Source: an uncultured Gammaproteobacteria bacterium
GTDB lineage: Bacteria > Patescibacteriota > Patescibacteriia > Magasanikbacterales > UBA922
DNA length: 64,000 nt
Reading direction: 5' to 3'
Assembly: GCA_965231005.1 (NCBI GenBank)
Contig: OZ246405.1
Coordinates: 231,204 to 295,203 of the forward strand
The position numbers were made by a program, and so were the translations under genes. Below, one piece after another: positions 1-64,000 of the stretch (its first letter is position 1; every line of letters starts with the position of its first letter). Below the pieces are notes generated by a model. It was not told the DNA's origin and made no database searches. It saw only the letters and a list, made by a program, of their open reading frames with translations.

Positions 1-454
1 TTTGCATTATAAAATGCTTTCTGACTTCCCTCTACTTTACAATGCGTTCCTTGTTTTTGCGCATCTCCTGTTGTGAGTCGCACTGCAAACCGTGTAATAC
101 TGTATGCACTTAGGATAATAAGCAGCCCAATGGCTGAATTAACTATTACTGACTTTCCATGAGCAATTTTCTCTTCATTTCCACCAGAAAGCAAAATCAA
201 ATATCCACCATATACCATATATATTAGAACAAGTGTCCCGAGCAAACCTAGTGCTGCTTTAATAATATTTGCAACAATAAGGCGTGGGTCATTTGGCTTT
301 CCAAGATCTGCTCCATCTGAACCAGCAAAGGCTGCATTCTGCTTTTTCAAATCATCTTTGAAGTCTGCAGATACATATTCTGGCTGTGCAAAGGAGAAAA
401 AAAGTAAACTAACAACAAAAAGACTTGCTGTTAAAAATATTATTGATGTCTTTT
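1..454 (-). CDS. TrbC/VirB2-like T4SS pilin family protein (paralog 1), C-terminal part runs off the window edge
   Basis: My own minus-strand translation from ATG at 454 gives MILKKTSIIFLTASLFVVSLLFFSFA...IYMVYGGYLILLSGGNEEKIAHGKS.... It has a signal peptide plus the family core motif YGGY-x-W/L-x-T/S-x-GG-NEE followed by a second hydrophobic helix. It is absent from the ORF track because it is open at the window edge. Confidence 0.7.
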
Positions 455-460
455 TTAAAA

Positions 461-898
461 TCATAGATCAAGAGGTATTGCCTGATAAGAATTTTCATTG
501 ATTTCGTATGCCTTGTCTGACGAAACAGTATTCTGAATCCGTTTTGCAACAAATGTTGTAATAGCATAGGAACTTAAGATAATTCCAAGCCCTATTACTG
601 CCCCTGTCATTGTTTTCTTTGCTTTCAAAATTTGATCTTGTTCACCATCTGCAGTAATAAGCCAATATCCTGCGAGCACAATAAGCCCAGTTACCATCAT
701 TCCTACAAGACCAAGGGCTATCTGGATAATTTCTGCAACAATGAGTTGAGGCGGTTTTGGGTTTTCAACTTCAAAACCTGCTTTTCCACCTCCTGCTTTT
801 AGCTGTCCACCCACATCGGCCCGAAGATCGCGCTGTGCACTTGCTGGCTGAAATATGAGCAAGCATGCGAACAATGAAACAATGAGAATCTTTTTCAT
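461..898 (-). CDS. TrbC/VirB2-like T4SS pilin family protein (paralog 2)
   Basis: ORF track 461..976 trimmed to the internal ATG at 898 (MKKILIVSLFACLL...), which abuts the stop of the next gene at 900. It has a signal peptide, the core LIVLAGYWLITADGEQDQILKAKK and a second TM helix. Confidence 0.75.
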   Translation of the reverse strand: MKKILIVSLFACLLIFQPASAQRDLRADVGGQLKAGGGKAGFEVENPKPPQLIVAEIIQIALGLVGMMVTGLIVLAGYWLITADGEQDQILKAKKTMTGAVIGLGIILSSYAITTFVAKRIQNTVSSDKAYEINENSYQAIPLDL

Positions 899-899
899 A

Positions 900-1295
900 T
901 TATTTAATTTGAGAAGCAGGCGCTGTTGTCTTTTCAATAACTTTTCCAACAACAAAATTACTAATTGCATATGCACTAAGTGTCACAACAAGCCCGATAA
1001 GTGAACCAGTAATAATTTTCTTTGCTTGATCAATCTGATCGGCTTCACCACGAGCAGTCATCCAAAGATAGCCTGCGTACACCATAAGTGCTGTAAAAAT
1101 AACACCAATAAGTGAAAGTGCTGAACTTACTACTGTACCAATGGTCTCTGCAAAGGTTGTTTCACTTGCTTCTTTAAATCCAGCTTCTTTTCCTGCTTTA
1201 TGTACATCGTCAATACCAAGATTTACTGCCCCAACAGATGCAAATGGTGCAAAAGCTAGTAGTGCCAATGAAAACATGAATAATATCTTCTTCAT
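900..1295 (-). CDS. TrbC/VirB2-like T4SS pilin family protein (paralog 3)
   Basis: 131 aa with a signal peptide. The core LMVYAGYLWMTARGEADQIDQAKK is followed by a hydrophobic helix. This is the conserved pilin motif seen in all array members. Confidence 0.8.
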   Translation of the reverse strand: MKKILFMFSLALLAFAPFASVGAVNLGIDDVHKAGKEAGFKEASETTFAETIGTVVSSALSLIGVIFTALMVYAGYLWMTARGEADQIDQAKKIITGSLIGLVVTLSAYAISNFVVGKVIEKTTAPASQIK

Positions 1296-1305
1296 ATAAT
1301 ACTAA

Positions 1306-1689
1306 TTAAAGATCTTTAAATCGAGAAGTAACAAAGGTGGTGATTGCGTATGCACTTACAACAATCACAATTCCAATTACTGCTGCAATAATAATTTGCT
1401 TTGCTTTGTCAATCTGATCTGCCTCTCCACGCGCTGTCATCCAGAGATATCCTGCATACACCATCAAAATAAGGAAAATAAGACCCACAAGTGTGAGAGC
1501 AGCATTTATGATTCCACCGATAATTGTTGGAAGATTTGTATTTGTGTTTGCGCCGGCCTTTTGACCGATTGCATTCAGATTTTGTCCTGCATTTTTCAAT
1601 CCTTGCGTTGAAGCAGCCTGCATTCCAAAAAGGAGGACAAACGAACAAAGTAGAACACTCATTATCTTTTGATATTTTTGTATAAACAT
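1306..1689 (-). CDS. TrbC/VirB2-like T4SS pilin family protein (paralog 4)
   Basis: 127 aa. The core LMVYAGYLWMTARGEADQIDKAKQ is near-identical to paralog 3. An alternative start is the MSVLL codon at 1662. Confidence 0.8.
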   Translation of the reverse strand: MFIQKYQKIMSVLLCSFVLLFGMQAASTQGLKNAGQNLNAIGQKAGANTNTNLPTIIGGIINAALTLVGLIFLILMVYAGYLWMTARGEADQIDKAKQIIIAAVIGIVIVVSAYAITTFVTSRFKDL

Positions 1690-1798
1690 AAAACGATTTT
1701 ACTATCATTAGTTAATAGTTACTAGCGAACTAGGCAAGATTGTTCTTACAAGATCTAATAACTATTAGCTAGTAGCTAATAACTAGTATATCACAGAC

Positions 1799-2413
1799 CT
1801 AACAACTACTGGTACACTGAACACCTACCACACCACCATCCCATTCAAACTCTGTAAATTGATCTCCTGAACTTGTCTTTTTTGCATCTGTTTCACAAGC
1901 AGAATATGTTTTAATACTACAACCCCAGACAGCGATTTCAGCCTGACCAAAAATTTGTGGTTTTCCAATTCTATCTCTGCAACAACCCAATGCCTCACCA
2001 CCCAACTGCTGTTGCTGTGTGGTTTGAGTAGCTTTTTCTTGATTGAGAACCCTACTTGTAATAAATGATGTAATGGTAAATCCACTCACAACAATTGCAA
2101 GACCAATGATCGATCCAATAATCGTATCTCGTGCTTTTGTAACATTTTCATCATTTCCTCTTGCTGTCATCCAACGAAATCCTGCATATACCATGAGAAT
2201 GAGAAACGCAAGACCAACAATTGAAAACGCTGTTTGAATCACTCGTGCAACAACCTCTGGTACTTCTATATCTGTTTCAGAGCCTGCCTTTTTTGCTACA
2301 ATATTTAAATTCCCTTCACTAGAATTGAATGTTTGTCGAGCTAAAACATTTCCTGCTGGCGCTAGCATAAGGAGCATAAAGAAAAAAATTGTTCCCTTAC
2401 GTAACCACGTCAT
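1799..2413 (-). CDS. T4SS pilin family protein with C-terminal Cys-containing extension (paralog 5)
   Basis: 204 aa with a signal peptide and the core MVYAGFRWMTARGNDENVTKARD. It has a C-terminal tail of about 70 aa with 7 Cys. Confidence 0.75.
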   Translation of the reverse strand: MTWLRKGTIFFFMLLMLAPAGNVLARQTFNSSEGNLNIVAKKAGSETDIEVPEVVARVIQTAFSIVGLAFLILMVYAGFRWMTARGNDENVTKARDTIIGSIIGLAIVVSGFTITSFITSRVLNQEKATQTTQQQQLGGEALGCCRDRIGKPQIFGQAEIAVWGCSIKTYSACETDAKKTSSGDQFTEFEWDGGVVGVQCTSSC

Positions 2414-2416
2414 AGA

Positions 2417-2905
2417 CTACTTATTAGCATTACATTCTTCTAAGGAATTGAACAAATTCCCCACGCAAGATCCTTTTGGATCAAACTTTGTACACTGGCC
2501 ATTGGCTGCACAATACTGAACATCTTCTGGCGTTGCTTGTTGAGGACCAAGACGTTTGAAGACGAATGTTGTAATGGTGTATGCAGCAACCACAATGATA
2601 ATCCCAACAATTGCTGCAATAATAGTATCTTGCGCTGTTCGAATTTCATCTTCATTCCCTCTTGCAACCATCCACCTGAACCCTGCATAAAGAATATGAA
2701 CAAAAAAGATAATTGAAATTAAACCAAGTGCTGTCCCAATAATGTTCCCAATAATTCCAAGAACATTTTCTTGTTTTTCTCCTGCTTTATATAATCCTGC
2801 ACGCCCGGCAGTTTCTTCTAGGCCAAGTTGTGCATGAGCTGTTGGAGCAAATACAAAAAATATAAATGTGAAGGAAAGAAGTATTGTGAATATTTTTTTC
2901 TTCAT
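2417..2905 (-). CDS. T4SS pilin family protein with C-terminal Cys-rich tail (paralog 6)
   Basis: ORF track 2417..2926; the start is placed at ATG 2905 (MKKKIFTILLSF..) to avoid overlap with the upstream stop. The core is ILYAGFRWMVARGNEDEIRTAQD and the tail is QYCAANGQCTKFDPKGSCVGNLFNSLEECNANK. Confidence 0.7.
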   Translation of the reverse strand: MKKKIFTILLSFTFIFFVFAPTAHAQLGLEETAGRAGLYKAGEKQENVLGIIGNIIGTALGLISIIFFVHILYAGFRWMVARGNEDEIRTAQDTIIAAIVGIIIVVAAYTITTFVFKRLGPQQATPEDVQYCAANGQCTKFDPKGSCVGNLFNSLEECNANK

Positions 2906-2916
2906 ACAGAATTTTT

Positions 2917-3855
2917 TTAGTCGCAAACCCTTGCACTACAATTTCCATCACTTTTGCAAAAAGTATTCTTAGGGCAATGTGAATCAACTTTACAACTACT
3001 CTGAACACACAGACCAGACAAACAATTCGAATTTGACTTACATATTTCACCTTTTTTCAGCAGTTTTGGAGTACAAACACCCGAAATACAAATATTACTT
3101 TGACAATCTACATTTTCTTTACAGAATTTGCCACCAGGAAGTGGTGTACACAATCCTGATGAACAATTATTACTTTTACAATGATAGTTCAAACCACAAG
3201 CTTTTCCACCATCGAGTTGACCACCAACACACACACCTTTTACACATGCATTTCCTGCACATTCAGCTTTAACAGTACACTTCTTTCCTGCAGGAAGTGG
3301 CGCACAAAAACCAGATACACATCCACCGAGTTTACATTCATCAGTACTTGTACACGCTGCTCCACCCAAGAGCGTTCCACCTGAAGAACTTCCTTGGTCC
3401 TGTGTTGGAGAACCACCAACTGTTTTTTCTGGTTGATAATTTCCACTAATGCTTTGGAACAAGAATTGTGTTATTGCGTAGGCAGACAGAATAACAATGA
3501 TTCCTGCAACTGCGCCAAAAATAGTTTTCTTTCCATCTTCAACTTGTTCTTCGTCTCCTCGCGCTGTCATAACCATAAATCCACCATACAGCATAAGCGC
3601 AAAGAACAGTACTGAGACAAGTGAGAGAACACTTCCAAGAACATTTCCAACGAGCTGTGGAATATTATCGTTCTGTCCTTTTTCTTGATAGATTCCTGCC
3701 TCACCAGCAACTGCTTTTAGTCCATAACTTTTTATTGGAGCAAGTTCTTGCGCAGAAACAGTGGAAAACAAACCAAACATCATCACTAGTAATGCCGTCA
3801 TTATAATTGTTACTCTGAATATTTTCATACCAGTATACAAAAATTGAGGTTTCAT
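2917..3855 (-). CDS. T4SS pilin family protein fused to a repetitive cysteine-rich module domain (paralog 7)
   Basis: 312 aa with a signal peptide and the core LMLYGGFMVMTARGDEEQVEDGKK. The C-terminus of about 170 aa has at least 5 repeats of C-x5-C-x4-C-x4-C, for example CKSNNCSSGLCTPLPGGKFC. Confidence 0.8.
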   Translation of the reverse strand: MKPQFLYTGMKIFRVTIIMTALLVMMFGLFSTVSAQELAPIKSYGLKAVAGEAGIYQEKGQNDNIPQLVGNVLGSVLSLVSVLFFALMLYGGFMVMTARGDEEQVEDGKKTIFGAVAGIIVILSAYAITQFLFQSISGNYQPEKTVGGSPTQDQGSSSGGTLLGGAACTSTDECKLGGCVSGFCAPLPAGKKCTVKAECAGNACVKGVCVGGQLDGGKACGLNYHCKSNNCSSGLCTPLPGGKFCKENVDCQSNICISGVCTPKLLKKGEICKSNSNCLSGLCVQSSCKVDSHCPKNTFCKSDGNCSARVCD

Positions 3856-3940
3856 TAACTAAGAAGTTGGAAACTAGAAATTAGAAATTGGGGCTTTTTC
3901 AAAGATATCTTATATTGGTTCCCTAATTTCAAATTTCTAA

Positions 3941-4561
3941 TTATTGTATTAAGTTCTTACCCTTAATATCCCCTTCACAAATTCCTTTTGAAAAACCAGA
4001 TCCACCATCTGCACACTTTTTACCTTCTGCTAGCTCCTCACATGAATAGAGCACACCTTTTTTTACAATACAATATTTCTTAGCAGCGATCGGATCAACA
4101 TTTCCTTGGGCAGCTCCCTTTGGCTCATTCAATTCTCCTTTTACTGCTTTGAAAATAAGTTGGGTAAGCGCGTATGCGGAAATAACAATCACAAGACCAA
4201 GAATTGCGCCTAAAATTGTTTTCAATGCTTTTGTTGACTTTTCTTCGTTCCCTCTTGCTGTCATCCACATAAACCCACCATACAGCATAAGCAAAAAGAA
4301 AATAACAGACGTAAACGTAAGAGCAGCACCAATCAAATCTCCTGCTCTTGCTGCAAGTGTTGGATTTCCACCTTTTTCATTGTACAAACCAGCTTCCCCA
4401 CCTGTTTCCTCGAGTCCAAATGCTGCAGACGCTGGAGAAACAAACCCAACAAAAACAAACGCAATAATAAAACACAGCAGTATTGCACTGACATGTCCCA
4501 ATACTGCTTTATGCCATCGCTTACTGCTGTCAGATTGACTGTGTTTTATATATTCACGCAT
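3941..4561 (-). CDS. T4SS pilin family protein with C-terminal Cys-containing extension (paralog 8)
   Basis: The ORF track starts at a TTG (4594); the first ATG is at 4561 (MREYIKHSQ...). The core is LMLYGGFMWMTARGNEEKSTKALK. The C-terminal tail has several Cys (CIVKKGVLYSCEELAEGKKCADGG...). Confidence 0.7.
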   Translation of the reverse strand: MREYIKHSQSDSSKRWHKAVLGHVSAILLCFIIAFVFVGFVSPASAAFGLEETGGEAGLYNEKGGNPTLAARAGDLIGAALTFTSVIFFLLMLYGGFMWMTARGNEEKSTKALKTILGAILGLVIVISAYALTQLIFKAVKGELNEPKGAAQGNVDPIAAKKYCIVKKGVLYSCEELAEGKKCADGGSGFSKGICEGDIKGKNLIQ

Positions 4562-4597
4562 ATGCTTCCACTTGCATGAGAAAATCAATATCAAACC

Positions 4598-5005
4598 TTA
4601 TGGATTTTGCTGCTGACCTGTTTGATAATTTTGTCCTGTTGTAGCTTGGTAAAGGTTTTTAACAACAAAGTTAGTAATTGCGTATGCACTCAAGACAATT
4701 GCAAGTCCAATAACTGCAGCACTAAGGCGCTTCTTTGCAGAAGATACTTGGTCTTCGTTTCCACCTGCTGTCATCCATTCAAATCCAGCCCAGATTATGA
4801 TAACAACCGTCAAAATTCCAAGCAAACTAAGCGCAACACGAATAATATTTGCTACTTGTAGACGAACGTCTGTATTCCCAAGTCCAGTTGCTGACCCATA
4901 ATTCAACCCAAGAATATCATTTGATGTAGCAAGAGCATCTGGCACGAGTGCAAATAGCCCAAGAGCAAATACACCTACCATGCCCAAAGCAAGATACTTT
5001 TTCAT
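4598..5005 (-). CDS. TrbC/VirB2-like T4SS pilin family protein (paralog 9)
   Basis: Start trimmed to ATG 5005 (MKKYLALGMVGVFALG..). The core is IIIWAGFEWMTAGGNEDQVSSAKK followed by a hydrophobic helix. Confidence 0.75.
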   Translation of the reverse strand: MKKYLALGMVGVFALGLFALVPDALATSNDILGLNYGSATGLGNTDVRLQVANIIRVALSLLGILTVVIIIWAGFEWMTAGGNEDQVSSAKKRLSAAVIGLAIVLSAYAITNFVVKNLYQATTGQNYQTGQQQNP

Positions 5006-5119
5006 ATATATAGAAATTATGTTTATGTGTGCATACAAGAAATAGTGTATGCGCGCGTAAACACAATTGAAGAGAAAGCGTAGAGGGGAAGCCCCCCTCT
5101 ACACAATCTTTTACTTTTA

Positions 5120-5650
5120 CTATTTGAGAATATCAGCTGCGTCACCAGAGCCAGTAGCTGTAGACAATTCTCGGAGTACAAACGTTGCAATTGCCCATGC
5201 GGACATGATAATTGCCAATCCAATAATACCTTGGATAATACGTTTTCTCGCTTCTGTAACTTTTTCTTCATTACCACCAGCGGTCATCCATTGGAAACCA
5301 CCAATCAAGATGATAACAACAGAAACAATACCAAGTAAACTCAAAGCAACATTGATAATCTTTGCTGCTGTTGTCCGTAAATCTGTTCTACCAAGTGATG
5401 TTTTAAGACCTGTATCAACGGTTTTGATTCCAAACACATCTTCACTAGATGACTTAGAACTATCGTTTTGTGTAAGAACACACTTACTCGCTGAATTACA
5501 TGTGTAACCTTTGTCACAAGGATTCTTTGAATCACACTTGTCAGGATTTGTCGCACTAGCTATTCCTGGGGCAAACATGAGTACCATGGCTGCGGTTGCA
5601 ATAACTGCGAAAATCGTTTTGAATCGTGCAAGTTTTACGACTGCGTACAT
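5120..5650 (-). CDS. T4SS pilin family protein with N-terminal Cys-rich insert (paralog 10)
   Basis: 176 aa with a signal peptide, then PDKCDSKNPCDKGYTCNSASKC, then the core VIILIGGFQWMTAGGNEEKVTEARK. Confidence 0.75.
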   Translation of the reverse strand: MYAVVKLARFKTIFAVIATAAMVLMFAPGIASATNPDKCDSKNPCDKGYTCNSASKCVLTQNDSSKSSSEDVFGIKTVDTGLKTSLGRTDLRTTAAKIINVALSLLGIVSVVIILIGGFQWMTAGGNEEKVTEARKRIIQGIIGLAIIMSAWAIATFVLRELSTATGSGDAADILK

Positions 5651-5779
5651 ATGCTCACCCCCTTTCGTTGTAAGATATATTTACTCATAAAGAAATAAAT
5701 AGCCTAAAAGGCCAGAAGGAAAGAAAAACGAACATTTCCCTTTCCTTTTCTACCTTTTAGAAAAAAATAAGTAAAATAA

Positions 5780-6166
5780 CTACGCTCCAGCCTGGAGACC
5801 AAGTCCTGAAATAACTGTACTCAGTATAGCATAGCTTCCAAAAATAATGAACAATCCAAGTACTGCCCACATCATGATTGTTTTTCCTTTTGCAACTCTA
5901 TCTGCATTACCACCACTTGTCATCCACAAAAATCCACCATAGACAAATACCACAAGTGTGAGTGATCCAATTAATGCCAGTCCGGCTTTCACTATTCCTC
6001 CAATAATAGCTGCCATATTTGTCTGCCCTTCTGGATTCTCAACTGTTCCACCTATAGGATTCACAAGAGGAACTATTCCTTTTTGCTTTGCAACTTGTGC
6101 AAATGCCGGAGCAGCACTACTAAATAATATTAGTATACTAATTGCTATTATTGTTTTCTTCATCAT
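5780..6166 (-). CDS. TrbC/VirB2-like T4SS pilin family protein (paralog 11)
   Basis: 128 aa with the start MMKKTIIAISILILF (signal peptide). The core is VVFVYGGFLWMTSGGNADRVAKGKT. Confidence 0.8.
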   Translation of the reverse strand: MMKKTIIAISILILFSSAAPAFAQVAKQKGIVPLVNPIGGTVENPEGQTNMAAIIGGIVKAGLALIGSLTLVVFVYGGFLWMTSGGNADRVAKGKTIMMWAVLGLFIIFGSYAILSTVISGLGLQAGA

Positions 6167-6225
6167 ATATCTTCTTAAAAGAGCCTTTTAAGCCTTTACA
6201 GCTTTTAAGGCATTTATGGCTTTTT

Positions 6226-7353
6226 CTACTTTGTTTGTTCTAACGTTCCAACAGCTCTAAATGCATCGCTGACTTGAAGAGCATCAAGAACAAAATCAAC
6301 TACAAGATATGCACTAAATAAAATAATCATACCAAGAATTGCTGCAACAAGAGTCTGTTTCCCCTGCGTAATTCTTTCTTCCATTCCAAAGGATGTCACC
6401 CATAAAAATCCACCGTAGACAAAAAATCCAAAGGCAATCACACCAACAATCCCAAAGAATGAACGACCAAACCGAATGAACAACTCTATAATATCATTTA
6501 TATCATCACATGTCCCTTCAAATGCACATGGTGGGAGAATCTGACTTGGATATTCTGCCTCACTTGGTGCTTTATACTTACTTTTTAAATACGCTTCTAT
6601 ATTTTCATCTTGAATTTCTTTCAGTTCTTCGCTGGTTAATGCACTCTTCAATTTGCACGACTCAGAACTTGTCACATATGCACAATGACTATGCTTTATA
6701 CAGTTATTTCTATCTTTATTTAATTTTGTACAATCAAATTTAGCTTTTACCTGTTCTTCAAAACCAACAAAATAAATAGCAAGTTGTTCCTTAACAAATC
6801 TAAAACGGATTCTCTTTTTGACATTTACTGTTTTAGACGGGCCTGTTGTTTTTACCTGACATGTTGAATCCTCTTTCTGTGAGAGGGTATAGACAAAATC
6901 ACTAGCAGTCGATTTTGGACCATCTTGTGCCCAAGAGACAAATCCCTCTTTGGAGCCGCAGGCAGACAGTTCTCTATATACATCATGGGACTTCCAAGGG
7001 GCACCAACAGTTGCTGGAGTACCTTTTGCCAAATCATCAAAATTAATACCTTTTACACCCTCATTTACTTCGATACAAAATTCCTTACCCGTTGTTGGAT
7101 CAAGATTTTCATCATAATTCTTGTATACATGAAGTTTGTTCCCTATCTTAGGCTCTTTTGCTGTATCTGCCACAAAGACTGCAAATAGCTTTCCCTTTGG
7201 TGTTTCTTTTAATCCGAATTGCTTTACACAATTTATTTTTGCTTCATATGCTGCTACAGGCTGGACAAATAAAAAAGGAAGAAAAAGAAGTGCAGCAAAA
7301 AATACTACCTTCCAAAGTGATACTTGTTGTAATTTTTGTACGTTCAACATCAT
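6226..7353 (-). CDS. T4SS pilin family protein with large N-terminal Cys-containing extracellular domain (paralog 12)
   Basis: 375 aa with a signal peptide. An N-terminal domain of about 280 aa has about 10 Cys. The C-terminal pilin core is FFVYGGFLWVTSFGMEERITQGKQ with a TM helix. Confidence 0.7.
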   Translation of the reverse strand: MMLNVQKLQQVSLWKVVFFAALLFLPFLFVQPVAAYEAKINCVKQFGLKETPKGKLFAVFVADTAKEPKIGNKLHVYKNYDENLDPTTGKEFCIEVNEGVKGINFDDLAKGTPATVGAPWKSHDVYRELSACGSKEGFVSWAQDGPKSTASDFVYTLSQKEDSTCQVKTTGPSKTVNVKKRIRFRFVKEQLAIYFVGFEEQVKAKFDCTKLNKDRNNCIKHSHCAYVTSSESCKLKSALTSEELKEIQDENIEAYLKSKYKAPSEAEYPSQILPPCAFEGTCDDINDIIELFIRFGRSFFGIVGVIAFGFFVYGGFLWVTSFGMEERITQGKQTLVAAILGMIILFSAYLVVDFVLDALQVSDAFRAVGTLEQTK

Positions 7354-7356
7354 ATT

Positions 7357-8736
7357 TTAGAATGTTTGTTGAATAGTTATTGCAGCATTTTTGATAATAG
7401 CAATATCACGCTTCAATGGATTTTCCCCATCAGCATAAGACTGTAAGAACTGATCAATCATAAGTTTCATCGCGTCATTTGTTGTATCAATATCGTTTCC
7501 TCTATACCAATTTTCTGCTGTTAATACACCAGTCACAAATGGTCCTAAGATATCGTCCTTTGCCTGATCTGTAATTTGGGATCGAAGTGGTGTAAGACGT
7601 CCTGTTGCCTCGGTATATTCAGCGATTTTTTCTGGTGTAGTAATAAACCGAACAAAATCCCATGCAATATTCTGATTTGCAGATTTTCCTACAACAGATT
7701 CTACCCAATAGTTTGCAACATTTTTTGGTTCTCCAGGGTTCAGCTGTGGCATTGGCAATACACCCAAACTCATCTGTGGTGCACGAGAAGTAATTCTCTC
7801 AGCGTCAAATGCAAATCCAATGTAAAATGCAGAACGACCTGCTGTAAATGATTCAAGTGCGTCTCCTTGTGAAGCATTCCAGCTATATGCTTCTTTTGTA
7901 GGTCGAGCAAAATCAGTATAAAAACGAAGCGCCTCTCGTGTAGGATGTGCTCCTGGATTTTCTTCTATTCCATTTGCAAATGTGACACTCCCTTTGTGTG
8001 TAACAGGAACATTGTTCTGCATCAATAGCAGTGCCATAATATCTGGTGAATTTGTAATATTATTTCCTGTACCTAAGGCTATTCCTGATTGGATAATATT
8101 TCCATTTGCATCAAACCGTGTTGTTGCACGAACGGCTTCTAACAATTCTGCCCATGTTGTTGGAGGAACAGCAATACCTGCACTATCTAATAAATCTTTA
8201 TTGTAATAAACGGCTAATGTATCTACAGAAAGTGGAAGACCCAAAATATTATTTGAAAAAATCACATCTTCTCCAACTGTTTTTACAAAAGCAGAAGAAA
8301 CAATGTTTGGTGTTGGCATTGCATTGACCTCGTTTGTTACAACAACCTCTTTTGCATATTCACCTTTAATTGACACATTTGAAACCTGCACACTTCCAGG
8401 CATTGAAGACAGCCGTGGTGCGTATTTATTGAGCCAACGAACGTGAAGTGAAACAATATCTGGTGGTACATCATCTGCAAGGGAATTTACTAACAATGTA
8501 TCAAACTCATCATACCGAACCTGACGAATATTGATCGTTACATACGGCTTTAACTGTTTATACTGTTCAGCAAATGTCCGCAAAACACTCACATCATTAA
8601 ATACTGTCCAGTATTCAATATTTACTGGTTTGATAGATGCTTGTTGGTCGTCTGAAAGACCTTTACAACCTAAACCTGTTGTTATTAACAACAGAAAGAG
8701 TAAAGGAAATAAAAATATTTTTTTATTCATAATCAT
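7357..8736 (-). CDS. ABC-transporter-type extracellular solute-binding lipoprotein (family 1, sugar-type)
   Basis: 459 aa with a lipobox LITTGLGC. The pattern LAVYYNKDLL...PTTWAELLEAV is typical of SBP_bac_1 substrate-binding proteins. It is embedded in the pilin array with a 3-nt spacing to both neighbours. Confidence 0.7.
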   Translation of the reverse strand: MIMNKKIFLFPLLFLLLITTGLGCKGLSDDQQASIKPVNIEYWTVFNDVSVLRTFAEQYKQLKPYVTINIRQVRYDEFDTLLVNSLADDVPPDIVSLHVRWLNKYAPRLSSMPGSVQVSNVSIKGEYAKEVVVTNEVNAMPTPNIVSSAFVKTVGEDVIFSNNILGLPLSVDTLAVYYNKDLLDSAGIAVPPTTWAELLEAVRATTRFDANGNIIQSGIALGTGNNITNSPDIMALLLMQNNVPVTHKGSVTFANGIEENPGAHPTREALRFYTDFARPTKEAYSWNASQGDALESFTAGRSAFYIGFAFDAERITSRAPQMSLGVLPMPQLNPGEPKNVANYWVESVVGKSANQNIAWDFVRFITTPEKIAEYTEATGRLTPLRSQITDQAKDDILGPFVTGVLTAENWYRGNDIDTTNDAMKLMIDQFLQSYADGENPLKRDIAIIKNAAITIQQTF

Positions 8737-8739
8737 AAT

Positions 8740-10224
8740 TTAGGGTATTTGTGAAACGCACGAACCCACTTTCTCCGTTGTCTTGCCATCACTAGATTTC
8801 TTCTTTTCACAGATATGATCTGAAGCACAGCTAATATCTGTCTGGCATTTTACTCCCTCTTTTCCGTTCGTACACTTATTATCTACAGGATTACAAATAT
8901 TACTTTTACATTCACTTCCCACGCTACAAGATTCCCCATCTTTCTTCTTAGTTGCTTTCTTCTTAGTTCCAATTTTCTCACATGTGCCTGGCTTATCTCC
9001 AGGACCTACGTTTGACTTAGAACATATTAATCCTTTTGCACAACCGCTATTATACAAGCAAACAGTTCCTTCCTTTCCATCTGTACACACTCCTTCTTCA
9101 AGAAGACTCTTAAGACTACATATTCCTGTATCACAGTCTTTTCCAGTACTACATTGTTGTACTTTACCAGATGAATCAACACACTTATTGTTCTTACATT
9201 CACCCGATTCACACTGTGTGGACTTCGTACAAGAACTGCCAATTTTTCTTTTGACTGTGTCAGTACTCGCTTGATTGGTTGCAGCAGGTTCAAACGATTC
9301 AAATGGATCAAAGACTAGGTCAACAATTGCATAACTTGAGAAAATAACAAACATTCCAGCCACTGCCCAGGTAATAACATCTTTTGCTTTGCTAATATCT
9401 TGTTTTGTTGCACCACCACCAACAACTGTTGAACCCATCATGAGAAGAAAACCACCATAAATAAACATGGCAAATGCAATGGTTCCAAGAAGACCCATTG
9501 CTGTTTTAATGATTCTTCCAATGAGTTTTTGTACGGTTGTACCAGGAGTAAATTGGTTTAAATCTTTTAATAACTTTGCCTGATCAGCAGTAAGTAAATC
9601 ACTGTGCTGATACTTCTTTGCATCTTTTTCAATAGCATCAACAGCCTTTTTTACCTCTCCTGCAGCTCCCAAAGCTGCTTTTTTTGCCTTCTCATATGCC
9701 TCAGTTTGGGACTTTTTTAGTTTTTCCAAACCTTCTTTACAAAGTGGATCATGCGATTGAGTTTTTTTTGATGTATAACCAGTACTAGTATATGATGGAC
9801 ATGTCCCTGGATTGTTATCAATCGCACTCTGCAGATTACCCCCCTTGTAATATAAACAACAGACAAAAGCATCCTTAACTGCACAGGTCAGTTCGTGCGT
9901 ATGATCCAAGTATGAAACTGTTTTTTTATAACCTGAGCATTCTTTTTGTTTAACTTCCACAGGAAGATCTGAATTTAAGTACGCCTTGGAAAAGGCATAA
10001 CCTTTCTTTTTGGGAGGACATTCTTTATTAACAGAATCAGAAAAATCAATCAAATCTAAATTTTTGGGTAAATCCTTCCATGCTTGTAAACCTGATACAT
10101 TACATTCTTTTCCTTTAATAGTAAGAATACACTCACACACTGATGCCGCACTAACAGGAGGGACAAAAAACACACCCATCAATAGTATTGAGAGAACTAA
10201 TCCTATTCTGAAGAAATACTTCAT
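8740..10224 (-). CDS. Large T4SS pilin family protein with N- and C-terminal Cys-rich domains (paralog 13)
   Basis: 494 aa with a signal peptide. The central pilin core is FAMFIYGGFLLMMGSTVVGGGATKQDISKAKD plus a TM helix. The C-terminal ~170 aa has the same C-x-S-x2-C-x-SG-x-C modules as paralog 7 (CTKSTQCESGECKNNKC...). Confidence 0.7.
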   Translation of the reverse strand: MKYFFRIGLVLSILLMGVFFVPPVSAASVCECILTIKGKECNVSGLQAWKDLPKNLDLIDFSDSVNKECPPKKKGYAFSKAYLNSDLPVEVKQKECSGYKKTVSYLDHTHELTCAVKDAFVCCLYYKGGNLQSAIDNNPGTCPSYTSTGYTSKKTQSHDPLCKEGLEKLKKSQTEAYEKAKKAALGAAGEVKKAVDAIEKDAKKYQHSDLLTADQAKLLKDLNQFTPGTTVQKLIGRIIKTAMGLLGTIAFAMFIYGGFLLMMGSTVVGGGATKQDISKAKDVITWAVAGMFVIFSSYAIVDLVFDPFESFEPAATNQASTDTVKRKIGSSCTKSTQCESGECKNNKCVDSSGKVQQCSTGKDCDTGICSLKSLLEEGVCTDGKEGTVCLYNSGCAKGLICSKSNVGPGDKPGTCEKIGTKKKATKKKDGESCSVGSECKSNICNPVDNKCTNGKEGVKCQTDISCASDHICEKKKSSDGKTTEKVGSCVSQIP

Positions 10225-10232
10225 ACTATTTA

Positions 10233-11108
10233 TTATGCAAAGAGTGATGCAATATTATCTTTCATCTCTTTGTCTTTTAGTGCAAAATGAATAGACGTCT
10301 TCAAGAGAGCAAGTTTATTTCCAGTATCAAAGTAAATTCCATCATATTCATAGGCATAAAATGGCTTTTTCTTTGCAAGTTTATTTGCTGCATCAGACAA
10401 CCAGACCTCGCCATCACGTCCACCTTTTTGTTTTTCAAGAATTGGCCAAATATCTTTTGTAAATATGTATCTCATTCCTCCAACGATAAGACCTTGTGGA
10501 GAAACATTTCGCAATTTTGGCTTTTCTTCAAATTTCTTTACTTTAAATAGTCGAGAATCCTTTGTTGGAGTAGCATATACATTTCCGTATTTTGTCATTG
10601 CTTCCCGATCTTGAATGCGTTGAACACCAATCACTGATGCTTTTCTCTTATAAAAGACATTGAGGATTTGTTTTGTAACTGGAACACGAGAATCAATAAT
10701 ACTGTCACCATCTGAAAATGCAAATGGCTCATCTCCTATAATATCTCGAGCACAGAGTAATGCGTCTCCATTTCCAAGTGGTTTTGATTGTCTTGTATAA
10801 ATAAAACGTGCCTTCTTTGACAATGCTACCAAGTCAGCAATACGAGAAAACTTTCCTTTCTTTTTCAAATACTGCTCATAATCAAGATTACGATCAAAAT
10901 GATCTTCAATCGCACGCTTTTGCGAACTTGTAACAAATATAATTTCTGTAATTCCACTTGCAACCATTTCCTCTACAATATATTGCACAACTGGCTTATC
11001 CAGCACTGGCAACATTTCTTTTGGCATGGCCTTTGTTGCTGGCAAAAAGCGCGTCCCTTGCCCAGCAACCGTAATAACTCCCTTTCTCACACGAAGAGAT
11101 TTTGACAT
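10233..11108 (-). CDS. galU: UTP-glucose-1-phosphate uridylyltransferase
   Basis: VITVAGQGTRFLPATKAMPKEMLPV is the classic GalU N-terminal motif. The start was trimmed to ATG 11108 (MSKSLRVRKGVIT). Confidence 0.85.
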   Translation of the reverse strand: MSKSLRVRKGVITVAGQGTRFLPATKAMPKEMLPVLDKPVVQYIVEEMVASGITEIIFVTSSQKRAIEDHFDRNLDYEQYLKKKGKFSRIADLVALSKKARFIYTRQSKPLGNGDALLCARDIIGDEPFAFSDGDSIIDSRVPVTKQILNVFYKRKASVIGVQRIQDREAMTKYGNVYATPTKDSRLFKVKKFEEKPKLRNVSPQGLIVGGMRYIFTKDIWPILEKQKGGRDGEVWLSDAANKLAKKKPFYAYEYDGIYFDTGNKLALLKTSIHFALKDKEMKDNIASLFA

Positions 11109-11169
11109 AAAAAAACTATTCTTAAGTGGGAATAGTATAACACACAATGATTGTGAAATAAAACACGTT

Positions 11170-11628
11170 TTATTCTTTTATTTGACGAATCATAACATCC
11201 ACCAATTGCTCTGCCCTTTGCATAATTTCATCCTTGCTCAGATCTTGTTCTTGTTCACTCAAAATCTTGATCTGTTCGCGGACCAAGTCATGTCTCATAT
11301 TCTCAAGTTCTGTTTGATATGTAGATATTTTCTCTTTTAATATTTCAATTCTTTTTTGATCTTGTTTTACAGAATCTGGGTCATCTGCATCAGCGAGCTG
11401 AAGCTGAGCGCGAAGCTGCTGAAGTGCTTGTTTTACCTGCTGCATATTCAAAAAAATATTCTGCATCTGTTTTTTACTACTTTTAACTTCTTTTACCAAA
11501 AGATCAGCACGCTCAAGTGCGGCTGCGGCCTTTAGCTCTGGATCAACCTCACCCTCTCGTTGTTCTTTTGATTCATGCTGAGGTTCTCGTTCCCGAGTTT
11601 TTCTCAATATTTCCTTTTCTGATTCCAT
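11170..11628 (-). CDS. hypothetical coiled-coil protein
   Basis: 152 aa, charged, predicted coiled coil, with no recognisable motif. Confidence 0.5.
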   Translation of the reverse strand: MESEKEILRKTREREPQHESKEQREGEVDPELKAAAALERADLLVKEVKSSKKQMQNIFLNMQQVKQALQQLRAQLQLADADDPDSVKQDQKRIEILKEKISTYQTELENMRHDLVREQIKILSEQEQDLSKDEIMQRAEQLVDVMIRQIKE

Positions 11629-11753
11629 ACTAAAATGCTTTAAATGCCCTAAAGGCTTTAATAAGTATAGATTATTTTTTAGAAAAACAAAAACAGGACT
11701 TAGAAAATCCTGCTTTTATAGCCTTTAAGGCCTTTAGAGCCTTTACGGCATTT

Positions 11754-13541
11754 TTAGAGGAATCCTCCAGCTTGTAATTCCCACAACTTCTTATACGTTC
11801 CTTTCTTTTTCTTCAAGAGCTCTTTGTGCGATCCATCTTCAATAATCTTTCCATCTTCCATAACAATAATCCGATCCATCTTCATAATTGTTGAAAGTCT
11901 ATGAGCAATAACAATCACAGTCTTTCCTTTCATAAGTTTATCTAGAGCATCTTGGATAAACCCTTCAGATTCAGAATCAAGGCTTGACGTTGCCTCGTCT
12001 AAAATGAGGATTGGAGCATTTTTTAGCATTGCACGAGCGATCGAAACACGCTGACGTTCACCACCAGAAAGCTTTACCCCACGCTCTCCAACATAGGTAT
12101 CATATCCATCTGGAAAACTTGAAATAAACTCATGACAATGGGCTGCCTTTGCAGCAGCAATAACTTCTTCATCTGTTGCATCAGGATTTCCATAACGAAT
12201 GTTTTCCATAAGTGTTCGATGAAACAAAATTGCATCTTGCGGAACATAACTAAGTTGTGAGCGTAAGCTTTCAAGTGTGACTTGAGAAATCCGCTGACCA
12301 TCAATAAACACTTTTCCTCTTGTTACATCGTGGATACGAAGGAGCAATTTAACAATGGTAGATTTTCCAGCACCTGAATGACCAACAAATGCGAGTCTAC
12401 TTCCTGCACTGATCTTCAGACTAAAATCTGAAATAACCTGACGCGTTTTGTTGTAGCGAAAATCAACATGATCAAATTCAATTTTTCCTTTTTTAATAAC
12501 GAGTGGTTTTGCTCTTCGTGAATCAACAATTTCATGTGGTGTATCAAAAATCTCAGCCATTTCTTCTGCATCTGCAATGCGTTCATAATAATGTCGAATC
12601 ATTTTTCCAACATCCCACAACTGATGAAAAATGGTAAGCAAGTATGCCTGCAAAAGCACAAAGTCACCAACAGTAATAATACCCTTTGTCCAAAGATCAA
12701 TTGCAATGTAGAAAATTCCAAACTCAAGAAAAATCATGAGTAAAATCTGTACTGCTTCAAATGCCGTAGATAAATCCCAAGTAAATTTTCTGAGTTTTCT
12801 CAATGTTTCGGTAACATCTGCAAAACTCTTTTTTTCTCGTTCGTATCCTGTAAACAATTTCACATTTGAGTGATTTGTAATTGTATCTGCAAGCACTCCC
12901 GTCACTTTACTGTCCAGCCGGCTCCGCTCAAAATCATATTTTAATTTGTATCTGCTAAATGCATAGTTCAATAAAAATATAATAATGACCCAACCAAAAA
13001 TGCTGACGCTAAAAATAGGATGTTCAAAAAATAAGACAACAATAATTGCAGCAATTGATGTAAGCATCGGAACAAGTTCCCATGTAATAATGTCTGCAAT
13101 CCCTTCGAATGATCTGTAAAATCTATTTACCCGTTTTACAAGCGAACCAACAAAATGATTTTGGAAAAATGAAAAAGAGTGTTTGTGCAAATACCCAAAA
13201 CAAGTGTTTGCAAGTTCTGTCATAAGTGTTGTCTGATAATAGCTGTTAACAAATCCTGAAATACGCCAAAATAACCAGCCTGCAAGATACACCATGAGGA
13301 TGGTGACAATAACTGAAAGTAATTCTGCTGGAACATTTCCAACAGCAACTGTGCCAGTTACAATATTAAAAAATTTCTTGTAGAGAATTGGCCCCACCTG
13401 ATTAAGAAGTGATGCAATAATAACTGAAACAATCAAAACAAAGCCCGCTATGTTATGCTGACGCATGTGTTGCCAATAAATTTTGTATGTAAGCTTTGTA
13501 AGTCGTTTCATAAAATGAGAAAGAGGCATATGATGCCCCAA
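11754..13541 (-). CDS. ABC transporter ATP-binding/permease fusion (exporter, MsbA-like)
   Basis: 595 aa with six N-terminal TM helices. It has the ABC signature LSGGERQRVSIARAML and the Walker B ILILDEATSSLD. An alternative start is ATG 13511. Confidence 0.85.
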   Translation of the reverse strand: MGHHMPLSHFMKRLTKLTYKIYWQHMRQHNIAGFVLIVSVIIASLLNQVGPILYKKFFNIVTGTVAVGNVPAELLSVIVTILMVYLAGWLFWRISGFVNSYYQTTLMTELANTCFGYLHKHSFSFFQNHFVGSLVKRVNRFYRSFEGIADIITWELVPMLTSIAAIIVVLFFEHPIFSVSIFGWVIIIFLLNYAFSRYKLKYDFERSRLDSKVTGVLADTITNHSNVKLFTGYEREKKSFADVTETLRKLRKFTWDLSTAFEAVQILLMIFLEFGIFYIAIDLWTKGIITVGDFVLLQAYLLTIFHQLWDVGKMIRHYYERIADAEEMAEIFDTPHEIVDSRRAKPLVIKKGKIEFDHVDFRYNKTRQVISDFSLKISAGSRLAFVGHSGAGKSTIVKLLLRIHDVTRGKVFIDGQRISQVTLESLRSQLSYVPQDAILFHRTLMENIRYGNPDATDEEVIAAAKAAHCHEFISSFPDGYDTYVGERGVKLSGGERQRVSIARAMLKNAPILILDEATSSLDSESEGFIQDALDKLMKGKTVIVIAHRLSTIMKMDRIIVMEDGKIIEDGSHKELLKKKKGTYKKLWELQAGGFL

Positions 13542-13777
13542 AATAAAAAGCCTTCTATAATAGAAGACGCTAAAATTAGCAAAATGTTACACTCAGCAAT
13601 GAGCAATTAGCAACTAACAATTAACAAACGAGTACAGAAAGACTCTTTATGCTGAGAATGGTATTACTAGTTATTAGCCAATAGGTAATAGACAATATAA
13701 AAAAGATTTAAACCTAATTAGCTAGTAACTAGTAGCTAATAACTAATCCCTTTCTGTCAAAGTCATTCTATACTAAG

Positions 13778-13827
13778 TTGTTAATTGCTAATTGTTAATT
13801 GCTAATTGTTAGTTGTTAATTGTTATT
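13778..13827. repeat. AT-rich tandem repeat of about 3.5 copies of a 14-bp unit TTAATTGCTAATTG
   Basis: Read directly as ttgttaattgctaattgttaattgctaattgttagttgttaattgttatt. It contains stop codons in all frames and sits in the 13560-13850 AT-rich spacer. Confidence 0.7.
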
Positions 13828-13849
13828 AAAAAAACACCTCATTAGGTGA
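13828..13849 (-). terminator. Rho-independent terminator (minus strand)
   Basis: An A-run is followed by the hairpin cacctcattaggtg, which on the minus strand is a hairpin followed by a T-run. It would terminate a minus-strand transcript covering the GC-rich element upstream. Confidence 0.5.
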
Positions 13850-13865
13850 ATCGACGAAAGTACTG

Positions 13866-14395
13866 AGGCCGCCGAGAGTGGTTTCTAACGATACTACTGC
13901 TGAACACTGTGATGGCCGTGGCCACCTATGTGTTCACAGTTGCACGATTAGCATACCTTTTAAACTCTCGGCTGGCGCCCCCTTTGTTTTTTGCCTTCTT
14001 GCTCCATTGGAACCACCAACAATCCAACGCTAGCTATTCGATTTACCAATGTCGTTTCCTATCTTGGTTATTCGATTTGCTGGTCTTCATGAAGGATTCT
14101 GTTCCTCAGGGTCCCGCTTCAGGCATTGCAGTTCTTGCTCCCAACCTTGCAGTCGGGCTTTGGTACGAAGCTGACGATCGGCCGTGGTCTTCGATAGGCC
14201 TGTCAGCTGCGTTAGCATTCTCCTGTTGGGTAGCGGAAGCGCACTCGTTGCACTCCACTAGTCTTTGCGGCTCTTGGTTGCGCCTGCTTTCTAGGTTCCG
14301 ATACACTTGAGTACACATGTACTCTCATGTAGTTTCTCCCTTGGGCTAAGCGCGTTACCCACCTTGGATAACCGAGCAGTATAGCACAAAAAAAG
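13866..14395 (-). ncRNA. GC-rich structured non-coding element (candidate large ncRNA of unknown class, or a decayed gene remnant)
   Basis: About 530 nt, markedly GC-richer than its flanks. It has only short overlapping ORFs in several frames and no SD. Nested GC hairpins are visible (for example gccgagagt...actctcggc, and ggccgtggcc twice). It is bounded by minus-strand terminators at 14388-14411 and 13828-13849. I could not find the RNase P, tmRNA or SRP hallmark motifs. Confidence 0.3.
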
Positions 14396-14411
14396 GGTCT
14401 TGTCAAGACCC
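14388..14411 (-). terminator. Rho-independent terminator (minus strand)
   Basis: The hairpin gggtcttgtcaagaccc is preceded on the plus strand by an A-run, which is a T-run after the hairpin on the minus strand. Confidence 0.55.
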
Positions 14412-14447
14412 TAGCGCATTTAATGTGGTATTTTTAGCTTATTTTAG

Positions 14448-14475
14448 CAAAAAAAATACTCCCTTCCGGGAGTAT
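14448..14475 (-). terminator. Rho-independent terminator of the rpsF-ssb-rpsR operon
   Basis: The hairpin atactcccttccgggagtat with a flanking A/T-run lies 20 nt downstream of the rpsR stop. Confidence 0.7.
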
Positions 14476-14494
14476 TTCAACTATTTGATTTAGT

Positions 14495-14731
14495 TTATTT
14501 TGGCACAAAAGCCATAAGTCCTGCAATGCGAGCTTGTTTAATAGCTCGTGCAACCTTACGTTGGTGCCAGGCACACAATCCACTACGTCTTCGTGGTGCA
14601 ATCTTATTATAAGATGACACAAAACGACGCAAAAGATGAATGTCCTTGTAATTTACTTCTGGAATATCGTTTAAACAATAGTAACATTGTTTTGGTTTTC
14701 CAGCCTTTGTCTTTGCTTTGGTCTTTGCCAT
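14495..14731 (-). CDS. rpsR: 30S ribosomal protein S18
   Basis: 78 aa; CYYC...YKDIHLLRRFVS...GLCAWHQRKVARAIKQARIAGLMAFVP matches the S18 pattern. Confidence 0.9.
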   Translation of the reverse strand: MAKTKAKTKAGKPKQCYYCLNDIPEVNYKDIHLLRRFVSSYNKIAPRRRSGLCAWHQRKVARAIKQARIAGLMAFVPK

Positions 14732-14745
14732 AGAATATGGTGTTC

Positions 14746-15168
14746 TTAAAATGGAATATCTTCCACTTTTATTTCATCTGTTGATTCAGGTGGTGGTGGA
14801 GTGTTTTGTCCTTGTGATGCTGGTGCACCATTTCCACCTCGTGGTCCGTCGAGCATAATCATGTCTCGGACAATAATTTCTGTTTTGTATTTTTTTGCTC
14901 CGTCTTGGCCATCCCAACTTCGTGTTTCAATACGTCCTTCAACATACACACGTCTTCCTTTTGTCATGTATTGACCAGCGATTTCACCAAGTCTTCCCCA
15001 GAGTACACAGTTGTGAAATTCTGGTTTTTCTTGTTGATTTCCTGACTGATCTTTCCATGTCATGTTTGTAACAACAGTCATGCTTGCAACTGTTTTTCCG
15101 TTTGGAGTTGTTCGTAATTCTGGATCACGTACTACGCGTCCTAGAATTGATGCTCTATTGAGATCCAT
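14746..15168 (-). CDS. ssb: single-stranded DNA-binding protein
   Basis: 140 aa with an OB-fold N-terminus (ILGRVVRDPELRTTPNGKTVASMTV), a Gly/Pro-rich linker and a C-terminal DIPF tail. Confidence 0.9.
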   Translation of the reverse strand: MDLNRASILGRVVRDPELRTTPNGKTVASMTVVTNMTWKDQSGNQQEKPEFHNCVLWGRLGEIAGQYMTKGRRVYVEGRIETRSWDGQDGAKKYKTEIIVRDMIMLDGPRGGNGAPASQGQNTPPPPESTDEIKVEDIPF

Positions 15169-15218
15169 AAGATATGTGTTAAGAATGAAAGATACCTACT
15201 GAACGCAGGGACGTTCCA

Positions 15219-15836
15219 CTATACATCTTCCAAAGTCTTATCCAAGAGTTCATCAAGTTTTTTATCGATATCTTCAAGATTAACATCTTCTGACTTTGTT
15301 TCAACTGGTGCTGAAACAGGGATATCTTCTTTCGCTTTTTCTTCTGAAGCAGGTGCTTGTTCGGCAACTGTTTCAACTTTTTTAGATTCTGTTTTTGAAA
15401 CCACTGCTTCTGCCTTTTGTTCTTTCACAGCAGGCTTGCTTTGTGCAGGTTTAGAATCTTCTTTTCTTTCTTCTTGCTTTTTCCCACGCTCATAGTCATG
15501 TTGTTTTTGCTGCATTTTTTTCATGACTTTTTCCATTGCCTCGCGTGTTTCAGGATTAAACAATGTTATTACTGAACGTAACAATTGTCTTTCCATACGG
15601 AGTTTTGCTTGGATTGCTGGAATATGTTCAGCTTCGGCTTGGAAAGTAAAAAGAGAGAAATATCCGTAGCGAATATGCTTGATTGGATATGCGAGACGGC
15701 TTTTGCCTTGATCTTCAACGGTAAGTTCAGAACCACCTTGCTCTGTAACAATCTTTTTTACTGAGTCAACAAGTGGTTGTACTTCGTCTTCTGCCAGTGT
15801 ACCTGGCAAAACACATAACATTTCGTAATGCTTCAT
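15219..15836 (-). CDS. rpsF: 30S ribosomal protein S6 with long charged C-terminal extension
   Basis: The N-terminus MKHYEMLCVLPG...RLAYPIKHIRYGYF is the S6 fold. It is followed by an E/K-rich tail of about 100 aa. Confidence 0.85.
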   Translation of the reverse strand: MKHYEMLCVLPGTLAEDEVQPLVDSVKKIVTEQGGSELTVEDQGKSRLAYPIKHIRYGYFSLFTFQAEAEHIPAIQAKLRMERQLLRSVITLFNPETREAMEKVMKKMQQKQHDYERGKKQEERKEDSKPAQSKPAVKEQKAEAVVSKTESKKVETVAEQAPASEEKAKEDIPVSAPVETKSEDVNLEDIDKKLDELLDKTLEDV

Positions 15837-16034
15837 AAAAGGTTTATTTTGTCACCATCCCCCTCTGCTCGGATCGACCTCCGAACGATAGTGTTTGTAC
15901 TGATATCTATTTGTAATAAGCTCGAGTACTATAGCATATTATATTTTTTTGTCAAGATTCACACCTAAAATTAGCCATTATTAAACAAAAGTGAAAATAG
16001 CATAAAAAAGCTACAAATGCTTTAAAAGCAAAAA

Positions 16035-16125
16035 AGGCTATAAAGGCTCTTTTCAAAGCCATCAAAATTTATAAAGCCTTTATGGCCTTTGGAGCCTTTA
16101 AGGCTTTTATGGCCTTTTTACATTG
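16035..16125. promoter_or_regulatory. Array of 10-bp phased CCTTTA (GCCTTTA-W-GGC) repeats, putative curved-DNA / upstream regulatory element
   Basis: Read as aaggctataaaggctcttttcaaagcc...aaagcctttatggcctttggagcctttaaggcttttatggcc. The T-tract recurs every 10-11 bp. Similar arrays are at 6181-6223, 11715-11760, 17789-17835, 17949-17988 and 38975-39015. Confidence 0.5.
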
Positions 16126-16205
16126 ACTTTTAAGAAAAAAAATGATTATATTAGAGCGCCTTAGAGCAAGGAATCATCCTTGGTTCTGAACAAAGGGAGA
16201 CGACA

Positions 16206-17714
16206 ATGCAAAACCCCAGTACTGTGACTGACTGCCCGAACGTGATTGATGGCAAAAAAATCAGAGGATCCTCTGATCGCGGAGTCACCCAGACCAACCC
16301 AGCTGACACTCGCATCAATGTGAGCCAGCGCTGGGACAGCACTCGTGAAGATGCGTTCGATGCTGTTGCAACAGCCGAAGGAGCTTTCCCTTTCTGGGCC
16401 GCAACTCCTGCACCTGCCCGCGCCGAGATCATTCGAAGAGCTACAGAACTGATGGCCGGAAAACTGCACGAGCTGTCCATGGCCATGGTCGCGGAAATCG
16501 GCAAGACGCGTGTAGGTGCGCGAAACGAAGTCAAGAAGACCATCAAGATCGGCAACTTCATGGCCGGACTCGGCAGTCAGCCTTCTGGCTACGTGGTCGA
16601 GCCGTGGCAGCCTGGCGTGAGCATGTACACGCGTCGCGTGCCGCTCGGCGTGGTCTGCCTGATCACTCCGTTCAACTTCCCGCTCGCTGTTTCCTGGTGG
16701 AAGATCGCCCCTGCCATCATCGCTGGCAACACAGTCGTGTGGAAGCCTTCGCCGTTCGCCCCGATCACATCGTGCATGATCATGGATCTGCTGACTGAGG
16801 CTGGCCTGCCGCCTGGTGTTGTCAACCTGGTTCACGGCGGTCCGGCTGTGGGAGAGGCCTTTGTCAAAAACCCGGCTGTGGAGGCAGTGTCGTTCACTGG
16901 TTCGACCAAGATCGGTCGCCAAATCGCTGTTGATGCGATCATGCGCGGGCTTGACCCGGGCAAGATCCTGTGCGAGATGGGTGGACAGAACGCTGTGGTC
17001 GTTCGGCCGAGCGCCAACCTCAATGCCGCTGCACAAGCCATTGTGGATGGTGCGTTCAAAGGCGAAGGCCAGCGCTGCACTGCAACCAGCCGTGCGATCA
17101 TCCATTCATCGGTGTACGAACAAATGCTGGGCCTGATCTCTGATAAGACCAGCACGCTGGTCGTTGGTCCTGGGACTGACCCGAAGAGTCAGGTCGGTCC
17201 TCTGGTCTGCAAGCATGCCCGCGATAGCGCGGTCAGCAAGATCGATGATGCTTTCATGAACGGCGGCATGGGAGTGCTCTGCGGTGGCAATAGGCTGACG
17301 GGAGACATTCACGAGCACGGCTGCTTCATGGAGCCAACCATTCTCACCGGCGATCCGACCAATCCCGACCACACCCTGTTTCACGAAGAAGTGTTCGGCC
17401 CTGTATTGGCCGTCTGCAGAGGTGACAACATGGACACCGTGCTGCGTCTCGTGAACAGCACCGACCACCGACACGTGGCTTCGATCTTCACCGGTGAACT
17501 GCGAGAAGCACTCGACTTCGTCGACGGCGCCAACGTGGGCATGGTGCATGTGAACAACTTCACGTTCGGCGGTGATGAGCACGCTGGCTTTGGCGGCCTG
17601 GGTGGAGCGACCAGCTTTGGTCCCAAGGAAATGGGCCCTGACTGCCTCGACTTCTTCACCCGACCCAAGACCGTGGACATCAACTACGGAGACGCACCCG
17701 CACCCGGGCGCTAA
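16206..17714 (+). CDS. NAD(P)-dependent aldehyde dehydrogenase family protein (high-GC islet)
   Basis: 502 aa. It has the ALDH motifs FTGSTKIGRQI and EMGGQNAVVV and the catalytic Cys in GQRCTA. The SD agggag lies 7 nt upstream. Its GC content is far above that of neighbouring genes. Confidence 0.85.
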   Translation: MQNPSTVTDCPNVIDGKKIRGSSDRGVTQTNPADTRINVSQRWDSTREDAFDAVATAEGAFPFWAATPAPARAEIIRRATELMAGKLHELSMAMVAEIGKTRVGARNEVKKTIKIGNFMAGLGSQPSGYVVEPWQPGVSMYTRRVPLGVVCLITPFNFPLAVSWWKIAPAIIAGNTVVWKPSPFAPITSCMIMDLLTEAGLPPGVVNLVHGGPAVGEAFVKNPAVEAVSFTGSTKIGRQIAVDAIMRGLDPGKILCEMGGQNAVVVRPSANLNAAAQAIVDGAFKGEGQRCTATSRAIIHSSVYEQMLGLISDKTSTLVVGPGTDPKSQVGPLVCKHARDSAVSKIDDAFMNGGMGVLCGGNRLTGDIHEHGCFMEPTILTGDPTNPDHTLFHEEVFGPVLAVCRGDNMDTVLRLVNSTDHRHVASIFTGELREALDFVDGANVGMVHVNNFTFGGDEHAGFGGLGGATSFGPKEMGPDCLDFFTRPKTVDINYGDAPAPGR

Positions 17715-17735
17715 ATCCTACAACACACCGTAGGT

Positions 17736-17778
17736 CCCCTCGATCCGATACGTCGTAAGACAACGTCGGGTCGAGGGG
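17736..17778 (+). terminator. Long GC-rich hairpin terminator after the aldehyde dehydrogenase gene
   Basis: cccctcgatccgatacgtcgtaagacaacgtcgggtcgagggg followed by ttctttattt. Confidence 0.6.
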
Positions 17779-17991
17779 TTCTTTATTTAAAAGCCATAAA
17801 TGCTTTAAATGCCTTAAAGTCTCTAAATGCTTTTCAGAATATTTTGTCAAAACTTTTTTTCTCTTAAAGCCTTTACGTCTTTTTGTGACTCTGTTAAACT
17901 GAGCTCATTAAATAAGCCTATAATCCTTGCACAACGCCAAAGACTGCCTCTATGGCATTTTGAGCCTTTAAAGCCTTTACGGCCTTTTCAT

Positions 17992-19068
17992 ATGTTATCA
18001 ATCGGAATAGTTGGTCTGCCAAATGTGGGAAAATCAACATTATTTAATGCACTGACCCGCAGTAAGCAAGCTGACGCACAAAATTATCCGTTCTGCACCA
18101 TCGAACCAAACGTTGGTGTTGTTGAGGTTCCTGATAGTCGTTTGCAACAGTTGTCTGATGTTTCAAATTCAACAAAAATTATTCCAACAGCAATTGAATT
18201 TATTGATATTGCTGGAATTGTAAAAGGTGCATCTGAAGGAGAAGGGCTTGGAAACAAATTTCTGTCTCATATTCGAGAAGCCGATGCTATTGCACAGGTT
18301 GTCCGTGCATTTACAGACAGCAACATTACGCATGTTCATAATAATGTAAATCCTACAAACGATGCTGATGTGATAAATCTTGAACTTGTTATGGCTGACT
18401 GGCAAACAGTAAGTAAACGTCTTTCAAATGTAAAATCAAAAGCAAAAGGGATTGCAGCAAAAGAATTAGCAGGTGAACTTGCACTACTTGAAAAGGTAAG
18501 TTCACATTTGGAAGCCGGACATCCTGCAAGAACATTGGAATATACTGATGATGAACAAATGATAATGAGAGATCTTCATTTACTTACAATGAAGCCAATG
18601 ATGTACATTGTAAACATGGATGAAATGCCATCTGAAGATCAACAAAAAACAATTATTGAAGAAGGTGTTCCTCACGTGTACATTTCTGCCAAGCTGGAAG
18701 CTGAACTTGTTGACCTTTCTGAAGAAGAAGCAAAAGAATATATGAAAGAGCTAGGAATGGATCAAACAGGACTTGATAAAATCATTTTAGCTGGATACAA
18801 ACTATTAGACCTGATTACATTTCTTACATCAGGAGAACTTGAAACGCGTGCATGGACATGCAAGGCTGGAACACTGGGTCCAGATGCTGCTGGTGTGATT
18901 CACACAGATTTTATAAAAGGATTTATCAAAGCTGATGTTGCCAACTGGGAAGATTTTGTGGAATTAAAAGGTTGGCCTGGTGTCAAAGAATCTGGTAAGA
19001 TGAAATTAGTCGGAAAGGACTATGAAGTGCAAGACGGTGATGTCTGCTACTTCCATGTTTCAACATAA
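17992..19068 (+). CDS. ychF: ribosome-binding ATPase YchF (Obg-family GTPase)
   Basis: MLSIGIVGLPNVGKSTLFNALT has the P-loop, and the C-terminal TGS domain is present. The ORF track start at 17827 was trimmed to ATG 17992. Confidence 0.9.
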   Translation: MLSIGIVGLPNVGKSTLFNALTRSKQADAQNYPFCTIEPNVGVVEVPDSRLQQLSDVSNSTKIIPTAIEFIDIAGIVKGASEGEGLGNKFLSHIREADAIAQVVRAFTDSNITHVHNNVNPTNDADVINLELVMADWQTVSKRLSNVKSKAKGIAAKELAGELALLEKVSSHLEAGHPARTLEYTDDEQMIMRDLHLLTMKPMMYIVNMDEMPSEDQQKTIIEEGVPHVYISAKLEAELVDLSEEEAKEYMKELGMDQTGLDKIILAGYKLLDLITFLTSGELETRAWTCKAGTLGPDAAGVIHTDFIKGFIKADVANWEDFVELKGWPGVKESGKMKLVGKDYEVQDGDVCYFHVST

Positions 19069-19078
19069 TTAAAATAAT

Positions 19079-19975
19079 ATGCATGGTGAACACCGAGACG
19101 CTAAGCGCGAACATTTAAAGGAGTTAGCCGGTCGTTGGGAAAAACGATTTGATGATGCTATCGACGCAATCCAAGAAAATGATGAGGCAACATTTGATGA
19201 CCTCATTGGTGCTATTTGGGAAAAAGGAATGTTAGGAAGAATTGCTCCTGAAGATCCTCAAGAAGCAAATGCAAGAAAAGATCTTGGAAAAACTGTTTGG
19301 GAAGGAAAAAAAGGAAGAGATGATGAAGACCTGTATTGGAGTATTATTTATTGCTTGAGAAGTCAAGAATTATCCATGAAAGCAAGGGATACTATCGCAG
19401 CAGCAGATTATACAGGTGGTGGAATGAGTGCAGTTTATCAATTCACTCGTAACAATGAAAAACAAAGACAGCTATTTGGAGATAAAAGTTTTGAAGATAT
19501 TTTTCTTTCAGTGGGTGCTGCGATAACAGAAAAAGCAAAAGGAGAAATTACACGTCTTGGTGGAACACCTCCAACATCGTTTGTTGAGCTCGGAGCTCAA
19601 GGAACAGTAAATGGTATTGATGTTATTGTTGAGCGATATACTGGCGAGGGGAAATTATCTCTTAAAGCACGAAATTTCGAAGATCATGCAGCATTATATG
19701 AAATAACTCCTATTAGTGCGTCAAAACTTAATCCTGAAGAATTCAAAGTCCCATCAGTTCATGTTACTGAAGAGGTTGACCTTTCTGACAGAGGAAAACT
19801 GTTTCAAGGAATGAGAACAATGCTTGGAAAGTTGCCAGAAGGAGTGCGACCACAATTATTTGATGCCAGCCCAAAGTACTTTGAAGCAACAAAACCTTTT
19901 GAAGGAAAAAAAGTAAATATATCAATAACATTTACACAAGAGGATGGTGTGAGTTTTCAAGTTGAAGAAATTTAA
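19079..19975 (+). CDS. hypothetical protein, co-transcribed with ychF
   Basis: 298 aa starting 10 nt after the ychF stop, with no recognisable motif. Confidence 0.5.
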   Translation: MHGEHRDAKREHLKELAGRWEKRFDDAIDAIQENDEATFDDLIGAIWEKGMLGRIAPEDPQEANARKDLGKTVWEGKKGRDDEDLYWSIIYCLRSQELSMKARDTIAAADYTGGGMSAVYQFTRNNEKQRQLFGDKSFEDIFLSVGAAITEKAKGEITRLGGTPPTSFVELGAQGTVNGIDVIVERYTGEGKLSLKARNFEDHAALYEITPISASKLNPEEFKVPSVHVTEEVDLSDRGKLFQGMRTMLGKLPEGVRPQLFDASPKYFEATKPFEGKKVNISITFTQEDGVSFQVEEI

Positions 19976-20096
19976 AATCTTTAAAACAAAAAAAGGCCGA
20001 AAGGCTTTTTTTTGATGCTATTTTCACTTTTGTTTAATAATGACCAAATAAATGCACAATTATTGACATAAAAATGAGCATCGATATAATAAAAAT

Positions 20097-20315
20097 ATGA
20101 AATATAAAAAAGAAAAACAATTTAATGCTGTCATTTGGAAAGAAAAAGGTGGGTATGTTTCTGTTTGTCAAAATAACGATGTTGCAAGCCAAGGGAAGAC
20201 AGTACTATCAGCTGTAAAAAATCTGCAAGAAGCATTGGAACTTTATTATGAGGAAGACTGCATAAAGGCAATAATTACATACAAAATTGTTAAGCAGCAA
20301 CTTGCATTAACGTAA
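20097..20315 (+). CDS. hicB: HicB-family antitoxin (UPF0150)
   Basis: 72 aa; KEKGGYVSVCQNNDVASQGKTVLSAVKNLQEALELYYEE matches the HicB short-form pattern. Confidence 0.65.
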   Translation: MKYKKEKQFNAVIWKEKGGYVSVCQNNDVASQGKTVLSAVKNLQEALELYYEEDCIKAIITYKIVKQQLALT

Positions 20316-20322
20316 AGAGGGC

Positions 20323-20550
20323 ATGCCACCACAATATACAAGGAGGGACGTTGTTAAAGTCCTACAAAAAGTAGGTTTTATTTTTGTATCGCAAAAAGGA
20401 AGTCATATGAAGTTTCAGATAGTAATAAATAACAAGAAATACACAACAATTGTTCCAAATAAAAAAACAATCCGTTATGGAACGTTTCGCAAAATTCTTA
20501 AACAGGCAAATCTAACCGAACAAAAATTTATTGAACTACTTAATCTCTAA
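20323..20550 (+). CDS. hicA: HicA-family mRNA interferase toxin
   Basis: 75 aa; VVKVLQKVGFIFVSQKGSHMKF...RYGTFRKILKQANL matches the HicA/YcfA pattern. It starts 8 nt after hicB. Confidence 0.65.
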   Translation: MPPQYTRRDVVKVLQKVGFIFVSQKGSHMKFQIVINNKKYTTIVPNKKTIRYGTFRKILKQANLTEQKFIELLNL

Positions 20551-20557
20551 AATACTT

Positions 20558-21274
20558 TTAATAAAATTTTTCAACCAACTGTCCAACAAAAAATCCAATT
20601 GCCCCAGCAACACTTGCAAGCGCTAACATTTCAAATCCAGCTTTCACCCAACTACGTTTTGAAAACTTTGTTGTAATTGCACCAACAATAAACAATGCAA
20701 AAAGTGTTAATGGAATTGATACAGCAAGTGCAGTTTGAACTGGAAGAAAAAAATAAGATGAGAGTGGAATAATCCCCCCAACAATGTATGCAGCCCACAT
20801 TGCAACAGCATTCTTTTTAGGGGACTCTAAATTGTCTGGAAATACTTTTAATTCTCTGTACGCCATTTCTCGCAATAATAAATCTTCATCTTTTGCAGCA
20901 GTGTCTGCCATTTGTTTTGCCAAGGTTTTTGGCCAACCATCTTCTACAAACAATCCAAACATTTCTTTCCGTTCATGCTCAATGTGTTCAACTACTTCAC
21001 TTTTTTCTTCTTCAAGTTTTCTTTCGTCAATTGCGCGTTCAGACTTAGAAGAAAGAAATGAACCAACCCCCATTGAAACTGATTCAACAGAAATAATAAC
21101 AATGCCTGACAGGAGCACAAAAAATGGATCGTGCGTTGCCGCAGCAATTCCAGTGATTGCACCAAAGGTTGAAACGATCCCATCTTCAATTCCAAATACT
21201 GCCTCACGAATTATTGCAGTTGAAACGCTTTGCTGATGATGAATAAAATCTTTTCTATTATGATGATACATCAT
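20558..21274 (-). CDS. VIT1/CCC1-family (DUF125) iron/manganese transporter-like membrane protein
   Basis: FGIEDGIVSTFGAITGIAAAT plus C-terminal TM helices. The start is at the ATG at 21274 (MMYHH), which has the SD gagagagg. Confidence 0.7.
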   Translation of the reverse strand: MMYHHNRKDFIHHQQSVSTAIIREAVFGIEDGIVSTFGAITGIAAATHDPFFVLLSGIVIISVESVSMGVGSFLSSKSERAIDERKLEEEKSEVVEHIEHERKEMFGLFVEDGWPKTLAKQMADTAAKDEDLLLREMAYRELKVFPDNLESPKKNAVAMWAAYIVGGIIPLSSYFFLPVQTALAVSIPLTLFALFIVGAITTKFSKRSWVKAGFEMLALASVAGAIGFFVGQLVEKFY

Positions 21275-21313
21275 AGTACCCAAAACCTCTCTCAAAGAAG
21301 AGAGGTTTATGTA

Positions 21314-24300
21314 TTATTGTGGTGGTTTAGGACCATTGTTTCCTCCCGGACCCGGACCTCCTGGTGGAGGACCTCCTCCTGAAGGTGGGCCTGAGATTTG
21401 CGGTGGTGGAGGCGTGAAATTGCCACTAGATTGTGGTGGCTTGTCACCGCCTGAAGGTGGCTTTGGCGGCTGACGATCTCCTCCTGAAAATGAAGGTGGT
21501 TTTGGTTGTGAAGGTTGTGGAGCAGGTCTTACATTATCTGGACGTTCGTTCGGAACAAACTTTGGCGGCTGTGGAAGATCCTGCGGTCTGTCAGGCTTAG
21601 AAATATTCGGCCGAGGCTGTGACCGTTCATTTTTCTTGAATTCCTCTTTCCGCTTGTCACGTGGATCGACCGAAGGGAAATCTTTACGTGATTCCTCATG
21701 TTTAAATTCTTCACGACGCTCTTCTCTCTTAAAATCTGGTTTTCGCTCCTCACGAAAATCATCCTTTTTATCATCAAAACGAACCTTCCGTTCTTCTTTG
21801 ATTTCAATTCTTCCATCTTTTTCACGGACTTCTTTTTTGAATTCCTCTTTTTTTACATCACGTGGATTAAATGACGGACGATCCTTTCGTGAATCTTCGA
21901 GATGTTCACGAATAAATCGAGTGTCTGGTTTTGGAGGGGATGGAATAATATTTTTTGGATGTTCGTCATTGAAATGCTCAAATTCTTCTTTCCGCTCTTC
22001 TCGCTTTTCTTCATTAAATTTGCGAATTTTATTTATATCATCTCCATTTGGTGGACGAAAGTCACCACGGACAGGTGCAATTCTGTTTACATCATCACTA
22101 TCAAACTTTGGTGGACCTAAATCACGATCAAAAACTTTTTTAAAGAATCCTCTATCACCGTTTGGTTCAGGTCGATCATGATCAAATGTTGGTCTTTCAA
22201 AGTTGCCATCTCTTTCTCCTGGAAATGGAGGACGACCTCTATCAAAATCTTCATCACCATCATGGTCATCACCAAATTCTTCTCTCATTTTTCTTTCAAA
22301 CTCTTCCCGTTCTTTTTCAAGATCTTCACGATGTCTTCTATCTGAAAATTCATCTAATTCTCTACTTAGTTCAAAGAACACATCGACTTCATGTTCATTT
22401 CTTCTATCAAATTCTAATTTTTGTTGGAAACGTTTTGATTCTTCATTTCTACAACGCTCGTCACAGAAAGGATTATTGTTTAAGAGATCTCCAAAAATCT
22501 GTTGACGTTTTTTATGTGTTCGTTCTTGGAACTCAGAACGTCGATTGTTTAACTCTTGTTTTAACCCTTCAACATCTTCTCCTGCTTCAATCGCTGCATC
22601 AATTTTATTTTTAATTTCTTCTTCAAGTCGTTGCCGTTCTTGTTCATTGTCACGACGAAACTGCTCACCAAAGTCATCTTGTTGGCGGAAGAAATTTATT
22701 TTTGAATTAAATGCTTGACCAACATTTCCCTGACGTCTTTCTAATTCACGAAGTGCTCCATCATCAAGACCTTCAAACTTCTTTTGAAAATGAGCAAAAA
22801 TTTCAGGGTCATCGATCTCTCTTATATTTTCAAAAACATGTTCTGATTGCTTTTTAATAGCTTGATCAAAAAATCGTTCAAATCCTGGAGGTGGCCCATG
22901 TCCAAACGGTGGAGGACCAAATCCGTCAGGACCAATTCCTGGAGGACCGTCTTCAAATGGGTGTGGTCCAAAGAATTCATCTGGATTTTCTGCAAAATCA
23001 AATTGCAATTTTTTAAATATTTCAATGTCTTCTGGATTGTTAGAAGCAATTTCATCAAAAAACTTTTCTCCTTGTTCACGTGCTTTTGCAGCAAACTGCT
23101 GTTTTGCTTCTTTTTCCATTCGTTCAATAAACTCACGCTTGGAAGGATCTGACAAGACTTTTTCTTCTAATTGTTGTAAAAGTCTAAATGTTGTTGGATC
23201 TGGATTTTCTGCCATCTTTTTTGAAAGACGACGAAATTCTTCTGCATCTTCATTTGCATCTGGGAATGCTGCTTTAAATTTATCAATGGATGCTTCATGT
23301 TGCTTTTCCATTTCTGCTTGTAATTCTGTGTCATCAAATTGTACACGATTACGCATTTCCTCCATGACACGAACTTTAATCACATCCCCATCATTTTCAC
23401 GAATATGATCGAACGCTCGTTGTTGCATTCGCTTTCGGAACCCTTGATCAAATCCATCTTCTTCAAATGATTCAAACTTATTTTGAAAACGGCGAGCTGC
23501 AATATCTTTTGCTTGTTCTAATTTTTCACGAATATCATCTGGAACATCATCGAACTGTTTTAATCGATCAAAAATTTCCATGTGACGTGTTTCGTCTCCC
23601 TCCATATTATGAGCGTATTTTTCAAATCGCTCTGCACGCTCTCTTGGACTCATTCGTTCTGCTGAATGTGCAAATCGCTTAAATGCATTGTCTTGTGCTC
23701 GTCGAATTGCTTCACGCGCTTGTTGTGGAACCGCATCTTCAAGTCTTGTAAGCACTTCGACATTTCTCATTTCTTTAAAGTCACTTCCTGGCTGTCTTTG
23801 AAGCACACGATCCATACGTGCAACAAGTGCGTTTTCATCATCAACTTTTGAAATAAGCTCTCCAACATGTCCTGCAGCTCGTTTTTTTACTTCTTGAATT
23901 TTTTCTAATGCTTGCCCTGCTTCACTTTTTGAAGCAAATTTAAGAATTCTTTTTTCAACATGAGCAAGAACCTTTTGTTGTTTGATTTGTTTATCTAAAA
24001 CATCATCTAATAATTTGTCAGCTCCTTGGTCACCACCTTGTCTTTTTTCTTGAATTTTTTTAGCTGCTCTATTAATATCTTTTAGTTTTCCTTCAAACTT
24101 TTCAAATGCTTTTGCTGCGGCACGAGCTGCACCAGGATCATCTGCATGTTCCTCAATAAGTTCACGTGCGTCTGCAAGTTCTTGGGTTGCATGTTTTAAT
24201 TTTAATTCTGCTTTTTTTACTGAGTCAAAAGTAAAGGCCTCTTTAAATCCACGTTGCAAACGCTTTAAAGAATAAAAAGGACTGTCCGGTAAGACAGTCG

Positions 24301-24607
24301 ATTCCTCTGCGCCTAAATCTTCGTCACTTACTGCTTCATCTGCATCTACATCTGCTGATGTTGCTTCTTCAACAGATGCTTGTGCTCCAGTAGAAGGAGT
24401 TGCTGAAGAATTTGTTTCGTCTGCAGAAGCCTCAGATGTTGTTTCTGAAGTTTGTGCAGAAGAATCATCAGATTGTGCAAGAGCTGGAACAGACAACAAA
24501 AAAACAGCAGTAAAAATGCTGATTATTATTAATAAGTATGCTTTCTTGTTAAAGAGACCAAATAAAATACGTGACTTTGCGCTCAAAGGCGGAGTTGCAG
24601 ATTGCAT
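21314..24607 (-). CDS. Very large (1098 aa) low-complexity, highly charged secreted/anchored protein with Pro/Gly-rich C-terminus
   Basis: The start is at ATG 24607 (MQSATPPLSAKSRILFGLFNKKAYLLIIISIFTAVFLLSVPALA). Long E/K/R/D/F-rich repetitive segments (KEEFKKEVREKDGRIEIKEERKVRFDDKKDDFREERK...) are followed by a PPxGG-rich tail. Confidence 0.65.
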   Translation of the reverse strand: MQSATPPLSAKSRILFGLFNKKAYLLIIISIFTAVFLLSVPALAQSDDSSAQTSETTSEASADETNSSATPSTGAQASVEEATSADVDADEAVSDEDLGAEESTVLPDSPFYSLKRLQRGFKEAFTFDSVKKAELKLKHATQELADARELIEEHADDPGAARAAAKAFEKFEGKLKDINRAAKKIQEKRQGGDQGADKLLDDVLDKQIKQQKVLAHVEKRILKFASKSEAGQALEKIQEVKKRAAGHVGELISKVDDENALVARMDRVLQRQPGSDFKEMRNVEVLTRLEDAVPQQAREAIRRAQDNAFKRFAHSAERMSPRERAERFEKYAHNMEGDETRHMEIFDRLKQFDDVPDDIREKLEQAKDIAARRFQNKFESFEEDGFDQGFRKRMQQRAFDHIRENDGDVIKVRVMEEMRNRVQFDDTELQAEMEKQHEASIDKFKAAFPDANEDAEEFRRLSKKMAENPDPTTFRLLQQLEEKVLSDPSKREFIERMEKEAKQQFAAKAREQGEKFFDEIASNNPEDIEIFKKLQFDFAENPDEFFGPHPFEDGPPGIGPDGFGPPPFGHGPPPGFERFFDQAIKKQSEHVFENIREIDDPEIFAHFQKKFEGLDDGALRELERRQGNVGQAFNSKINFFRQQDDFGEQFRRDNEQERQRLEEEIKNKIDAAIEAGEDVEGLKQELNNRRSEFQERTHKKRQQIFGDLLNNNPFCDERCRNEESKRFQQKLEFDRRNEHEVDVFFELSRELDEFSDRRHREDLEKEREEFERKMREEFGDDHDGDEDFDRGRPPFPGERDGNFERPTFDHDRPEPNGDRGFFKKVFDRDLGPPKFDSDDVNRIAPVRGDFRPPNGDDINKIRKFNEEKREERKEEFEHFNDEHPKNIIPSPPKPDTRFIREHLEDSRKDRPSFNPRDVKKEEFKKEVREKDGRIEIKEERKVRFDDKKDDFREERKPDFKREERREEFKHEESRKDFPSVDPRDKRKEEFKKNERSQPRPNISKPDRPQDLPQPPKFVPNERPDNVRPAPQPSQPKPPSFSGGDRQPPKPPSGGDKPPQSSGNFTPPPPQISGPPSGGGPPPGGPGPGGNNGPKPPQ

Positions 24608-24848
24608 ATGTTTATTTTTATGTTTATTTTTTCTCACCGATGCGAGATTTTCAGTATATTTTGTACTTAAAAACCTTTTTTTGACACGGTGAGTACTTGT
24701 ATTATAGCACATTTTTGGGTGTTTGTCAAGCCCTCTGGCTACAAATTGTATACACTAGTGTAGACAAATATTCGTTTTAGGAACAAACCTTGATTTATCA
24801 CGGCCTACATGATAATGTCCAAGCACAAAACCAACAAGGGGGTTTAGC

Positions 24849-25106
24849 ATGGGACTTAAAATCGTTGTGAACGACATTCTGCTCAACCAGGAAGCGCAAG
24901 GCACAAGGAAGTGCAAAGGCATGCCCAAGTGTTCCGAGTCGACAACATACGGAATGGTCGCTTCCTTCACTGGCACGGACAATGTTGGACCGTTCGCCGG
25001 CACCAAGGTGACGGAGCATTGTTGCAGCAAAACGACCTGCAAAAACGTGGCTGGACAGAAGGCGGCAGATGCTCTCGGGAGGATCGCGAAAAGCTGTGTG
25101 AAGTAG
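24849..25106 (+). CDS. small Cys-rich protein (85 aa), high-GC islet
   Basis: MGLKIVVNDILLNQEAQGTRKCKGMPKCSES...HCCSKTTCKNV...KSCVK has 7 Cys. A strong SD aagggggt lies 6 nt upstream, and its own hairpin terminator is at 25129-25185. Confidence 0.6.
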   Translation: MGLKIVVNDILLNQEAQGTRKCKGMPKCSESTTYGMVASFTGTDNVGPFAGTKVTEHCCSKTTCKNVAGQKAADALGRIAKSCVK

Positions 25107-25128
25107 TCGACAAGATCATGCTCAAAAA

Positions 25129-25185
25129 AACCTCCTCACTGACGCGTCGCACAGACAAGTCGGTGAGGAGGTTTCTCTATTTTTA
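25129..25185 (+). terminator. Rho-independent terminator
   Basis: aacctcctcac...gtgaggaggtt followed by tctctattttt. Confidence 0.65.
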
Positions 25186-25194
25186 AAAGCCTTT

Positions 25195-26307
25195 TCAGCC
25201 TTTTTTTACAAACCGCCAAATATCTCTTCCAACTTTTTGGCCTGAACGGTGGTAGAGGAGGGAAGAATTCTCTTTTGAAAACGGTTCAATCGCAAATCCT
25301 TGATTTTTAATATCTTCTATACAATCAATTTCAATCCAGCCTTCATTATATTGAAATTTTGGAATAATAAATACTACAACACCATCATTTTTTAATATTT
25401 TTGAAAAATTCCTAAACGCATCTACATACAATCCTTTTAATTCTACGGCTTGCCCACGCAAAAAATCTTCTTTTTCATTTCCATGAAGTGGTTTTCCCAT
25501 ATATGGTTCTGTAACAATCACATCAACCATTTCTTTTACTGTTGATGAAAGATTTTTTACATCGCTCTTGACGACTTTTCCTTCCTTTTCAATCCAATCC
25601 AAATTTTTCTTTGTGTCCTCAACAGCTTTTTCTGAAATATCTGATCCCATTGCTTTAAAACCAAGAAGCGCTGCTTCCATTAAAAGAACACCTGAACCAC
25701 AAAAAGGATCAAGGAGTGTTCCTTTCTCAATACCAGATAGATTAATCATCATACGAGCAAGCTTTGGAGGAAGCATACCACTCTTGCTATCTGCTCCTGG
25801 CTTACCATAATCACGAGAAGAAAATTCTTCAAGTGGTTGGATTGCTCTAGTGACAAACACATCTTTTTTCAAAACAGTAAAATCAGTTTGTTTTTCAACC
25901 AAATTATTGTGCAACACTGTTGCAGAATTCTTTTCTTCAATATACCGAACAGAACGTCCAGTGCTTTTAAGTTCTTTCTTTACTTTTAATGCAGTTTGTT
26001 TTGCATTATCTCCATGAACAGAAAAATGAATCTTGCCCTCTGGTTGAAGTTTCTGAATATGACTAACCAAAAAAGAAACAACATTCTCTGCTTGTCCAAG
26101 ATGCTCAGAAATTGATATTGTTCCACCAAGTCTTTGCATCAATGCTGTACAATCGATCTCATGATCTAATTCAATGTGCAACAATCCATTCTCCAATTTC
26201 CAACCCGCCTGTCCGGCAGGCAGGTTTCGAATTTCCAATTTCAAAATTTGCTGAATCTCTGCAGCAGATATGTGTGGTTGATGTCCAAGTGTAAATAAAT
26301 ATTTCAT
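25195..26307 (-). CDS. THUMP-domain RNA (guanine-N2 / adenine-N6 type) methyltransferase
   Basis: 370 aa. Motif I is LDPFCGSGVLLMEAA and motif IV is VTEPYMG (DPPY-like), with an N-terminal THUMP-like region. Confidence 0.65.
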   Translation of the reverse strand: MKYLFTLGHQPHISAAEIQQILKLEIRNLPAGQAGWKLENGLLHIELDHEIDCTALMQRLGGTISISEHLGQAENVVSFLVSHIQKLQPEGKIHFSVHGDNAKQTALKVKKELKSTGRSVRYIEEKNSATVLHNNLVEKQTDFTVLKKDVFVTRAIQPLEEFSSRDYGKPGADSKSGMLPPKLARMMINLSGIEKGTLLDPFCGSGVLLMEAALLGFKAMGSDISEKAVEDTKKNLDWIEKEGKVVKSDVKNLSSTVKEMVDVIVTEPYMGKPLHGNEKEDFLRGQAVELKGLYVDAFRNFSKILKNDGVVVFIIPKFQYNEGWIEIDCIEDIKNQGFAIEPFSKENSSLLYHRSGQKVGRDIWRFVKKG

Positions 26308-26451
26308 ATGAATGCAATACTTTACAGTATGATATCACAAAAGTCAATTTGACATTCAATTATCAGTGTAGTAATCTATGTATAACAATTCAAAAGTATC
26401 AAGAAGGACAGAGGGAAATGGCCCGTTGACGTCCTACCAACCTAGTGCACA

Positions 26452-26560
26452 GTTTGACAACCTCGACTCACTGCGATAAGGTGGTACATCCATCCCAGCA
26501 AGGGAACGATACGCTCTAAAAGAGAAAAAAATCTTCTTGCTGCTTGCAAGTTTTTTTGAT
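26452..26560 (+). ncRNA. candidate small RNA transcription unit (promoter to terminator, no ORF)
   Basis: TTGACA-N17-TAAGGT at 26452-26480 is followed by about 80 nt with no ATG-initiated ORF. This is followed by the hairpin cttgctgcttgcaag and a T7 run at 26536-26558. Confidence 0.3.
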
Positions 26561-26642
26561 GCAGAAATATATATTACTGTTGTGTATACTTCTGCGTTAA
26601 CAAACGCAAACCTCGAAACACACAGGCATAAGGGGGTGTACA

Positions 26643-27965
26643 ATGCCACATGTTTTCCTTGGAAATTTTGACCAATTCTTCGATGGTCCGCCAACTCGAA
26701 AAGACGCTCACAAGATCTTTCGTCTTGGAGACAGAATCACGCACAATACTGTCGAAGTAGCAGGGTTTGACCCTGACTCAGTCGGCATTCTTCCTTCGCA
26801 GCCAAGCCGAGAGTACCTCAGCTACCTCCAGCACCAGCTCTACCGCTGTGGGAGCAGCCTGCCAAGATTTGTCGCACCAACCACTGTTGATCCAAATCGA
26901 CTGTGTCTGGCAAAGGCGCTTCTTGAAGACAAAGCACTCATGAGGGAGCTGAAGAGGAAAAAAGGCTGGGTCGTTCATGGCCTGATTTCTTCTCCTGACC
27001 TGACAGAAGTCGCAGAAGCCCTCGGCGGAACGGTTGCACCGATGACAGACCGTGCTATGCGAGCAGGAATCGCCATGCGCATCCGCAGCAAGGGCTGGTT
27101 CAAGGCAATCTGCAGTCGAAAGGACATCAACATCAGGACTCCAGAAGGCGTGTGTGTTGATTCGATTGGAAACGCTGCACATGTTTGCCTTAATCGGCTT
27201 GAGCGTGACATCGATCTGATGCTCAGAATCGACATCTCTGCTGGTGGCCTGGGCAACCTCGAGTTTCTTCGAAGTCTCTTCGATGGCGAGCTCTCATTCA
27301 GAACGGTTCTCGCAACGCTTCAGCACAAAAGCCCAGAGTCTTGGGCTGGCAAGCTCATTCATGTCGAAACCAATCACGAGACTGTTCACGACCTGGCAAG
27401 CGTCTACTACGTCGATGACGAAGGACCCAAATTCCAGTGCCTGGTCGACCGAAAGGTCAAAAAGGGTGAGTCTGGAGGAGCAATCTGGCCCTCGACCTGC
27501 CCTGAGCCGCAAGCACAGGAAATCCGACAGGCGTCTGATCGGTTCATGCAACTTCTCTGGAACATTGGATACCGTGGCTGGGCAGACATTGACTGGGCGA
27601 TTCTCAAAGATGGAAGCATCATGGCCTTTGAGTGCAATGCGCGCTGGCTGGCCACGAACGCTCTCCTGTCCATGCTGAATCGACACGAACTCAATATGAG
27701 CCAGCTTGCTGGGGAAAGCATCGACTACCTGAAACTGCCGCACCATGTTGACCAAGCACAATTTTCTGCCTTCATGCTGCGAGGAAACCAACCTACAAAC
27801 AGGCGAATGTGGACTCAGGCAGAAATCATGATTCCAGCTCAGAACGGTTCAGCGTCTCTGGTCATTCTTGGCCAGGATGCAGACAGCATCGATCTGAGAA
27901 AGCGACAGATCTACTCATGGTGTAGGGAAGGCTCAAGCCCAAAAAAGCCGCGTGCAGCACTCTAG
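26643..27965 (+). CDS. ATP-grasp-like ligase family protein A (high-GC islet)
   Basis: 440 aa. The C-terminal IGYRGWADIDWAILKDGSIMAFECNARW carries the ATP-grasp E-x-N-x-R metal-binding motif. The SD aagggggt lies 6 nt upstream. It is a paralog of the 35514..36854 gene. Confidence 0.6.
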   Translation: MPHVFLGNFDQFFDGPPTRKDAHKIFRLGDRITHNTVEVAGFDPDSVGILPSQPSREYLSYLQHQLYRCGSSLPRFVAPTTVDPNRLCLAKALLEDKALMRELKRKKGWVVHGLISSPDLTEVAEALGGTVAPMTDRAMRAGIAMRIRSKGWFKAICSRKDINIRTPEGVCVDSIGNAAHVCLNRLERDIDLMLRIDISAGGLGNLEFLRSLFDGELSFRTVLATLQHKSPESWAGKLIHVETNHETVHDLASVYYVDDEGPKFQCLVDRKVKKGESGGAIWPSTCPEPQAQEIRQASDRFMQLLWNIGYRGWADIDWAILKDGSIMAFECNARWLATNALLSMLNRHELNMSQLAGESIDYLKLPHHVDQAQFSAFMLRGNQPTNRRMWTQAEIMIPAQNGSASLVILGQDADSIDLRKRQIYSWCREGSSPKKPRAAL

Positions 27966-28052
27966 CTAGCAAAACACAACAAAGGGGGGTTCCAGGATGC
28001 ATCGCGTCCTGGAACACTCAGCTGAATAAGAATACCTCTTATTGAGTTGAAT

Positions 28053-28082
28053 AAAAAAGCAGGCAAAGACCTGCTTTTTTGT
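28053..28082 (+). terminator. Rho-independent terminator
   Basis: aaaaaagcaggcaaagacctgctttttt. Confidence 0.7.
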
Positions 28083-28338
28083 TTACTTGGGTTGACGGCC
28101 TAGGTGCCCAATTTCTCACACCAATCCCCCCATCCCAAGTATCCATTCACAGGGACTCGGAAGAGTCCCCACGTCTTATGGGAGACGAGAAATGAGTTCT
28201 ATTATGGAGATGATAACTCTCCAGTCAATATGTATATTGATATAGAACTGTTTCGTTTTGATGATCATATGCGTGTTTGCATATGGGACAACAATGATGG
28301 GGCTTACTAGCCCCTGTGAGTGGACAAAAAAACGCCTA

Positions 28339-28636
28339 GTTGGGCAGAATGAATGCGAGTCAATTGTCCCGTCTACGTTACGCAGACTACAATACCGGAC
28401 ATACGTTTCCGGAAGGCGTTACATGACGTGCGTCAAACCCTTAACTCTACATCCATTGGGGTCTGCCCAACGAAAGCGTTTTATGTGTTGAATTTTGGAT
28501 AGATCAGTAGTATATCATAAATAAAAAAGCCTTTTAATTGGGCGGAATGTTGAGTCGATCCTATCATCTGTGATACGAGGAGGCGTTACTCGATAGTTAT
28601 TATCGAACCCTCAGACCAACTCTGTAGATTCCGCCT
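28339..28636 (+). repeat. Two tandem, diverged ~100-130 nt structured elements (each closed by a 9-10 bp stem) upstream of the IS1595 transposase gene
   Basis: Unit 1 (28339-28471) is closed by gttgggcaga...tctgcccaac. Unit 2 (28538-28636) is closed by gggcggaat...attccgccc. Both begin TTGGGC(A/G)GAATG(A/T)(A/T)G.GAGTC, are preceded by an A6-7 run, and are followed by a CAGTA(G)TATA motif. Confidence 0.45.
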
Positions 28637-28733
28637 GCTTAAAAAGCTTTTTACACAGTATAGCATATTCTAGTTATCCGCTTGTATAACACAAATAGAT
28701 TCACCTATAATCGGTAATTTTTGGCTTGCAAAT

Positions 28734-29648
28734 ATGACTATGCCTAAACCAGAACGCTATTCAATCAAGGACTTCAGACGCGACTTCGGTGACGATGACG
28801 CGTGTTTAAAGTACCTATTTGAGACGTATTATGAAGGGTATTCATGTCCTAATTGCGGGCGTTCTGCGAAGTCATTTAAGCGAGTCAGAGGTCGCAAAGA
28901 TTACGCTTGCGCATGTGGCCACCAAATCCGACCATTGGCAGGGACGATCTTTCGGAAAAGCACCACACCACTTAGCGTCTGGTTTTATGCTATTTTCCTG
29001 TTCAGCCACTCGAAACATTCCATTACTGGAGCAGAACTTGCCCGTCAACTCGGAGTAACTGAAAAGTGCGCCTGGAGGATTGGAATGAAGATTCGATCAC
29101 TTATGGCGCAGAAAGACCCCCAGTATGCGGAGCGTACTGATGGAGTCTATGAGCTAGACGAGTGCTATATCGGTGGGGTGGTACGTAGGCGGAAAGGGTA
29201 TTTTAACAAAGACGGCTGGAAGCAACATGAAGACAAAAAAACCCCAGTATTTGGGATTTTGAAACGGGGTGGAGCAGTCTTTGCAAAGGTTGTTTCCGAT
29301 ACACAGCGACTGACACTTTCAAAGTATATCTTTAGGATGATTAAGGCTGGATCAGAAGTGAATACCGATGAGGCGTCAGTATATAGTGATCTAGGAAATC
29401 GGTATGTACACCGGACGGTTAATCACACAAAGAAAGAGTTTGTGTATAAGACGTGCTATACCAATTCACTAGAGAACTTCTGGCGATCTGTTAAGGATTG
29501 CTATCGTGTTCACAGGTACATTTCTCGCAAACACCTTCAGGCGTATGTTGATTACTGCGTGTTTCTTTACAATCACAGGAATGATCGTGTTCCGATCTTT
29601 CTGACCCTTCTTGGTCGTGCCTGCCAATCGCCTTATTTAAAAGACTAA
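28734..29648 (+). CDS. IS1595-family transposase (copy 1)
   Basis: 304 aa with an N-terminal zinc ribbon (CPNCG...CACGH) and an IS1595-type DDE catalytic region. The conserved C-terminus is ENFWRSVKD...YNHRN. Its GC content is intermediate. Confidence 0.8.
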   Translation: MTMPKPERYSIKDFRRDFGDDDACLKYLFETYYEGYSCPNCGRSAKSFKRVRGRKDYACACGHQIRPLAGTIFRKSTTPLSVWFYAIFLFSHSKHSITGAELARQLGVTEKCAWRIGMKIRSLMAQKDPQYAERTDGVYELDECYIGGVVRRRKGYFNKDGWKQHEDKKTPVFGILKRGGAVFAKVVSDTQRLTLSKYIFRMIKAGSEVNTDEASVYSDLGNRYVHRTVNHTKKEFVYKTCYTNSLENFWRSVKDCYRVHRYISRKHLQAYVDYCVFLYNHRNDRVPIFLTLLGRACQSPYLKD

Positions 29649-30272
29649 AAAAGGCTTTTTTGTTTGTTGATTTTGGGTTCATATGGATCCAGTATAGCAA
29701 TTCCGATGTTGAGAAATCAAGTAGGACTTGCAATATATTTAATATCGTGTAAAATAAGAAGTGGCTATATCATACTAACTTCAAAATTTTTATAGATATA
29801 ATTTTTAAGAAGTCCAATGTGGTGGCAACATCGCACCTATCTCAACAGAGGAAGGTGTGATATAGCCAAATTTCACACAACCTATTCGATTTGTATCTAT
29901 ATACAAAAAGATGGGTGTTGATTTGCCCCTACATTGGACTTTTTTGTTCATTAAAGACCAGCTGTCTCAGATACTATCCTCCCGATGGTATTATGGCGCA
30001 GACCAAAAAAGACGTGCAGCGCACACGTCTTTGATGGAAAAGATAGTTAGATTAACACCCAGTTGATTTTTCTAGCAAATTCTCCCACACAACCAGTGTG
30101 GGGTTTTTGTTTTATTTATTTTGGATGGAGTAGTATTAAACCACGTCAGGTTTTGCTTGTCAAGTACAGTATATCATAGGAATTATGCTTACGCTAGCAT
30201 ACTAATTGTAACCTGTGAATAACGCTTTATAAAGGGTTATAACCCCTTAAAGCTGTTACCTATTACCCACCT

Positions 30273-30304
30273 AAAAAACACCCCTCAGCTGAGGGGTTGT
30301 TTTA
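30273..30304. terminator. bidirectional hairpin terminator
   Basis: aaaaaacacccctcagctgaggggttgtttt. Confidence 0.6.
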
Positions 30305-30616
30305 ATCTCTAATTCCTTTCATTCTCATACAGACATTGTATACAGCGAAGCTTTCTTTCACTCTAGAATCTACAAGTTGTCTTGGTGGTGGACCTACTGC
30401 CAATGGTCTTAATTCCATGCTTTGCTCATATGCAGATTCAATAGTTCTTTTTTGCATCTTCCCACACTCTACGCTGACAATAGCGGGATACACCTCAAAC
30501 CAGAGAAACAAGCCAGTGCCAGCGATAATAATAAGAATTGTTTTTTTATTAAATTTTTTTGTAAACATATAAAGAAGTATATCATATCTTCCCCCAACCA
30601 TTGACAAGCTCCTCAA
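30302..30616 (-). CDS. small hypothetical membrane protein
   Basis: 104 aa with one TM segment (KTILIIIAGTGLFLWFEVYPAIV). The start is uncertain; an alternative is MFTKKF. Confidence 0.4.
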   Translation of the reverse strand: MRSLSMVGGRYDILLYMFTKKFNKKTILIIIAGTGLFLWFEVYPAIVSVECGKMQKRTIESAYEQSMELRPLAVGPPPRQLVDSRVKESFAVYNVCMRMKGIRD

Positions 30617-30795
30617 AATATGATAGATTCGAAGTGGCTATCCAATATCTAAAATCAACATTTTACTTATTTTTTTATCACGAACGGAGACTATCTATAG
30701 TACACTCCTCTTTGCTTATGAGCAAAGATGGTAGTCGTTCCATAAGCTCATCGTTCGTGATGAAAATTTGGGTAGCCACGACTACCTTTTTTGTT
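30601..30795 (+). promoter_or_regulatory. sigma70-type promoter plus ~130-nt structured leader ending in terminator hairpin + U-tract (candidate riboswitch/attenuator)
   Basis: TTGACA-N17-TAGATT is at 30601-30629. Nested stems atcacgaacg...cgttcgtgat and gcttatg...cataagc follow. The hairpin ggtag-ccacga-ctacc plus tttttt then lies immediately before the ATG of the 30768 ORF. Confidence 0.4.
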
Positions 30796-30995
30796 ATATG
30801 AAAACTGAAACATGGGGTAGGAGGTTAGGATTTGTTGTACTCGCGGTTCTCTTTACTGCGCTGTATAATGGCGAATCCACTGTCATACATTGGGGATGGG
30901 AGTCCTGGCTTGTCAAAGCCGGGGTCATGTACCTTCTCATCTGGGCAATGTACGAAGTTGGAAGAATTGAAGAAAAACAAACACAAATGAAATAA
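30768..30995 (+). CDS. small hypothetical 2-TM membrane protein
   Basis: 75 aa (65 aa if translation starts at MKTETWG). It has two hydrophobic helices and is followed by the terminator at 30995-31027. Confidence 0.45.
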   Translation: MGSHDYLFCYMKTETWGRRLGFVVLAVLFTALYNGESTVIHWGWESWLVKAGVMYLLIWAMYEVGRIEEKQTQMK

Positions 30996-31027
30996 AAAAA
31001 CAGCCCTTTGTAGGGCTGTTTTTTTAT
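30995..31027 (+). terminator. Rho-independent terminator
   Basis: aaaaaacagccctttgtagggctgttttttt. Confidence 0.7.
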
Positions 31028-31075
31028 GCTGTTTTACACTCAACACCCCCCCACCACCAATCTAATGAATACCGC

Positions 31076-31915
31076 TTGTTTGTCAAGGTCACTCTACTTG
31101 GGCTGAAGGGTTGGATGCCCATTATTTTAATTTTTCATGATTTTTATTTTATTTATGTGACATATTATGTGTCGTACATTCCTATGCAGGATAGTTGCGA
31201 CTCTGATGAACAACCACATTCAAGAGGGATCTTCTCCCTTTTCAAAAAAAATGTGGAAGGTAACTATCCCCTTATGACAAGTAAACAGGGTTTACCCTAT
31301 AGACAAGTAAAAAAAGAACGTGGTAGACTACGGGATATGATTGAAATATATAAAATGTGGAGAGTATGCCGCTTGCTCAGAAAGAATGAATCTATTTGGT
31401 ACTGTGCGAGAAAAACACGAGAGACTCGTTCGTATTTGGATGGAAAAGATGAATACAAACATTATCATAGTGAAGATTTAGATAAAATCGTACAAGGACG
31501 TGTTACTTATGGAATAGCGTTAGACGAGGATAGGCTACTAGCTAAAAGAAATACCCTCGTTTGGGCGTATATTACAAAATACCACAAAGAACTAAAAAAG
31601 AAAGGATCAGATAATGTAATCGGTCTCAAAGACCCACTTAGCAAGGAGGTTGCGAGAACGGTGTCAAAAGTACAATCATACATAAACAGCTGTATAGATA
31701 GGGGTTTTATAGGTGAAAAAAACAAAATGATTTATATTACAGGCAAAGGAAAATTGTTTGCTGATCCGACTTGTGTGGGATTACTAAAATCTTGGATAAA
31801 TGAGATTGGTACACTATGGAAAGTCATTATGCTCATTCTAACTTTTCTTGCTGGTTTGAATTGGAGTCGTATATCTGATATAGTACAAACATTCTATGAA
31901 AAAATCAGTCAATAA
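31076..31915 (+). CDS. hypothetical protein with C-terminal TM helix (start uncertain)
   Basis: An ORF of up to 279 aa; candidate starts are MQDSC (31184) and MTSKQ. It has no recognisable motif and lies between the two IS1595 transposase genes. Confidence 0.4.
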   Translation: MFVKVTLLGLKGWMPIILIFHDFYFIYVTYYVSYIPMQDSCDSDEQPHSRGIFSLFKKNVEGNYPLMTSKQGLPYRQVKKERGRLRDMIEIYKMWRVCRLLRKNESIWYCARKTRETRSYLDGKDEYKHYHSEDLDKIVQGRVTYGIALDEDRLLAKRNTLVWAYITKYHKELKKKGSDNVIGLKDPLSKEVARTVSKVQSYINSCIDRGFIGEKNKMIYITGKGKLFADPTCVGLLKSWINEIGTLWKVIMLILTFLAGLNWSRISDIVQTFYEKISQ

Positions 31916-31944
31916 AAAATCATTCTTCTCCCTTCTTAGCAAGG

Positions 31945-32817
31945 CTATTTCACCATCTCAGAAAGAAGATGAAGAAAAATTGGGAGTGGCGAATGACGAT
32001 GATTATAATGATACGCAATCTCATCCACATACCGCTGAAGATACTTCGGAGAAACAGAATGATACGTCCCAGAAATAGATCTCTTTAGCTGAGACCAAAA
32101 CCCTTCAATGGTATTTACATGGACTACGCCTCGGGCGTATTCTTTTTTTCCATGATTCACAGTTCCATGAGTGTACCGATGCTTCAATGTATCGTACACA
32201 GAGAACTCGTCAGTCATAACAATGGAATCCAGTTCTACCTGTTGTCGGATAAGTGGCATAACGGATGATCTTGTTGTATCTGCCACTGTTTTGGCGTAAA
32301 CGCCCCCACACCTCTTAGCAATCCCTACTACTGGTGTTTTATCTGTACCACGCCCTCTTTTGTGCTTTCTCTTACTCATATGCTTATTCCTGTCTGCTCC
32401 ACCTACATACGTCTCATCTATCTCAAATACCCCTATATCTTTCTTAGGGTCTTGTCCCATTAACTTGCGTATCTCCTTTGCCATTCTCCACGCTGTCTTA
32501 TATGTTACCCCCACATGACGCTCTATTTCCTTGGCAGATACCCCATTTTTAGACTGGCTCATAAGAAAAATGGCAAAAAACCACAAATTCAATGGTGTAC
32601 TAGACTTTTCAAAGATCGTCCCCTTTAAAGGATGAATTTGAAAACTACACCACTGACAAGAATAGCACTTCCGCTTTGAAACCCTATGGAATTTTGACTT
32701 CTTATGCTTGCACTTTGGACAAGTAAACGCTTGACCAAACTTCTTATTAAAGATATACTCTAAACAAGTAATATCATTTGGAAACTCTTTTTTAAGCCTA
32801 GATATAGTATATTTCAT
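31945..32817 (-). CDS. IS1595-family transposase (copy 2, low-GC)
   Basis: 290 aa with a zinc ribbon (CPKCKH...CQWC) and the same conserved blocks as copy 1 (about 45 % identity by eye), ending in ...EGFWSQLKR...YNHRH. Confidence 0.8.
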   Translation of the reverse strand: MKYTISRLKKEFPNDITCLEYIFNKKFGQAFTCPKCKHKKSKFHRVSKRKCYSCQWCSFQIHPLKGTIFEKSSTPLNLWFFAIFLMSQSKNGVSAKEIERHVGVTYKTAWRMAKEIRKLMGQDPKKDIGVFEIDETYVGGADRNKHMSKRKHKRGRGTDKTPVVGIAKRCGGVYAKTVADTTRSSVMPLIRQQVELDSIVMTDEFSVYDTLKHRYTHGTVNHGKKEYARGVVHVNTIEGFWSQLKRSISGTYHSVSPKYLQRYVDEIAYHYNHRHSPLPIFLHLLSEMVK

Positions 32818-33127
32818 ATGTCGTACATTATTTATTACGACTGTATTATATCACGGCATAAACTACTTGTCAAGAAGGGATAGTTACCATGTGGAATGCA
32901 TTCCTTCTCTGAAGGTCGGCAATTCTAATTTGCAATCTAGAACACACAGTTATCTACTTGTCAAGCAAGTCGTCAAAAACAGGCCAAAATTAAACAAATG
33001 TGAAAATAGCTTCATATGGAACAAAATTAAACAAATTGTTTAATTTTATATATACTTTTTGCAAAACAATTAAAAAAGTATAGACTACTCTATACTTTTT
33101 CAAAACTCTAAGAAAAAATTTTTGTAG

Positions 33128-33199
33128 TCCCCTCGGCATGAATCGAACATGCGTTTAGGCGTTAGGAGTGCCTCGTTCTATCCACTGAACTACGAGGGG
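33128..33199 (-). tRNA. tRNA-Arg (anticodon CCT)
   Basis: Folded by hand. The acceptor stem CCCCTCG/CGAGGGG is perfect. The D-arm is GTTC-AGTGGATA-GAAC and the anticodon loop CTCCTAA gives anticodon CCT. The T-arm is GCATG-TTCGATT-CATGC with discriminator A. CCA is not encoded. Confidence 0.8.
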
Positions 33200-33206
33200 G
33201 TAACAA

Positions 33207-33683
33207 CTATGATGAAGCCTTCCTCTCTGGATACTCCCTAGCCTTATATCCCATTGGAAGGAGTTCCTGTGTATTTGTTTCAATAACTGTTGAAAAATCA
33301 CTATTACTAATCAAAATCCTGATAGGTCCTTTGCTCGCTCCATACGACTCAGCCTCAGAAAGAATCTGCCTACACAATCCGCAAGGAGCCATAGGACTGT
33401 CTGGAGCCTTATCTCCATAAAAGCCTACAATTGCGAGCAGATCATAATTATAGTCTCCCTCGTACAAAGCTCTATCAAGAGCCATCCGTTCTGCACAAGT
33501 AGAATTACTTGCATTTGTCCTGCGAACACTCACTCCATTGTGAATTACGCCATTGCTTGCCAGAAGAGCAGCACCGACATAACGATTTGCCTTCTTATTT
33601 ATATATCTACCACCAACACTATGAGCTGACTTCAAAAGATTCTGCTCATTTTCACTCAGATTGTTGTATTCAAGATGCTTCAT
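33207..33683 (-). CDS. cdd: cytidine deaminase
   Basis: The zinc-binding motifs CAERMAL and PCGLCRQ are typical of the CDA family. The start was trimmed to ATG 33683 (MKHLEYNN). Confidence 0.8.
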   Translation of the reverse strand: MKHLEYNNLSENEQNLLKSAHSVGGRYINKKANRYVGAALLASNGVIHNGVSVRRTNASNSTCAERMALDRALYEGDYNYDLLAIVGFYGDKAPDSPMAPCGLCRQILSEAESYGASKGPIRILISNSDFSTVIETNTQELLPMGYKAREYPERKASS

Positions 33684-33930
33684 ATTACAATTGTGCGACA
33701 CTAAAATTATACTTAATCTAGATTAATACTTTATACAAGATCAATCCGTCTTTTTAAAAGACAATTCCATTGGCATTCTTTTCTACGCATAGAATAGAGA
33801 AAAAAAAAGAATTTGTCAATGCAAATTTCTTTGCTATTTTCGCTTTTGTTTAATTCTCTATATAAAAATCACTCTTTGCTTGTCTTGCCAAATTATAATG
33901 ATATAATATGGTAGCTATTAACAATATTTT

Positions 33931-35055
33931 ATGGAAGCATTCTCATCATTTACCTTTCTTCTCCTTCTTCTTTTTATTATTGCAGTAATTGTAATTATTT
34001 CTTTGTATAAGAAAATAAGTATGCTCCAAAAGAAGGACCAGCCCAATGACAATCTCTTTCTACTGTTGCAACAACAAATACAAGATCTGAACAAAACTGT
34101 TGATCAAAAAATGTCAGAGACAACAAAAACAATGCATAGGACGCAACAAGACATTAGCAAGACACTGCAAGAACAATTTGGGCAAAGCACAAAAATTATT
34201 CAAGGAATCACAGGGCAAAGTGCAAAAATGATTTCTGATATTACAGAGAAACTTACAAGTCTTGATAAAACAAATCAACAAGTTATTGGCTTTTCTGAAC
34301 AGTTGCACAATTTAGAAAAAGTTTTAAAACACCAAAAGCAACGAGGAAATCTTGGGGAAGCTGGATTGCAACTTGTTTTAGAAAATATTTTGCCACCAAC
34401 AGCATTTAATTTGCAGTACCAATTTGAAAATGGATCTGTTGTTGATGCTGTTGTTGTTACAAAAGATGGATTAATTCCAATTGATGCAAAGTTTTCACTC
34501 GATAATTATGAACGGCTTGTTCATGAAGAAGATGAACATAGAAAAAATGAATTGGAAAAAGAATTTAAAAATGATTTGAAAAAACGTATTGATGAAACAA
34601 GTAAATATATCCTTCCAAAATTTGGAACACTTGATTTTGCGTTTATGTTTATTCCGAGTGAGGCAATTTATTATGATTTACTTGTAAACGAAGTTGGTGC
34701 AGTAAAGGTCAACACACGAAGTCTCATTGATTATGCATTTAATGACAAAAAAGTTATTATTGTTTCTCCAACAACATTTGCAGCATACTTGCAAACAGTG
34801 TTGCAAGGACTGCGCGCTTTGAAGATTGAAGAAAGTGCAATAGGAATTAGAAAAAATGTTTCCCAGTTGCAAAAACATATCAAAGCATACGAAGATTATA
34901 TGAAAAAACTTGGTGGAAGTATGAGCACAACAGTAAATCATTACAATACTGCGTATAAAGAACTTGGAAAAATTGATAAAGATATTGTTCGAATAACAGA
35001 AGGGGAGAGAATCATTGATCCTGTTGCACTTGATAAACCAACATTAGAAGAATAG
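33931..35055 (+). CDS. rmuC: DNA recombination protein RmuC
   Basis: 374 aa with an N-terminal TM segment and a coiled coil. KQRGNLGEAGLQLVLENILP matches the conserved RmuC block. Confidence 0.8.
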   Translation: MEAFSSFTFLLLLLFIIAVIVIISLYKKISMLQKKDQPNDNLFLLLQQQIQDLNKTVDQKMSETTKTMHRTQQDISKTLQEQFGQSTKIIQGITGQSAKMISDITEKLTSLDKTNQQVIGFSEQLHNLEKVLKHQKQRGNLGEAGLQLVLENILPPTAFNLQYQFENGSVVDAVVVTKDGLIPIDAKFSLDNYERLVHEEDEHRKNELEKEFKNDLKKRIDETSKYILPKFGTLDFAFMFIPSEAIYYDLLVNEVGAVKVNTRSLIDYAFNDKKVIIVSPTTFAAYLQTVLQGLRALKIEESAIGIRKNVSQLQKHIKAYEDYMKKLGGSMSTTVNHYNTAYKELGKIDKDIVRITEGERIIDPVALDKPTLEE

Positions 35056-35056
35056 T

Positions 35057-35464
35057 ATGAGTGACAAGCTACCAAACTTTTTTGAAAACAGAAATGAACC
35101 ATGGCGCTTTGAAGATGTGTTAGATTTTATACGCACACATTTTGATGTAAAAGATAATGTTTCATATCGTGTTGGTGAAAAACAAAATAGTGCAGATGAA
35201 AACCAACGAGCACTTATTGTTTTGGCATATGCACAACTCATGAACTATACATTCAATCAAGTAAAAGCATTGTTTGCTGAACATGATCATTTTGCAATTG
35301 CAATGCCTGAAACAAGACAAGGAAGAAATATTTTGGAAGTTAATAATATTTATTCAAAACTTCTTAAAGAGGGATTGGATTACAATGTAAAAATAAATGA
35401 CGTACCCGAGTATTTTGAAATTCCAAATACTGTTTTAACAAAAAAAAGCGCGCGCCTTGCATAG
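35057..35464 (+). CDS. HopJ-type-III-effector-family (PF08888-like) protein
   Basis: 135 aa; FEDVLDFIRTHFDV...VGEKQNSADENQRALIVLAYAQL follows the HopJ-family pattern F-x5-I-x3-Y/F-D...GE-x2-N-x-A-x-EN...AYAQL. Confidence 0.45.
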   Translation: MSDKLPNFFENRNEPWRFEDVLDFIRTHFDVKDNVSYRVGEKQNSADENQRALIVLAYAQLMNYTFNQVKALFAEHDHFAIAMPETRQGRNILEVNNIYSKLLKEGLDYNVKINDVPEYFEIPNTVLTKKSARLA

Positions 35465-35513
35465 AGCAGAGACGCGCTTAGAAAACCCCCTTGTTCGTTC
35501 TTGTTCCGTTTTG

Positions 35514-36854
35514 TTATCCACCGACTCGATGTCGCACTTCCTGAAGCAGCTCTTGCACTCGCAGTGCTGCGTTTTTGTTTCTACCATGACGAGACATTGC
35601 CACGAGACTGAACTTGCCAGGAAGCAAACCTGTCATCAGCGGCAACACACCTTCGTCACCATCTGGAAGTAGATCTTTGATGGTTCGCTGCAGCTCAGCA
35701 AAGTCACTTACAGCACCCGAGGCTGGCCACACATTGCTCATGAGCACTGCCCATGCACCACCATGCGCTGCTTCGAGTTGATTGAGTACTGACTTGGGAT
35801 ACTGCGACGCAGTCATGCGCGGATTTGGATCCACGAACCGCCAGTCAAGCATTTGCCCGTTTCTCATTGCCGTGATTTCGTCGCGAGTCAGGTCAGTGTG
35901 ACTACCGAACTCAGTCTTTTTTCCGCAAATGCCAATGGCATCGCAGCCAATCTGACCTCGATAACCCATGAGCCACCAGATTTGTGCAATCCTTCGTCCA
36001 CGACGTTGCAAACACGCAAGATCGAACTTGCTGAAACCTGGGAGTGCATCTGCACTTGCAACCAAGTTGCCAGCATGATCTTTTCCGTGAAGAATGATCT
36101 GCGCGTTGACAAACACGTCCTCAACACCGTCGTCTGTCAAAGACATTTGCACTGCAGCATCGACAATGTCTGCGTATCCAGCTTCTGCCAGAATCTCAGT
36201 ACCTTGTCCATTGCAGTGCTCACGACCGTAGCCGTCAATGTCTGCCTGTGTTCTGACAATTGCAGTACCAACACCAGAAGCCCAGGCATCCCGCTTGAAA
36301 ACAGAAAAGTCCGGAGACTTGATAGTGTGGTTCACTCGCATGAGCGTTGCATGTGCTGCATGAAGTTCTGCTGCACTCGAGCAAATGCGAGCAGGAACAA
36401 CAATGTAGTCCATGCCGCAAAGACGAGCCATTCTGTGAAACGCAATCTTCGATTCGATTTGCTGCGTCACCGATGCTTTGGCGCTCCACACGTGCTGAGA
36501 TGAAAGTCCCAGCTCGCACGTCACATCAGCTTCACGCTGACCAACATAGAAGTACTGCAGTCGCAGGTCACCTTGAGACCGAACATGATGTTGAATCGTG
36601 TCTGCATGTCTGCCAGAAGTGACACCGCCGTATACATCCTCAAGCGGTACAACGTGCTCTGCACCAAGGCCGTTTTTCCTCCACAAACGATGCTCGTTTG
36701 GGATCTCTCCAGTGGCAGAAACGAATGCGATTGGCACGTCCATGGAAATGCCGCGGCCGCCGTATGGACCAACATTGAGCCCTGGCAAAAAGCCAAAGGC
36801 ACTTTCTAGGCACCATACGCCGACCAGAGCTGGTCGCTTTCTTTTATGTCCCAT
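35514..36854 (-). CDS. ATP-grasp-like ligase family protein B (high-GC islet)
   Basis: The start is at ATG 36854 (MGHKRKRPALVG...), which has the SD aaggggaaag. The C-terminal LMGYRGQIGCDAIGI block is homologous to protein A (IGYRGWADIDWAIL). The opposite-strand ORF 35853..36503 is an antisense artefact of the high GC content. Confidence 0.55.
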   Translation of the reverse strand: MGHKRKRPALVGVWCLESAFGFLPGLNVGPYGGRGISMDVPIAFVSATGEIPNEHRLWRKNGLGAEHVVPLEDVYGGVTSGRHADTIQHHVRSQGDLRLQYFYVGQREADVTCELGLSSQHVWSAKASVTQQIESKIAFHRMARLCGMDYIVVPARICSSAAELHAAHATLMRVNHTIKSPDFSVFKRDAWASGVGTAIVRTQADIDGYGREHCNGQGTEILAEAGYADIVDAAVQMSLTDDGVEDVFVNAQIILHGKDHAGNLVASADALPGFSKFDLACLQRRGRRIAQIWWLMGYRGQIGCDAIGICGKKTEFGSHTDLTRDEITAMRNGQMLDWRFVDPNPRMTASQYPKSVLNQLEAAHGGAWAVLMSNVWPASGAVSDFAELQRTIKDLLPDGDEGVLPLMTGLLPGKFSLVAMSRHGRNKNAALRVQELLQEVRHRVGG

Positions 36855-37273
36855 TGTTCTTTCCCCTTGTGTTGAACGTGAATGGATAAAAGCTCTTTTT
36901 GTTAATAAGAGCCTTCTAAGATGTACAGCATACACCTGAGTAGGCTCTTATTTTTCTGGATTAGGTTACTACAGAAAATTGATTTGAGCAAGATTTGTAA
37001 TGAACGAAATAAAAAACACCGCTGAGCGGTGATTCTTTTGTATGTCTTATTTACTTAAGCACATGTACAAAAACCACCGCTTCTGGTGAGAAGGAGGAGG
37101 TTTAGGAGAAGATGTGATTTGTGCCTCATATTCATATATTTTTATCCTAGCACGACGTGTTTGATCATGCAAGTAAAACAAAAAAAGTCCAAAAATGGAC
37201 TTCTTTTGTTGGCGCCCAAGTTTATTAGACTCAGGCACCCTCCTTTTTCTTGATTTTCCTTGTACTGTGATGA

Positions 37274-38875
37274 CTACTCTCCGACGGCCATCAGCTGAAC
37301 CAGACCGAAGAGCCAAAGCGCATGATCAGACAGCTGCTGCATGGACGTGAGCTCCTTCTCACTCTCGGGCGCGAAGTAGCCCGTACCGAGATTGACAAGG
37401 CCGATCTTGTTGTCCAGGAATGCGTCAATACCAGTGCCACCGCGAATCGGTGTGACGTTCACCGGGAGTCCGAGCTGCTCTGCAGCCTCGACTGCGAATT
37501 CACGGAGGTGAAGGAAGGACTGCATCTCAGGCCCCATGTTGCGGTACTGAGGAGTCAGCTCCACGAAGACCAGCTCATGATCGTGCTGGAGCTGGAGCAA
37601 GTCCAGTCCGCGTCGATTGAACCCCTCTTCAGTGAAGTCACGAATGCGGAAGAAAAGATGCCAGCCATTTCCATCTTCGTCCGGCTTGATATCGAACGGA
37701 TTGGTGTAGCCCTGGAATCCCTCGCTGTCTTCCGGAAGAACCGGCTGAGTGACCCGATCATGGCAGAGGAAATCCCAGACAAGACCGAACAACCGATCCA
37801 GACTCTTGTCGAGCGAGTCCACAACTGGAGAATCCTTGTGCAGTTCGAGCCGAGCACCGAGAGGTTGGTGCATCTCGAGCTGACCGCGAATCAGGTCGAG
37901 CGCTCGATCCAACGCATCGTCAGCAGCCGCTTCATCATCATCTTCGAAGCAGTAGGAGAGGCAGACATCTGCAACACACTCGTTGAGCGGATCACCCTTG
38001 AAATCACTGACCCACACACGACCCATCTGCTCGTGGACACGAGCGAGCACAGTGATTGGATTCAGACCGCGCTCAGCCTTGGCAGTTGCACCGTGCGTCT
38101 TCACACCGTGGATGCGAATACGCTGGGTCATGATTTCCTCGCTGCCGTTGTTGTCACCACCCCAGGTCTTCATGTGCACATCACCGAGCGCAGCATTGAA
38201 GTTCTCCAGACTGATCTCAAACGAGGCAATGCCGTCGACTGTGTACCCATGCGTCACACCCTGTGCTGCCAGCCACTTGGCCAGGTCAGCAACAGCTTCG
38301 TCTCGACCGATTTCCTCGTCAGCCCGACCAATGATGTAGATCGGCGGGTGAGGGGCGTCTTTGTTCGTGTGAAGCAGGTGTGCCAGGGTCATGAGATGGG
38401 TCAGGCCGAGTTTGTCGTCCAAACCGAACGGCGCCTTTCCAGGACCGTGCAGCACATCCTGCCCCACAAAGCCGTCGAGTTCTGGGTAGAGGTCGAGCGA
38501 GACGTTGATGTTGCTGTTCAGCGAGTAGTTGAGAGGCGAACCATTCCACTTGGGAACCTTGGTCAAAACCTCAACAGCTTCAGTGCCCTTTGCTGTATCC
38601 ATGTGAATCATGAACGCAACAGGCGGAGCATCAGAGTGGCGGGCACGCTTGTAAGCGATCATATTGCCTGTCTTCTCGCGCACTTTTGCTTGAAATCCTC
38701 GAGCGCGGAAGAAGACCTCGAGCATCCTGGCGAGCTCGAGCTGGCCTGTGGTGCTCGGAATCGTCTGACTGTGTTCGTCACTCTGAGAATCGATTCTCAG
38801 TGCCTTCATCAGGTGCATGTGTGCGACCATCGCGATAGCCGAAGCAGACTGAGTCGGAAGAATAAACTGGCTCAT
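37274..38875 (-). CDS. M20-family metallopeptidase, peptidase T (PepT)-like, with insertions (high-GC islet)
   Basis: The start is at ATG 38875 (MSQFILPTQ), which has the SD aggagg. The M20 metal-ligand motifs are present: AFMIHMDTAKG, GLDDKLGL, IGRADEEIG and IRGGTGIDAF. The opposite-strand 526-aa ORF was rejected. Confidence 0.65.
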   Translation of the reverse strand: MSQFILPTQSASAIAMVAHMHLMKALRIDSQSDEHSQTIPSTTGQLELARMLEVFFRARGFQAKVREKTGNMIAYKRARHSDAPPVAFMIHMDTAKGTEAVEVLTKVPKWNGSPLNYSLNSNINVSLDLYPELDGFVGQDVLHGPGKAPFGLDDKLGLTHLMTLAHLLHTNKDAPHPPIYIIGRADEEIGRDEAVADLAKWLAAQGVTHGYTVDGIASFEISLENFNAALGDVHMKTWGGDNNGSEEIMTQRIRIHGVKTHGATAKAERGLNPITVLARVHEQMGRVWVSDFKGDPLNECVADVCLSYCFEDDDEAAADDALDRALDLIRGQLEMHQPLGARLELHKDSPVVDSLDKSLDRLFGLVWDFLCHDRVTQPVLPEDSEGFQGYTNPFDIKPDEDGNGWHLFFRIRDFTEEGFNRRGLDLLQLQHDHELVFVELTPQYRNMGPEMQSFLHLREFAVEAAEQLGLPVNVTPIRGGTGIDAFLDNKIGLVNLGTGYFAPESEKELTSMQQLSDHALWLFGLVQLMAVGE

Positions 38876-38974
38876 TGTGGACCTCCTGGTCTTGGGTTTT
38901 GAGCGACCCTTGTGAAAATCGAACCGCATCAATAAAACCAGTTTTTTAGCACTTTGTCAAGAAGAAAAATGCGC

Positions 38975-39015
38975 AAAAAGCCATAAATGCCGCAAAGGTC
39001 TTAAAAGCATTTACT
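38975..39015. promoter_or_regulatory. phased GCCATAAATGC / CCTTTA-type repeats upstream of rpsT and the M20 gene
   Basis: aaagccataaatgccgcaaaggtcttaaaagcatttac belongs to the same family as the 16035-16125 array. TTGACA-N15-TATCATATATACT at 39029-39061 is the probable rpsT promoter. Confidence 0.45.
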
Positions 39016-39118
39016 GGGATTCTGCCCTTGACAATTAGGCACTTATCATATATACTCTCCACACGATAAAAAAGGGATGCTCTCGCCCTAATGAACAAGT
39101 AAACCAATTAACGAACCT

Positions 39119-39379
39119 ATGCCTAATTTACAAGCTGCAAAAAAAGCGCTTCGTCAAACAAAAAAACGAGCTCTTGCAAACAAAACAGTAAAAAATGCCT
39201 ATAAAGACGCTGTAAAGACTGCCCAAAAAGGTATTCTTGCTGGAAAGGAAGTTGCAGAAGAACTTCGATTGGCACAAAAAAAACTCGACAAAGCTGCCAA
39301 GAAAGGTGTTATTAAGAAAAATACTGCTGCAAGAAAGCTCTCACGATTGATGAAGAAAGCAAACGCAACAAAAAAATAA
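39119..39379 (+). CDS. rpsT: 30S ribosomal protein S20
   Basis: 86 aa; MPNLQAAKKALRQTKKRALANKTVKNAYKDAVK is the S20 pattern. Confidence 0.9.
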   Translation: MPNLQAAKKALRQTKKRALANKTVKNAYKDAVKTAQKGILAGKEVAEELRLAQKKLDKAAKKGVIKKNTAARKLSRLMKKANATKK

Positions 39380-40357
39380 TTAGACTTGTTTGTAGACCAT
39401 CTGTCCAACAAACATATCAATAAGCAATGACTGGTCACCCTGACCAGTTTTTGTTTTGATATCAATATCGAGCAATTGCTCATATGATGTTCGAAGCTCT
39501 GAAAGTGGGTACCTTTTAACCATTCCTAAGGATTTTTTTACAACGAATGGATGGAGTCCGAGTTTTTTTGCAACAGCTGTACTATTTTGTAATTCATCTC
39601 GATCATACAAATCTCTTAGTTGCAATAAAATGCGAAATTGTCGAATAAGCATGGCAAGAATATATCCTGGATCTTTCCCAGTTCTGTACTGCTCTTGCAA
39701 CATTGCAAATACTTTTTTTTGCTGTCCAGCAACAATTGCGTCGACAAGGGTAAAAATATTATCGTCCTCTTTTTTTTCTACAAATAATGCAACATCTTTG
39801 CGCTCTATTGTTTTACCTGCACAGTACGAAATAAGTTGATCAATTACTGTATTAATTCTCCACATGTCTTCGCCAACATGTTCTATAAGATAGTGAATTG
39901 CATCATGTTCTATTTTCCCACCTCGCTCAGCAACTTCTACAGAAATCCATGCTTCTAATTTTTTTCCAGAGAGAAGATCGAATTGTTGTGCATACTTTTC
40001 TTGTTGCAACCGTTCAAATAATTTTTTTGCATCTTTTGTTTTTGCTTTTTCAATTGCTTCCCAAAAAATAATGACTGTTTGATCTGACAATGTTTTTTCT
40101 TCAATTCTCTTTTGTATTTCTTGTTGAATTTCACTGTGCTTTGTTGCAAGTAAATGTTCAACAACAACCATACGTTTTTCAGCCAAAAATGGTGTCGCAA
40201 GAATTTGCTCAATAATCATTCCTGGTTTTTCTAATTCTGCATTCACAATCACAACATTAAGACCTTGTGGATCGCGATCTTGCTTAAACTTTGCAATCAT
40301 TTTTTTTACTTGTTGACGCGAACGAAATGTGTCTTTGCCGTACAAAAATAAAATCAT
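39380..40357 (-). CDS. holA: DNA polymerase III delta subunit
   Basis: The start is at ATG 40357 (MILFLYGKDTFRSRQQV). The clamp-loader delta N-terminal pattern and the overall length are consistent with HolA. Confidence 0.7.
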   Translation of the reverse strand: MILFLYGKDTFRSRQQVKKMIAKFKQDRDPQGLNVVIVNAELEKPGMIIEQILATPFLAEKRMVVVEHLLATKHSEIQQEIQKRIEEKTLSDQTVIIFWEAIEKAKTKDAKKLFERLQQEKYAQQFDLLSGKKLEAWISVEVAERGGKIEHDAIHYLIEHVGEDMWRINTVIDQLISYCAGKTIERKDVALFVEKKEDDNIFTLVDAIVAGQQKKVFAMLQEQYRTGKDPGYILAMLIRQFRILLQLRDLYDRDELQNSTAVAKKLGLHPFVVKKSLGMVKRYPLSELRTSYEQLLDIDIKTKTGQGDQSLLIDMFVGQMVYKQV

Positions 40358-40481
40358 ACTACGTATTGCTATTTGTATGAGTAGGATATATCTCCAACAT
40401 AACATTGTCAATGATATATTAAAGCTTCCTCATGAACCATCCACGTGATATACTCATATAAATAATATATAGTATATACAT

Positions 40482-40901
40482 ATGAATATTCCTTTTTCAC
40501 ACAAAAATTTAAAGGACCATCCAATGATAGCAAGCAAGAAAAAGCTTACCGTTGGACAACGAGCTTCTGATGGATTGAGTGAATTCATGGGAAGCTGGTC
40601 ATTTTTGTTTTTATTTTTGATTTTTCTCGGTATTTGGATGGCACTCAATGCCGTAGCCTGGTACAAACATTGGGATCCATATCCATTTATTTTATTGAAT
40701 CTTGTTCTTTCTTGTATTTCTGCTCTTCAAGCACCAATCATTTTGATGAGCCAAAACAGACAGGCAGAACGAGACAGAATTGAAGCAAAGTATGACTATG
40801 CCGTAAACAGAAAAACAGAGCGTGAAGTTAGCGATATGCAAGCTGACTTAGAAGAAATTAAAAAACTTATAAGAAAACTAGATAAGGCAAAGAAAAAATA
40901 A
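40482..40901 (+). CDS. DUF1003-family membrane protein
   Basis: It has two TM helices (FLFLFLIFLGIWMALNAVAWY..) and a charged coiled-coil C-terminus. An alternative start is MIASKKK (40524). Confidence 0.5.
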   Translation: MNIPFSHKNLKDHPMIASKKKLTVGQRASDGLSEFMGSWSFLFLFLIFLGIWMALNAVAWYKHWDPYPFILLNLVLSCISALQAPIILMSQNRQAERDRIEAKYDYAVNRKTEREVSDMQADLEEIKKLIRKLDKAKKK

Positions 40902-40905
40902 CCGT

Positions 40906-42126
40906 ATGAGCAAACTGAATAAGACTGATATCGTCATACTTGGGGCAGGGATAGGTGGATATGAAACATTTCGCTCACTTGCGAAACAGCTCAAACGTAA
41001 ACGAATCAAAAAAACAATCACACTTGTAGACAAAAATAATTATTTTACGTTTACTCCAATGCTACATGAAGTGGCTTCTGGTGCTGTTGAGCCAAGTCAC
41101 TGTGCAATTCCACTTCGCGAACTTGTATATAACACTCCGCACACATTTCTTCGTGCAGAGGTAGAGGCTATTGATCCAAAAAAACAAATTGTAAAAACAT
41201 CAAAAGGTTCTCTTTCTTATGAGTACTGTGTTGTTGCACTTGGAAGTAGAACAAATTATTTTAATGTTCCCGGAGCAAAGGAGCACAGTCATCATGTTCG
41301 TGATCTGCAAAGCGCCATTGATTTGCAAGAAGCAATTGTAGAAAAACTTGAAGATCCTCACATTTCTGATCTCCAAGTGACTGTCGTTGGTGGTGGTTTT
41401 ACTGGTGTTGAAGTTGCAGGACAACTCTGTGACATGTTTCATACAGATGCAAAAAAATTGTACAAAGAAAAAACACTAACAGTAAATGTAATTGAATCTG
41501 GTGAGACAGTATTAAAACACATGCCAAATATTGTCCGAAGAAAAATTACAAATAGATTGGAAAAAAATGGCGTTCACATCCACAATAACTGTCGAGTTAA
41601 AAAAGTAACAGAGAATGAAGTATTTCTAAATACCGAAAAAACATTAAAAAGTCATATTACTGTTTGGTGTGGAGGATTTAAAAATATCGCAGGAGAATTT
41701 TTGCCTGAAGAATACACAGATCGGGGAAGAATACCTGTTACAAGCTGTTTAAAGCATGAAAAAATAAGTACATTGTATGCAGTTGGAGATATTGTTTTAT
41801 TTACCGATGGAAAAACTGGATTGATTGCACCACAACTTGGTGAAGCAGCACATAAAGAAGGACAATACGTTGCAAAAAATATTGTTGCAACAATAAAAAA
41901 GAAAACATGTAAACCGTTTTTCTTTAAACCGCACGGCACACTTATCCCTGTTGGTGATTGGTATGGCGCAGCAATTATTGGGCACATTATTTTCTTTGGC
42001 AGATTTGCATGGTGGATTCGTAGAACAACATACTTACTTTTTATGCCTGGAATAAAACGAAAAATTAAAATTATGATTGATTGGACATTGCATATGTTCG
42101 GATTCAGATATATAATAGATCTATAA
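40906..42126 (+). CDS. type II NADH:quinone oxidoreductase / FAD-dependent pyridine nucleotide-disulfide oxidoreductase
   Basis: It has two Rossmann motifs: IVILGAGIGGYETF and VTVVGGGFTGVEVAGQL. Confidence 0.8.
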   Translation: MSKLNKTDIVILGAGIGGYETFRSLAKQLKRKRIKKTITLVDKNNYFTFTPMLHEVASGAVEPSHCAIPLRELVYNTPHTFLRAEVEAIDPKKQIVKTSKGSLSYEYCVVALGSRTNYFNVPGAKEHSHHVRDLQSAIDLQEAIVEKLEDPHISDLQVTVVGGGFTGVEVAGQLCDMFHTDAKKLYKEKTLTVNVIESGETVLKHMPNIVRRKITNRLEKNGVHIHNNCRVKKVTENEVFLNTEKTLKSHITVWCGGFKNIAGEFLPEEYTDRGRIPVTSCLKHEKISTLYAVGDIVLFTDGKTGLIAPQLGEAAHKEGQYVAKNIVATIKKKTCKPFFFKPHGTLIPVGDWYGAAIIGHIIFFGRFAWWIRRTTYLLFMPGIKRKIKIMIDWTLHMFGFRYIIDL

Positions 42127-42194
42127 AGAAGTGTGTAGCGTGTAGTGTTTACGTATACTTTCGTTACATCTATTTATTTTTAATTCATACACGT

Positions 42195-42626
42195 ATGAAA
42201 AAACTCATATGTTGTGGTGATCCTGCAAACATGAAGAAGTGGGGACTATTTCTCCTTCGTCTTTCTGTAGGTCTTATCTTCATCTATCACGGATGGGGTA
42301 AGCTCACCAACATTGAAGCAACCATTGGTTTCTTCACATCACTAAGTTTTCCAGGTGCAGCCTTTTGGGCATACTTGGTCGCGCTTATTGAGTTCTTGGG
42401 TGGTCTAGCAGTTGTACTCGGAATCTGGGTACGTTTTGCTGCAAAACTCCTTGCAATCATCATGATTGTGGCACTTCTCACAGTCCACATGAAGATGGGA
42501 TTTGCACAATCAGAGCTCGTTATCGCATTGCTTGGTTCAACCCTCGCCATTTCCATGCTTGGTGGTGGAGACTGGCAATGGATGAAAGACAACGAGTGCG
42601 TCCCAATGTGTGTTTCGAAGAAGTAG
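42195..42626 (+). CDS. DoxX-family membrane protein
   Basis: The start was trimmed to MKKLICC after the upstream stop. It has four TM helices with the YHGWGKL and LIEFLGGLAVVLGIW DoxX-like pattern. Confidence 0.6.
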   Translation: MKKLICCGDPANMKKWGLFLLRLSVGLIFIYHGWGKLTNIEATIGFFTSLSFPGAAFWAYLVALIEFLGGLAVVLGIWVRFAAKLLAIIMIVALLTVHMKMGFAQSELVIALLGSTLAISMLGGGDWQWMKDNECVPMCVSKK

Positions 42627-42644
42627 AAGACACATATATACTGA

Positions 42645-42673
42645 AAATCTCCCTAAAAATGGGAGATTTTTTG
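42645..42673 (+). terminator. Rho-independent terminator
   Basis: aaatctccctaaaaatgggagatttttt. Confidence 0.7.
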
Positions 42674-42768
42674 TTTGGAGCCAGGTATTTAGCTTTACAA
42701 AGCAGTATTTTTGTGGTACGCTCGCCACAGAACACATACACGGCCAATCCATGGCCTAAGGGGGTAGT

Positions 42769-43500
42769 ATGATGTCTTCACACGATACAAACGTATCTAG
42801 TGGCAGCGCAGTTTCAACACCGCGCCGATCTGGATCACAGAAGATGCGCGCAAGGCCTGCACGTCTTCCAAGAGCACAGCATGCATCAGTGCGAACTGCA
42901 CTCGAAGAATGTTGGAAACGGTTCGCACCAGAAGGAACAACACTGACTAACACTGCTGACGGACGAGAGCCAGTACTCCTTCGTTCCTTCCTCATGCTGA
43001 TAATGCACGAAGTTGTTTTCATGAGCGTCGAGGACATTGCAGAACTGCTTGGCTCAAGAAACTCACAAGGGGTTCACTACCAGATCCAGGCTCTTCGATC
43101 CAAAATCAGCCAAGATCCAAGCCTGACCGTGCGTATCAATGAGACTGCTGCTCTGTTCTTCGACACCTCGCCGTCTCTGATCTATGCAAAACCAAGCCAA
43201 GTGGTTGCTGCTGTCTCTGAGCACTATCGCACGCCAAGAAATGATCTGCTCAAAAAAGAAGACGGCAGAAAAGAGACGCGAGAGCGACAAATCCTGATGT
43301 ACATGCTCAGAACGCATGCTCGCATGAAGTTCAGGCAGATCAAGGAAATGCTAGGGATCAGAAACCGACAAAATGTACACCAGGCAATTGGCGGCGTCCA
43401 ACGAAAGATCGAATCAGATCCTGACGTTGCTGATGAAATCCGCCACATCGCTGGTAAACTTCCGCAACAGAGCCACATCAGCGACACAGAGGCTGCATGA
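42769..43500 (+). CDS. protein composed of two tandem DnaA C-terminal (domain IV, Bac_DnaA_C-like) HTH domains, no AAA+ domain (high-GC islet)
   Basis: Repeat 1 is RSFLMLIMHEVVFMSVEDIAELLGSRNSQGVHYQIQALRSKI. Repeat 2 is RERQILMYMLRTHARMKFRQIKEMLGIRNRQNVHQAIGGVQRKIESDPDVADEIRHI. Both align with this window's own DnaA domain IV ([38 protein letters not shown]). The SD aagggggt is present upstream. Confidence 0.6.
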   Translation: MMSSHDTNVSSGSAVSTPRRSGSQKMRARPARLPRAQHASVRTALEECWKRFAPEGTTLTNTADGREPVLLRSFLMLIMHEVVFMSVEDIAELLGSRNSQGVHYQIQALRSKISQDPSLTVRINETAALFFDTSPSLIYAKPSQVVAAVSEHYRTPRNDLLKKEDGRKETRERQILMYMLRTHARMKFRQIKEMLGIRNRQNVHQAIGGVQRKIESDPDVADEIRHIAGKLPQQSHISDTEAA

Positions 43501-43594
43501 TTCAGACATCATACAAACAACACAAGGAGGGTGGAGGTGGTTGCAAATCATCTCTCACCAACTACACTCTTTTAACAAAAGATTGTTGAGGAAT

Positions 43595-43623
43595 AAAAAA
43601 TCTCCAAAGCGGAGATTTTTTGT
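43595..43623. terminator. bidirectional terminator between the DnaA_C-domain gene and polA
   Basis: aaaaaatctccaaagcggagattttttg. Confidence 0.7.
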
Positions 43624-43634
43624 TTGTTTAACTG

Positions 43635-46340
43635 TTACTTTATTTTCCCCCAACGCTTATCCGTATCAACATGTACTTCAATTGGAACATCAAGTTTTGT
43701 CACATCCTCCATAATCTTTTTTACAAGCTTGCCAACCTCATCTGCTAGATCATTTTTTACTTCAAGAACAAGTTCATCATGTACTTGCAAAAGCATTTTT
43801 ACTTCTTCAGAAGAATATGTTTCTTTTAATTTTTTATGCACTTCTATCATTGCAAGCTTCATAAGATCGGCAGCAGTTCCTTGCACTGGCATATTAATTG
43901 CCATGCGTTCTCCTGCATTCCTTATTTGAAAATTGTCTGAACTCAATTCTGGAATATATCGTTTTCTTCCAAATAATGTTTCAACATATCCGTCATCTTT
44001 TGCATTTTCAAGCAGTGTATCTAAAAATGTTTTTACTCCTGCAAATGATTCAAAATATTTATCAATAAAATCTCGCGCTTCATAGTGCGTGAGTCCTGTT
44101 CGCCAAGAAAGACCGTGTGCCCCCATTCCATAAAGCACTCCAAAATTAACAGCCTTTGCTTTTGACCGCATATCTTTTGTCACATCTTTTAAATCAACGC
44201 CTTGAATAAGGGCTGCTGTTGCTTTGTGAACATCCTGTCCTTTTTTAAAAATGTCTATTAAATTTTTGTCATCTGCAAGTGAGGCAACAATGCGCAATTC
44301 AATCTGAGAATAGTCTGCAGCCAGCAGCGTGTATCCGCGATCTGCAACAAATGCATCTCGAATTTTTCTCCCAAGCTCTGTACGAATTGGAATGTTTTGT
44401 AAGTTCGGATCTGAACTCGATAACCGTCCTGTGGTTGCAACAGTTTGATTGAACGTTGTATGAATCCGGCCTGTTTTTTTATTAATAAGTGTTGGAAGAA
44501 CATCGATATATGTATTTCTTAACTTTTCAATTTCGCGATACTCTTCTATCATTGAAATAATTGGATGCATGTCTCTTAATTTTTCTAACTCTGATGCTGC
44601 AGTTGAATATCCTGTTTTCCCTTTTTTAATTCCTTGCGTTGGAAGTGCAAGTGTTTCATACAAAATTTCTCGAAGCTGAACTGATGATGAAACATTAAAC
44701 TCTTGTCCTGCTTCTTTATGAATCTTTTTTACAAGAGCAGCAATATCTTTGTGTGCAAGTGCTGACATTTCTTTGAGCATTTTTTCATCCAAAGCAATAC
44801 CATTGAGTTCCATGTCTGCCAACACTGGGATAAGCGCCATTTCCATATCATCAAATAATCCTCTCACAGCTTCCTTGTGCATTTCCCGTTCATATTTTTG
44901 ATAAATTTTCCCAATACCAACTAACTCATTAGCAAGCGCAGCAGGATCTGCGCCAAACAATGTCCCTTGGTCATTTTCAGGAAGCTCCAATCCAATTTCT
45001 CTTAACAATATTTCTTTTAAACCGTGTGCTCGAGTGCTTGAGTTTAACACATATGAGCCGATCATAATGTCAAACAGCTTTGCTTGTACATCGATTTCAA
45101 GAACAAACAATGCTTTGAAAAGTTTTTTTAAATCATGACCAACAATCAAATGTTTTGATTCTTCAAACAACGAAAATATTTTTTTTGTTTCTTCTTTATT
45201 TAAGCGGGACAAATCAATAAAGTATGATTTTCTTTCAACAACACAAACTAAACCAGTAAGTATTGAAGATACAGCATCGTCTCCAGAAATAATTTCTTTA
45301 CACGCAAATTCTTTTACTGTTTTTACATGTTTTACAAATTCTTTTACCATTGTTGACGAATCAACATTGATCATCTTTATTTTCTTTGTTTGCTTTTTTG
45401 GCTTATCATCTTCAAATACGTTTTCTTCTTCATTTCCTGGAATACGTTTTAACAAAGAATAAAATTCAAACTGCTTAACAAGTTCTGTAACTTCCTTAAG
45501 CTCAAAATTATATGCATCACAATCTTCTAGCTTAAATCTAAGACCCGTCACATTTGTGTGAATCGTAGCAAGTTCCAAACTCATGTGCGCGTCTTCTTTT
45601 CCTTCTTGTAATTTTTTAATTGTTGATGCTTTTATCAACTCTTCTAATTTTTTCTGATTACTTTTTTTATAAATATCTGCAATTCCACCAATTTTTTCAA
45701 TAAGTTCTTTTGCTCCTTTATCCCCAATTCCTCGTACACCTGGGATATTATCAGAGGAATCACCTTTTAATGCTTTGTAATCAACAACTCGCTCTGGACC
45801 AAATCCATATTTTTCAATGACTGCTTTTTCGTCGTATAACTTCATATCACTAAATCCGCGACGGAGTAAATACACTTGTGTCTTTCCATCATCAACAAGT
45901 TGCAACATATCCCCATCTCCTGTTGCAACAATGGTGGTAACACCTGGATGTTTTTTCTTCATTTGTTTTGCAAGCGTTCCAATGACATCGTCTGCTTCAA
46001 ATCCTTCTTTTTCATAAATTGGAATGTTAAAAGCTTCAACAACATCGTAGACAAGTGGTATTTGGTCGTACAAATCTTGATCTGCGGCAACACGCGTTGC
46101 TTTGTAATCTTCGTAAATTTCATCTCGAAATGTACCTCCAGCAACGTCAAAACTTACTGCTAAATAATCTGGCTCCAGCTGTTCGTATACTTTTAATAGC
46201 ATTGATGTAAACCCAAAAACAGCATTCACAATTGTGCCGTCTTTTGTGGTTAAACCAGGAATTGCATGGTATGCCCGATGAATAATGGCATGACCATCAA
46301 TGATAACAAATGTCTTGTTTTTAGTCTTTTTTGCTGCCAT
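43635..46340 (-). CDS. polA: DNA polymerase I
   Basis: 901 aa with a 5'-3' exonuclease N-terminus (IIDGHAIIHRAYHA), a 3'-5' exo-like middle region and pol A family motifs (RRxAKAVNFGVLYG, QVHDELV). Confidence 0.95.
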   Translation of the reverse strand: MAAKKTKNKTFVIIDGHAIIHRAYHAIPGLTTKDGTIVNAVFGFTSMLLKVYEQLEPDYLAVSFDVAGGTFRDEIYEDYKATRVAADQDLYDQIPLVYDVVEAFNIPIYEKEGFEADDVIGTLAKQMKKKHPGVTTIVATGDGDMLQLVDDGKTQVYLLRRGFSDMKLYDEKAVIEKYGFGPERVVDYKALKGDSSDNIPGVRGIGDKGAKELIEKIGGIADIYKKSNQKKLEELIKASTIKKLQEGKEDAHMSLELATIHTNVTGLRFKLEDCDAYNFELKEVTELVKQFEFYSLLKRIPGNEEENVFEDDKPKKQTKKIKMINVDSSTMVKEFVKHVKTVKEFACKEIISGDDAVSSILTGLVCVVERKSYFIDLSRLNKEETKKIFSLFEESKHLIVGHDLKKLFKALFVLEIDVQAKLFDIMIGSYVLNSSTRAHGLKEILLREIGLELPENDQGTLFGADPAALANELVGIGKIYQKYEREMHKEAVRGLFDDMEMALIPVLADMELNGIALDEKMLKEMSALAHKDIAALVKKIHKEAGQEFNVSSSVQLREILYETLALPTQGIKKGKTGYSTAASELEKLRDMHPIISMIEEYREIEKLRNTYIDVLPTLINKKTGRIHTTFNQTVATTGRLSSSDPNLQNIPIRTELGRKIRDAFVADRGYTLLAADYSQIELRIVASLADDKNLIDIFKKGQDVHKATAALIQGVDLKDVTKDMRSKAKAVNFGVLYGMGAHGLSWRTGLTHYEARDFIDKYFESFAGVKTFLDTLLENAKDDGYVETLFGRKRYIPELSSDNFQIRNAGERMAINMPVQGTAADLMKLAMIEVHKKLKETYSSEEVKMLLQVHDELVLEVKNDLADEVGKLVKKIMEDVTKLDVPIEVHVDTDKRWGKIK

Positions 46341-46484
46341 AATACTCTCATACTAGCACAGAACCCCCTTGAAAAAAAGAGTCTTCTGTGTTACTCTATA
46401 CACCGATTTGCTAATCAAAAACAAGCTTGTCTTGTTAAAAATCTAATAAATAATAGATATTAGATAATAAATATTAGCTAATAT

Positions 46485-46555
<71 letters not shown>

Positions 46556-46561
46556 CAATTT

Positions 46562-47314
46562 ATGAAACTCACCATCCTTGTTGAAAACCAAACAAGCAGA
46601 ACAAACAATAAACTCTGTGCATCTGAGTGGGGATTTTCTGCTTTTCTTGAAATAAAAAATATTAATATCCTTTTTGATTCAGGACATTCAGATATTTATA
46701 AGAAAAATGCAAAAAATTTGGGAATTGATCTTGAAAAAACAGATGTTGTTATCCTTTCTCATTATCACTGGGATCATGCAAAAGGATTACTTCACCATGA
46801 GTTTAAGACAAAGAAAAAGCTGATACTTCATCCGCATGTTCTTGAAAAAATTACTGAAGAAGAGGCAACGAAATTTAAAAACGACTTTGAAATTATTTCA
46901 ACAGAAGAAGTACTTGAGTTTAGTCCTGATATATTTTTCTTAGGACAAATTCCACGAGTAACACCATTTGAAAAAGGAATGGCAAAAGGAGAACACATGT
47001 TTGATGATACTGCACTTGCCATTAAGACGGACAATGGAGTTGTTGTGTTAACTGGATGTTCTCATTCTGGGATTGCTAATATTTGCAAATACGCAACAAA
47101 AATTACAGAACAAAAATTGTATGCTGCACTCGGCGGATTTCATTTATTTGAGACTGATCCAAAAGGTGTTGCCGGTGCAATTGAATATTTTAAAAAAGAA
47201 AAACCAAAACACTTATATCCAATGCACTGCATTGATCTTCCAACACTTGCTTCATTTTATAATGAATTTGGAATTATAAAATATGGAGCTGGAGATACGA
47301 TTGAGATTGAATAA
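46562..47314 (+). CDS. metallo-beta-lactamase-fold hydrolase
   Basis: It has the HYHWDHAKG (HxHxDH) motif. The ORF track start at 46499 overlaps the tRNA, so the start was trimmed to MKLTILVEN at 46562. Confidence 0.7.
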   Translation: MKLTILVENQTSRTNNKLCASEWGFSAFLEIKNINILFDSGHSDIYKKNAKNLGIDLEKTDVVILSHYHWDHAKGLLHHEFKTKKKLILHPHVLEKITEEEATKFKNDFEIISTEEVLEFSPDIFFLGQIPRVTPFEKGMAKGEHMFDDTALAIKTDNGVVVLTGCSHSGIANICKYATKITEQKLYAALGGFHLFETDPKGVAGAIEYFKKEKPKHLYPMHCIDLPTLASFYNEFGIIKYGAGDTIEIE

Positions 47315-47394
47315 TAAAATAAATAGATAATAATCAAAAGGCGGATGAGGCCTAGTTAGATGAAAAATATTTTTAATATTAAGCAAGAATAAAT

Positions 47395-47766
47395 ATGGAT
47401 ACTTCGAGCCCTGAACTACAAAAAGAAGCCGCCAAACAGATGGCGTTTACTAAAGCTTTAGAAGATTTAAAGCGTATTGTGGGTATTGTCAAAAAGTGTG
47501 GAATAAAAAGGGTCTGTGAATACTGTGACTGGTCTGATCAAGAAATCTCAGCAGAATCTGATGCAGCATTCCGAGAGGAGTGGGAAAGTAAGTTCTCATC
47601 TGGCATGCCAATTGTTCGTGATGGCATGGACGGAATACGCATAAGCCGCAGCGACGATGATCGTTTACTTGTCGGGTTTACGAATGGATTTGAAAATCCA
47701 GAAAACCCCATACGCAAAAAAATTACAGAAGCACTCACTTCTGAGGGATTTGATGTAATTGAGTAA
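47395..47766 (+). CDS. hypothetical protein
   Basis: 123 aa with no recognisable motif. Confidence 0.4.
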   Translation: MDTSSPELQKEAAKQMAFTKALEDLKRIVGIVKKCGIKRVCEYCDWSDQEISAESDAAFREEWESKFSSGMPIVRDGMDGIRISRSDDDRLLVGFTNGFENPENPIRKKITEALTSEGFDVIE

Positions 47767-47825
47767 AAAATATTCACTATACAACAACACACATGACCTC
47801 AACCCCGCTCATAGGTCAAATCCTA

Positions 47826-48728
47826 TTATTCATGATTTATTCTTTTCCTTACCAATTCCATTGTCGGCATACGCTCAACACTCACACCTCCAGTATTTTC
47901 AATACATAAACTAGCTGCGGCCGAAGCAAATACTCCTGATTTTTCAATATCTTTTGTTCTTAAGTAGTAGGTTAAAAACCCAGCCATAAACACATCCCCA
48001 GCACCAGTTGTATCCTTAACATTGGCTTTAAAAGCAGGAATCTGAAACTGATGTTTTTTTGTTAGAAGTAAAGATCCTTTGTCACCTAAAGTGATAATAA
48101 CACTGCTCGCTCCCCACGTTAAAAACCGTTGTGCCATTTTTTCTATATCAATATTTTTATCACCACTCAAACGTCGACAATCTTCATCACTTGCTTTTAC
48201 AATGTTAAAACAAGATACTAATTCTTTTGTAAACTCAAAATCTTTTTTTGCATTTGAAACTGCTGAATGAGCTCCTCCATATCCACCAATGTCGAGTGCC
48301 ATTAATTTTCCAAGATTTTTTAATTCTTTAACAACACTAAGAGAAACTTCAAAGTCCATAGGACAGATGTAAAAAAGTTTGGCATTCAAATACTCCTTTG
48401 GAATATCTTGAAAAATAATGTCAGGAGCTTTTTTTAAAAATGTTATTTCTTTGCTTCCATCTTCCCGATACACAAGCTGATTTGTGGTAGAAAAATTACC
48501 TTTTTGAATAATTCCTTTTGGATCAACTCCTGAGTCGAAAATTGGCTTAAGTAATTTTTTTGGAAAATCTAATCCAATGTTTGTGACAATCCCAACGTTT
48601 GCTTTGAGTCGTGCTGCAGCAACCATAGCATAGGCTGGTGGGCTTCCTAAAACAGCCTTGATTTCTTTTCCAGGAAAAACAATAGTCTCATTTAAAATAT
48701 GTCCGAAAGCAATGATGTCAAAAGAGTT
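47826..48728 (-). CDS. PfkB-family carbohydrate kinase (ribokinase-like)
   Basis: DIIAFGHILNE is the N-terminal sugar-binding motif, and VKDTTGAGDVFMAGF is the C-terminal PfkB signature. Confidence 0.8.
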   Translation of the reverse strand, partial: NSFDIIAFGHILNETIVFPGKEIKAVLGSPPAYAMVAAARLKANVGIVTNIGLDFPKKLLKPIFDSGVDPKGIIQKGNFSTTNQLVYREDGSKEITFLKKAPDIIFQDIPKEYLNAKLFYICPMDFEVSLSVVKELKNLGKLMALDIGGYGGAHSAVSNAKKDFEFTKELVSCFNIVKASDEDCRRLSGDKNIDIEKMAQRFLTWGASSVIITLGDKGSLLLTKKHQFQIPAFKANVKDTTGAGDVFMAGFLTYYLRTKDIEKSGVFASAAASLCIENTGGVSVERMPTMELVRKRINHE

Positions 48729-48905
48729 CATAATTATCAAAAATATCTAGTAGTACTATCTTAATATAATAAATAAAGAAGTCAAAACATTGCAACAAAA
48801 AACATCGATCATCTCGATGTCTTTTGTATACGCCGCATGTGAAAGTTCTCCCAATTCTTTCGCGGCGCAAAGTCTCTTGGAGTTCAGTTGTGGTTGCTCG
48901 TGTGG

Positions 48906-49547
48906 CTACTCGTCGTCAACAGGGGTGTACGGATCGCACCAGTCCAACCTGTGGTTACGCGTGTTTGCGTGCTGCGCCCTGAGCCTGAGGGTCTCGCCAA
49001 ATCCCCGTGCGAATTTGAAGTTGCCCTGGACAGGAATGATCAACCGAAAGCCCTTGAGCAGAAGCGTTTTGGCATTCGCGATCTCTCGGTCACCAGACCG
49101 CCGATCCTTGTCGATCTTGTCGATGGCACGCGCGACGTAGAACCCTGCCTTGGCCGAAGCGTTGACGAGCCTGTCCCGTTGCCTGGTCCTGATGTCGAGC
49201 TTTTCCTTCAGGCGGTCTTTCTCTGCCTCCAGCGGTTCGAACTTACCACGAAGCGTCTGGGTCTCTGCCTGAGCCGCTGCGAGCTTGCCCTGCGTTTCAT
49301 CCAGATCTTGCTTCATCGCAGACCCAAACTTGTGCGCCTCAACAAGAAGCAGTATCAGACCCACAATGACGACCATGAAGAACACAAATGTGATGATGAA
49401 CATACCACCCGTGTACTGAACCTCACCATCTACATCTGAAATCAGCGCCAGGACGACTATTGCTGAAACGGCCAAAAAGCCGAGCACCGCAATAAACCCG
49501 ACAAAAAGGTGGAGAGCCTTCCGCATCTCCATGCCGAACAGTTTCAT
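48906..49547 (-). CDS. hypothetical membrane protein with coiled-coil (high-GC islet)
   Basis: The start is at ATG 49547 (MKLFGMEMRKALHLF), which has the SD agagagg. It has two TM helices, a coiled coil (KQDLDETQGKLAAAQAETQTLRGKFEPLEAEKDRLKEKLD) and a C-terminal domain. A terminator lies at 48808-48835. Confidence 0.55.
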   Translation of the reverse strand: MKLFGMEMRKALHLFVGFIAVLGFLAVSAIVVLALISDVDGEVQYTGGMFIITFVFFMVVIVGLILLLVEAHKFGSAMKQDLDETQGKLAAAQAETQTLRGKFEPLEAEKDRLKEKLDIRTRQRDRLVNASAKAGFYVARAIDKIDKDRRSGDREIANAKTLLLKGFRLIIPVQGNFKFARGFGETLRLRAQHANTRNHRLDWCDPYTPVDDE

Positions 49548-49748
49548 GTTAACCTCTCTTGTGCATTGCACAGAAGTCGCTCCACAAATCTTGACGACCG
49601 GCCTCTTTCGGCCTAAGGCTGTGTTGATCATGCTGGCCTTGTCCAACACAATCAACGACAGGTCCCTCTCCCGTCGTATTTGCTTTGCTACGTTTGCTCC
49701 AATTGAGCATAAAGCACTCTTTGGTAAGAGTGCTTCTGCTTAATTAGA

Positions 49749-50327
49749 TTACTTTCCGTAAATTTCCATCTTGAGGCGTTTGAGACCAAACTGCTTTGCA
49801 GTTTGTTTTGACGCATAGTTATCGAGTTTTCCATTTTCATCGAGAACAGCGATATACATGTCAATTCTATTTGTACCATTATATCGTTTGTTCATACGAT
49901 CGCGAACAACAAATACTTTATTACCATACAATTCTGGGAAACGAACCTTTGTTCCTTTCGCAAGAAAGTTGGCAGCAATCGTATTTACCTCACCCTGTTC
50001 TGCGTGTTCACATAAATCGTAATTCACGGCTGGAATACATGGGGTAGAGTCTGTTTGATACGGATCACTTGAGTATGCTGTTGCAATAACGTTTTTTGAT
50101 CGTAATGGAGCTCTATCTTCTGAAACTGGAAATACCTGTTTCATGTAAGACATACCAGACGGTGCTGCTGGGAGCACACTTGCAACCACTTCATTAGTTG
50201 CAGCGTTTACCACTTGTGCAGGAACCATTCCCACGACAAGAGTAAAAAGAGTAACCAGCGCTGTCAGTCTTTCTACCTGCTTTTTGTTTACCATAGCTTC
50301 TAATACTGTATTTATAGGCTGCATCAT
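49749..50327 (-). CDS. 3D-domain (RlpA/MltA-like) cell-wall-binding protein
   Basis: ATAYSSDPYQTDSTP...IAANFLAKGTKVRFPELYGNKVFVVRDRM...IDMY is the 3D-domain pattern. It has an N-terminal signal anchor. Confidence 0.65.
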   Translation of the reverse strand: MMQPINTVLEAMVNKKQVERLTALVTLFTLVVGMVPAQVVNAATNEVVASVLPAAPSGMSYMKQVFPVSEDRAPLRSKNVIATAYSSDPYQTDSTPCIPAVNYDLCEHAEQGEVNTIAANFLAKGTKVRFPELYGNKVFVVRDRMNKRYNGTNRIDMYIAVLDENGKLDNYASKQTAKQFGLKRLKMEIYGK

Positions 50328-50599
50328 ATTATCAAATTCTTAATTAAAAAACAAGGTTTTGCCTTGTATATATAACAGCACAGTATAACATAAATTTGCT
50401 CCTTTGTCAAGTGTTTTGTAGAAGAAAAATAAATAAAAAATGGCTAAAATAAGCGAAATAATCCACAAATCTATTGATTTCTTTGCCTAAATAAGCCTAA
50501 AAGTCTTCACCTTTATTTGACAATACAGCCATCTATGGTAATTTTAAGGAATTGTGGTATAATATGAAGAGTATTTTTACCTTATCTTAGCGAAAAAAT

Positions 50600-53563
50600 A
50601 TGTCGAACCGCCGAAGCTACGGCTATGAATCAAGAAAACCTGAGCAAAGTCGGAAACAAATAAAAAAAGGAGGAAAGCAAGAACAGGATCCTATTTGGAT
50701 GAAAATCCTTCTTTTGCCTTTAAAAGCAGTCTGGGTGATTTTGACAGTACTTTGGATTATCATTGCAAGTCTCTGGAAAAAGAGACCTCACATTCCTGGT
50801 AGGACAAAAGAAGAAATTAGAGCAAAAATGTTTAAATATGGAACAAGTCTTATTATTTTTGGACTTGTTTTTGGTGTGATTACTGTTGCATGGGTAAGTA
50901 AGGACCTTCCAGACCCAGATAAACTCACAGATAGAAAGATTGCACAGAGCACAAAAATTTATGACAGAACCGGAGAACACTTATTGTATGAAATTTTCAC
51001 AGACCAACGAAGAACCATTATTGATTATGATGAAATTCCACAACAATTAATTGATGCAGTCATTGCAACAGAGGACACAAAATTTTATGAACATGGTGGA
51101 ATTCGTCCACTGAGTATTGCACGTGCAATTTTCTTTGGTGCATTTACAAGTAAAAGAATTGGAGGAACATCAACACTCACGCAACAACTTGTTAAGAATG
51201 CAATTCTTACAAACGAACGATCCATCATTCGAAAAATAAAAGAAATTATTTTGTCAGTCCGACTCGAACAAAAATATACAAAAAAACAAATTCTAAAAAT
51301 TTACTTTAATGAAATTCCATACGGATCAACAAACTACGGTGTTGAAGCTGCATCATTAAATTATTTTGGAAAGTCTGTCGGAGAACTTGAACTTGGACAA
51401 CTGGCATCACTTGCAGGATTGCCAAAAGCGCCGTCACGATATTTACGAAATAAAGATGCACTAAAACAACGACGCGACTTTGTGTTGAAACGGATGTTTG
51501 AAGAAGGATTTATTTCTGAAGAAGAAAAAAATAAAGAACAAGCAAAAGAAGTAACACTTGAACAGCGTTTTGATAACATTCGTGCACCACACTTTGTTCT
51601 TCATGTAAAAGAACAATTGATTGAACAGTTTGGAGAAAATACTGTAAACACAGAAGGACTCCACGTTGTTACAACACTTGATTGGGACAAACAACTCGCA
51701 GCAGAAAAAGCTGTAACAGAAGCTGGAAAAGAAAAATTAGAAAAAGCAGAAGCAAACAATGCATCACTTGTTGCGCTTGATCCTGAAACAGGACATATTC
51801 TTGCAATGGTTGGATCATATGATTTTTTTGATGAAGATATTGATGGACAATTTAATGTTGCAACACAAGGAAACCGACAACCAGGGTCATCTTTCAAACC
51901 AATTGTATACACTGCTGCTTTTGAAAAAGGATACACGCCAGAGACTGTTCTTTATGATACCGTGACTGACTTTGCAGTGAGTGGAAAAAGTTATAAACCA
52001 CTCAATTATAATTTAAAAGAACTCGGACCCGTCAGCATGCGACAAGCTCTGCAAGGTTCAATGAATATTCCTGCTGTGAAAACACTCTACCTTGTTGGTG
52101 CAGAAAAAGGAATTGAGTTTGCTGAGCGGCTTGGATACACAACATTGAGTGAAGGATCGTTTGGACTATCACTTGTTCTTGGTGGAGGAGAGGTAAAACT
52201 ATTAGAACATGTAAGCGCGTACAGTGTGTTTGCAAATGATGGTGTACGACACGAACCAACCTCTGTTATTGAAGTAACCGACAGCAAAGGAGATGAAATC
52301 TTTAAATGGAAAAAGAAAAAAGGTGAACGAATCATTGATAAAGAAATTGCTGCAACTATTTCAAACGTACTAAGCGATGATGCAGCACGAGCCTTTGCGT
52401 TTGGTCGTGGTGGAGTTCTCACAGTTCCAGGACACAATGTCGCAGCAAAAACAGGGACAACCAACGCGTACGTTGATGCATGGACTGTTGGATACACACC
52501 AAAACTTGCTGCAGGTGTGTGGGCAGGAAATACAGATAACACACCAATGAAGCGTGGTTTTGGAGGAAGTAAGGTTGCTGGACCAATTTGGAATGCGTTT
52601 ATGAAAGAAGCACTAAAAGATACGCCGGCTCAAACATTTACAGAAGCACCAAAAAACGAAGCGAAAAAAGCAGTGCTCCGTGGATCTGAAGGTGGTTCAA
52701 TTACACTTGCCGTAAACAGAGTAACAGGACGAAGAGCAACAAGCTCAACACCAGAACATTTGATTGCGCAACGAACATTTGTCCAACCACATTCAATTCT
52801 TCATTATGTAAAAAAGGATGATCCACGTGGTTCTGTTCCAAGTGATCCAACACAAGAACCACAATACGAAATTTGGGAAGCTGCAATTCAAGATTGGATA
52901 AAGCGAAAAAAAGAAGAAGAGCCAGATTGGGAAATTAGTTTTGAAGAACCACCAACAGAAGAAGATGATGAATATTCACTTGAACTCATGCCAACACTTG
53001 AGCTTGTATATCCTACAAAAAAACAACGAATTCTTTCAAGACAAATTGATACAGATATTCGCGTGAGTGCACCTCGTGGTGTTACAAAAGTTTCATACAA
53101 ATTAGATGATGCATGGGTTGCTGTTGTGCGTGAACATCCATTTAATTTAAATTATTACGCAAAAGGACTTGAACCAGGAGACCACACACTTACAATTTTA
53201 GTTGAAGACGATGTTGGAAATAGGTTGGAAGAAGCTGTGCCATTTACACTTGATGCGCCAGCAGAAAAACCAGGAATTATTTGGGTAGATAAAAATCTTA
53301 CACTCTCAAAAAATAATCTTCCAAAAACACTTTTCATGGAACATGTGAAATTGGACGAAATAAAAACTGTTCATGTGTTTGTAAAAAGAGGATCAGGAAA
53401 AACACTTCTTGAGTCAATTACTGACTTTTCAAACCTATTTAATAATCAACTACAAGTAACACTGAAAGATCTTGAAAGCGGAAATATAGAGCTTGTAACA
53501 GAGGTTGAAACAAAGAGTGGGGGAAAAAACAGTAGTGGATCACTCTCGATAAAAATTAAATAA
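50600..53563 (+). CDS. class A penicillin-binding protein (PBP1A: glycosyltransferase + transpeptidase) with long C-terminal extension
   Basis: 987 aa with a TM anchor. The GT51 motifs are EDTKFYEHGGI and RKIKEIILSVRLEQ. The transpeptidase motifs are SSFKP, SMN and KTGTT. Confidence 0.9.
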   Translation: MSNRRSYGYESRKPEQSRKQIKKGGKQEQDPIWMKILLLPLKAVWVILTVLWIIIASLWKKRPHIPGRTKEEIRAKMFKYGTSLIIFGLVFGVITVAWVSKDLPDPDKLTDRKIAQSTKIYDRTGEHLLYEIFTDQRRTIIDYDEIPQQLIDAVIATEDTKFYEHGGIRPLSIARAIFFGAFTSKRIGGTSTLTQQLVKNAILTNERSIIRKIKEIILSVRLEQKYTKKQILKIYFNEIPYGSTNYGVEAASLNYFGKSVGELELGQLASLAGLPKAPSRYLRNKDALKQRRDFVLKRMFEEGFISEEEKNKEQAKEVTLEQRFDNIRAPHFVLHVKEQLIEQFGENTVNTEGLHVVTTLDWDKQLAAEKAVTEAGKEKLEKAEANNASLVALDPETGHILAMVGSYDFFDEDIDGQFNVATQGNRQPGSSFKPIVYTAAFEKGYTPETVLYDTVTDFAVSGKSYKPLNYNLKELGPVSMRQALQGSMNIPAVKTLYLVGAEKGIEFAERLGYTTLSEGSFGLSLVLGGGEVKLLEHVSAYSVFANDGVRHEPTSVIEVTDSKGDEIFKWKKKKGERIIDKEIAATISNVLSDDAARAFAFGRGGVLTVPGHNVAAKTGTTNAYVDAWTVGYTPKLAAGVWAGNTDNTPMKRGFGGSKVAGPIWNAFMKEALKDTPAQTFTEAPKNEAKKAVLRGSEGGSITLAVNRVTGRRATSSTPEHLIAQRTFVQPHSILHYVKKDDPRGSVPSDPTQEPQYEIWEAAIQDWIKRKKEEEPDWEISFEEPPTEEDDEYSLELMPTLELVYPTKKQRILSRQIDTDIRVSAPRGVTKVSYKLDDAWVAVVREHPFNLNYYAKGLEPGDHTLTILVEDDVGNRLEEAVPFTLDAPAEKPGIIWVDKNLTLSKNNLPKTLFMEHVKLDEIKTVHVFVKRGSGKTLLESITDFSNLFNNQLQVTLKDLESGNIELVTEVETKSGGKNSSGSLSIKIK

Positions 53564-53668
53564 GGAATATTTTACGCAATCAAAAAAGCACCCGAAAAGG
53601 TGTTTTTTAGATTGACAGCTCAATCTCATATTGCTAGGATAACTTATCCTCAGACAAAAGGAGTTTAC

Positions 53669-54115
53669 ATGGAGACCAACAATAGCCGCCGTACTCGTCA
53701 CATCTTGTCAGGAATCATTTTCGCATCTATACCAATCATCTTGTGCGTTGGCGCAGCAAACAACCACGGATACTGGCAGGCAACACTCCAGGACTTGAAC
53801 GACGCAAATATGGCACTCGAGGAAATCGAAGGTCTACTTGAGTCGCTTCATTGTTTTGAACGTGAAGCTGGCTTTCCAAAGAAACATATTGATGAACGAG
53901 AACTTGCGATCCTCGAAGTTCAGAAAACGACCAGAGAAACTAGGAAAGCCATTGAAAAAAACAAAGAGCTCCCTTGGTACGAAACCTTGATCTTCAGCTA
54001 CGCAACAAGGTCTCACATAAGTGGTTTCAAATACCACTGGTTTCTCAAGAGGAGAAAACTACTGATCCTGGTCAAGGATCGACTTGTTGCTGGAAAAGAG
54101 TGTTTGAGGACCTAG
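53669..54115 (+). CDS. hypothetical membrane protein (moderately GC-enriched, own SD and terminator)
   Basis: The start is at METNNSRR with the SD aaggag. It has one TM helix. A hairpin lies at 54142-54170 and a terminator at 54185-54215. Confidence 0.45.
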   Translation: METNNSRRTRHILSGIIFASIPIILCVGAANNHGYWQATLQDLNDANMALEEIEGLLESLHCFEREAGFPKKHIDERELAILEVQKTTRETRKAIEKNKELPWYETLIFSYATRSHISGFKYHWFLKRRKLLILVKDRLVAGKECLRT

Positions 54116-54221
54116 AAGGAGTGGAAACATCGAGAAGTTCGCCTGTGTTTGCTTGTCTTTCACAGGCGGGCAAATACTACTATCAAAAAAACACCTTTTC
54201 AGGTGCCTTTTTTATTTTTAA

Positions 54222-54539
54222 TTATTCTTTCATCATTTCACGATACACAGCCCAGATATCGTCTCGAATATTTTCATATAATGCTTTTGCATCTTCCTGA
54301 TTTTCTTCCCTCTCTACAACATCTAACATTTGAGAGATTGTATAGTAACAAGCATCCTGGATTGAGTTCCAACTTTTTAGTGCATCCTCTTTCAACTTTC
54401 TTAATAATTCCCTTACCTTCTCTTTTCCTTCTTCACTCACATCACCACTTTCATCAACAATAGACAACCACAAATCATATTGCTCTGCAATTCTATTTAA
54501 AAATTTTTGTTCTACTGGAAGACGTCTTTCATTTTCCAT
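54222..54539 (-). CDS. hypothetical protein
   Basis: 105 aa, acidic and helical, with no motif. Confidence 0.4.
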   Translation of the reverse strand: MENERRLPVEQKFLNRIAEQYDLWLSIVDESGDVSEEGKEKVRELLRKLKEDALKSWNSIQDACYYTISQMLDVVEREENQEDAKALYENIRDDIWAVYREMMKE

Positions 54540-54551
54540 ACTAATTTATTA

Positions 54552-55472
54552 TTAAGTAGATAGTGCTTTTATAGATAGCGCCGTTACCAACGCGCTGCTT
54601 CCAAAATATCGCTCTTCACTCCCAAGCTTAAATAAAGCATCTGCTGGCCATGAACCATCTGATTGCTGTAATTGTAGCAATAATTCTTTTTCTTTTCTAT
54701 TCTCCATACCAAGAAGCTTTGCAAGAGAAACTCTCATTGCAAGATCTAAAGGATATTCTGTTTTTCCAATCCTCTGACGAAGCTGTTTAGTAAGTTTTGG
54801 TTTTATTTTCTTAGCAAGTTCAGGAAATTTCATTAATCTCCCCATAAAATATAGAAATGAGTCTGGTGACTGATAATAACGCGAACCATCTTTATAATCT
54901 CCAGAATCGAGCGTATCTAATACCCAATCTTCTGTTTCTGTTAATTCAGAACCTCGTTCAAGAAGATGTGCAAAGTAAAGTGCATTTACTCCAACAACAG
55001 GATCTAGTCTATTTTCTCTTTCTTTCGAAAGCCAAACTTGCACTAAACCATTTTCATCTTTGTAATCTACTATTTTATCTAATACCGTATCAGCATCTTC
55101 TCTTGATATTTTACCAGATTCAAGTAAAAGTGAGTGTCCAAGTGCGTCTGTATCAGCATCTGGTGGGTACAAATTTCTATCTTCAAAAAAAGTAAATTGT
55201 CCTGACCGTCTCTGCTCTTCTAGATAGTTTAATGAGACCTCTTTTGTTTCACCACTCAATTTAGTATTTTTTACTGCCTCCACAATAACAACCGTTGAAA
55301 AAACTTCACGTGGGGATTCTTCTGCATTTGATAGATCTCGACTATCACCAATATATGATGGAAAATACCCATTTTGCTGTTCTGATTCCAAAAATTTTAC
55401 TCCTTGTTCAACAGCTCTTTCTGTATCTGGTTTCCTTTCTCTGTTTTTTTCTGGATTCATATGCTCCACCAA
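54552..55472 (-). CDS. prenyltransferase / squalene-oxidase-repeat (terpenoid-cyclase-like alpha-alpha toroid) protein
   Basis: It has QxxDGSW-type repeats (LQQSDGSWPADALF; DENGLVQVWL). An alternative start is MNPEKN (55460). Confidence 0.5.
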   Translation of the reverse strand: MVEHMNPEKNRERKPDTERAVEQGVKFLESEQQNGYFPSYIGDSRDLSNAEESPREVFSTVVIVEAVKNTKLSGETKEVSLNYLEEQRRSGQFTFFEDRNLYPPDADTDALGHSLLLESGKISREDADTVLDKIVDYKDENGLVQVWLSKERENRLDPVVGVNALYFAHLLERGSELTETEDWVLDTLDSGDYKDGSRYYQSPDSFLYFMGRLMKFPELAKKIKPKLTKQLRQRIGKTEYPLDLAMRVSLAKLLGMENRKEKELLLQLQQSDGSWPADALFKLGSEERYFGSSALVTALSIKALST

Positions 55473-55484
55473 AACAAACCCACA

Positions 55485-56609
55485 TTACTGCCGAATAGGC
55501 ATGACAATATATAAATAACTTTCATCACCCTTTCCTCTAAACATACATGGCATTTCACTGCTGTTCAAAAGAAACTCTACATCTGTTCCATTAATATGTT
55601 GTAAACCATCCAGCACATAGCGATGGTTTAATAAAATTGAATTTTCTTCCCCAGAAACATCAGCATCTACAACAGAGGAGTGCTCTCCTGTTTGTGCACT
55701 TGTAGAAGAAACAGCAATATTGTTTTCAGAAGCATTTACATCAAAAGAAACAGCGTTTATTCCATTTGTTGTAAACAAACTAGCAGCCTTAATATGTTTT
55801 ATCGTTGTATCAACAGGAAGTGTTGCTGTTGTTTTAAATGAACTAGGAATAATTTGTGTGTAATCTGGATATTTCCCATCTACAAGACGACTTGTCATTT
55901 CAAAACCATTGTAGCGAATTGCAATTTGATTATCACTTACCCACAAACGAACATCGCTTTCTGATTGTTCGCCCTTTGAAAGACCAATTACTTTAATCAT
56001 TTCAGAAACAGTCTTAATAGGAACAATACAAGAAACTTCATCTTCACCTTGTTTTACTGGAATCTTCTTCTCTGCCAGTCTATATGAATCTGTGGCAGCA
56101 AGCACAAGCTCTTTATTTCCCCCTGTAAGCAGTCCAAAGTATGTTCCGGCTAGCTCGGGTCGTATTTCGTTTCTTGCGGCTGCTATGAGCACTTTTGAGA
56201 GAGAATCTTTAAATAATTGTGCATCCAATAGATAATGATGATTTTCTTCTATCTCTGGAATAACAGGGAACTCCTCATCTGATTGTCCTTTTATTTTTGT
56301 ACTAGAGCTTCCAGCTCGTACTTCAAGTTCATTTTCTTTTAATTCAATTTCAATACTATTGTCTGAAATAAGTTGCACAACATCATTGAGTGTTTTTGCT
56401 GGTACAGTAAACGATCCTGTCTTATCTACTTTTGCTCGAACATTCATGCGAAGTGCTATTTCAAGATCTGTAGCAATAAGCTCTACATTTGATTCTTTTG
56501 CATGAATTAAAATGTTAGAGAGGATTGGTAAGTTTCCACCTCTCCCTGCAACACTGTTTATGAGGTTTAGTGCGTGTGAGAAATTTTCTTTGGTGCTTGT
56601 GAATAACAT
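55485..56609 (-). CDS. dnaN: DNA polymerase III beta subunit (sliding clamp)
   Basis: 374 aa with the three-domain clamp pattern (N-terminus MLFTSTKENFSHALNLINSVAGRGGNLPILSNILI). It lies immediately downstream of dnaA. Confidence 0.9.
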   Translation of the reverse strand: MLFTSTKENFSHALNLINSVAGRGGNLPILSNILIHAKESNVELIATDLEIALRMNVRAKVDKTGSFTVPAKTLNDVVQLISDNSIEIELKENELEVRAGSSSTKIKGQSDEEFPVIPEIEENHHYLLDAQLFKDSLSKVLIAAARNEIRPELAGTYFGLLTGGNKELVLAATDSYRLAEKKIPVKQGEDEVSCIVPIKTVSEMIKVIGLSKGEQSESDVRLWVSDNQIAIRYNGFEMTSRLVDGKYPDYTQIIPSSFKTTATLPVDTTIKHIKAASLFTTNGINAVSFDVNASENNIAVSSTSAQTGEHSSVVDADVSGEENSILLNHRYVLDGLQHINGTDVEFLLNSSEMPCMFRGKGDESYLYIVMPIRQ

Positions 56610-56882
56610 ACCTCTTTTCTTTTATTCTTATATATAAATATAAACGATAGTAATAGTAGGGGGTGTGAATAGCGGGGATAAGTAGAAAACTGTTGTAGGT
56701 TGAGTATAAAAAAGTGTTTTTCTATGTGTGTAAAACCTGAAATGAATTGTTTGTTAATTGCGGAAAACTTTTCACCTTTTTTATTTTCTGTTAATAACTT
56801 TTTTTTCTTTCACACCGTTTCCACAGAAAAATCCTTGGGTTATCAGATAGTTATAAACAGAGTTATTCAGGAATCCTGTGGA
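56610..56882. promoter_or_regulatory. dnaA-dnaN intergenic region with DnaA-box-like sequences (possible second half of a bipartite oriC)
   Basis: CGGGGATAAG, TTTCCACAG, GGTTATCAGATA and TGTGGATTA are all visible in an AT-rich context. Confidence 0.45.
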
Positions 56883-58265
56883 TTAAATGCTTTCTGCGTA
56901 CAACTGTTGCTTTAAAACAACAAGGTCTTGTTTTAGTTTTGCGTCCTGTTCAATGTTTGAAGATATTTTTGTGTGTGCATGCATTGCTGTTGTGTGGTCT
57001 CGACCACCAAGTTCACCACCGATTGCCGGATAAGAAAGACGAAGTTCTTCACGAAGAAGATACATAGCAATTTGTCGTGGGAAAGAGAGTTTCTTTTCTC
57101 TGCTTTTACCAAGGACATCTACAATACTAATATCAAAGTATTTTGTTACCACTTCAATAACTTGTTTTGGTGTTACTGATCGTTTCATGCTCTGAGAAGC
57201 AAGACTATCTAGGATTGGTTTTACAGAAGCTTTACTTATTTCAATGTTTTTAAGTTCATGAAGGGCAATAATTTTGTTGAGTGCTCCTTCTAATTCTCTA
57301 ATATTGTTTTGGATTGCTTCTGCAATAAAGTACGCAATGTCTTCTGGAAGGAAAAATTGTCGTTCTTCTGCTTTTGACTGAAGAATTGCAGATCTCGTTT
57401 CAGTATCAGGAGTTGCAATATCTACGAGCATGCCCCATTCAAATCTACTTCTAAGACGATCTTCTAGCTTTGGAATGTCTTTTGGTGGGCGGTCACTTGT
57501 AAGGACAACTTGTTTGTTTTGTTGGTGAAGAGCATTAAATGTATGGAAAAACTCTTCCTGTGTTTGCTCTTTTCCAGCAATAAACTGAATATCATCAATA
57601 AGGAATAGGTCTACATTTCTATATCTATTTTTAAATTCACGTGCACGACCTTGTTTTACGGCTTCAATAAACTCATTTGTGAATTTTTCAGAACTCGCGT
57701 ACATAACACGTACTTGAGAGTCATTTTTTAGCATTTCATTTGCAATTGCTTGGAGAAGGTGGGTTTTTCCTAGTCCAACACCACCATATATAAAGAGGGG
57801 GTTATATGCCTGCCCGGGTCTGGTAGAAACAGCCTGGCAAGCAGCGTTTGCAAGTTCATTTCCTTTTCCAACAACATAGGAAGAAAAGGTATAATTTGGG
57901 TTAATACCAAATTTTTCTGCTTGAGTTGGTTGTTTTGGTCGTGCTGGGCGAGCTTGTACAGGAGGAGCAACAGGCTCTGGAGCGCTAAGTATAGCCTCTT
58001 TTTCAGTAATATTCTTTACACTTTCAACCCTATATTCGATCTTTTTTATTGGTTTTCCAGTGACTCTTTCAAGGGATTTTACTACTTCTGAGTGGAATTT
58101 CTTCTCTAGCCAGTTTCTTGTAAAGGCATTTGGGACGCAGATAATTGCTGATCCATTGTCATAATTAGAAATACCAGTATGACTAAACCATGTTGTAAAG
58201 CTCGCTTTAGATATTTTTAGTTCAAAATCAGCAAGAACAGCCTGCCAAATCTCATAGTTCGTCAT
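56883..58265 (-). CDS. dnaA: chromosomal replication initiator protein DnaA
   Basis: The start was trimmed to ATG 58265 (MTNYEIWQ). It has the AAA+ Walker A GGVGLGKTHLL and a domain IV HTH (RQIAMYLLREEL...GGRDHTTAMHA). Confidence 0.95.
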   Translation of the reverse strand: MTNYEIWQAVLADFELKISKASFTTWFSHTGISNYDNGSAIICVPNAFTRNWLEKKFHSEVVKSLERVTGKPIKKIEYRVESVKNITEKEAILSAPEPVAPPVQARPARPKQPTQAEKFGINPNYTFSSYVVGKGNELANAACQAVSTRPGQAYNPLFIYGGVGLGKTHLLQAIANEMLKNDSQVRVMYASSEKFTNEFIEAVKQGRAREFKNRYRNVDLFLIDDIQFIAGKEQTQEEFFHTFNALHQQNKQVVLTSDRPPKDIPKLEDRLRSRFEWGMLVDIATPDTETRSAILQSKAEERQFFLPEDIAYFIAEAIQNNIRELEGALNKIIALHELKNIEISKASVKPILDSLASQSMKRSVTPKQVIEVVTKYFDISIVDVLGKSREKKLSFPRQIAMYLLREELRLSYPAIGGELGGRDHTTAMHAHTKISSNIEQDAKLKQDLVVLKQQLYAESI

Positions 58266-58657
58266 ATTTTTGTGTTTATTTAGGTAAAAAATTATGTTTT
58301 TTAGTAAAAAAGTTGTGGATAAGGGGTAAAAAAAACTCCTTTTTTTCACTCCAGTACCATTTTAACATAGAAAAAGATATGGAAAAATGGCTTAACATAG
58401 CTAAAAAGTGAGTAAAATGGGGATAACTTGTGGACTATGGGGATAACTAGACGGGTTGACATCAAATATTCAAATATGCTTCAGCTTATTTCTATAGTGA
58501 AAAAAGTATGTCATAGAAAAAGTACTTCGTCCAATAATTTATGCAAAAGGGCATTTTTTACTAGTTTTTTAACATATCCCCTGTGGTTTGTGCCCAGACC
58601 TTGACTTTCTCTTCTTTTTTCTATATAATGTTGTGGCACAAGAAGTACAGAATATTA
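58266..58657. promoter_or_regulatory. putative oriC / dnaA promoter region with DnaA boxes and AT-rich tract
   Basis: A perfect TGTGGATAA box is at 58314-58322. Two TGGGGATAAC boxes 20 bp apart are at 58418-58447. AT-rich stretches lie between dnaA and rpmH, the classic origin location. Confidence 0.6.
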
Positions 58658-58843
58658 ATCTATAATATGCCTAAGAGAACGTATCAACCAAAAAAACGTA
58701 AACGCGCAAAAACGCACGGCTTTCGCAAACGAATGAGTACGAAAGATGGACAAGCTGTCCTAAAGAAAAGACGAACAAAAGGACGTAAAAAGCTTACCAC
58801 AAGTGATGAGAAAACAGGAAAGCGTCGACGTAAAACACGATAA
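58658..58843 (+). CDS. rpmH: 50S ribosomal protein L34
   Basis: [44 protein letters not shown]. The ORF track start was trimmed to this Met. Confidence 0.9.
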
Positions 58844-58901
58844 TAATATCCCCGGTTTTGACCGGGGTTTGTGTTATACTTAGAAAATAAAAATAATATA
58901 T

Positions 58902-59216
58902 ATGTCAGCAGAAAAAATAGTAAGAGGGCGTCCTATAGACCCACTTGAAATTCTTTCAAGAATAGATGCAATTTCAGAAGAAGATATTGCTGCAACACGT
59001 TCTAAGGTCGTATTGCCTGAGCGATTCAGAAGTTTTTTTGATGAATGTGACGAGAGGGAAAAACGGTTTTTGGCAACGGTTGTTAAGTTAACTGATGATG
59101 AAATACAATCAATTTTTTCAGAGCAAGAGTATAACTTTGGAGTTCATGAATTAAAAAATTACATTACACTGTTGGGAGAAATAACTGGAGATGCAAGGTA
59201 TTTTAAAAAAGAATAA
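58902..59216 (+). CDS. hypothetical protein inserted between rpmH and rnpA
   Basis: 104 aa with no recognisable motif. Confidence 0.45.
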   Translation: MSAEKIVRGRPIDPLEILSRIDAISEEDIAATRSKVVLPERFRSFFDECDEREKRFLATVVKLTDDEIQSIFSEQEYNFGVHELKNYITLLGEITGDARYFKKE

Positions 59217-59219
59217 GAT

Positions 59220-59597
59220 ATGATTCCTAGAAAATATCGTCTTAAAAAAATGAAGGATTTTGAAATTCTTTTTAAAGAAGGTCGTTTTGTTGGTGCAGAT
59301 TTGGTTACGGCAAAAGTCTGGAAAATTGATTCAGAAAAATATCCACGAAGAAAATATTCAGTCGAGGATTTGAAAATCGGATTTGTTGTTGGATTAAAAG
59401 TGAGTAAGAGTGCAGTAAAAAGAAACCGGTTGAAAAGACAAATGAGAGAAGTTGTCCGATTGTTATTGAAAGAAGAAAAAATAAAAAAGGGATTTATGGT
59501 AGCAGTGATTGCGAAAAAAGAAATGATTGGAAAAGAGTATGAAGACATTGAAAAAAATATTCTTCATGTTTTAAAACGCGCAAAACTTTTGGTCTAA
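59220..59597 (+). CDS. rnpA: ribonuclease P protein component
   Basis: 125 aa, basic. [19 protein letters not shown] resembles the RnpA RNR-motif, and the gene is in the rpmH-rnpA synteny. Confidence 0.8.
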
Positions 59598-59601
59598 ACG
59601 T

Positions 59602-59868
59602 ATGACTCGTTGGTTTAAAAAAATAACAAAGTATCAACGCTATCCACTGTTGTGGTTGATTCGTCTGTATCAAAAAACATTGTCACCAGATCATGGGCCA
59701 CTTAAATGTTTTCATCCATATGGGTATTGTAAATTTTACCCATCCTGTAGTGAATACGGTCACCGCATTATTAAAAAGAAAGGAATATTAATTGGTGTGC
59801 CAAAAACAATCTGGAGAATTTTGCGCTGCAATCCTTGGAACAAGGGTGGAATTGATATGCCAAAATAG
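59602..59868 (+). CDS. yidD: membrane protein insertion efficiency factor YidD
   Basis: 88 aa; [43 protein letters not shown] is the YidD signature. It lies downstream of rnpA. Confidence 0.85.
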
Positions 59869-59886
59869 TTTAAAAATAAGAAGAGT

Positions 59887-60330
59887 ATGAGTTCAGTAAT
59901 TGTAAAACAAGATTCAGTTGAAAATGCACTAAGCGTTCATCTTGGAATTGAGGAATTTAATGATTCTCATGACATAGGTTTTTTTGAAGAAAGATTGCAA
60001 GGGAAAAGTCATATTGTTTTTGTTTCATATGTAGACAATGAGCCTGCAGGTTATTTGATTGCATATGATCGCTATGAAGACGGATCAATATATTGTTGGA
60101 TGACAGGAGTTTGCAAAAAGTTTAGAAAGAAGGGAGCTCTTACCGCCCTTATGAATGAGTTAGAACGTTGGAGCAAAGAGAATGGATTTTATACTATTAA
60201 AATAAAAACAAGAAATAAGCGTAGAGAGATGTTAGCATTTTTGATTAAGCACAAATATTCTTTTACAGACGTTCAAGAAAAAGAAAGCATTGAAGAAAAT
60301 AGAATTTTGTTAAAAAAAAAGTTGTCTTAA
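59887..60330 (+). CDS. GNAT-family N-acetyltransferase
   Basis: 147 aa with an acetyl-CoA-binding-like block (CKKFRKKGALTALMNELERWSKENGF). Confidence 0.6.
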   Translation: MSSVIVKQDSVENALSVHLGIEEFNDSHDIGFFEERLQGKSHIVFVSYVDNEPAGYLIAYDRYEDGSIYCWMTGVCKKFRKKGALTALMNELERWSKENGFYTIKIKTRNKRREMLAFLIKHKYSFTDVQEKESIEENRILLKKKLS

Positions 60331-60339
60331 AAAAAAGTT

Positions 60340-60368
60340 GCCCCGCTAGCCAAACGACTAGCGGGGGT
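60340..60368 (-). terminator. hairpin terminator downstream of the small GC-rich minus-strand gene
   Basis: gccccgctagccaaacgactagcggggg, with a T-run on the minus strand after a short spacer. Confidence 0.55.
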
Positions 60369-60398
60369 TGGAGGAAAAGTTCGTGTGTCTCGTTGCTC

Positions 60399-60641
60399 TC
60401 AGGTCATGCAGACGCGTTCGACCGTGATCTTCTTCATGTGGTCGTAGCGGAGCGGCAGTCGACCGCCGGCCTTCTTGTTGAAAACGACACCGTTCTCGCC
60501 GAGGTCTTCGACGGTGCTGGAGTCGATCGTGCAGACGTTGCCGTCTGAAAGTTTGATCTTGAGTTGGCCGAACGGTCCAGCCTTATCGAGCTGGTGAACG
60601 AGAGATACGAACATTGGATGCATTATAGAAACCCCCTTGTG
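60399..60641 (-). CDS. small hypothetical protein (80 aa), high-GC islet
   Basis: My own translation from ATG 60641 gives MHPMFVSLVHQLDKAGPFGQLKIKLSDGNVCTIDSSTVEDLGENGVVFNKKAGGRLPLRYDHMKKITVERVCMT. The SD aagggggt lies 7 nt upstream. The 226-aa track ORF 60399..61079 is a read-through artefact. Confidence 0.55.
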   Translation of the reverse strand, partial: HKGVSIMHPMFVSLVHQLDKAGPFGQLKIKLSDGNVCTIDSSTVEDLGENGVVFNKKAGGRLPLRYDHMKKITVERVCMT

Positions 60642-60705
60642 TCCAACAGTGGACATACAATCTATATCATAGCACAGAGGTTTTGTCAAGTGTAAATACA
60701 TATTT

Positions 60706-61032
60706 ATGAATAACTTAAAAGCAATGCAACAGCAAGTTGCAGAAACATTTAAAAAATACGAAAGCCAGGGTACAGAACCTTGGACATTTGAAACTGCTGC
60801 ACAGGATTTGCAGTACCAAATTGGAAGCATTGCAAAGTGTGTGTTGCAATTAAAAAACAAACGCTTTGTAGAAGGCTTGTCTGAAGAGGAAATAAAGAGA
60901 GTTTTATCTGACGAGCTTGCAGATGTTATAGCAGATGTACTGTTTATTGCAGACGACCTTGGAATTGATATTGAACAAGCATGGGAAGGGATGCTGAGAA
61001 GTGATGATAAAAAAATTAAAGAAAGAACATAA
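60706..61032 (+). CDS. MazG-like nucleotide pyrophosphohydrolase
   Basis: 108 aa, all-alpha. The EExxxxxSDELADVIADVLFIADDLGID block is typical of the MazG/NTP-PPase fold. Confidence 0.6.
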   Translation: MNNLKAMQQQVAETFKKYESQGTEPWTFETAAQDLQYQIGSIAKCVLQLKNKRFVEGLSEEEIKRVLSDELADVIADVLFIADDLGIDIEQAWEGMLRSDDKKIKERT

Positions 61033-61148
61033 ACAAAAAAATACCTTGCTAGGTATTTTTTTGACTGATCCCGAACCACAATGGTGATGTGCGGCTCGGG
61101 AGAGCAGTCATCATACGTTAGTGGTTCAGGGTTTGGTTGTTGCTTCAG

Positions 61149-61688
61149 CTACTTCCACGGTCGCTTGAGCGCGTTTTCAAGATCGGTGTGCGAGAGCGAG
61201 AACTCCACAGTCATCGGATCAGGAGCAGTACGGCCCTGTTCATGGTCCATCATTGAGATGTGCCATTCGATCTTGTGTTTCCACGCCCATTCTACAGCGC
61301 GGACGAATTTTTGCACCTCGTCGTTGTTTGAAAAACGCATCGATGCTGTGATGTACACAATGCCAAAGTCCAGAGCCTTGCGTCCATTTTTGAGGACCAT
61401 TTGAGGTCTGACCGTGAGATCGAAACGGTATCCACACTCCAATTGGATTTGGGCTCGGAAGGTCTGCTTGGACTGGTCGAGCCGATCGTCCCAGGTCTCA
61501 GGATTCCTGCTATTTTCTCCATACACACCCATAGATTGGCATGTCGGCAGCTTCCAACGGATAGGTCGGAGAATCCCTCGGTGTGAACGTACGAGCTCAG
61601 GGCCGAACATGGCTTCCAGTTTCCGCATGAGACAGCGAACACTGAAAGGCATTTGACCGTTTTCAACAGTTTTGGTGGGCTTTGTCAT
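61149..61688 (-). CDS. hypothetical protein (179 aa), high-GC islet
   Basis: MTKPTKTVENGQMPF.... The SD aggagga is present upstream. It has no recognisable motif. Several antisense ORFs in this region were rejected. Confidence 0.5.
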   Translation of the reverse strand: MTKPTKTVENGQMPFSVRCLMRKLEAMFGPELVRSHRGILRPIRWKLPTCQSMGVYGENSRNPETWDDRLDQSKQTFRAQIQLECGYRFDLTVRPQMVLKNGRKALDFGIVYITASMRFSNNDEVQKFVRAVEWAWKHKIEWHISMMDHEQGRTAPDPMTVEFSLSHTDLENALKRPWK

Positions 61689-61886
61689 AATATCCTCCTA
61701 GCGTGGAAGAAACGTTGGCAGACCTGAGCATGACTACTCAGCAACGCCAGGACTAGCACGTCCTGTGGTATATTTAGTCTGCATAGCTGTGGTTGCACAG
61801 CAGAATTGAGACAGGATGTTGTCTCCATTCTGCTACCCAACTTTTAACGCCTTATTATGACAGGTTTTTGTTGTTTTGTCAAGACC

Positions 61887-62123
61887 TTAGGATTCTTCAA
61901 TTTCAACAACTTTATTTCGCGCGTTTTTTCCCTTTACAATGGTTATTAACGACTTGGCTACTCTAAATTTCTTGCTCAAAAGTGTAAGAAGTTTTTTGTT
62001 TGCTTCACCATCAACTGGTGGGGCAGTTAAATAAATTTTATAACTTCCATCAGACAGTGGTCCAACAATTTCATTTTTTGAAGAACGCGGCATGACTTTT
62101 ATTGATATTTTCATAACTAACAA
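61887..62123 (-). CDS. DUF167 (YggU/UPF0235) family protein
   Basis: KISIKVMPRSSKNEIVG...YKIYLTAPPVDGEANKKLLTLLSKKFRVAKSLITIVKGKNARNKVVEI is the DUF167 pattern. Confidence 0.7.
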   Translation of the reverse strand: MLVMKISIKVMPRSSKNEIVGPLSDGSYKIYLTAPPVDGEANKKLLTLLSKKFRVAKSLITIVKGKNARNKVVEIEES

Positions 62124-62239
62124 TTAACAAAAAACAAAGAACAAGGATTTGGATTGAAATATAATTACAAGACTAATATAGCAATAAAATAAAATTGTTT
62201 CTATGTAGAAAAAAATCTCGGTTTCCCGAGATTTTCTTG

Positions 62240-63628
62240 TTATTTGTTATTTGTTTCTTGTTCTTTTTTACCATGCTCACAACTTTCTCCATCTGCATGG
62301 TCATGACCACAACCAAATTTTTTCAGTTCAGGATCATTCAATATTTCTTCACCAAGAACTTTTACCTTTAACCAACCCATAACTTTTTTATTTTGCATTG
62401 CTGTTGCAATACTTTCACGAACTTCTTGCTTATCAAGATTTTCTAGATATTGAGGATTGTCTTTGTACATATCTTTCATCATATTGATTTCACCATCAAG
62501 TTCTTCTGGTGAGATAACAATGTTTTGTTCAATTGCAACTTGACGGGAAACAAGAGCAGCCTTTGCGCGTTTTTCAGCTTGCGCAGCAAAGTCATCAAAC
62601 AATTCTTGTTCTGTTTTTTTAATATCTTGCAAATATTGTTGAATTGAAATATTATTTTTTTCCAAATCTTTTGTTAATTCATAAAACATTTTTTGTCTTT
62701 CATTGTTCATGAGCACATCTGGAATTGGGTCAAATTTTGTTTTTTCAATAAGCTGTTCAAGAATAGCAATTTCTGCTGTTTGCATTGCTTTTTGCTCTGC
62801 TTCGTTCAATAAATTGCTATGGATTAATTCTCGCAATTTTGCTACAGACTCTTGTCCAAGTTTTTTTGCAAATTCATCGTTCATTTCTGGAAGCTGTCTT
62901 TCAAAAACATCTTTTACTGTTACTTTGAAATCAACTTTTTTTCCAGCCAGGTGTTTTTGATAATGTGTTTCTGGGAACGCAAGAGTAAATTCTTTTTTAT
63001 CATCTTTTTTTAATCCAGAAAGTTCTTCATTCAATCCTGGGATGTAATGTTTTTCACTTAAATATACTTGATGGTCTTTTGCTTGTCCGCCTTCGACAGG
63101 AACATTGTCAATAAGCATGTCCATATCAATAACAATTTTGTCTGTTCCTTCTGCTTTTCCATCTTTGATTACTTCTTTTGCTTGCATGCCTCGCAACATG
63201 TCAATTGTTTCGTCGACATGTGAATCTTCAACAGGTTTACGATCTTTTTTTACTTTAATTTTTGAAACGTCACAGAGTGTAACTTTTGGCATAAGTGCAA
63301 CAACGGCTTTGTAGACGATATCATTTTCTGGTGCTACTTTTTCAACACTAATCTGTGGCATACCAAGAGTTTCTAATTTTTCTTCAACAACAGCCTTATA
63401 AAATGTTTCTTTAATAACGTCTTCAAGTGCTTCTTGTAAAATGGCCATGTCACCAAGTTCTCGCTTTACAATATCAAATGGAGCTTTTCCTTTACGGAAC
63501 CCTTTGATATTTGCTCTTTCTGACAACTTAACAGCTGCTTTTTCAAGATGTTTTTGATATTCGTCTGGTGTTACTGTGATAGTAAGTTCAACTTGTGACT
63601 TATCTAATGTCTTTGTTGCGTGTTGCAT
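62240..63628 (-). CDS. tig: trigger factor with C-terminal Cys/His-rich tail
   Basis: 462 aa with an N-terminal ribosome-binding domain (GFRKGKAPFDIVKRELG), followed by PPIase-like and C-terminal domains. It ends with GCGHDHADGESCEHGKK. Confidence 0.85.
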   Translation of the reverse strand: MQHATKTLDKSQVELTITVTPDEYQKHLEKAAVKLSERANIKGFRKGKAPFDIVKRELGDMAILQEALEDVIKETFYKAVVEEKLETLGMPQISVEKVAPENDIVYKAVVALMPKVTLCDVSKIKVKKDRKPVEDSHVDETIDMLRGMQAKEVIKDGKAEGTDKIVIDMDMLIDNVPVEGGQAKDHQVYLSEKHYIPGLNEELSGLKKDDKKEFTLAFPETHYQKHLAGKKVDFKVTVKDVFERQLPEMNDEFAKKLGQESVAKLRELIHSNLLNEAEQKAMQTAEIAILEQLIEKTKFDPIPDVLMNNERQKMFYELTKDLEKNNISIQQYLQDIKKTEQELFDDFAAQAEKRAKAALVSRQVAIEQNIVISPEELDGEINMMKDMYKDNPQYLENLDKQEVRESIATAMQNKKVMGWLKVKVLGEEILNDPELKKFGCGHDHADGESCEHGKKEQETNNK

Positions 63629-63800
63629 AACATTGGTTAATTAGTTAATTTGTTGATTGGCTCTAATAGGTAGAAAAATCTACTAGTTAACTAATTAACC
63701 AATCAACTAATTTTCTATTTTGTTGCAGAAGTATAGCGTGTTTTTGAGGTATTGTCAAGGGATAATTTGCTTAATTAAGCTAAAATTAGATAAATTTTGC

Positions 63801-63829
63801 TTGACAAACACCCTTTTTTCTGCTATACT
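63801..63829 (+). promoter_or_regulatory. near-consensus sigma70 promoter TTGACA-N17-TATACT
   Basis: Read directly as ttgacaaacacccttttttctgctatact. The perfect 16-bp palindrome AGTGACAATAGTCACT at 63841-63856 just downstream looks like an operator. Confidence 0.5.
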
Positions 63830-63899
63830 AGGTATATCTTAGTGACAATAGTCACTTTTGTGTCATTTATATATAGATGATGCAAATAACGTCATATAT

Positions 63900-64000
63900 A
63901 TGCCTGAAGTAGGTAGCGCTGCCGCTGCAGCATCAGCTGCGAGAGGGGAAGCATTTAACGCCGATAGAGATCGGTTCCAACAAGGAACCAGCGTTGATCG
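63900..64000 (+). CDS. 5' end of a GC-rich ORF (MPEVGSAAAAASAARGEAFNADRDRFQQGTSVD...), runs off the window
   Basis: An ATG at 63900 opens a frame whose composition switches abruptly to GC-rich codons. Confidence 0.3.
   Translation, partial: MPEVGSAAAAASAARGEAFNADRDRFQQGTSVD

Follow-up and report, generated by a model that had tools for sequence, protein, structure and literature searches.

A predicted leucine attenuator and a SAM-I riboswitch ahead of two ATP-grasp ligases of foreign composition in a Patescibacteriota genome

The presence of two GC-rich ATP-grasp ligase genes about 8 kb apart, one of them next to an M20 peptidase gene, in a small low-GC genome raises the question of whether ligase and peptidase form one system, and what switches them. 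We examined a stretch of 64,000 nucleotides from an uncultured bacterium (contig OZ246405.1, positions 231,204 to 295,203; the window hereafter), the relevant features of which are listed in Table 1. What is new is a SAM-I riboswitch at the first ligase (ligase A) and a predicted leucine attenuator at the second (ligase B), with the latter layout of leader and attenuator also preceding ligase-B relatives in about 11 other lineages.

Table 1. Positions of the ligase and peptidase genes and of their regulatory elements in the window.
Feature	Position	Strand	Basis
Aptamer of the SAM-I (S-box) riboswitch immediately ahead of ligase A	26393..26515	+	Rfam RF00162
Riboswitch expression platform, terminator-like: CTTGCtgcttGCAAG then T7	26536..26557	+	sequence
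Ligase A, 440-aa ATP-grasp ligase of the PGM1/BesA/LdmS clade, sequence orphan, GC 0.53	26643..27965	+	PDB 8ynd match
Ligase B, 446-aa ATP-grasp carboxylate-amine ligase	35514..36854	-	ORF list; start from P0001
Ligase B 5' UTR, attenuator terminator to ligase start	36855..37006	-	sequence
Predicted attenuator terminator	37007..37033	-	terminator scan (site 37031..37017, minus) and constrained folding
Leader ORF MNMRHKSHLLLNLLLLTRSGGFCTCA, 26 codons	37055..37135	-	short-ORF analysis
Region 2 AGCGGTGGT, putative antiterminator partner	37073..37081	-	within last leader ORF codons
Promoter-like site for leader: TTGCAT, 17 nt, TAGGAT	37144..37172	-	read from sequence; inferred
Putative terminator hairpin of PepT-like gene: AAGTCCAtttttGGACTT then T-run	37185..37202	-	sequence
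PepT-like M20 metallopeptidase, 533 aa, GC 0.56	37274..38875	-	NCBIfam PepT, PDB PepT structures
PepT-like gene upstream region: RBS AGGAGG, TTGACA-type -35 box	38876..38960	-	sequence

Two foreign genes in one gap

Ligase A, ligase B (GC 0.52, GC3 0.47) and the PepT-like gene (GC3 0.65) are all compositionally foreign to this genome, in agreement with the origin proposed in a preliminary description of the window; the flanking native genes (RmuC, HopJ-like, rpsT and holA) have a GC of 0.32-0.37 and a GC3 of 0.21-0.24. Ligase B and the peptidase were also correctly located there; both are minus-strand ORFs of ~52-56% GC among neighbours of ~32-37%, and they lie in the gap between the hopJ-like gene and rpsT. 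Several more single-gene GC-rich islands occur elsewhere in the window.

The PepT-like gene starts at the ATG at 38875 (gene model P0006), not at the TTG at 38932. Its assignment to the PepT-like M20 peptidases holds: the product matches PDB PepT structures 3ife and 1fno and the NCBIfam PepT model (1.3e-52, yet below the cut-off, 179 vs 255). Thousands of homologues of ~520 residues (2878 retrieved, the best at 40-46% identity) align with it over its full length (95-96% coverage), and the residues invariant in that family (H91/D93, D153, E187/E188 and D214) are all kept, so that the gene is intact and not the pseudogene considered earlier. The "long insertions" described for it amount to ~110 lid-domain residues more than PepT has, but they are a trait of the whole family rather than of this gene. 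The catalytic motifs HxD, DDK and DEE and the Asp ligand are shared with PepT (an M20B tripeptide aminopeptidase), and the PepT lid motif VHPGTAKG corresponds to THGATAKAE here, whereas PepT GGYNYHGKHEF is replaced by an invariant C-terminal motif, GTGYFAPESEKE, which presumably sets a Glu at the position of the fifth metal ligand of PepT, His379. Unlike PepT, the protein is part of a large family of its own, with its centre in Myxococcota-type genomes; it is M20B-like, with its nearest relatives in Myxococcota-type bins, and thereby differs in subfamily from the ArgE/DapE-type M20 neighbours of ligase relatives elsewhere. The product is probably an active di/tripeptidase-type enzyme with a modified metal site.

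Two terminators lie in the 420 bp between the PepT-like gene and ligase B, together with a promoter-like site and a leader ORF. The palindromic stem at 37185-37202, placed on the plus strand by the terminator scan, would end the PepT-like transcript, and this gene appears to have a promoter of its own as well. As far as these elements can be read from the sequence, the two genes form separate transcription units and not an operon, i.e. two independently transcribed, horizontally acquired genes, which is why their functional coupling is only plausible.

The ligase-peptidase pairing emphasized in the preliminary description survives in part. ArgE/DapE-type M20 genes adjoin more distant members of the ligase-B family (L006 and L011), but window ligase and peptidase do not appear to share an operon, and no peptidase gene adjoins the five closest ligase-B homologues in the neighborhoods examined; ligase A lacks such a neighbor too. 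It is a distinctly possible alternative that ligase B and the peptidase are unrelated passengers in one permissive gap, with a ligase that acts by itself, as its closest relatives do, and a peptidase that serves as a general tripeptidase for peptide nutrition. The intervening terminators, the difference in GC3, the nearest relatives (Patescibacteria for ligase B, Myxococcota-type bins for the peptidase), the peptidase-free neighborhoods of the closest ligase-B homologues, the lack of an ATP-grasp neighbor beside the PepT-like homologues in L013 and L014, and the other GC-rich islands are all consistent with it; the recurrence of M20 hydrolases in L006 and L011, and the experimentally studied pair of M20 and ATP-grasp enzymes encoded by hmrA/ldmS, argue against it. 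We consider a starvation-switched amino-acid ligase cassette plus a PepT-like gene to be the best overall explanation, and a probable one.

The ligases and their relatives

The start of ligase B is the ATG at 36854 (database gene model P0001; RBS GGGGAAAG) rather than the GTG at 36935. The top Foldseek PDB matches of its AF2 model (pLDDT 93.7) are 8ynd, a Streptomyces peptide ligase, BesA (8yi6), LdmS (7r8p/7r8q) and PGM1 (3wvq), with TM of 0.6-0.7, and the profile of its family matches PGM1 (2e-16), 8ynd (1e-14) and LdmS (7e-10), with carbamoyl-phosphate synthetase also among the matches. In the family R34, K136, K187, E224, H260, N263, D305, N344 and R346 are invariant, and the Lys, Asp, Asn and Arg residues of the ATP-grasp fold do not vary either. 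Ligase B thus belongs to the ATP-grasp carboxylate-amine ligases of the PGM1/BesA/LdmS clade; it would activate a carboxylate as an acyl-phosphate and couple the acyl group to the amine of an amino acid or short peptide, most likely yielding a dipeptide-type compound.

Ligase A matches PDB 8ynd (1.3e-8) and, weakly, Pfam PreATP-grasp, and its AF2 model (pLDDT 68.8) has 8ynd, PGM1, BesA and LdmS as top Foldseek matches. Among 5.8 billion proteins searched it has no close relative, the sole match being ligase A itself. The earlier assignment of both ligases to one unusual ATP-grasp clade with a pre-ATP-grasp N-domain is therefore upheld, and profiles and folds that match the ATP-grasp enzymes PGM1 and LdmS contradict the possibility that they are unrelated to this fold. 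Their proposed paralogy needs qualification. A comparison of the ligase-B family with ligase A by hhalign (probability 96.8%, E = 2.7e-10, 273 columns) supports homology, but an identity of 13-16% and different regulatory leaders (a SAM-I riboswitch vs a leucine attenuator) do not fit recently diverged copies. The motif match on which the paralogy had been based (LMGYRGQIGCD / IGYRGWADID) is indeed the only one found by BLASTP, but on its own it is marginal (E = 0.072). Ligase A is a genuine, though very distant, relative of ligase B.

The best matches, PGM1 (the pheganomycin peptide ligase, 3wvq/3wvr) and 8ynd, are full-length and include the N-terminal pre-ATP-grasp domain, at an identity of only 14-17%. 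PGM1 belongs to an actinomycete gene cluster for an antibiotic, which also encodes a precursor peptide, whereas biosynthetic neighbors are lacking here. The analogies to cyanophycin, glutathionylspermidine and RiPP systems drawn earlier find no counterpart among the sequence and fold matches, except for a remote graspetide ligase (TM 0.32). No evidence supports the suggested relation between the ligases and the Cys-rich ORF at 24849, which seems to be a gene in its own right, equipped with an RBS and a terminator.

BesA (L-propargylglycine-L-glutamate ligase), which belongs to the clade by fold, makes a gamma-glutamyl dipeptide that is hydrolysed later. This logic of protection and release would fit the hydrolase genes (C26/GATase and M20) clustered with ligase-B family members, although other bes-type genes are absent and the window clade has no C26/GATase partner. 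In L011, L012, L017 and L022 the gene that immediately follows the family member encodes a class-I GATase/C26 protein, and the combination of ATP-grasp and GATase follows the logic of carbamoyl-phosphate synthetase. The family might accordingly amidate a carboxylate rather than couple two amino acids, with ammonia supplied by the GATase and, in the window clade, taken up free or from a partner encoded in trans. We regard this as unlikely, since the same GATase proteins match peptidase C26 (gamma-glutamyl hydrolase type) and may be hydrolases, the best structural relatives all join the amine of an amino acid or peptide, and the ORF list of the window has no GATase gene near ligase B.

Switches ahead of the ligases

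The RF00162 match upstream of ligase A is full-length and scores 50.5 bits (gathering score 44.4; E = 1.2e-8 in the window, 7.8e-11 locally). An aptamer segment, CAGCAAG (26496-26502), is complementary to the 5' arm of the terminator-like hairpin that follows, and ligase A appears from these elements to be switched by the riboswitch. SAM-I riboswitches usually control genes of Met, Cys or SAM biosynthesis or transport, whereas this one precedes an orphan ATP-grasp ligase, for which ldmS is the only comparable case found.

The promoter-like site ahead of ligase B, which falls below the stringency of the scan, ends 8 nt ahead of the leader ATG, so that the transcript would be nearly leaderless. 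The leader ORF has a run of seven Leu codons and one Asn codon (37111-37088; CTT CTC CTA AAC CTC CTC CTT CTC), and CTC or CTA, both rare in the host, make up five of the seven Leu codons. Region 2 is taken as the antiterminator partner because of its complementarity to the terminator 5' arm, with which it forms a 9-nt helix matched by none of 1000 shuffles. The terminator consists of region 3 (ATCACCGCT, 37033-37025), region 4 (GCGGTG, 37022-37017) and a T-run (37016-37007). In constrained folding the minimum-energy fold with a ribosome stalled on the Leu run is the 2:3 helix, and the folds pass from antiterminator to terminator as the attenuation model predicts; the ribosome-masking simulation is crude, and L008 and L012 do not give a clean switch. 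The 5' UTR also holds a hairpin with 22-nt arms (36904-36952, inverted repeat I5), without sequence conservation among homologues.

Homologous leader ORFs precede ligase-B homologues in L001, L002, L016, L008 and L012, and in each of these no short ORF other than the Leu-run ORF, which always lies just upstream of the ligase, has six or more identical residues in eight codons. Other family members have runs of Phe (L006), Ile/Leu/Val (L011, L017-L021), Ile (L022) or Tyr (L004). Region 2 lies within the last leader codons, complementary to the terminator 5' arm, at 13 of 15 loci (P <= 0.033 vs shuffles), and regions 2, 3 and 4 vary between lineages yet remain complementary.

These computations on sequence and folding predict that ligase B is transcribed under ribosome-mediated leucine attenuation, the leader ORF acting as a sensor of Leu-tRNA. 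When Leu-tRNA is plentiful, the ribosome would reach the stop codon and cover region 2, the 3:4 terminator would form, and transcription would end 155 nt ahead of ligase B. When it is scarce, the ribosome would stall on the Leu run and region 2 would pair with region 3, blocking the terminator and allowing transcription of the ligase.

The leu, ilv, phe, his and trp leaders of enterobacteria are the textbook leader-peptide attenuators of amino-acid operons, and LLLLN is also present in the E. coli leu leader. The ligase-B leader shares with them a short ORF with a run of codons that specify the regulating amino acid, antiterminator and terminator helices behind it that exclude each other, and a stop placed such that a non-stalled ribosome masks region 2. 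It differs in controlling a single ATP-grasp ligase instead of a biosynthetic operon and in residing in small, apparently auxotrophic genomes. A literature search for leader peptide, attenuation and Patescibacteria found no paper combining all three.

The small ORF could instead be the precursor peptide of a PGM1-type, RiPP-like system, N-terminally extended by ligase B and trimmed or recycled by the peptidase. The sequence and fold matches to PGM1 and 8ynd, its constant place beside the ligase and its variable hydrophobic sequence, as in RiPP cores, agree with this reading, which we nevertheless find improbable. Unlike the precursor gene of PGM1, the window ORF behaves as a regulatory leader: conservation extends to the codon run and its placement relative to the RNA helices but not to the peptide sequence, the 3' end of the ORF encodes region 2 and changes between lineages keep the complementarity, and the runs (Leu, Phe, Ile/Leu/Val) are of the classical attenuator type. 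Moreover, the neighborhoods examined contain no leader-peptide protease, transporter or immunity gene, and a SAM riboswitch, as on ligase A, is typical of primary sulfur amino-acid metabolism. The two regulatory signals thus point to primary amino-acid metabolism and economy rather than to antibiotic-like peptide synthesis.

The cassette of promoter, leader, attenuator and ligase is found mainly in Patescibacteria-type genomes, to which the named ligase-B relatives belong; in those of low GC that were examined, it stands out as a GC-rich island. On low-GC contigs the ligase gene lies 9-20 GC points above its surroundings; in high-GC genomes it is near-native in GC and clustered with M20 deacylase and GATase/C26 genes. 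This suggests horizontal movement of the cassette between such genomes. An assembly chimera or contamination, which the sharp GC steps around the ligase B/PepT-like segment might suggest, is very improbable, since the arrangement and identical junctions recur in a second assembly (L003) across 14 kb, the steps coincide with gene borders, the intergenic promoter, RBS and terminator stretches are AT-rich like the host (~35-37% GC), and ligase-B relatives form single-gene islands in four other low-GC contexts (L001/L002/L016, L004 and L022).

Ligase and peptidase in amino-acid economy

The closest known analogue is the S-box-controlled hmrA/ldmS pair of Staphylococcaceae, an operon of an M20D carboxydipeptidase and an ATP-grasp enzyme with the riboswitch in several members of the family; LdmS, with homologues reported only in Firmicutes, is an L-aspartate-L-methionine ligase that makes L-Asp-L-Met (PMC9486568). 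Shared features are an ATP-grasp enzyme of the L-amino-acid-ligase type, an M20 metallopeptidase and SAM-I control, present in several genera, that would lead to induction when the amino acid is scarce, and for both window ligases LdmS ranks among the best matches by fold and by profile. The differences are that hmrA and ldmS are co-transcribed while the PepT-like gene and ligase B appear to be separate, that HmrA is M20D and the window peptidase M20B-like, that the riboswitch of the window is on the peptidase-less ligase A while ligase B has the leucine attenuator, and that two of five alignable specificity residues of LdmS differ in ligase B (Tyr252 to His, Asn307 to Thr).

Scarcity of an amino acid would induce a ligase that consumes this same amino acid, a paradox also raised by the authors of the LdmS study (PMC9486568). 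Tentatively, ligase and peptidase may form a make-and-break cycle for small amide-linked amino-acid conjugates. If so, an auxotrophic cell could capture or buffer scarce hydrophobic or sulfur amino acids, as has likewise been proposed for HmrA/LdmS in staphylococci.

Foreign islands encoding two ATP-grasp ligases and a PepT-like peptidase

The window has an overall GC content of 39% and is interrupted by single-gene GC-rich islands. Two of these, encoding ligase B and a PepT-like M20 peptidase, are minus-strand neighbours flanked by a hopJ-like gene and rpsT, and both are compositionally foreign: the native genes flanking both ligase regions have a GC content of 32-37% and a GC3 of ~0.21-0.24. 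The preliminary description was therefore right that two real, GC-rich genes adjoin here. Since the GC steps coincide with the gene borders, the 420-bp spacer between the two genes being host-like (35-37% GC), and since a separate ENA assembly (L003) shows the identical 14-kb arrangement, an assembly chimera is very unlikely. A search for direct or inverted repeats flanking this pair of islands gave nothing convincing, and no tRNA gene adjoins them in the window.

Coordinates of features in the window and at the loci of homologues
Locus	Feature	Position	Strand	Remarks
Window	Aldehyde dehydrogenase gene	16206-17714	+	502 aa; GC 0.59; between native rpsF/ssb and ychF-like genes
Window	Cys-rich ORF	24849-25106	+	85 aa; GC 0.53; G-rich RBS
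Window	Strong hairpin with T-run	~25128-25185		follows Cys-rich ORF
Window	SAM-I aptamer (RF00162)	26393-26515	+ (ligase A strand)	full length, model positions 1-108 of 108
Window	Terminator-like hairpin with T7	26536-26557	+	21 nt after aptamer
Window	Ligase A	26643-27965	+	
Window	IS1595-family transposase gene	28734-29648	+	0.8 kb downstream of ligase A
Window	Ligase B	35514-36854	-	446 aa; start from identical database protein P0001 and RBS GGGGAAAG
Window	Inverted repeat in ligase B 5' UTR	36904-36952		22-nt arms, 86% complementary; 5-nt loop
Window	Intrinsic terminator CACCGCtcaGCGGTG with T6	37031-37011 (stem 37031-37017)	-	terminator scan
Window	Leader ORF	37135-37055	-	26 codons; 7 Leu in 8 codons
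Window	Promoter-like site TTGCAT-17-TAGGAT	between the 37202-37185 hairpin and leader ORF	-	sequence reading
Window	Hairpin with T-run after PepT stop	37202-37185	-	sequence reading
Window	PepT-like gene	37274-38875	-	533 aa; start from database protein P0006 and AGGAGG site
Window	ORF with membrane segment	48906-49655	-	249 aa; GC 0.54; coiled-coil-like tail
L001	tRNA-His gene	2439-2513		
L016	tRNA-His gene	1755-1829		
L001	DnaA-box consensus	2536-2544		
L002	DnaA-box consensus	55-63		
L016	DnaA-box consensus	1846-1854		
L003	IS1595-family transposase copies	8378-9250 and 11547-12110		14-kb ENA contig, same organism
L013	PepT-like homologue and gamma-glutamyltranspeptidase gene	4140-7599		divergent
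L006	GATase/C26 or M20 neighbour	5143-6237		
L011	GATase/C26 or M20 neighbour	9472-11381		
L012	GATase/C26 or M20 neighbour	12459-13229		
L017	GATase/C26 or M20 neighbour	4304-5089		
L022	GATase/C26 or M20 neighbour	4801-5493		

Used as a single query, ligase B matched nothing in Pfam, NCBIfam or PDB, and only five close relatives were found among 5.8 billion proteins; an exhaustive HMMER search extended these to 38 representatives. We used an alignment of 37 sequences of the ligase-B family (A1) both as a profile and for an AlphaFold model. Twelve members of the alignment match Pfam ATP-grasp_3 weakly. Against PDB, the profile matched PGM1 (3wvq, 2e-16), a Streptomyces ATP-grasp peptide ligase (8ynd, 1e-14), LdmS (7r8p, 7e-10) and BesA (8yi6, 8e-7), with classical ATP-grasp carboxylases matched more weakly than these four. 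The same four structures are the best PDB neighbours of the ligase B model (pLDDT 93.7, pTM 0.93; TM 0.6-0.7) and the top neighbours of ligase A, which was modelled with medium quality (pLDDT 68.8) and matches 8ynd directly (E = 1.3e-8). Both models adopt the three-domain ATP-grasp fold, matching hundreds of ATP-grasp PDB structures with probability 1.00, and for both the PGM1/8ynd/LdmS/BesA clade takes Foldseek ranks 1-20, ahead of carboxylases, Ddl, RimK and graspetide ligases. The Pfam PreAtp-grasp model (PF18604) scores 18.1 bits on ligase A, under its cut-off of 27.5, has no hit in ligase B, and matches one of the 37 family members weakly.

The ATP/Mg-binding residues are K136, K187, E224, D305, D342-x-N344 and R346 in ligase B, and K150, D317, E330-x-N332 and R334 in ligase A. 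The ATP-grasp Lys, Asp, Asn and Arg are common to both enzymes and invariant or nearly so in 37-38 sequences, while in the ligase-B clade Asp replaces Glu as the first Mg ligand (the first residue of the DPN motif). Sequences and models alike thus identify both proteins as competent-looking carboxylate-amine ligases of the PGM1/BesA/LdmS clade, and the ATP-grasp assignment made in the preliminary description holds. The ligase-B clade (the window protein and database proteins P0002-P0005) also carries an insertion of ~20-25 residues, CGKKTEFGSHTDLTRDEITAMRNG, at residues ~311-335, directly before the Mg-binding DPN motif.

The two ligases had been described as diverged copies of one ATP-grasp-like family, on the evidence of a shared C-terminal motif. 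This match is real but insufficient by itself: BLASTP aligned only the GYRG motif (E = 0.072), and profiles were needed to relate the proteins, the ligase-B profile matching ligase A over 273 columns (probability 96.8%, E = 2.7e-10). Membership of the same clade is therefore upheld. Because their identity is 13-16% and ligase A is a sequence orphan, for which a word-indexed search of the 5.8 billion proteins returned only itself, the two are distant clade-mates and not recent copies. We also considered grouping ligase A with the extra ATP-grasp paralogues encoded at L006 and L012, and rejected this, as its match to them (E = 3.6e-8) is no better than that to the ligase-B family. A profile scan with alignment A3 of a genome-contig collection that does not include the window genome returned two loci, both already known.

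The neighbouring peptidase matches PepT models strongly but under curated cut-offs (E 1.3e-52; 179 bits against 255 for the Peptidase T equivalog PRK05469, 124 against 286 for TIGR01882), and PepT structures are also matched strongly. We detected 2878 homologues, all of ~500-560 aa and at best 40-46% identical; those with names come mostly from Myxococcota/Bradymonadia-type bins. In an alignment of 24 sequences the M20 motifs are invariant (HxD, H91/D93; GLDDK, D153; DEE, E187/E188; TVDG, D214). The long insertions seen earlier in this protein proved to be a family trait, the whole ~520-aa family having ~110 lid-domain residues more than PepT (residues ~250-395 of the window protein). Its C-terminus contains an invariant GTGYFAPESEKE (residues ~497-508) where PepT has GGYNYHGKHEF. 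In the HMMER alignment an invariant Glu of the PESEKE motif stands at the first His of the PepT motif, which we take to be His379, described as the fifth metal ligand in the PepT structure paper. Since the other four of the five metal ligands are canonical, the protein is probably enzymatically active, with a modified metal site; the gene is intact and therefore not a pseudogene. At L013, a homologue with 44% identity divergently adjoins a gamma-glutamyltranspeptidase gene, a neighbour that hints at gamma-glutamyl or glutathione-type peptides as substrates of this long PepT-like family.

Other GC-rich genes occur in the window. One encodes an aldehyde dehydrogenase whose best match, far below cut-offs, is 2,5-dioxovalerate / alpha-ketoglutarate-semialdehyde dehydrogenase. 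Another, at 48906-49655, has no family match and is probably a further foreign gene. The Cys-rich ORF at 24849, which had been tentatively linked to the ligases, has its own RBS and terminator and nothing connects it to them; it matches no family in Pfam or NCBIfam, an Rfam check for a hidden RNA gave chance-level hits only, and it is probably a real small gene. The IS1595-family transposases, of which one gene lies near ligase A and two copies are found in L003, are a possible vehicle for foreign genes.

Predicted cis-regulation of the two ligases

On the minus strand the PepT stop codon is followed by a hairpin, a promoter-like site, a leader ORF, a terminator and a 155-nt untranslated stretch before the ligase B start. 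Because the 420-bp spacer thus holds two terminator hairpins and a leader ORF, the peptidase and ligase B genes form no operon but separate transcription units, as read from the sequence. The inverted repeat in the untranslated stretch, which follows the attenuator terminator, lacks sequence conservation among ligase-B homologues. No regulator was found upstream of the PepT-like gene, either in its upstream sequence or by Rfam (E <= 1, 35300-39200).

When upstream regions of ligase-B homologues from unrelated contexts were aligned, the conserved block turned out on translation to be the leader ORF. Leu-run leaders are present in the window and at five further loci, at each of which the leader is the sole six-frame short ORF with at least six identical residues in 8 codons (L001, L002, L016, L008 and L012). 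CTC and CTA, two codons that jointly account for just 18% of Leu codons in native genes, fill five of the seven Leu positions of the window leader. A segment in the last codons of the leader ORF (region 2) repeats the 3' arm (region 4) of the downstream terminator and can therefore pair with its 5' arm (region 3). The three regions vary between lineages yet remain mutually complementary. When a crude ribosome footprint was masked during RNA folding, a mask on the Leu run gave the antiterminator and a mask at the stop codon gave the terminator in the window, L001, L002 and L016; for L008 and L012 the mask resolved neither switch.

Leader peptides, attenuator segments and base composition of ligase-B family genes
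Locus	Leader peptide	Codon run	Region 2	Region 3	Region 4	Ligase gene GC	Surroundings GC
Window	MNMRHKSHLLLNLLLLTRSGGFCTCA	Leu	GCGGTG	CACCGC	GCGGTG	0.52	0.32-0.37 (flanking native genes)
L001	MKRSINAQLLLNLLLLEHRVVV	Leu	GGGTGGT	ACCACCC	GGTGGT	0.64	0.45
L002	MKRISHTQLLLNLLLQTHRVVV	Leu				0.62	0.42
L016	MKRSINAQLLLSLLLQKHRVVV	Leu					
L008	MTFINHNLLLNLLLQKAVF	Leu	GGCGGTAT	ATACCGCC	GGGCGGT		
L012	...VVAGLLLNLDLLP	Leu	GGGTCG	CGACCC	GGGTCG		
L006	MNSIYQSFVFFFGFFFRKRGFDIA	Phe					
L011	...NSFFLLLVVLIIRP...	Phe/Leu/Val/Ile					
L004	...AAYYYNSS...	Tyr				0.64	0.46 (between uvrC and uvrA)
L017-L020	...HVILGVLCVSLLSLALILIRSGLSLT	Ile/Leu/Val					
L021	...PSLLSLVLLRFGLF...						
L022	...IKHIMIGYIK...	Ile				0.43	0.34

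Leader-peptide attenuation is the classical architecture of the enterobacterial leu, ilv, phe and his operons, and the region before ligase B has this architecture, which makes it a predicted leucine attenuator. A T-box or known riboswitch was considered for the leader and rejected, because Rfam found no known RNA family either upstream of ligase B (E <= 1, 35300-39200) or upstream of its relatives (gathering threshold, eight homologue loci).

More distant family members share the layout with other codon runs. A terminator and an in-ORF region 2 are present in each of L006, L011, L004, L017-L020, L021 and L022, bringing the total to ~11 independent lineages. Hairpins with T-runs lie between the leader ORF and the ligase gene at all 15 loci examined. 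Regions 3 and 4 were placed wrongly when the leaders were aligned with MAFFT, and we therefore ran an unbiased helix search, in which the longest pairing of each leader with the 5' arm of its terminator was compared with 1000 shuffles. Helices of 7-11 nt were found at 15 of 15 loci, with P <= 0.033 in 13 of them, and in those 13 the distance from the end of region 2 to the end of the stop codon is 6-24 nt. Our literature search found no publication linking leader peptides, attenuation and Patescibacteria, which is absence of evidence only.

Ligase A is preceded by a different element, a predicted SAM-I riboswitch that scores 50.5 bits against a gathering threshold of 44.4 and lies 127 nt upstream of the ATG. 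The 5' arm of the hairpin that follows (CTTGCTG) is complementary to CAGCAAG (26496-26502) within the aptamer, a pairing that is a possible antiterminator judging by complementarity. The predicted riboswitch, which the preliminary description did not mention, points ligase A towards sulfur amino-acid metabolism.

Carriers, mobility and neighbours of the ligase-B family

Named members of the ligase-B family come from Patescibacteria (Magasanikbacteria, Nomurabacteria and 'Patescibacteria group'), and one carrier MAG labelled Gammaproteobacteria has CPR-typical pilin genes. The window genome itself probably belongs to this phylum, judging by a 1.23-Mb contig, the gene content and the relatives. 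On low-GC contigs the ligase gene is a single-gene GC island, while on the high-GC contigs L011 (0.61), L012 (0.54) and L017-L020 (0.60-0.65) its GC content is near-native. The simplest reading is that a cassette of promoter, leader, attenuator and ligase has been transferred horizontally and repeatedly from GC-rich to GC-poor genomes of this kind.

In the genomes of the closest homologues, L001 and L016, a tRNA-His gene lies immediately upstream of the cassette and is a possible integration site. A DnaA-box consensus (TTATCCACA) is found a few bases upstream of the leader-promoter -35 box (TTTGAC) at L001, L002 and L016, and L004 has ATATCCACA; the window cassette lacks the box.

The closest homologues of ligase B are solitary, with no peptidase neighbour. 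On the high-GC contigs, the ligase gene clusters with ATP-grasp paralogues, an ArgE/DapE-type M20 deacylase and a class-I GATase/peptidase-C26 gene. Such hydrolases recur among distant relatives. In four lineages a ligase-family gene is followed directly by a class-I GATase/peptidase-C26 gene, and two lineages have an ArgE/DapE-type M20 deacylase in that position. Additional tandem ATP-grasp paralogues are present at L012, L006 and L017.

Comparison with known systems and significance

The closest described system is the hmrA/ldmS operon of staphylococci, which encodes an M20D Met-X carboxydipeptidase and an ATP-grasp ligase making L-Asp-L-Met and is preceded in several genera by an S-box riboswitch (PMC9486568). 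The window likewise has a clade-mate of LdmS, an M20 peptidase and predicted amino-acid-responsive cis-regulation. In contrast to the staphylococcal operon, however, its S-box precedes ligase A, which has no peptidase neighbour, whereas ligase B has a predicted Leu attenuator and lies beside a separately transcribed peptidase of another M20 subfamily. LdmS orthologues are defined by keeping all of Arg47, Tyr252, Asn255, Arg305, Asn307 and Ser309 (PMC9486568). In the profile alignment to 7r8p, Asn255, Arg305 and Ser309 correspond to Asn263, Arg346 and Ser350 of ligase B, Arg47 being outside the aligned stretch; we reject ligase B as an LdmS orthologue since Tyr252 is replaced by His260 and Asn307 by Thr348.

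Although PGM1 and 8ynd are the nearest structures, the window has otherwise no resemblance to an antibiotic gene cluster, and our literature search found no publication for 8ynd or for project PRJEB17505. A small ORF always adjoins ligase-B family genes. What is conserved in it corresponds to an attenuator leader, and service as a precursor peptide that the ligase takes as substrate is the less likely role. The RiPP, cyanophycin and glutathionylspermidine readings of the preliminary description are not borne out, as those enzymes are not among the relevant sequence and fold matches. The graspetide ligase PsnB (7dro) ranks 46th for ligase A (TMq 0.32) and is not among the 50 best matches of ligase B, and the cyanophycin and glutathionylspermidine synthetases CphA and GspS are absent from the listed PDB matches and the top 50 folds. 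Both ligases are single units of 440-446 aa with no Mur-ligase, CHAP-amidase or other extra domain. The earlier observation is confirmed, and its interpretation was right in part.

We propose that ligase B would be transcribed when Leu-tRNA is scarce and would form a small amide conjugate of an amino acid, for which Leu is a plausible candidate. The PepT-like peptidase could undo such amide bonds, and the two enzymes together may help an auxotroph to capture or buffer amino acids. The functional coupling of ligase and peptidase is the weakest step of this explanation, because the two genes are separate transcription units, because the closest ligase homologues are solitary, and because no ATP-grasp partner was found beside PepT-like homologues in native contexts at the loci checked.

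A broader reading, to which we give somewhat less than an even chance, is that ligase B belongs to an undescribed ATP-grasp family, each member of which would be switched on by ribosome stalling at hydrophobic-residue codons (Leu, Phe, Ile/Leu/Val or Tyr). Its promoter-leader-attenuator-ligase cassette would spread horizontally among ultrasmall genomes, and M20 and C26 hydrolases, together with the cousin under the SAM riboswitch, would complete a starvation-induced make-and-break cycle of conjugates that captures or buffers amino acids taken from the host.

As enzymes, the gene products add new members to known kinds, and the novelty lies in their predicted regulatory wiring, a putatively mobile ATP-grasp family under amino-acid-specific leader attenuators, with a cousin under a predicted SAM riboswitch elsewhere in the genome. 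Should the attenuation be real, it would be the first of the classical leader-peptide type in ultrasmall, amino-acid-auxotrophic bacteria. Patescibacteria-type bacteria lack amino-acid synthesis, and their means of sensing and managing the host supply are largely unknown (PMC11665869); this locus offers a predicted leucine attenuator and a predicted SAM riboswitch as sensors, each placed before an ATP-grasp ligase gene. LdmS is the one physiologically studied member of the clade, and its role under methionine limitation is unexplained, the induction of a Met-consuming ligase under such limitation having been called paradoxical by the authors (PMC9486568). The leader codons (Leu, Phe, Ile/Leu/Val, Tyr) provide a ready substrate hypothesis for each family member, which makes enzyme assays straightforward and may ease the LdmS paradox. 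Finally, the attenuator and the riboswitch are candidate native parts for expression control in these organisms, a need stated explicitly in a review (PMC11665869).

Follow-up and report, generated by a model that had tools for sequence, protein, structure and literature searches.

The window, by which we mean the whole 64-kb stretch of DNA analysed here, contains an open reading frame (ORF) of 243 aa (42769..43500, + strand) in which the DNA-binding domain of DnaA, domain IV, occurs in tandem and without an AAA+ module. It is flanked to one side by holA, a DUF1003 gene, an NADH-dehydrogenase-like gene and doxX and to the other by polA, in convergent orientation, with an MBL-fold gene nearby. 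The ORF begins with ATGATG and is preceded by the ribosome-binding site AAGGGGG, a Shine-Dalgarno-like element read from the sequence (42758..42764, + strand), which is separated by 4 nt from the ATG at 42769 and by 7 nt from that at 42772; in public gene calls the second ATG (42772) serves as the start, and the product has 242 aa. The strength of this ribosome-binding site and the presence of the gene's own terminator hairpins are signs of an intact gene. Further upstream, a speculative reading of the sequence gives a candidate promoter/operator (42694..42729, + strand) composed of TTTACA, a 17-nt spacer with a TG of the extended -10 type (TGn), and TACGCT, and an inverted repeat, TGTGG-N8-CCACA (42712-42729), overlaps these candidate elements. 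A consensus promoter scan found no promoter upstream of the ORF and did not flag the 42694..42729 site.

A terminator-like hairpin follows doxX (42644..42677, + strand; AAAATCTCCC / GGGAGATTTT, then a T run), and a second copy of the same hairpin is found at 43592..43626 (AATAAAAAATCTCC / GGAGATTTTTTGTT; no strand assigned); since this second copy is placed between the ORF and the convergent polA, it probably terminates both genes. The 3′ part of the doxX hairpin (42662-42677) is the left copy of a 16-bp direct repeat, GGAGATTTTTTGTTTG, whose right copy (43611-43626) lies inside the second hairpin. The exact 16-mer occurs only twice in the 64 kb, once on each side of the gene, and in 300 random intervals the flanking direct repeats were at most 12 nt long. 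Bracketed as it is by an exact 16-bp repeat, this island of 949 bp with its single gene is most simply, and plausibly, read as a single-gene insertion into the doxX/polA terminator, by which the terminator was duplicated.

The composition of the ORF (GC 0.50, GC3 0.48) differs from that of the core genes of the window, taken as polA, dnaA, dnaN and the ribosomal and ATP-synthase-type genes, which have a GC3 of 0.19-0.31; the foreign look that an earlier note had ascribed to the gene is thereby borne out. The GC content is 0.50-0.55 across 42700-43500 versus 0.31-0.38 in most of the surrounding DNA, and that of doxX, just upstream of the ORF, is 0.43-0.48. About a dozen genes of the window, the tandem domain-IV ORF among them, have an atypical GC content, so that this genome seems generally to have taken up genes piecemeal. 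The further expectation that the gene is encoded by a mobile element found no such backing: no integrase, transposase or phage gene is adjacent to the ORF, no mobile-element gene is present in the island or within ~10 kb, no iteron-like repeats surround the gene, and the searches described below returned no close homolog on phage, plasmid or viral contigs. The nearest transposases are two IS1595 genes at 28.7 and 31.9 kb of the window, ~10-14 kb from the ORF. A mobile-element origin of the gene is thus unproven. The host is a bacterium of the Patescibacteria, in the candidate phyla radiation. Among 185,579 species genomes, the best match to the neighbouring PolA was 47% identical (Falkowbacteria), and none of 48 PolA loci from genome collections carried a relative of the gene, the best of them (47%; Falkowbacteria and other Patescibacteria) being too distant for a test of the insertion.

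The encoded protein opens with an N-terminal tail (aa 1-37; 42769..42879, + strand) that is rich in Ser, Arg and Pro, has a pI of 12 and is mostly unstructured to about residue 34 in the model (block-mean pLDDT 46-51). It is followed by repeat 1 (aa 38-131; 42880..43161, + strand), the more diverged of two copies of the DnaA domain-IV fold (pI 5.9), by a linker of 10 residues as judged from the secondary structure of the model (aa 132-141; 43162..43191, + strand), and by repeat 2 (aa 142-231; 43192..43461, + strand; pLDDT ~96, pI 10.3), C-terminal to which there is a short acidic tail. In Pfam, Bac_DnaA_C (PF08299) was the single significant family for the whole protein (E=6.2e-13, 49 bits in two stretches, against a cutoff of 31.5 bits). 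Matches to this family had been anticipated for both repeats; the whole protein and repeat 2 do exceed the cutoff, whereas repeat 1 alone does not, the C half by itself reaching 37.8 bits (E=2e-9) and the N half 14.4 bits (E=0.04). The protein gave no Pfam match to Bac_DnaA or DnaA_N, indicating that the AAA+ domain III and domain I are absent, and their absence also follows from the NCBIfam DnaA models, which match only via their last ~90 positions, that is, at their C-terminal ends, and far under their cutoffs (TIGR00362 was matched at positions 347-436 of 437, with 58 bits versus a cutoff of 343.9). The window's own DnaA (56883..58349, minus strand), by comparison, contains Bac_DnaA, Bac_DnaA_C and DnaA_N.

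The two repeats are recognizably copies of each other. They share 34% identity over 70 aa by BLASTP (E=9e-12) and align with a constant offset of 101, and, leaving itself aside, repeat 1 matches repeat 2 best. No gaps were needed to align the N half, across the full domain, to the C half and 22 further domain-IV sequences. When the halves were compared by hhalign with an independent profile, made from 18 domain-IV sequences and excluding the target, the probability was 94% for the N half (E=1.2e-7) and 99.6% for the C half (E=5e-24), and a custom HMM gave the N repeat 24.9 bits and the C repeat 90 bits. The statement that both halves align to the DnaA of the window holds firmly for the C repeat (29% identity over 83 aa, E=1e-8), but the similarity of the N repeat is weak (E=0.14). 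An AF2 model of the full protein had a mean pLDDT of 73, with repeat 2 at ~96 and a low-confidence N-terminal tail, and its best PDB matches in Foldseek, both to repeat 2, were 3pvp_B (TM 0.87, rmsd 2.0) and 1j1v_A (TM 0.84, rmsd 1.6). Repeat 1, modelled separately, reached a pLDDT of 86, and its 12 best PDB matches were all DnaA (TM 0.62-0.78), a result that is partly circular, since this model was built from an alignment of domain-IV homologs. These data from Pfam, NCBIfam, hhalign, the custom HMM and the AF2 models confirm that the protein consists, as the earlier note had described it, of two DnaA domain-IV repeats without an AAA+ module, preceded by a basic tail and accompanied by nothing else. 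Having no ATPase or oligomerisation module, it cannot therefore act as an initiator.

Helix-turn-helix domains of the LuxR type or of sigma-70 region 4 were considered as an alternative identity and rejected, as no such Pfam match was obtained at E <=0.01. Weaker Pfam matches were to Trans_reg_C (E=0.066) and HTH_20 (E=0.086), and sigma region 4 structures surfaced only at a Foldseek E >1; Bac_DnaA_C and DnaA remain the sole significant profile and fold matches.

We then traced the residues with which domain IV contacts the DnaA box. Residues 147-227 were aligned with HMMER to E. coli domain IV (1J1V), and the repeats were also placed without gaps alongside 39 relatives. Since the alignment to 1J1V is gapless and the offset between the repeats is fixed at 101, each E. 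coli position has its counterpart in both repeats; reading these as contacts presumes a docking on DNA like that of DnaA domain IV. In E. coli DnaA, helix 434-451 lies in the major groove, where it recognises TnCACA, and Arg399, in the loop, reaches into the minor groove and recognises TTA; either R399A or T435M alone abolishes DnaA-box binding (PMC5742627). In the target, R399 corresponds to D165 in repeat 2 and to D64 in repeat 1, P423 to R189 and E88, D433 to N199 and N98, H434 to R200 and S99, T435 to Q201 and Q100, T436 to N202 and G101, and H439 to Q205 and Y104. The 39 nearest relatives have Arg in the R399 column in 29 cases and Lys in 4, Asp in the D433 column in 31, His in the H434 column in 35, Thr or Ser in the T435 column in 35 and in the T436 column in all 39, and His in the H439 column in 25. 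The host DnaA likewise keeps the canonical box-reading residues (R-D-H-T-T-A-M-H). The start of the recognition helix accordingly reads G-S-R-N-S-Q-G-V-H-Y in repeat 1 (aa 95-104) and G-I-R-N-R-Q-N-V-H-Q in repeat 2 (aa 196-205), compared with G-G-R-D-H-T-T-V-L-H in DnaA. D433N alone occurs in otherwise canonical relatives, indicating that single changes are tolerated.

Other positions have been kept. R401, R407 (invariant, 39/39), M411, I425, G430 and R432 are retained in both repeats, so that the likeness to DnaA domain IV (PF08299; 1J1V from E. coli and 3PVP from M. tuberculosis, both with DNA) extends to the fold (TM of 0.84-0.87 for repeat 2 and 0.73-0.77 for repeat 1 versus the 1J1V/3PVP chains), to the Pfam match over the threshold and to the positions R407, M411, I425, G430 and R432. 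The target differs from DnaA in having domain IV twice in one chain without domain I, the linker or the AAA+ domain III, and in the replacement, in both copies, of the signature R-D-H-T-T-V-x-H and of the minor-groove Arg399. Both repeats have the derived stretches D-G-R (loop) and R-N-x-Q-x-V-H (start of the recognition helix), and because of this, and because repeat 1 finds its best match in repeat 2, the sequences suggest that the change of signature preceded the internal duplication or evolved along with it. With its pI of 10.3, repeat 2 resembles a true domain IV (~9.5). Repeat 1, at 5.9, has lost basic positions (R405 to L and K415 to H) and also carries S in place of Q408. Judged from these residues, DNA binding has probably been retained, mainly via repeat 2 and the N-terminal tail, and specificity for the DnaA box probably has not; repeat 1, which is slightly acidic and has lost basic positions, may have no DNA binding at all.

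Relatives of the protein are few and distant. A word-index search found only the protein itself, and an exhaustive HMMER search of 1.84 billion protein representatives returned 53 proteins at E <=0.001, the bulk of which are single-domain proteins (94-224 aa) or full-length DnaA; below 1e-30 there was only the protein itself. The homologs on phage or plasmid contigs that the earlier note had led us to look for proved to be weak single-domain matches or none, with nothing significant in PHROGs, none in IMG/VR and, by tblastn, four weak single-domain matches in phages and one in plasmids; the PADLOC defence models did not match the protein either. Most of the matches in a viral-structure library were single-domain 'DnaA C-terminal' proteins, dozens of which came from uncultured tailed phages. 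Such proteins, which are found in bacteria as well (79-224 aa), resemble the target in having domain IV without the ATPase, but have one domain where the target has two and are at most ~36% identical to it over a single repeat. They have been annotated, and we found no characterisation of them. Unlike the target, most of them keep R399 and RDHTT, and for that reason they may well read DnaA boxes. Six of the 53 matches are arrays that consist of domain IV only; by the custom HMM they have two (P0003), five (P0002), seven (P0011 and P0024) or nine repeats (P0004 and P0021). Searches of the full-text literature brought up no study in which stand-alone or tandem domain-IV proteins are characterised.

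The origin region of the window lies at a distance from the gene. The genes rpmH, dnaA and dnaN are found at ~55.5-58.9 kb, and the cumulative GC skew is lowest near 56 kb. The DnaA-box clusters that had been placed about 13 kb from the gene are roughly where they were said to be, with five boxes (<=1 mismatch), one of them perfect, within 56598-58446, but the window as a whole is not enriched in such boxes (21 found versus 18.9 expected). In the same scan of the 64-kb window at <=1 mismatch, no DnaA box was found near the tandem domain-IV gene. The non-coding DNA of the island and the intergenic DNA flanking dnaA have no word of >=10 nt in common; they share 16 8-mers, mostly A/T-rich, which is no clear excess over the ~7 expected by a rough count that ignores AT bias. 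Nothing else was seen to connect the gene with the origin.

The explanation that we favour, at slightly better than even odds, is that the protein was acquired, arose by internal duplication of domain IV and serves as a site-specific regulator whose DNA-binding specificity has changed. According to this explanation, the gene would have been acquired horizontally, as a single-gene insertion into the doxX/polA terminator that duplicated the terminator, and would encode a single-chain DNA-binding protein that arose by internal duplication of the domain-IV fold, with its basic loop and helix-turn-helix. We infer that the sequence which this protein recognises in double-stranded DNA differs from TTATCCACA. 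The reading would fall mainly to the basic repeat 2, and repeat 1 together with the very basic N-terminal tail would contribute non-specific contacts or a second, related half-site. The likely role of the protein would be that of a site-specific regulator, for example one that represses its own promoter or a small number of host genes, and titration of DnaA boxes at oriC would be unlikely.

Among the alternatives, the one that survives best, although we regard it as unlikely, is that the gene is an orphan that is decaying or has no function, acquired recently as a piece of a longer domain-IV array or of a gene from a mobile element, and that it is under no selection in this genome and has no role in the cell. 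It would be consistent with the protein being a singleton among 1.84 billion representatives, with its atypical composition, and with the degenerate state of repeat 1, which is under the Pfam threshold and has the low pI given above. The frame is nevertheless intact over 243 codons, a strong ribosome-binding site precedes it and terminators flank it, the predicted fold is of high confidence, and the residues of the structural core and the shared derived motif persist despite the low identity of the repeats (~26-34%), all of which argues against decay. A second assembly of the same organism differs from the present one at a single position in 20.7 kb, A versus C at 43034 (+ strand), which changes Asp89 to Ala in repeat 1; that the only polymorphism in this stretch is non-synonymous and lies in the ORF is a point for the orphan and has been counted against the explanation that we favour. 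Since the protein is a singleton without orthologs, purifying selection is not demonstrable. Two public copies of the protein exist, from two runs of one project, and one of them is on a 1.23-Mb contig.

Somewhat more doubtful is the idea that the protein represents, in minimal form, a class of modular DNA readers that has gone unrecognised, made of 2 to 9 tandem domain-IV repeats per chain and found in metagenomes, and that in this genome an acquired two-repeat version, with the new signature R-N-x-Q-x-V-H, controls host genes or replication through a bipartite site that is not a DnaA box. If this were true, each repeat would read its own short site and its recognition residues would be free to diversify.

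That the protein competes for DnaA boxes, its two domain-IV modules occupying the boxes at oriC or the dnaA promoter and thereby blocking or tuning host initiation, was the central proposal of the earlier note, and we now think it improbable. The fold is indeed that of the DnaA DNA-binding domain, an isolated domain IV suffices for sequence-specific binding and alone carries that of DnaA (PMC5835720), a modest cluster of boxes is located near dnaA (the five sites with <=1 mismatch, 56598-58446), and single-domain 'DnaA C-terminal' proteins are common in uncultured phages. However, all base-reading residues (R399, D433, H434, T435, T436 and H439) are replaced in both repeats, including R399 by Asp, a reversal of charge, and T435 by Gln, at the two positions where R399A and T435M abolish box binding in E. 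coli (PMC5742627). The canonical set is kept by the host DnaA, repeat 1 has a pI of 5.9, and the gene itself has neither a DnaA box nearby nor a word of >=10 nt that its island would share, in non-coding DNA, with the intergenic DNA of the origin. Initiation inhibitors that occupy oriC or bind DnaA include Spo0A, CtrA, SeqA, SirA, YabA, Hda and the prophage protein YfdR. To our knowledge, none of these is built on the DnaA domain-IV fold. They have in common with the target only the functional idea of the earlier note, that of a non-initiator interfering at the origin, and nothing in the present analysis ties the target to oriC. Inhibitors acting at oriC or on DnaA are also found in published work (PMC4776307, PMC10201431).

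About equally improbable is that the gene is left over from the replication or maintenance module of a mobile element, an accessory protein binding an origin or iterons whose partner genes have been lost. In favour of this, the five-repeat array P0002, the best-scoring relative of the target, lies on a contig of 61% GC beside a second stand-alone domain-IV gene, a primase-like gene, a RecD2-like helicase, an Xre-like regulator and a tyrosine integrase, single-domain versions are abundant in phages, and a direct repeat brackets the island. The similarity to P0002 is remote, however (23% identity), the island and its ~10-kb surroundings contain no other mobile-element gene, the IS1595 transposases at 28.7 and 31.9 kb being the nearest, and iteron-like repeats are lacking around the gene. 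We also found no DnaA boxes in the 18 kb around P0002.

The weakest alternative, a module whose domain-IV surfaces bind DnaA, an Hda-like protein or another partner and so affect replication indirectly, is very improbable, because even though Leu423 and Pro424 of E. coli domain IV (Leu422 and Pro423 in the numbering of our contact mapping) contribute to Hda binding (PMC5742627) and repeat 1 is not basic, the Hda-linked Pro position is not conserved (R189 / E88), the strong basicity of repeat 2 and of the N-terminal tail is that expected for nucleic-acid binding, and no partner gene is linked to the locus.

If, as we favour, the protein is a DNA-binding regulator with changed specificity, its existence suggests that the domain-IV fold, here doubled, separated from the ATPase and altered at all positions that read bases, is reusable as a general DNA-binding module. 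DnaA domain IV is usually regarded as a dedicated reader of the DnaA box. A practical caution is that a Bac_DnaA_C match alone predicts neither binding to DnaA boxes nor interference at the origin, and the signature residues should be checked first. The most interesting lead is the wider existence of domain-IV arrays, for which, up to nine repeats long, we found no description in the literature. Like the target, the metagenomic arrays P0003, P0002, P0011, P0024, P0004 and P0021 consist of domain IV only, in tandem and without AAA+, but they are remote from it (21-31% identity) and their duplications are independent of its own. P0002 and P0003 largely keep a DHTT-type signature, which the target does not have, and P0002 lies among mobile-element genes. 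The halves of P0003 are 63% identical to each other, compared with 34% for the repeats of the target, and its duplication is therefore independent of that of the target.

About a dozen genes of the window have a GC3 of 0.42-0.68, compared with 0.19-0.31 in the core genes of the genome (window 13909-14310, 16206-17714, 26643-27965, 28734-29648, 35514-36935, 37274-38932, 42194-42626, 48906-49655, 53600-54115, 60399-61079 and 61149-61688). These include genes for an aldehyde dehydrogenase, DoxX, an IS1595 transposase and a PepT-like peptidase that scores below the cutoffs for its family, and several of the encoded proteins matched no family. Acquisition of single genes from a source richer in GC thus seems to be common in the genome that hosts the target, the ORF with two DnaA domain-IV repeats. 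Two IS1595-family transposase genes (28734-29648 on the forward strand and 31945-32817 on the reverse strand) lie in opposed orientation about 2.3 kb apart and could be the ends of a composite element. Directly upstream of the high-GC ORF of 440 aa at 26643-27965 there is a SAM riboswitch (26393-26515; Rfam RF00162, 50.5 bits). The encoded protein matched no family in Pfam or NCBIfam, the only hint being a weak pre-ATP-grasp signal (E=0.004); this makes it a gene without an assigned family under putative SAM control.

The target ORF itself is flanked on both sides by a perfect 11-nt inverted repeat, the 5′ arm of which (GTATGATGTCT, 42767-42777) spans the ATGATG start, while the 3′ arm (AGACATCATAC, 43504-43514) begins 4 nt past the stop codon. 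Pairing between these arms could bring the two ends of the target mRNA together and mask the start codon. The repeat could also have arisen by chance, and a rough, post hoc estimate puts the probability of an 11-nt inverted repeat so placed at about 6e-4. When the window was compared with another assembly of this organism, the single difference in 20.7 kb fell within the target, at position 43034 (A versus C), where it changes Asp89 of repeat 1 to Ala; the equivalent position in E. coli is E424.

The region at 55485-58900 is a canonical origin region, containing rpmH, dnaA and dnaN together with five DnaA boxes with at most one mismatch, one of them perfect (58314), and the cumulative GC skew is lowest near 56 kb.

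Among the metagenomic relatives of the target, P0002 is a protein of five domain-IV repeats encoded on a contig of 61% GC, where a primase-like gene is followed, within L003 5293-10022, by a 124-aa stand-alone domain-IV gene, a pair of small ORFs and then the gene for P0002. A RecD2-like helicase, an Xre-like regulator and a tyrosine integrase are encoded nearby, and the locus resembles a replication module from an integrative element. The 18 kb around P0002 contain no DnaA boxes. Four further metagenomic proteins of 730-891 aa, P0004 (L004 853-3528), P0011, P0021 and P0024, are made up entirely of domain-IV repeats, 7-9 in tandem and partly degenerate, and we found no characterization in the literature of proteins built in this way.

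Finally, the first GTG start listed for an MBL-fold ORF of 271 aa (46499-47314) falls inside the tRNA-Cys gene (46485-46556). This start is probably wrong, since public gene calls begin the gene later, giving a protein of 250 aa.
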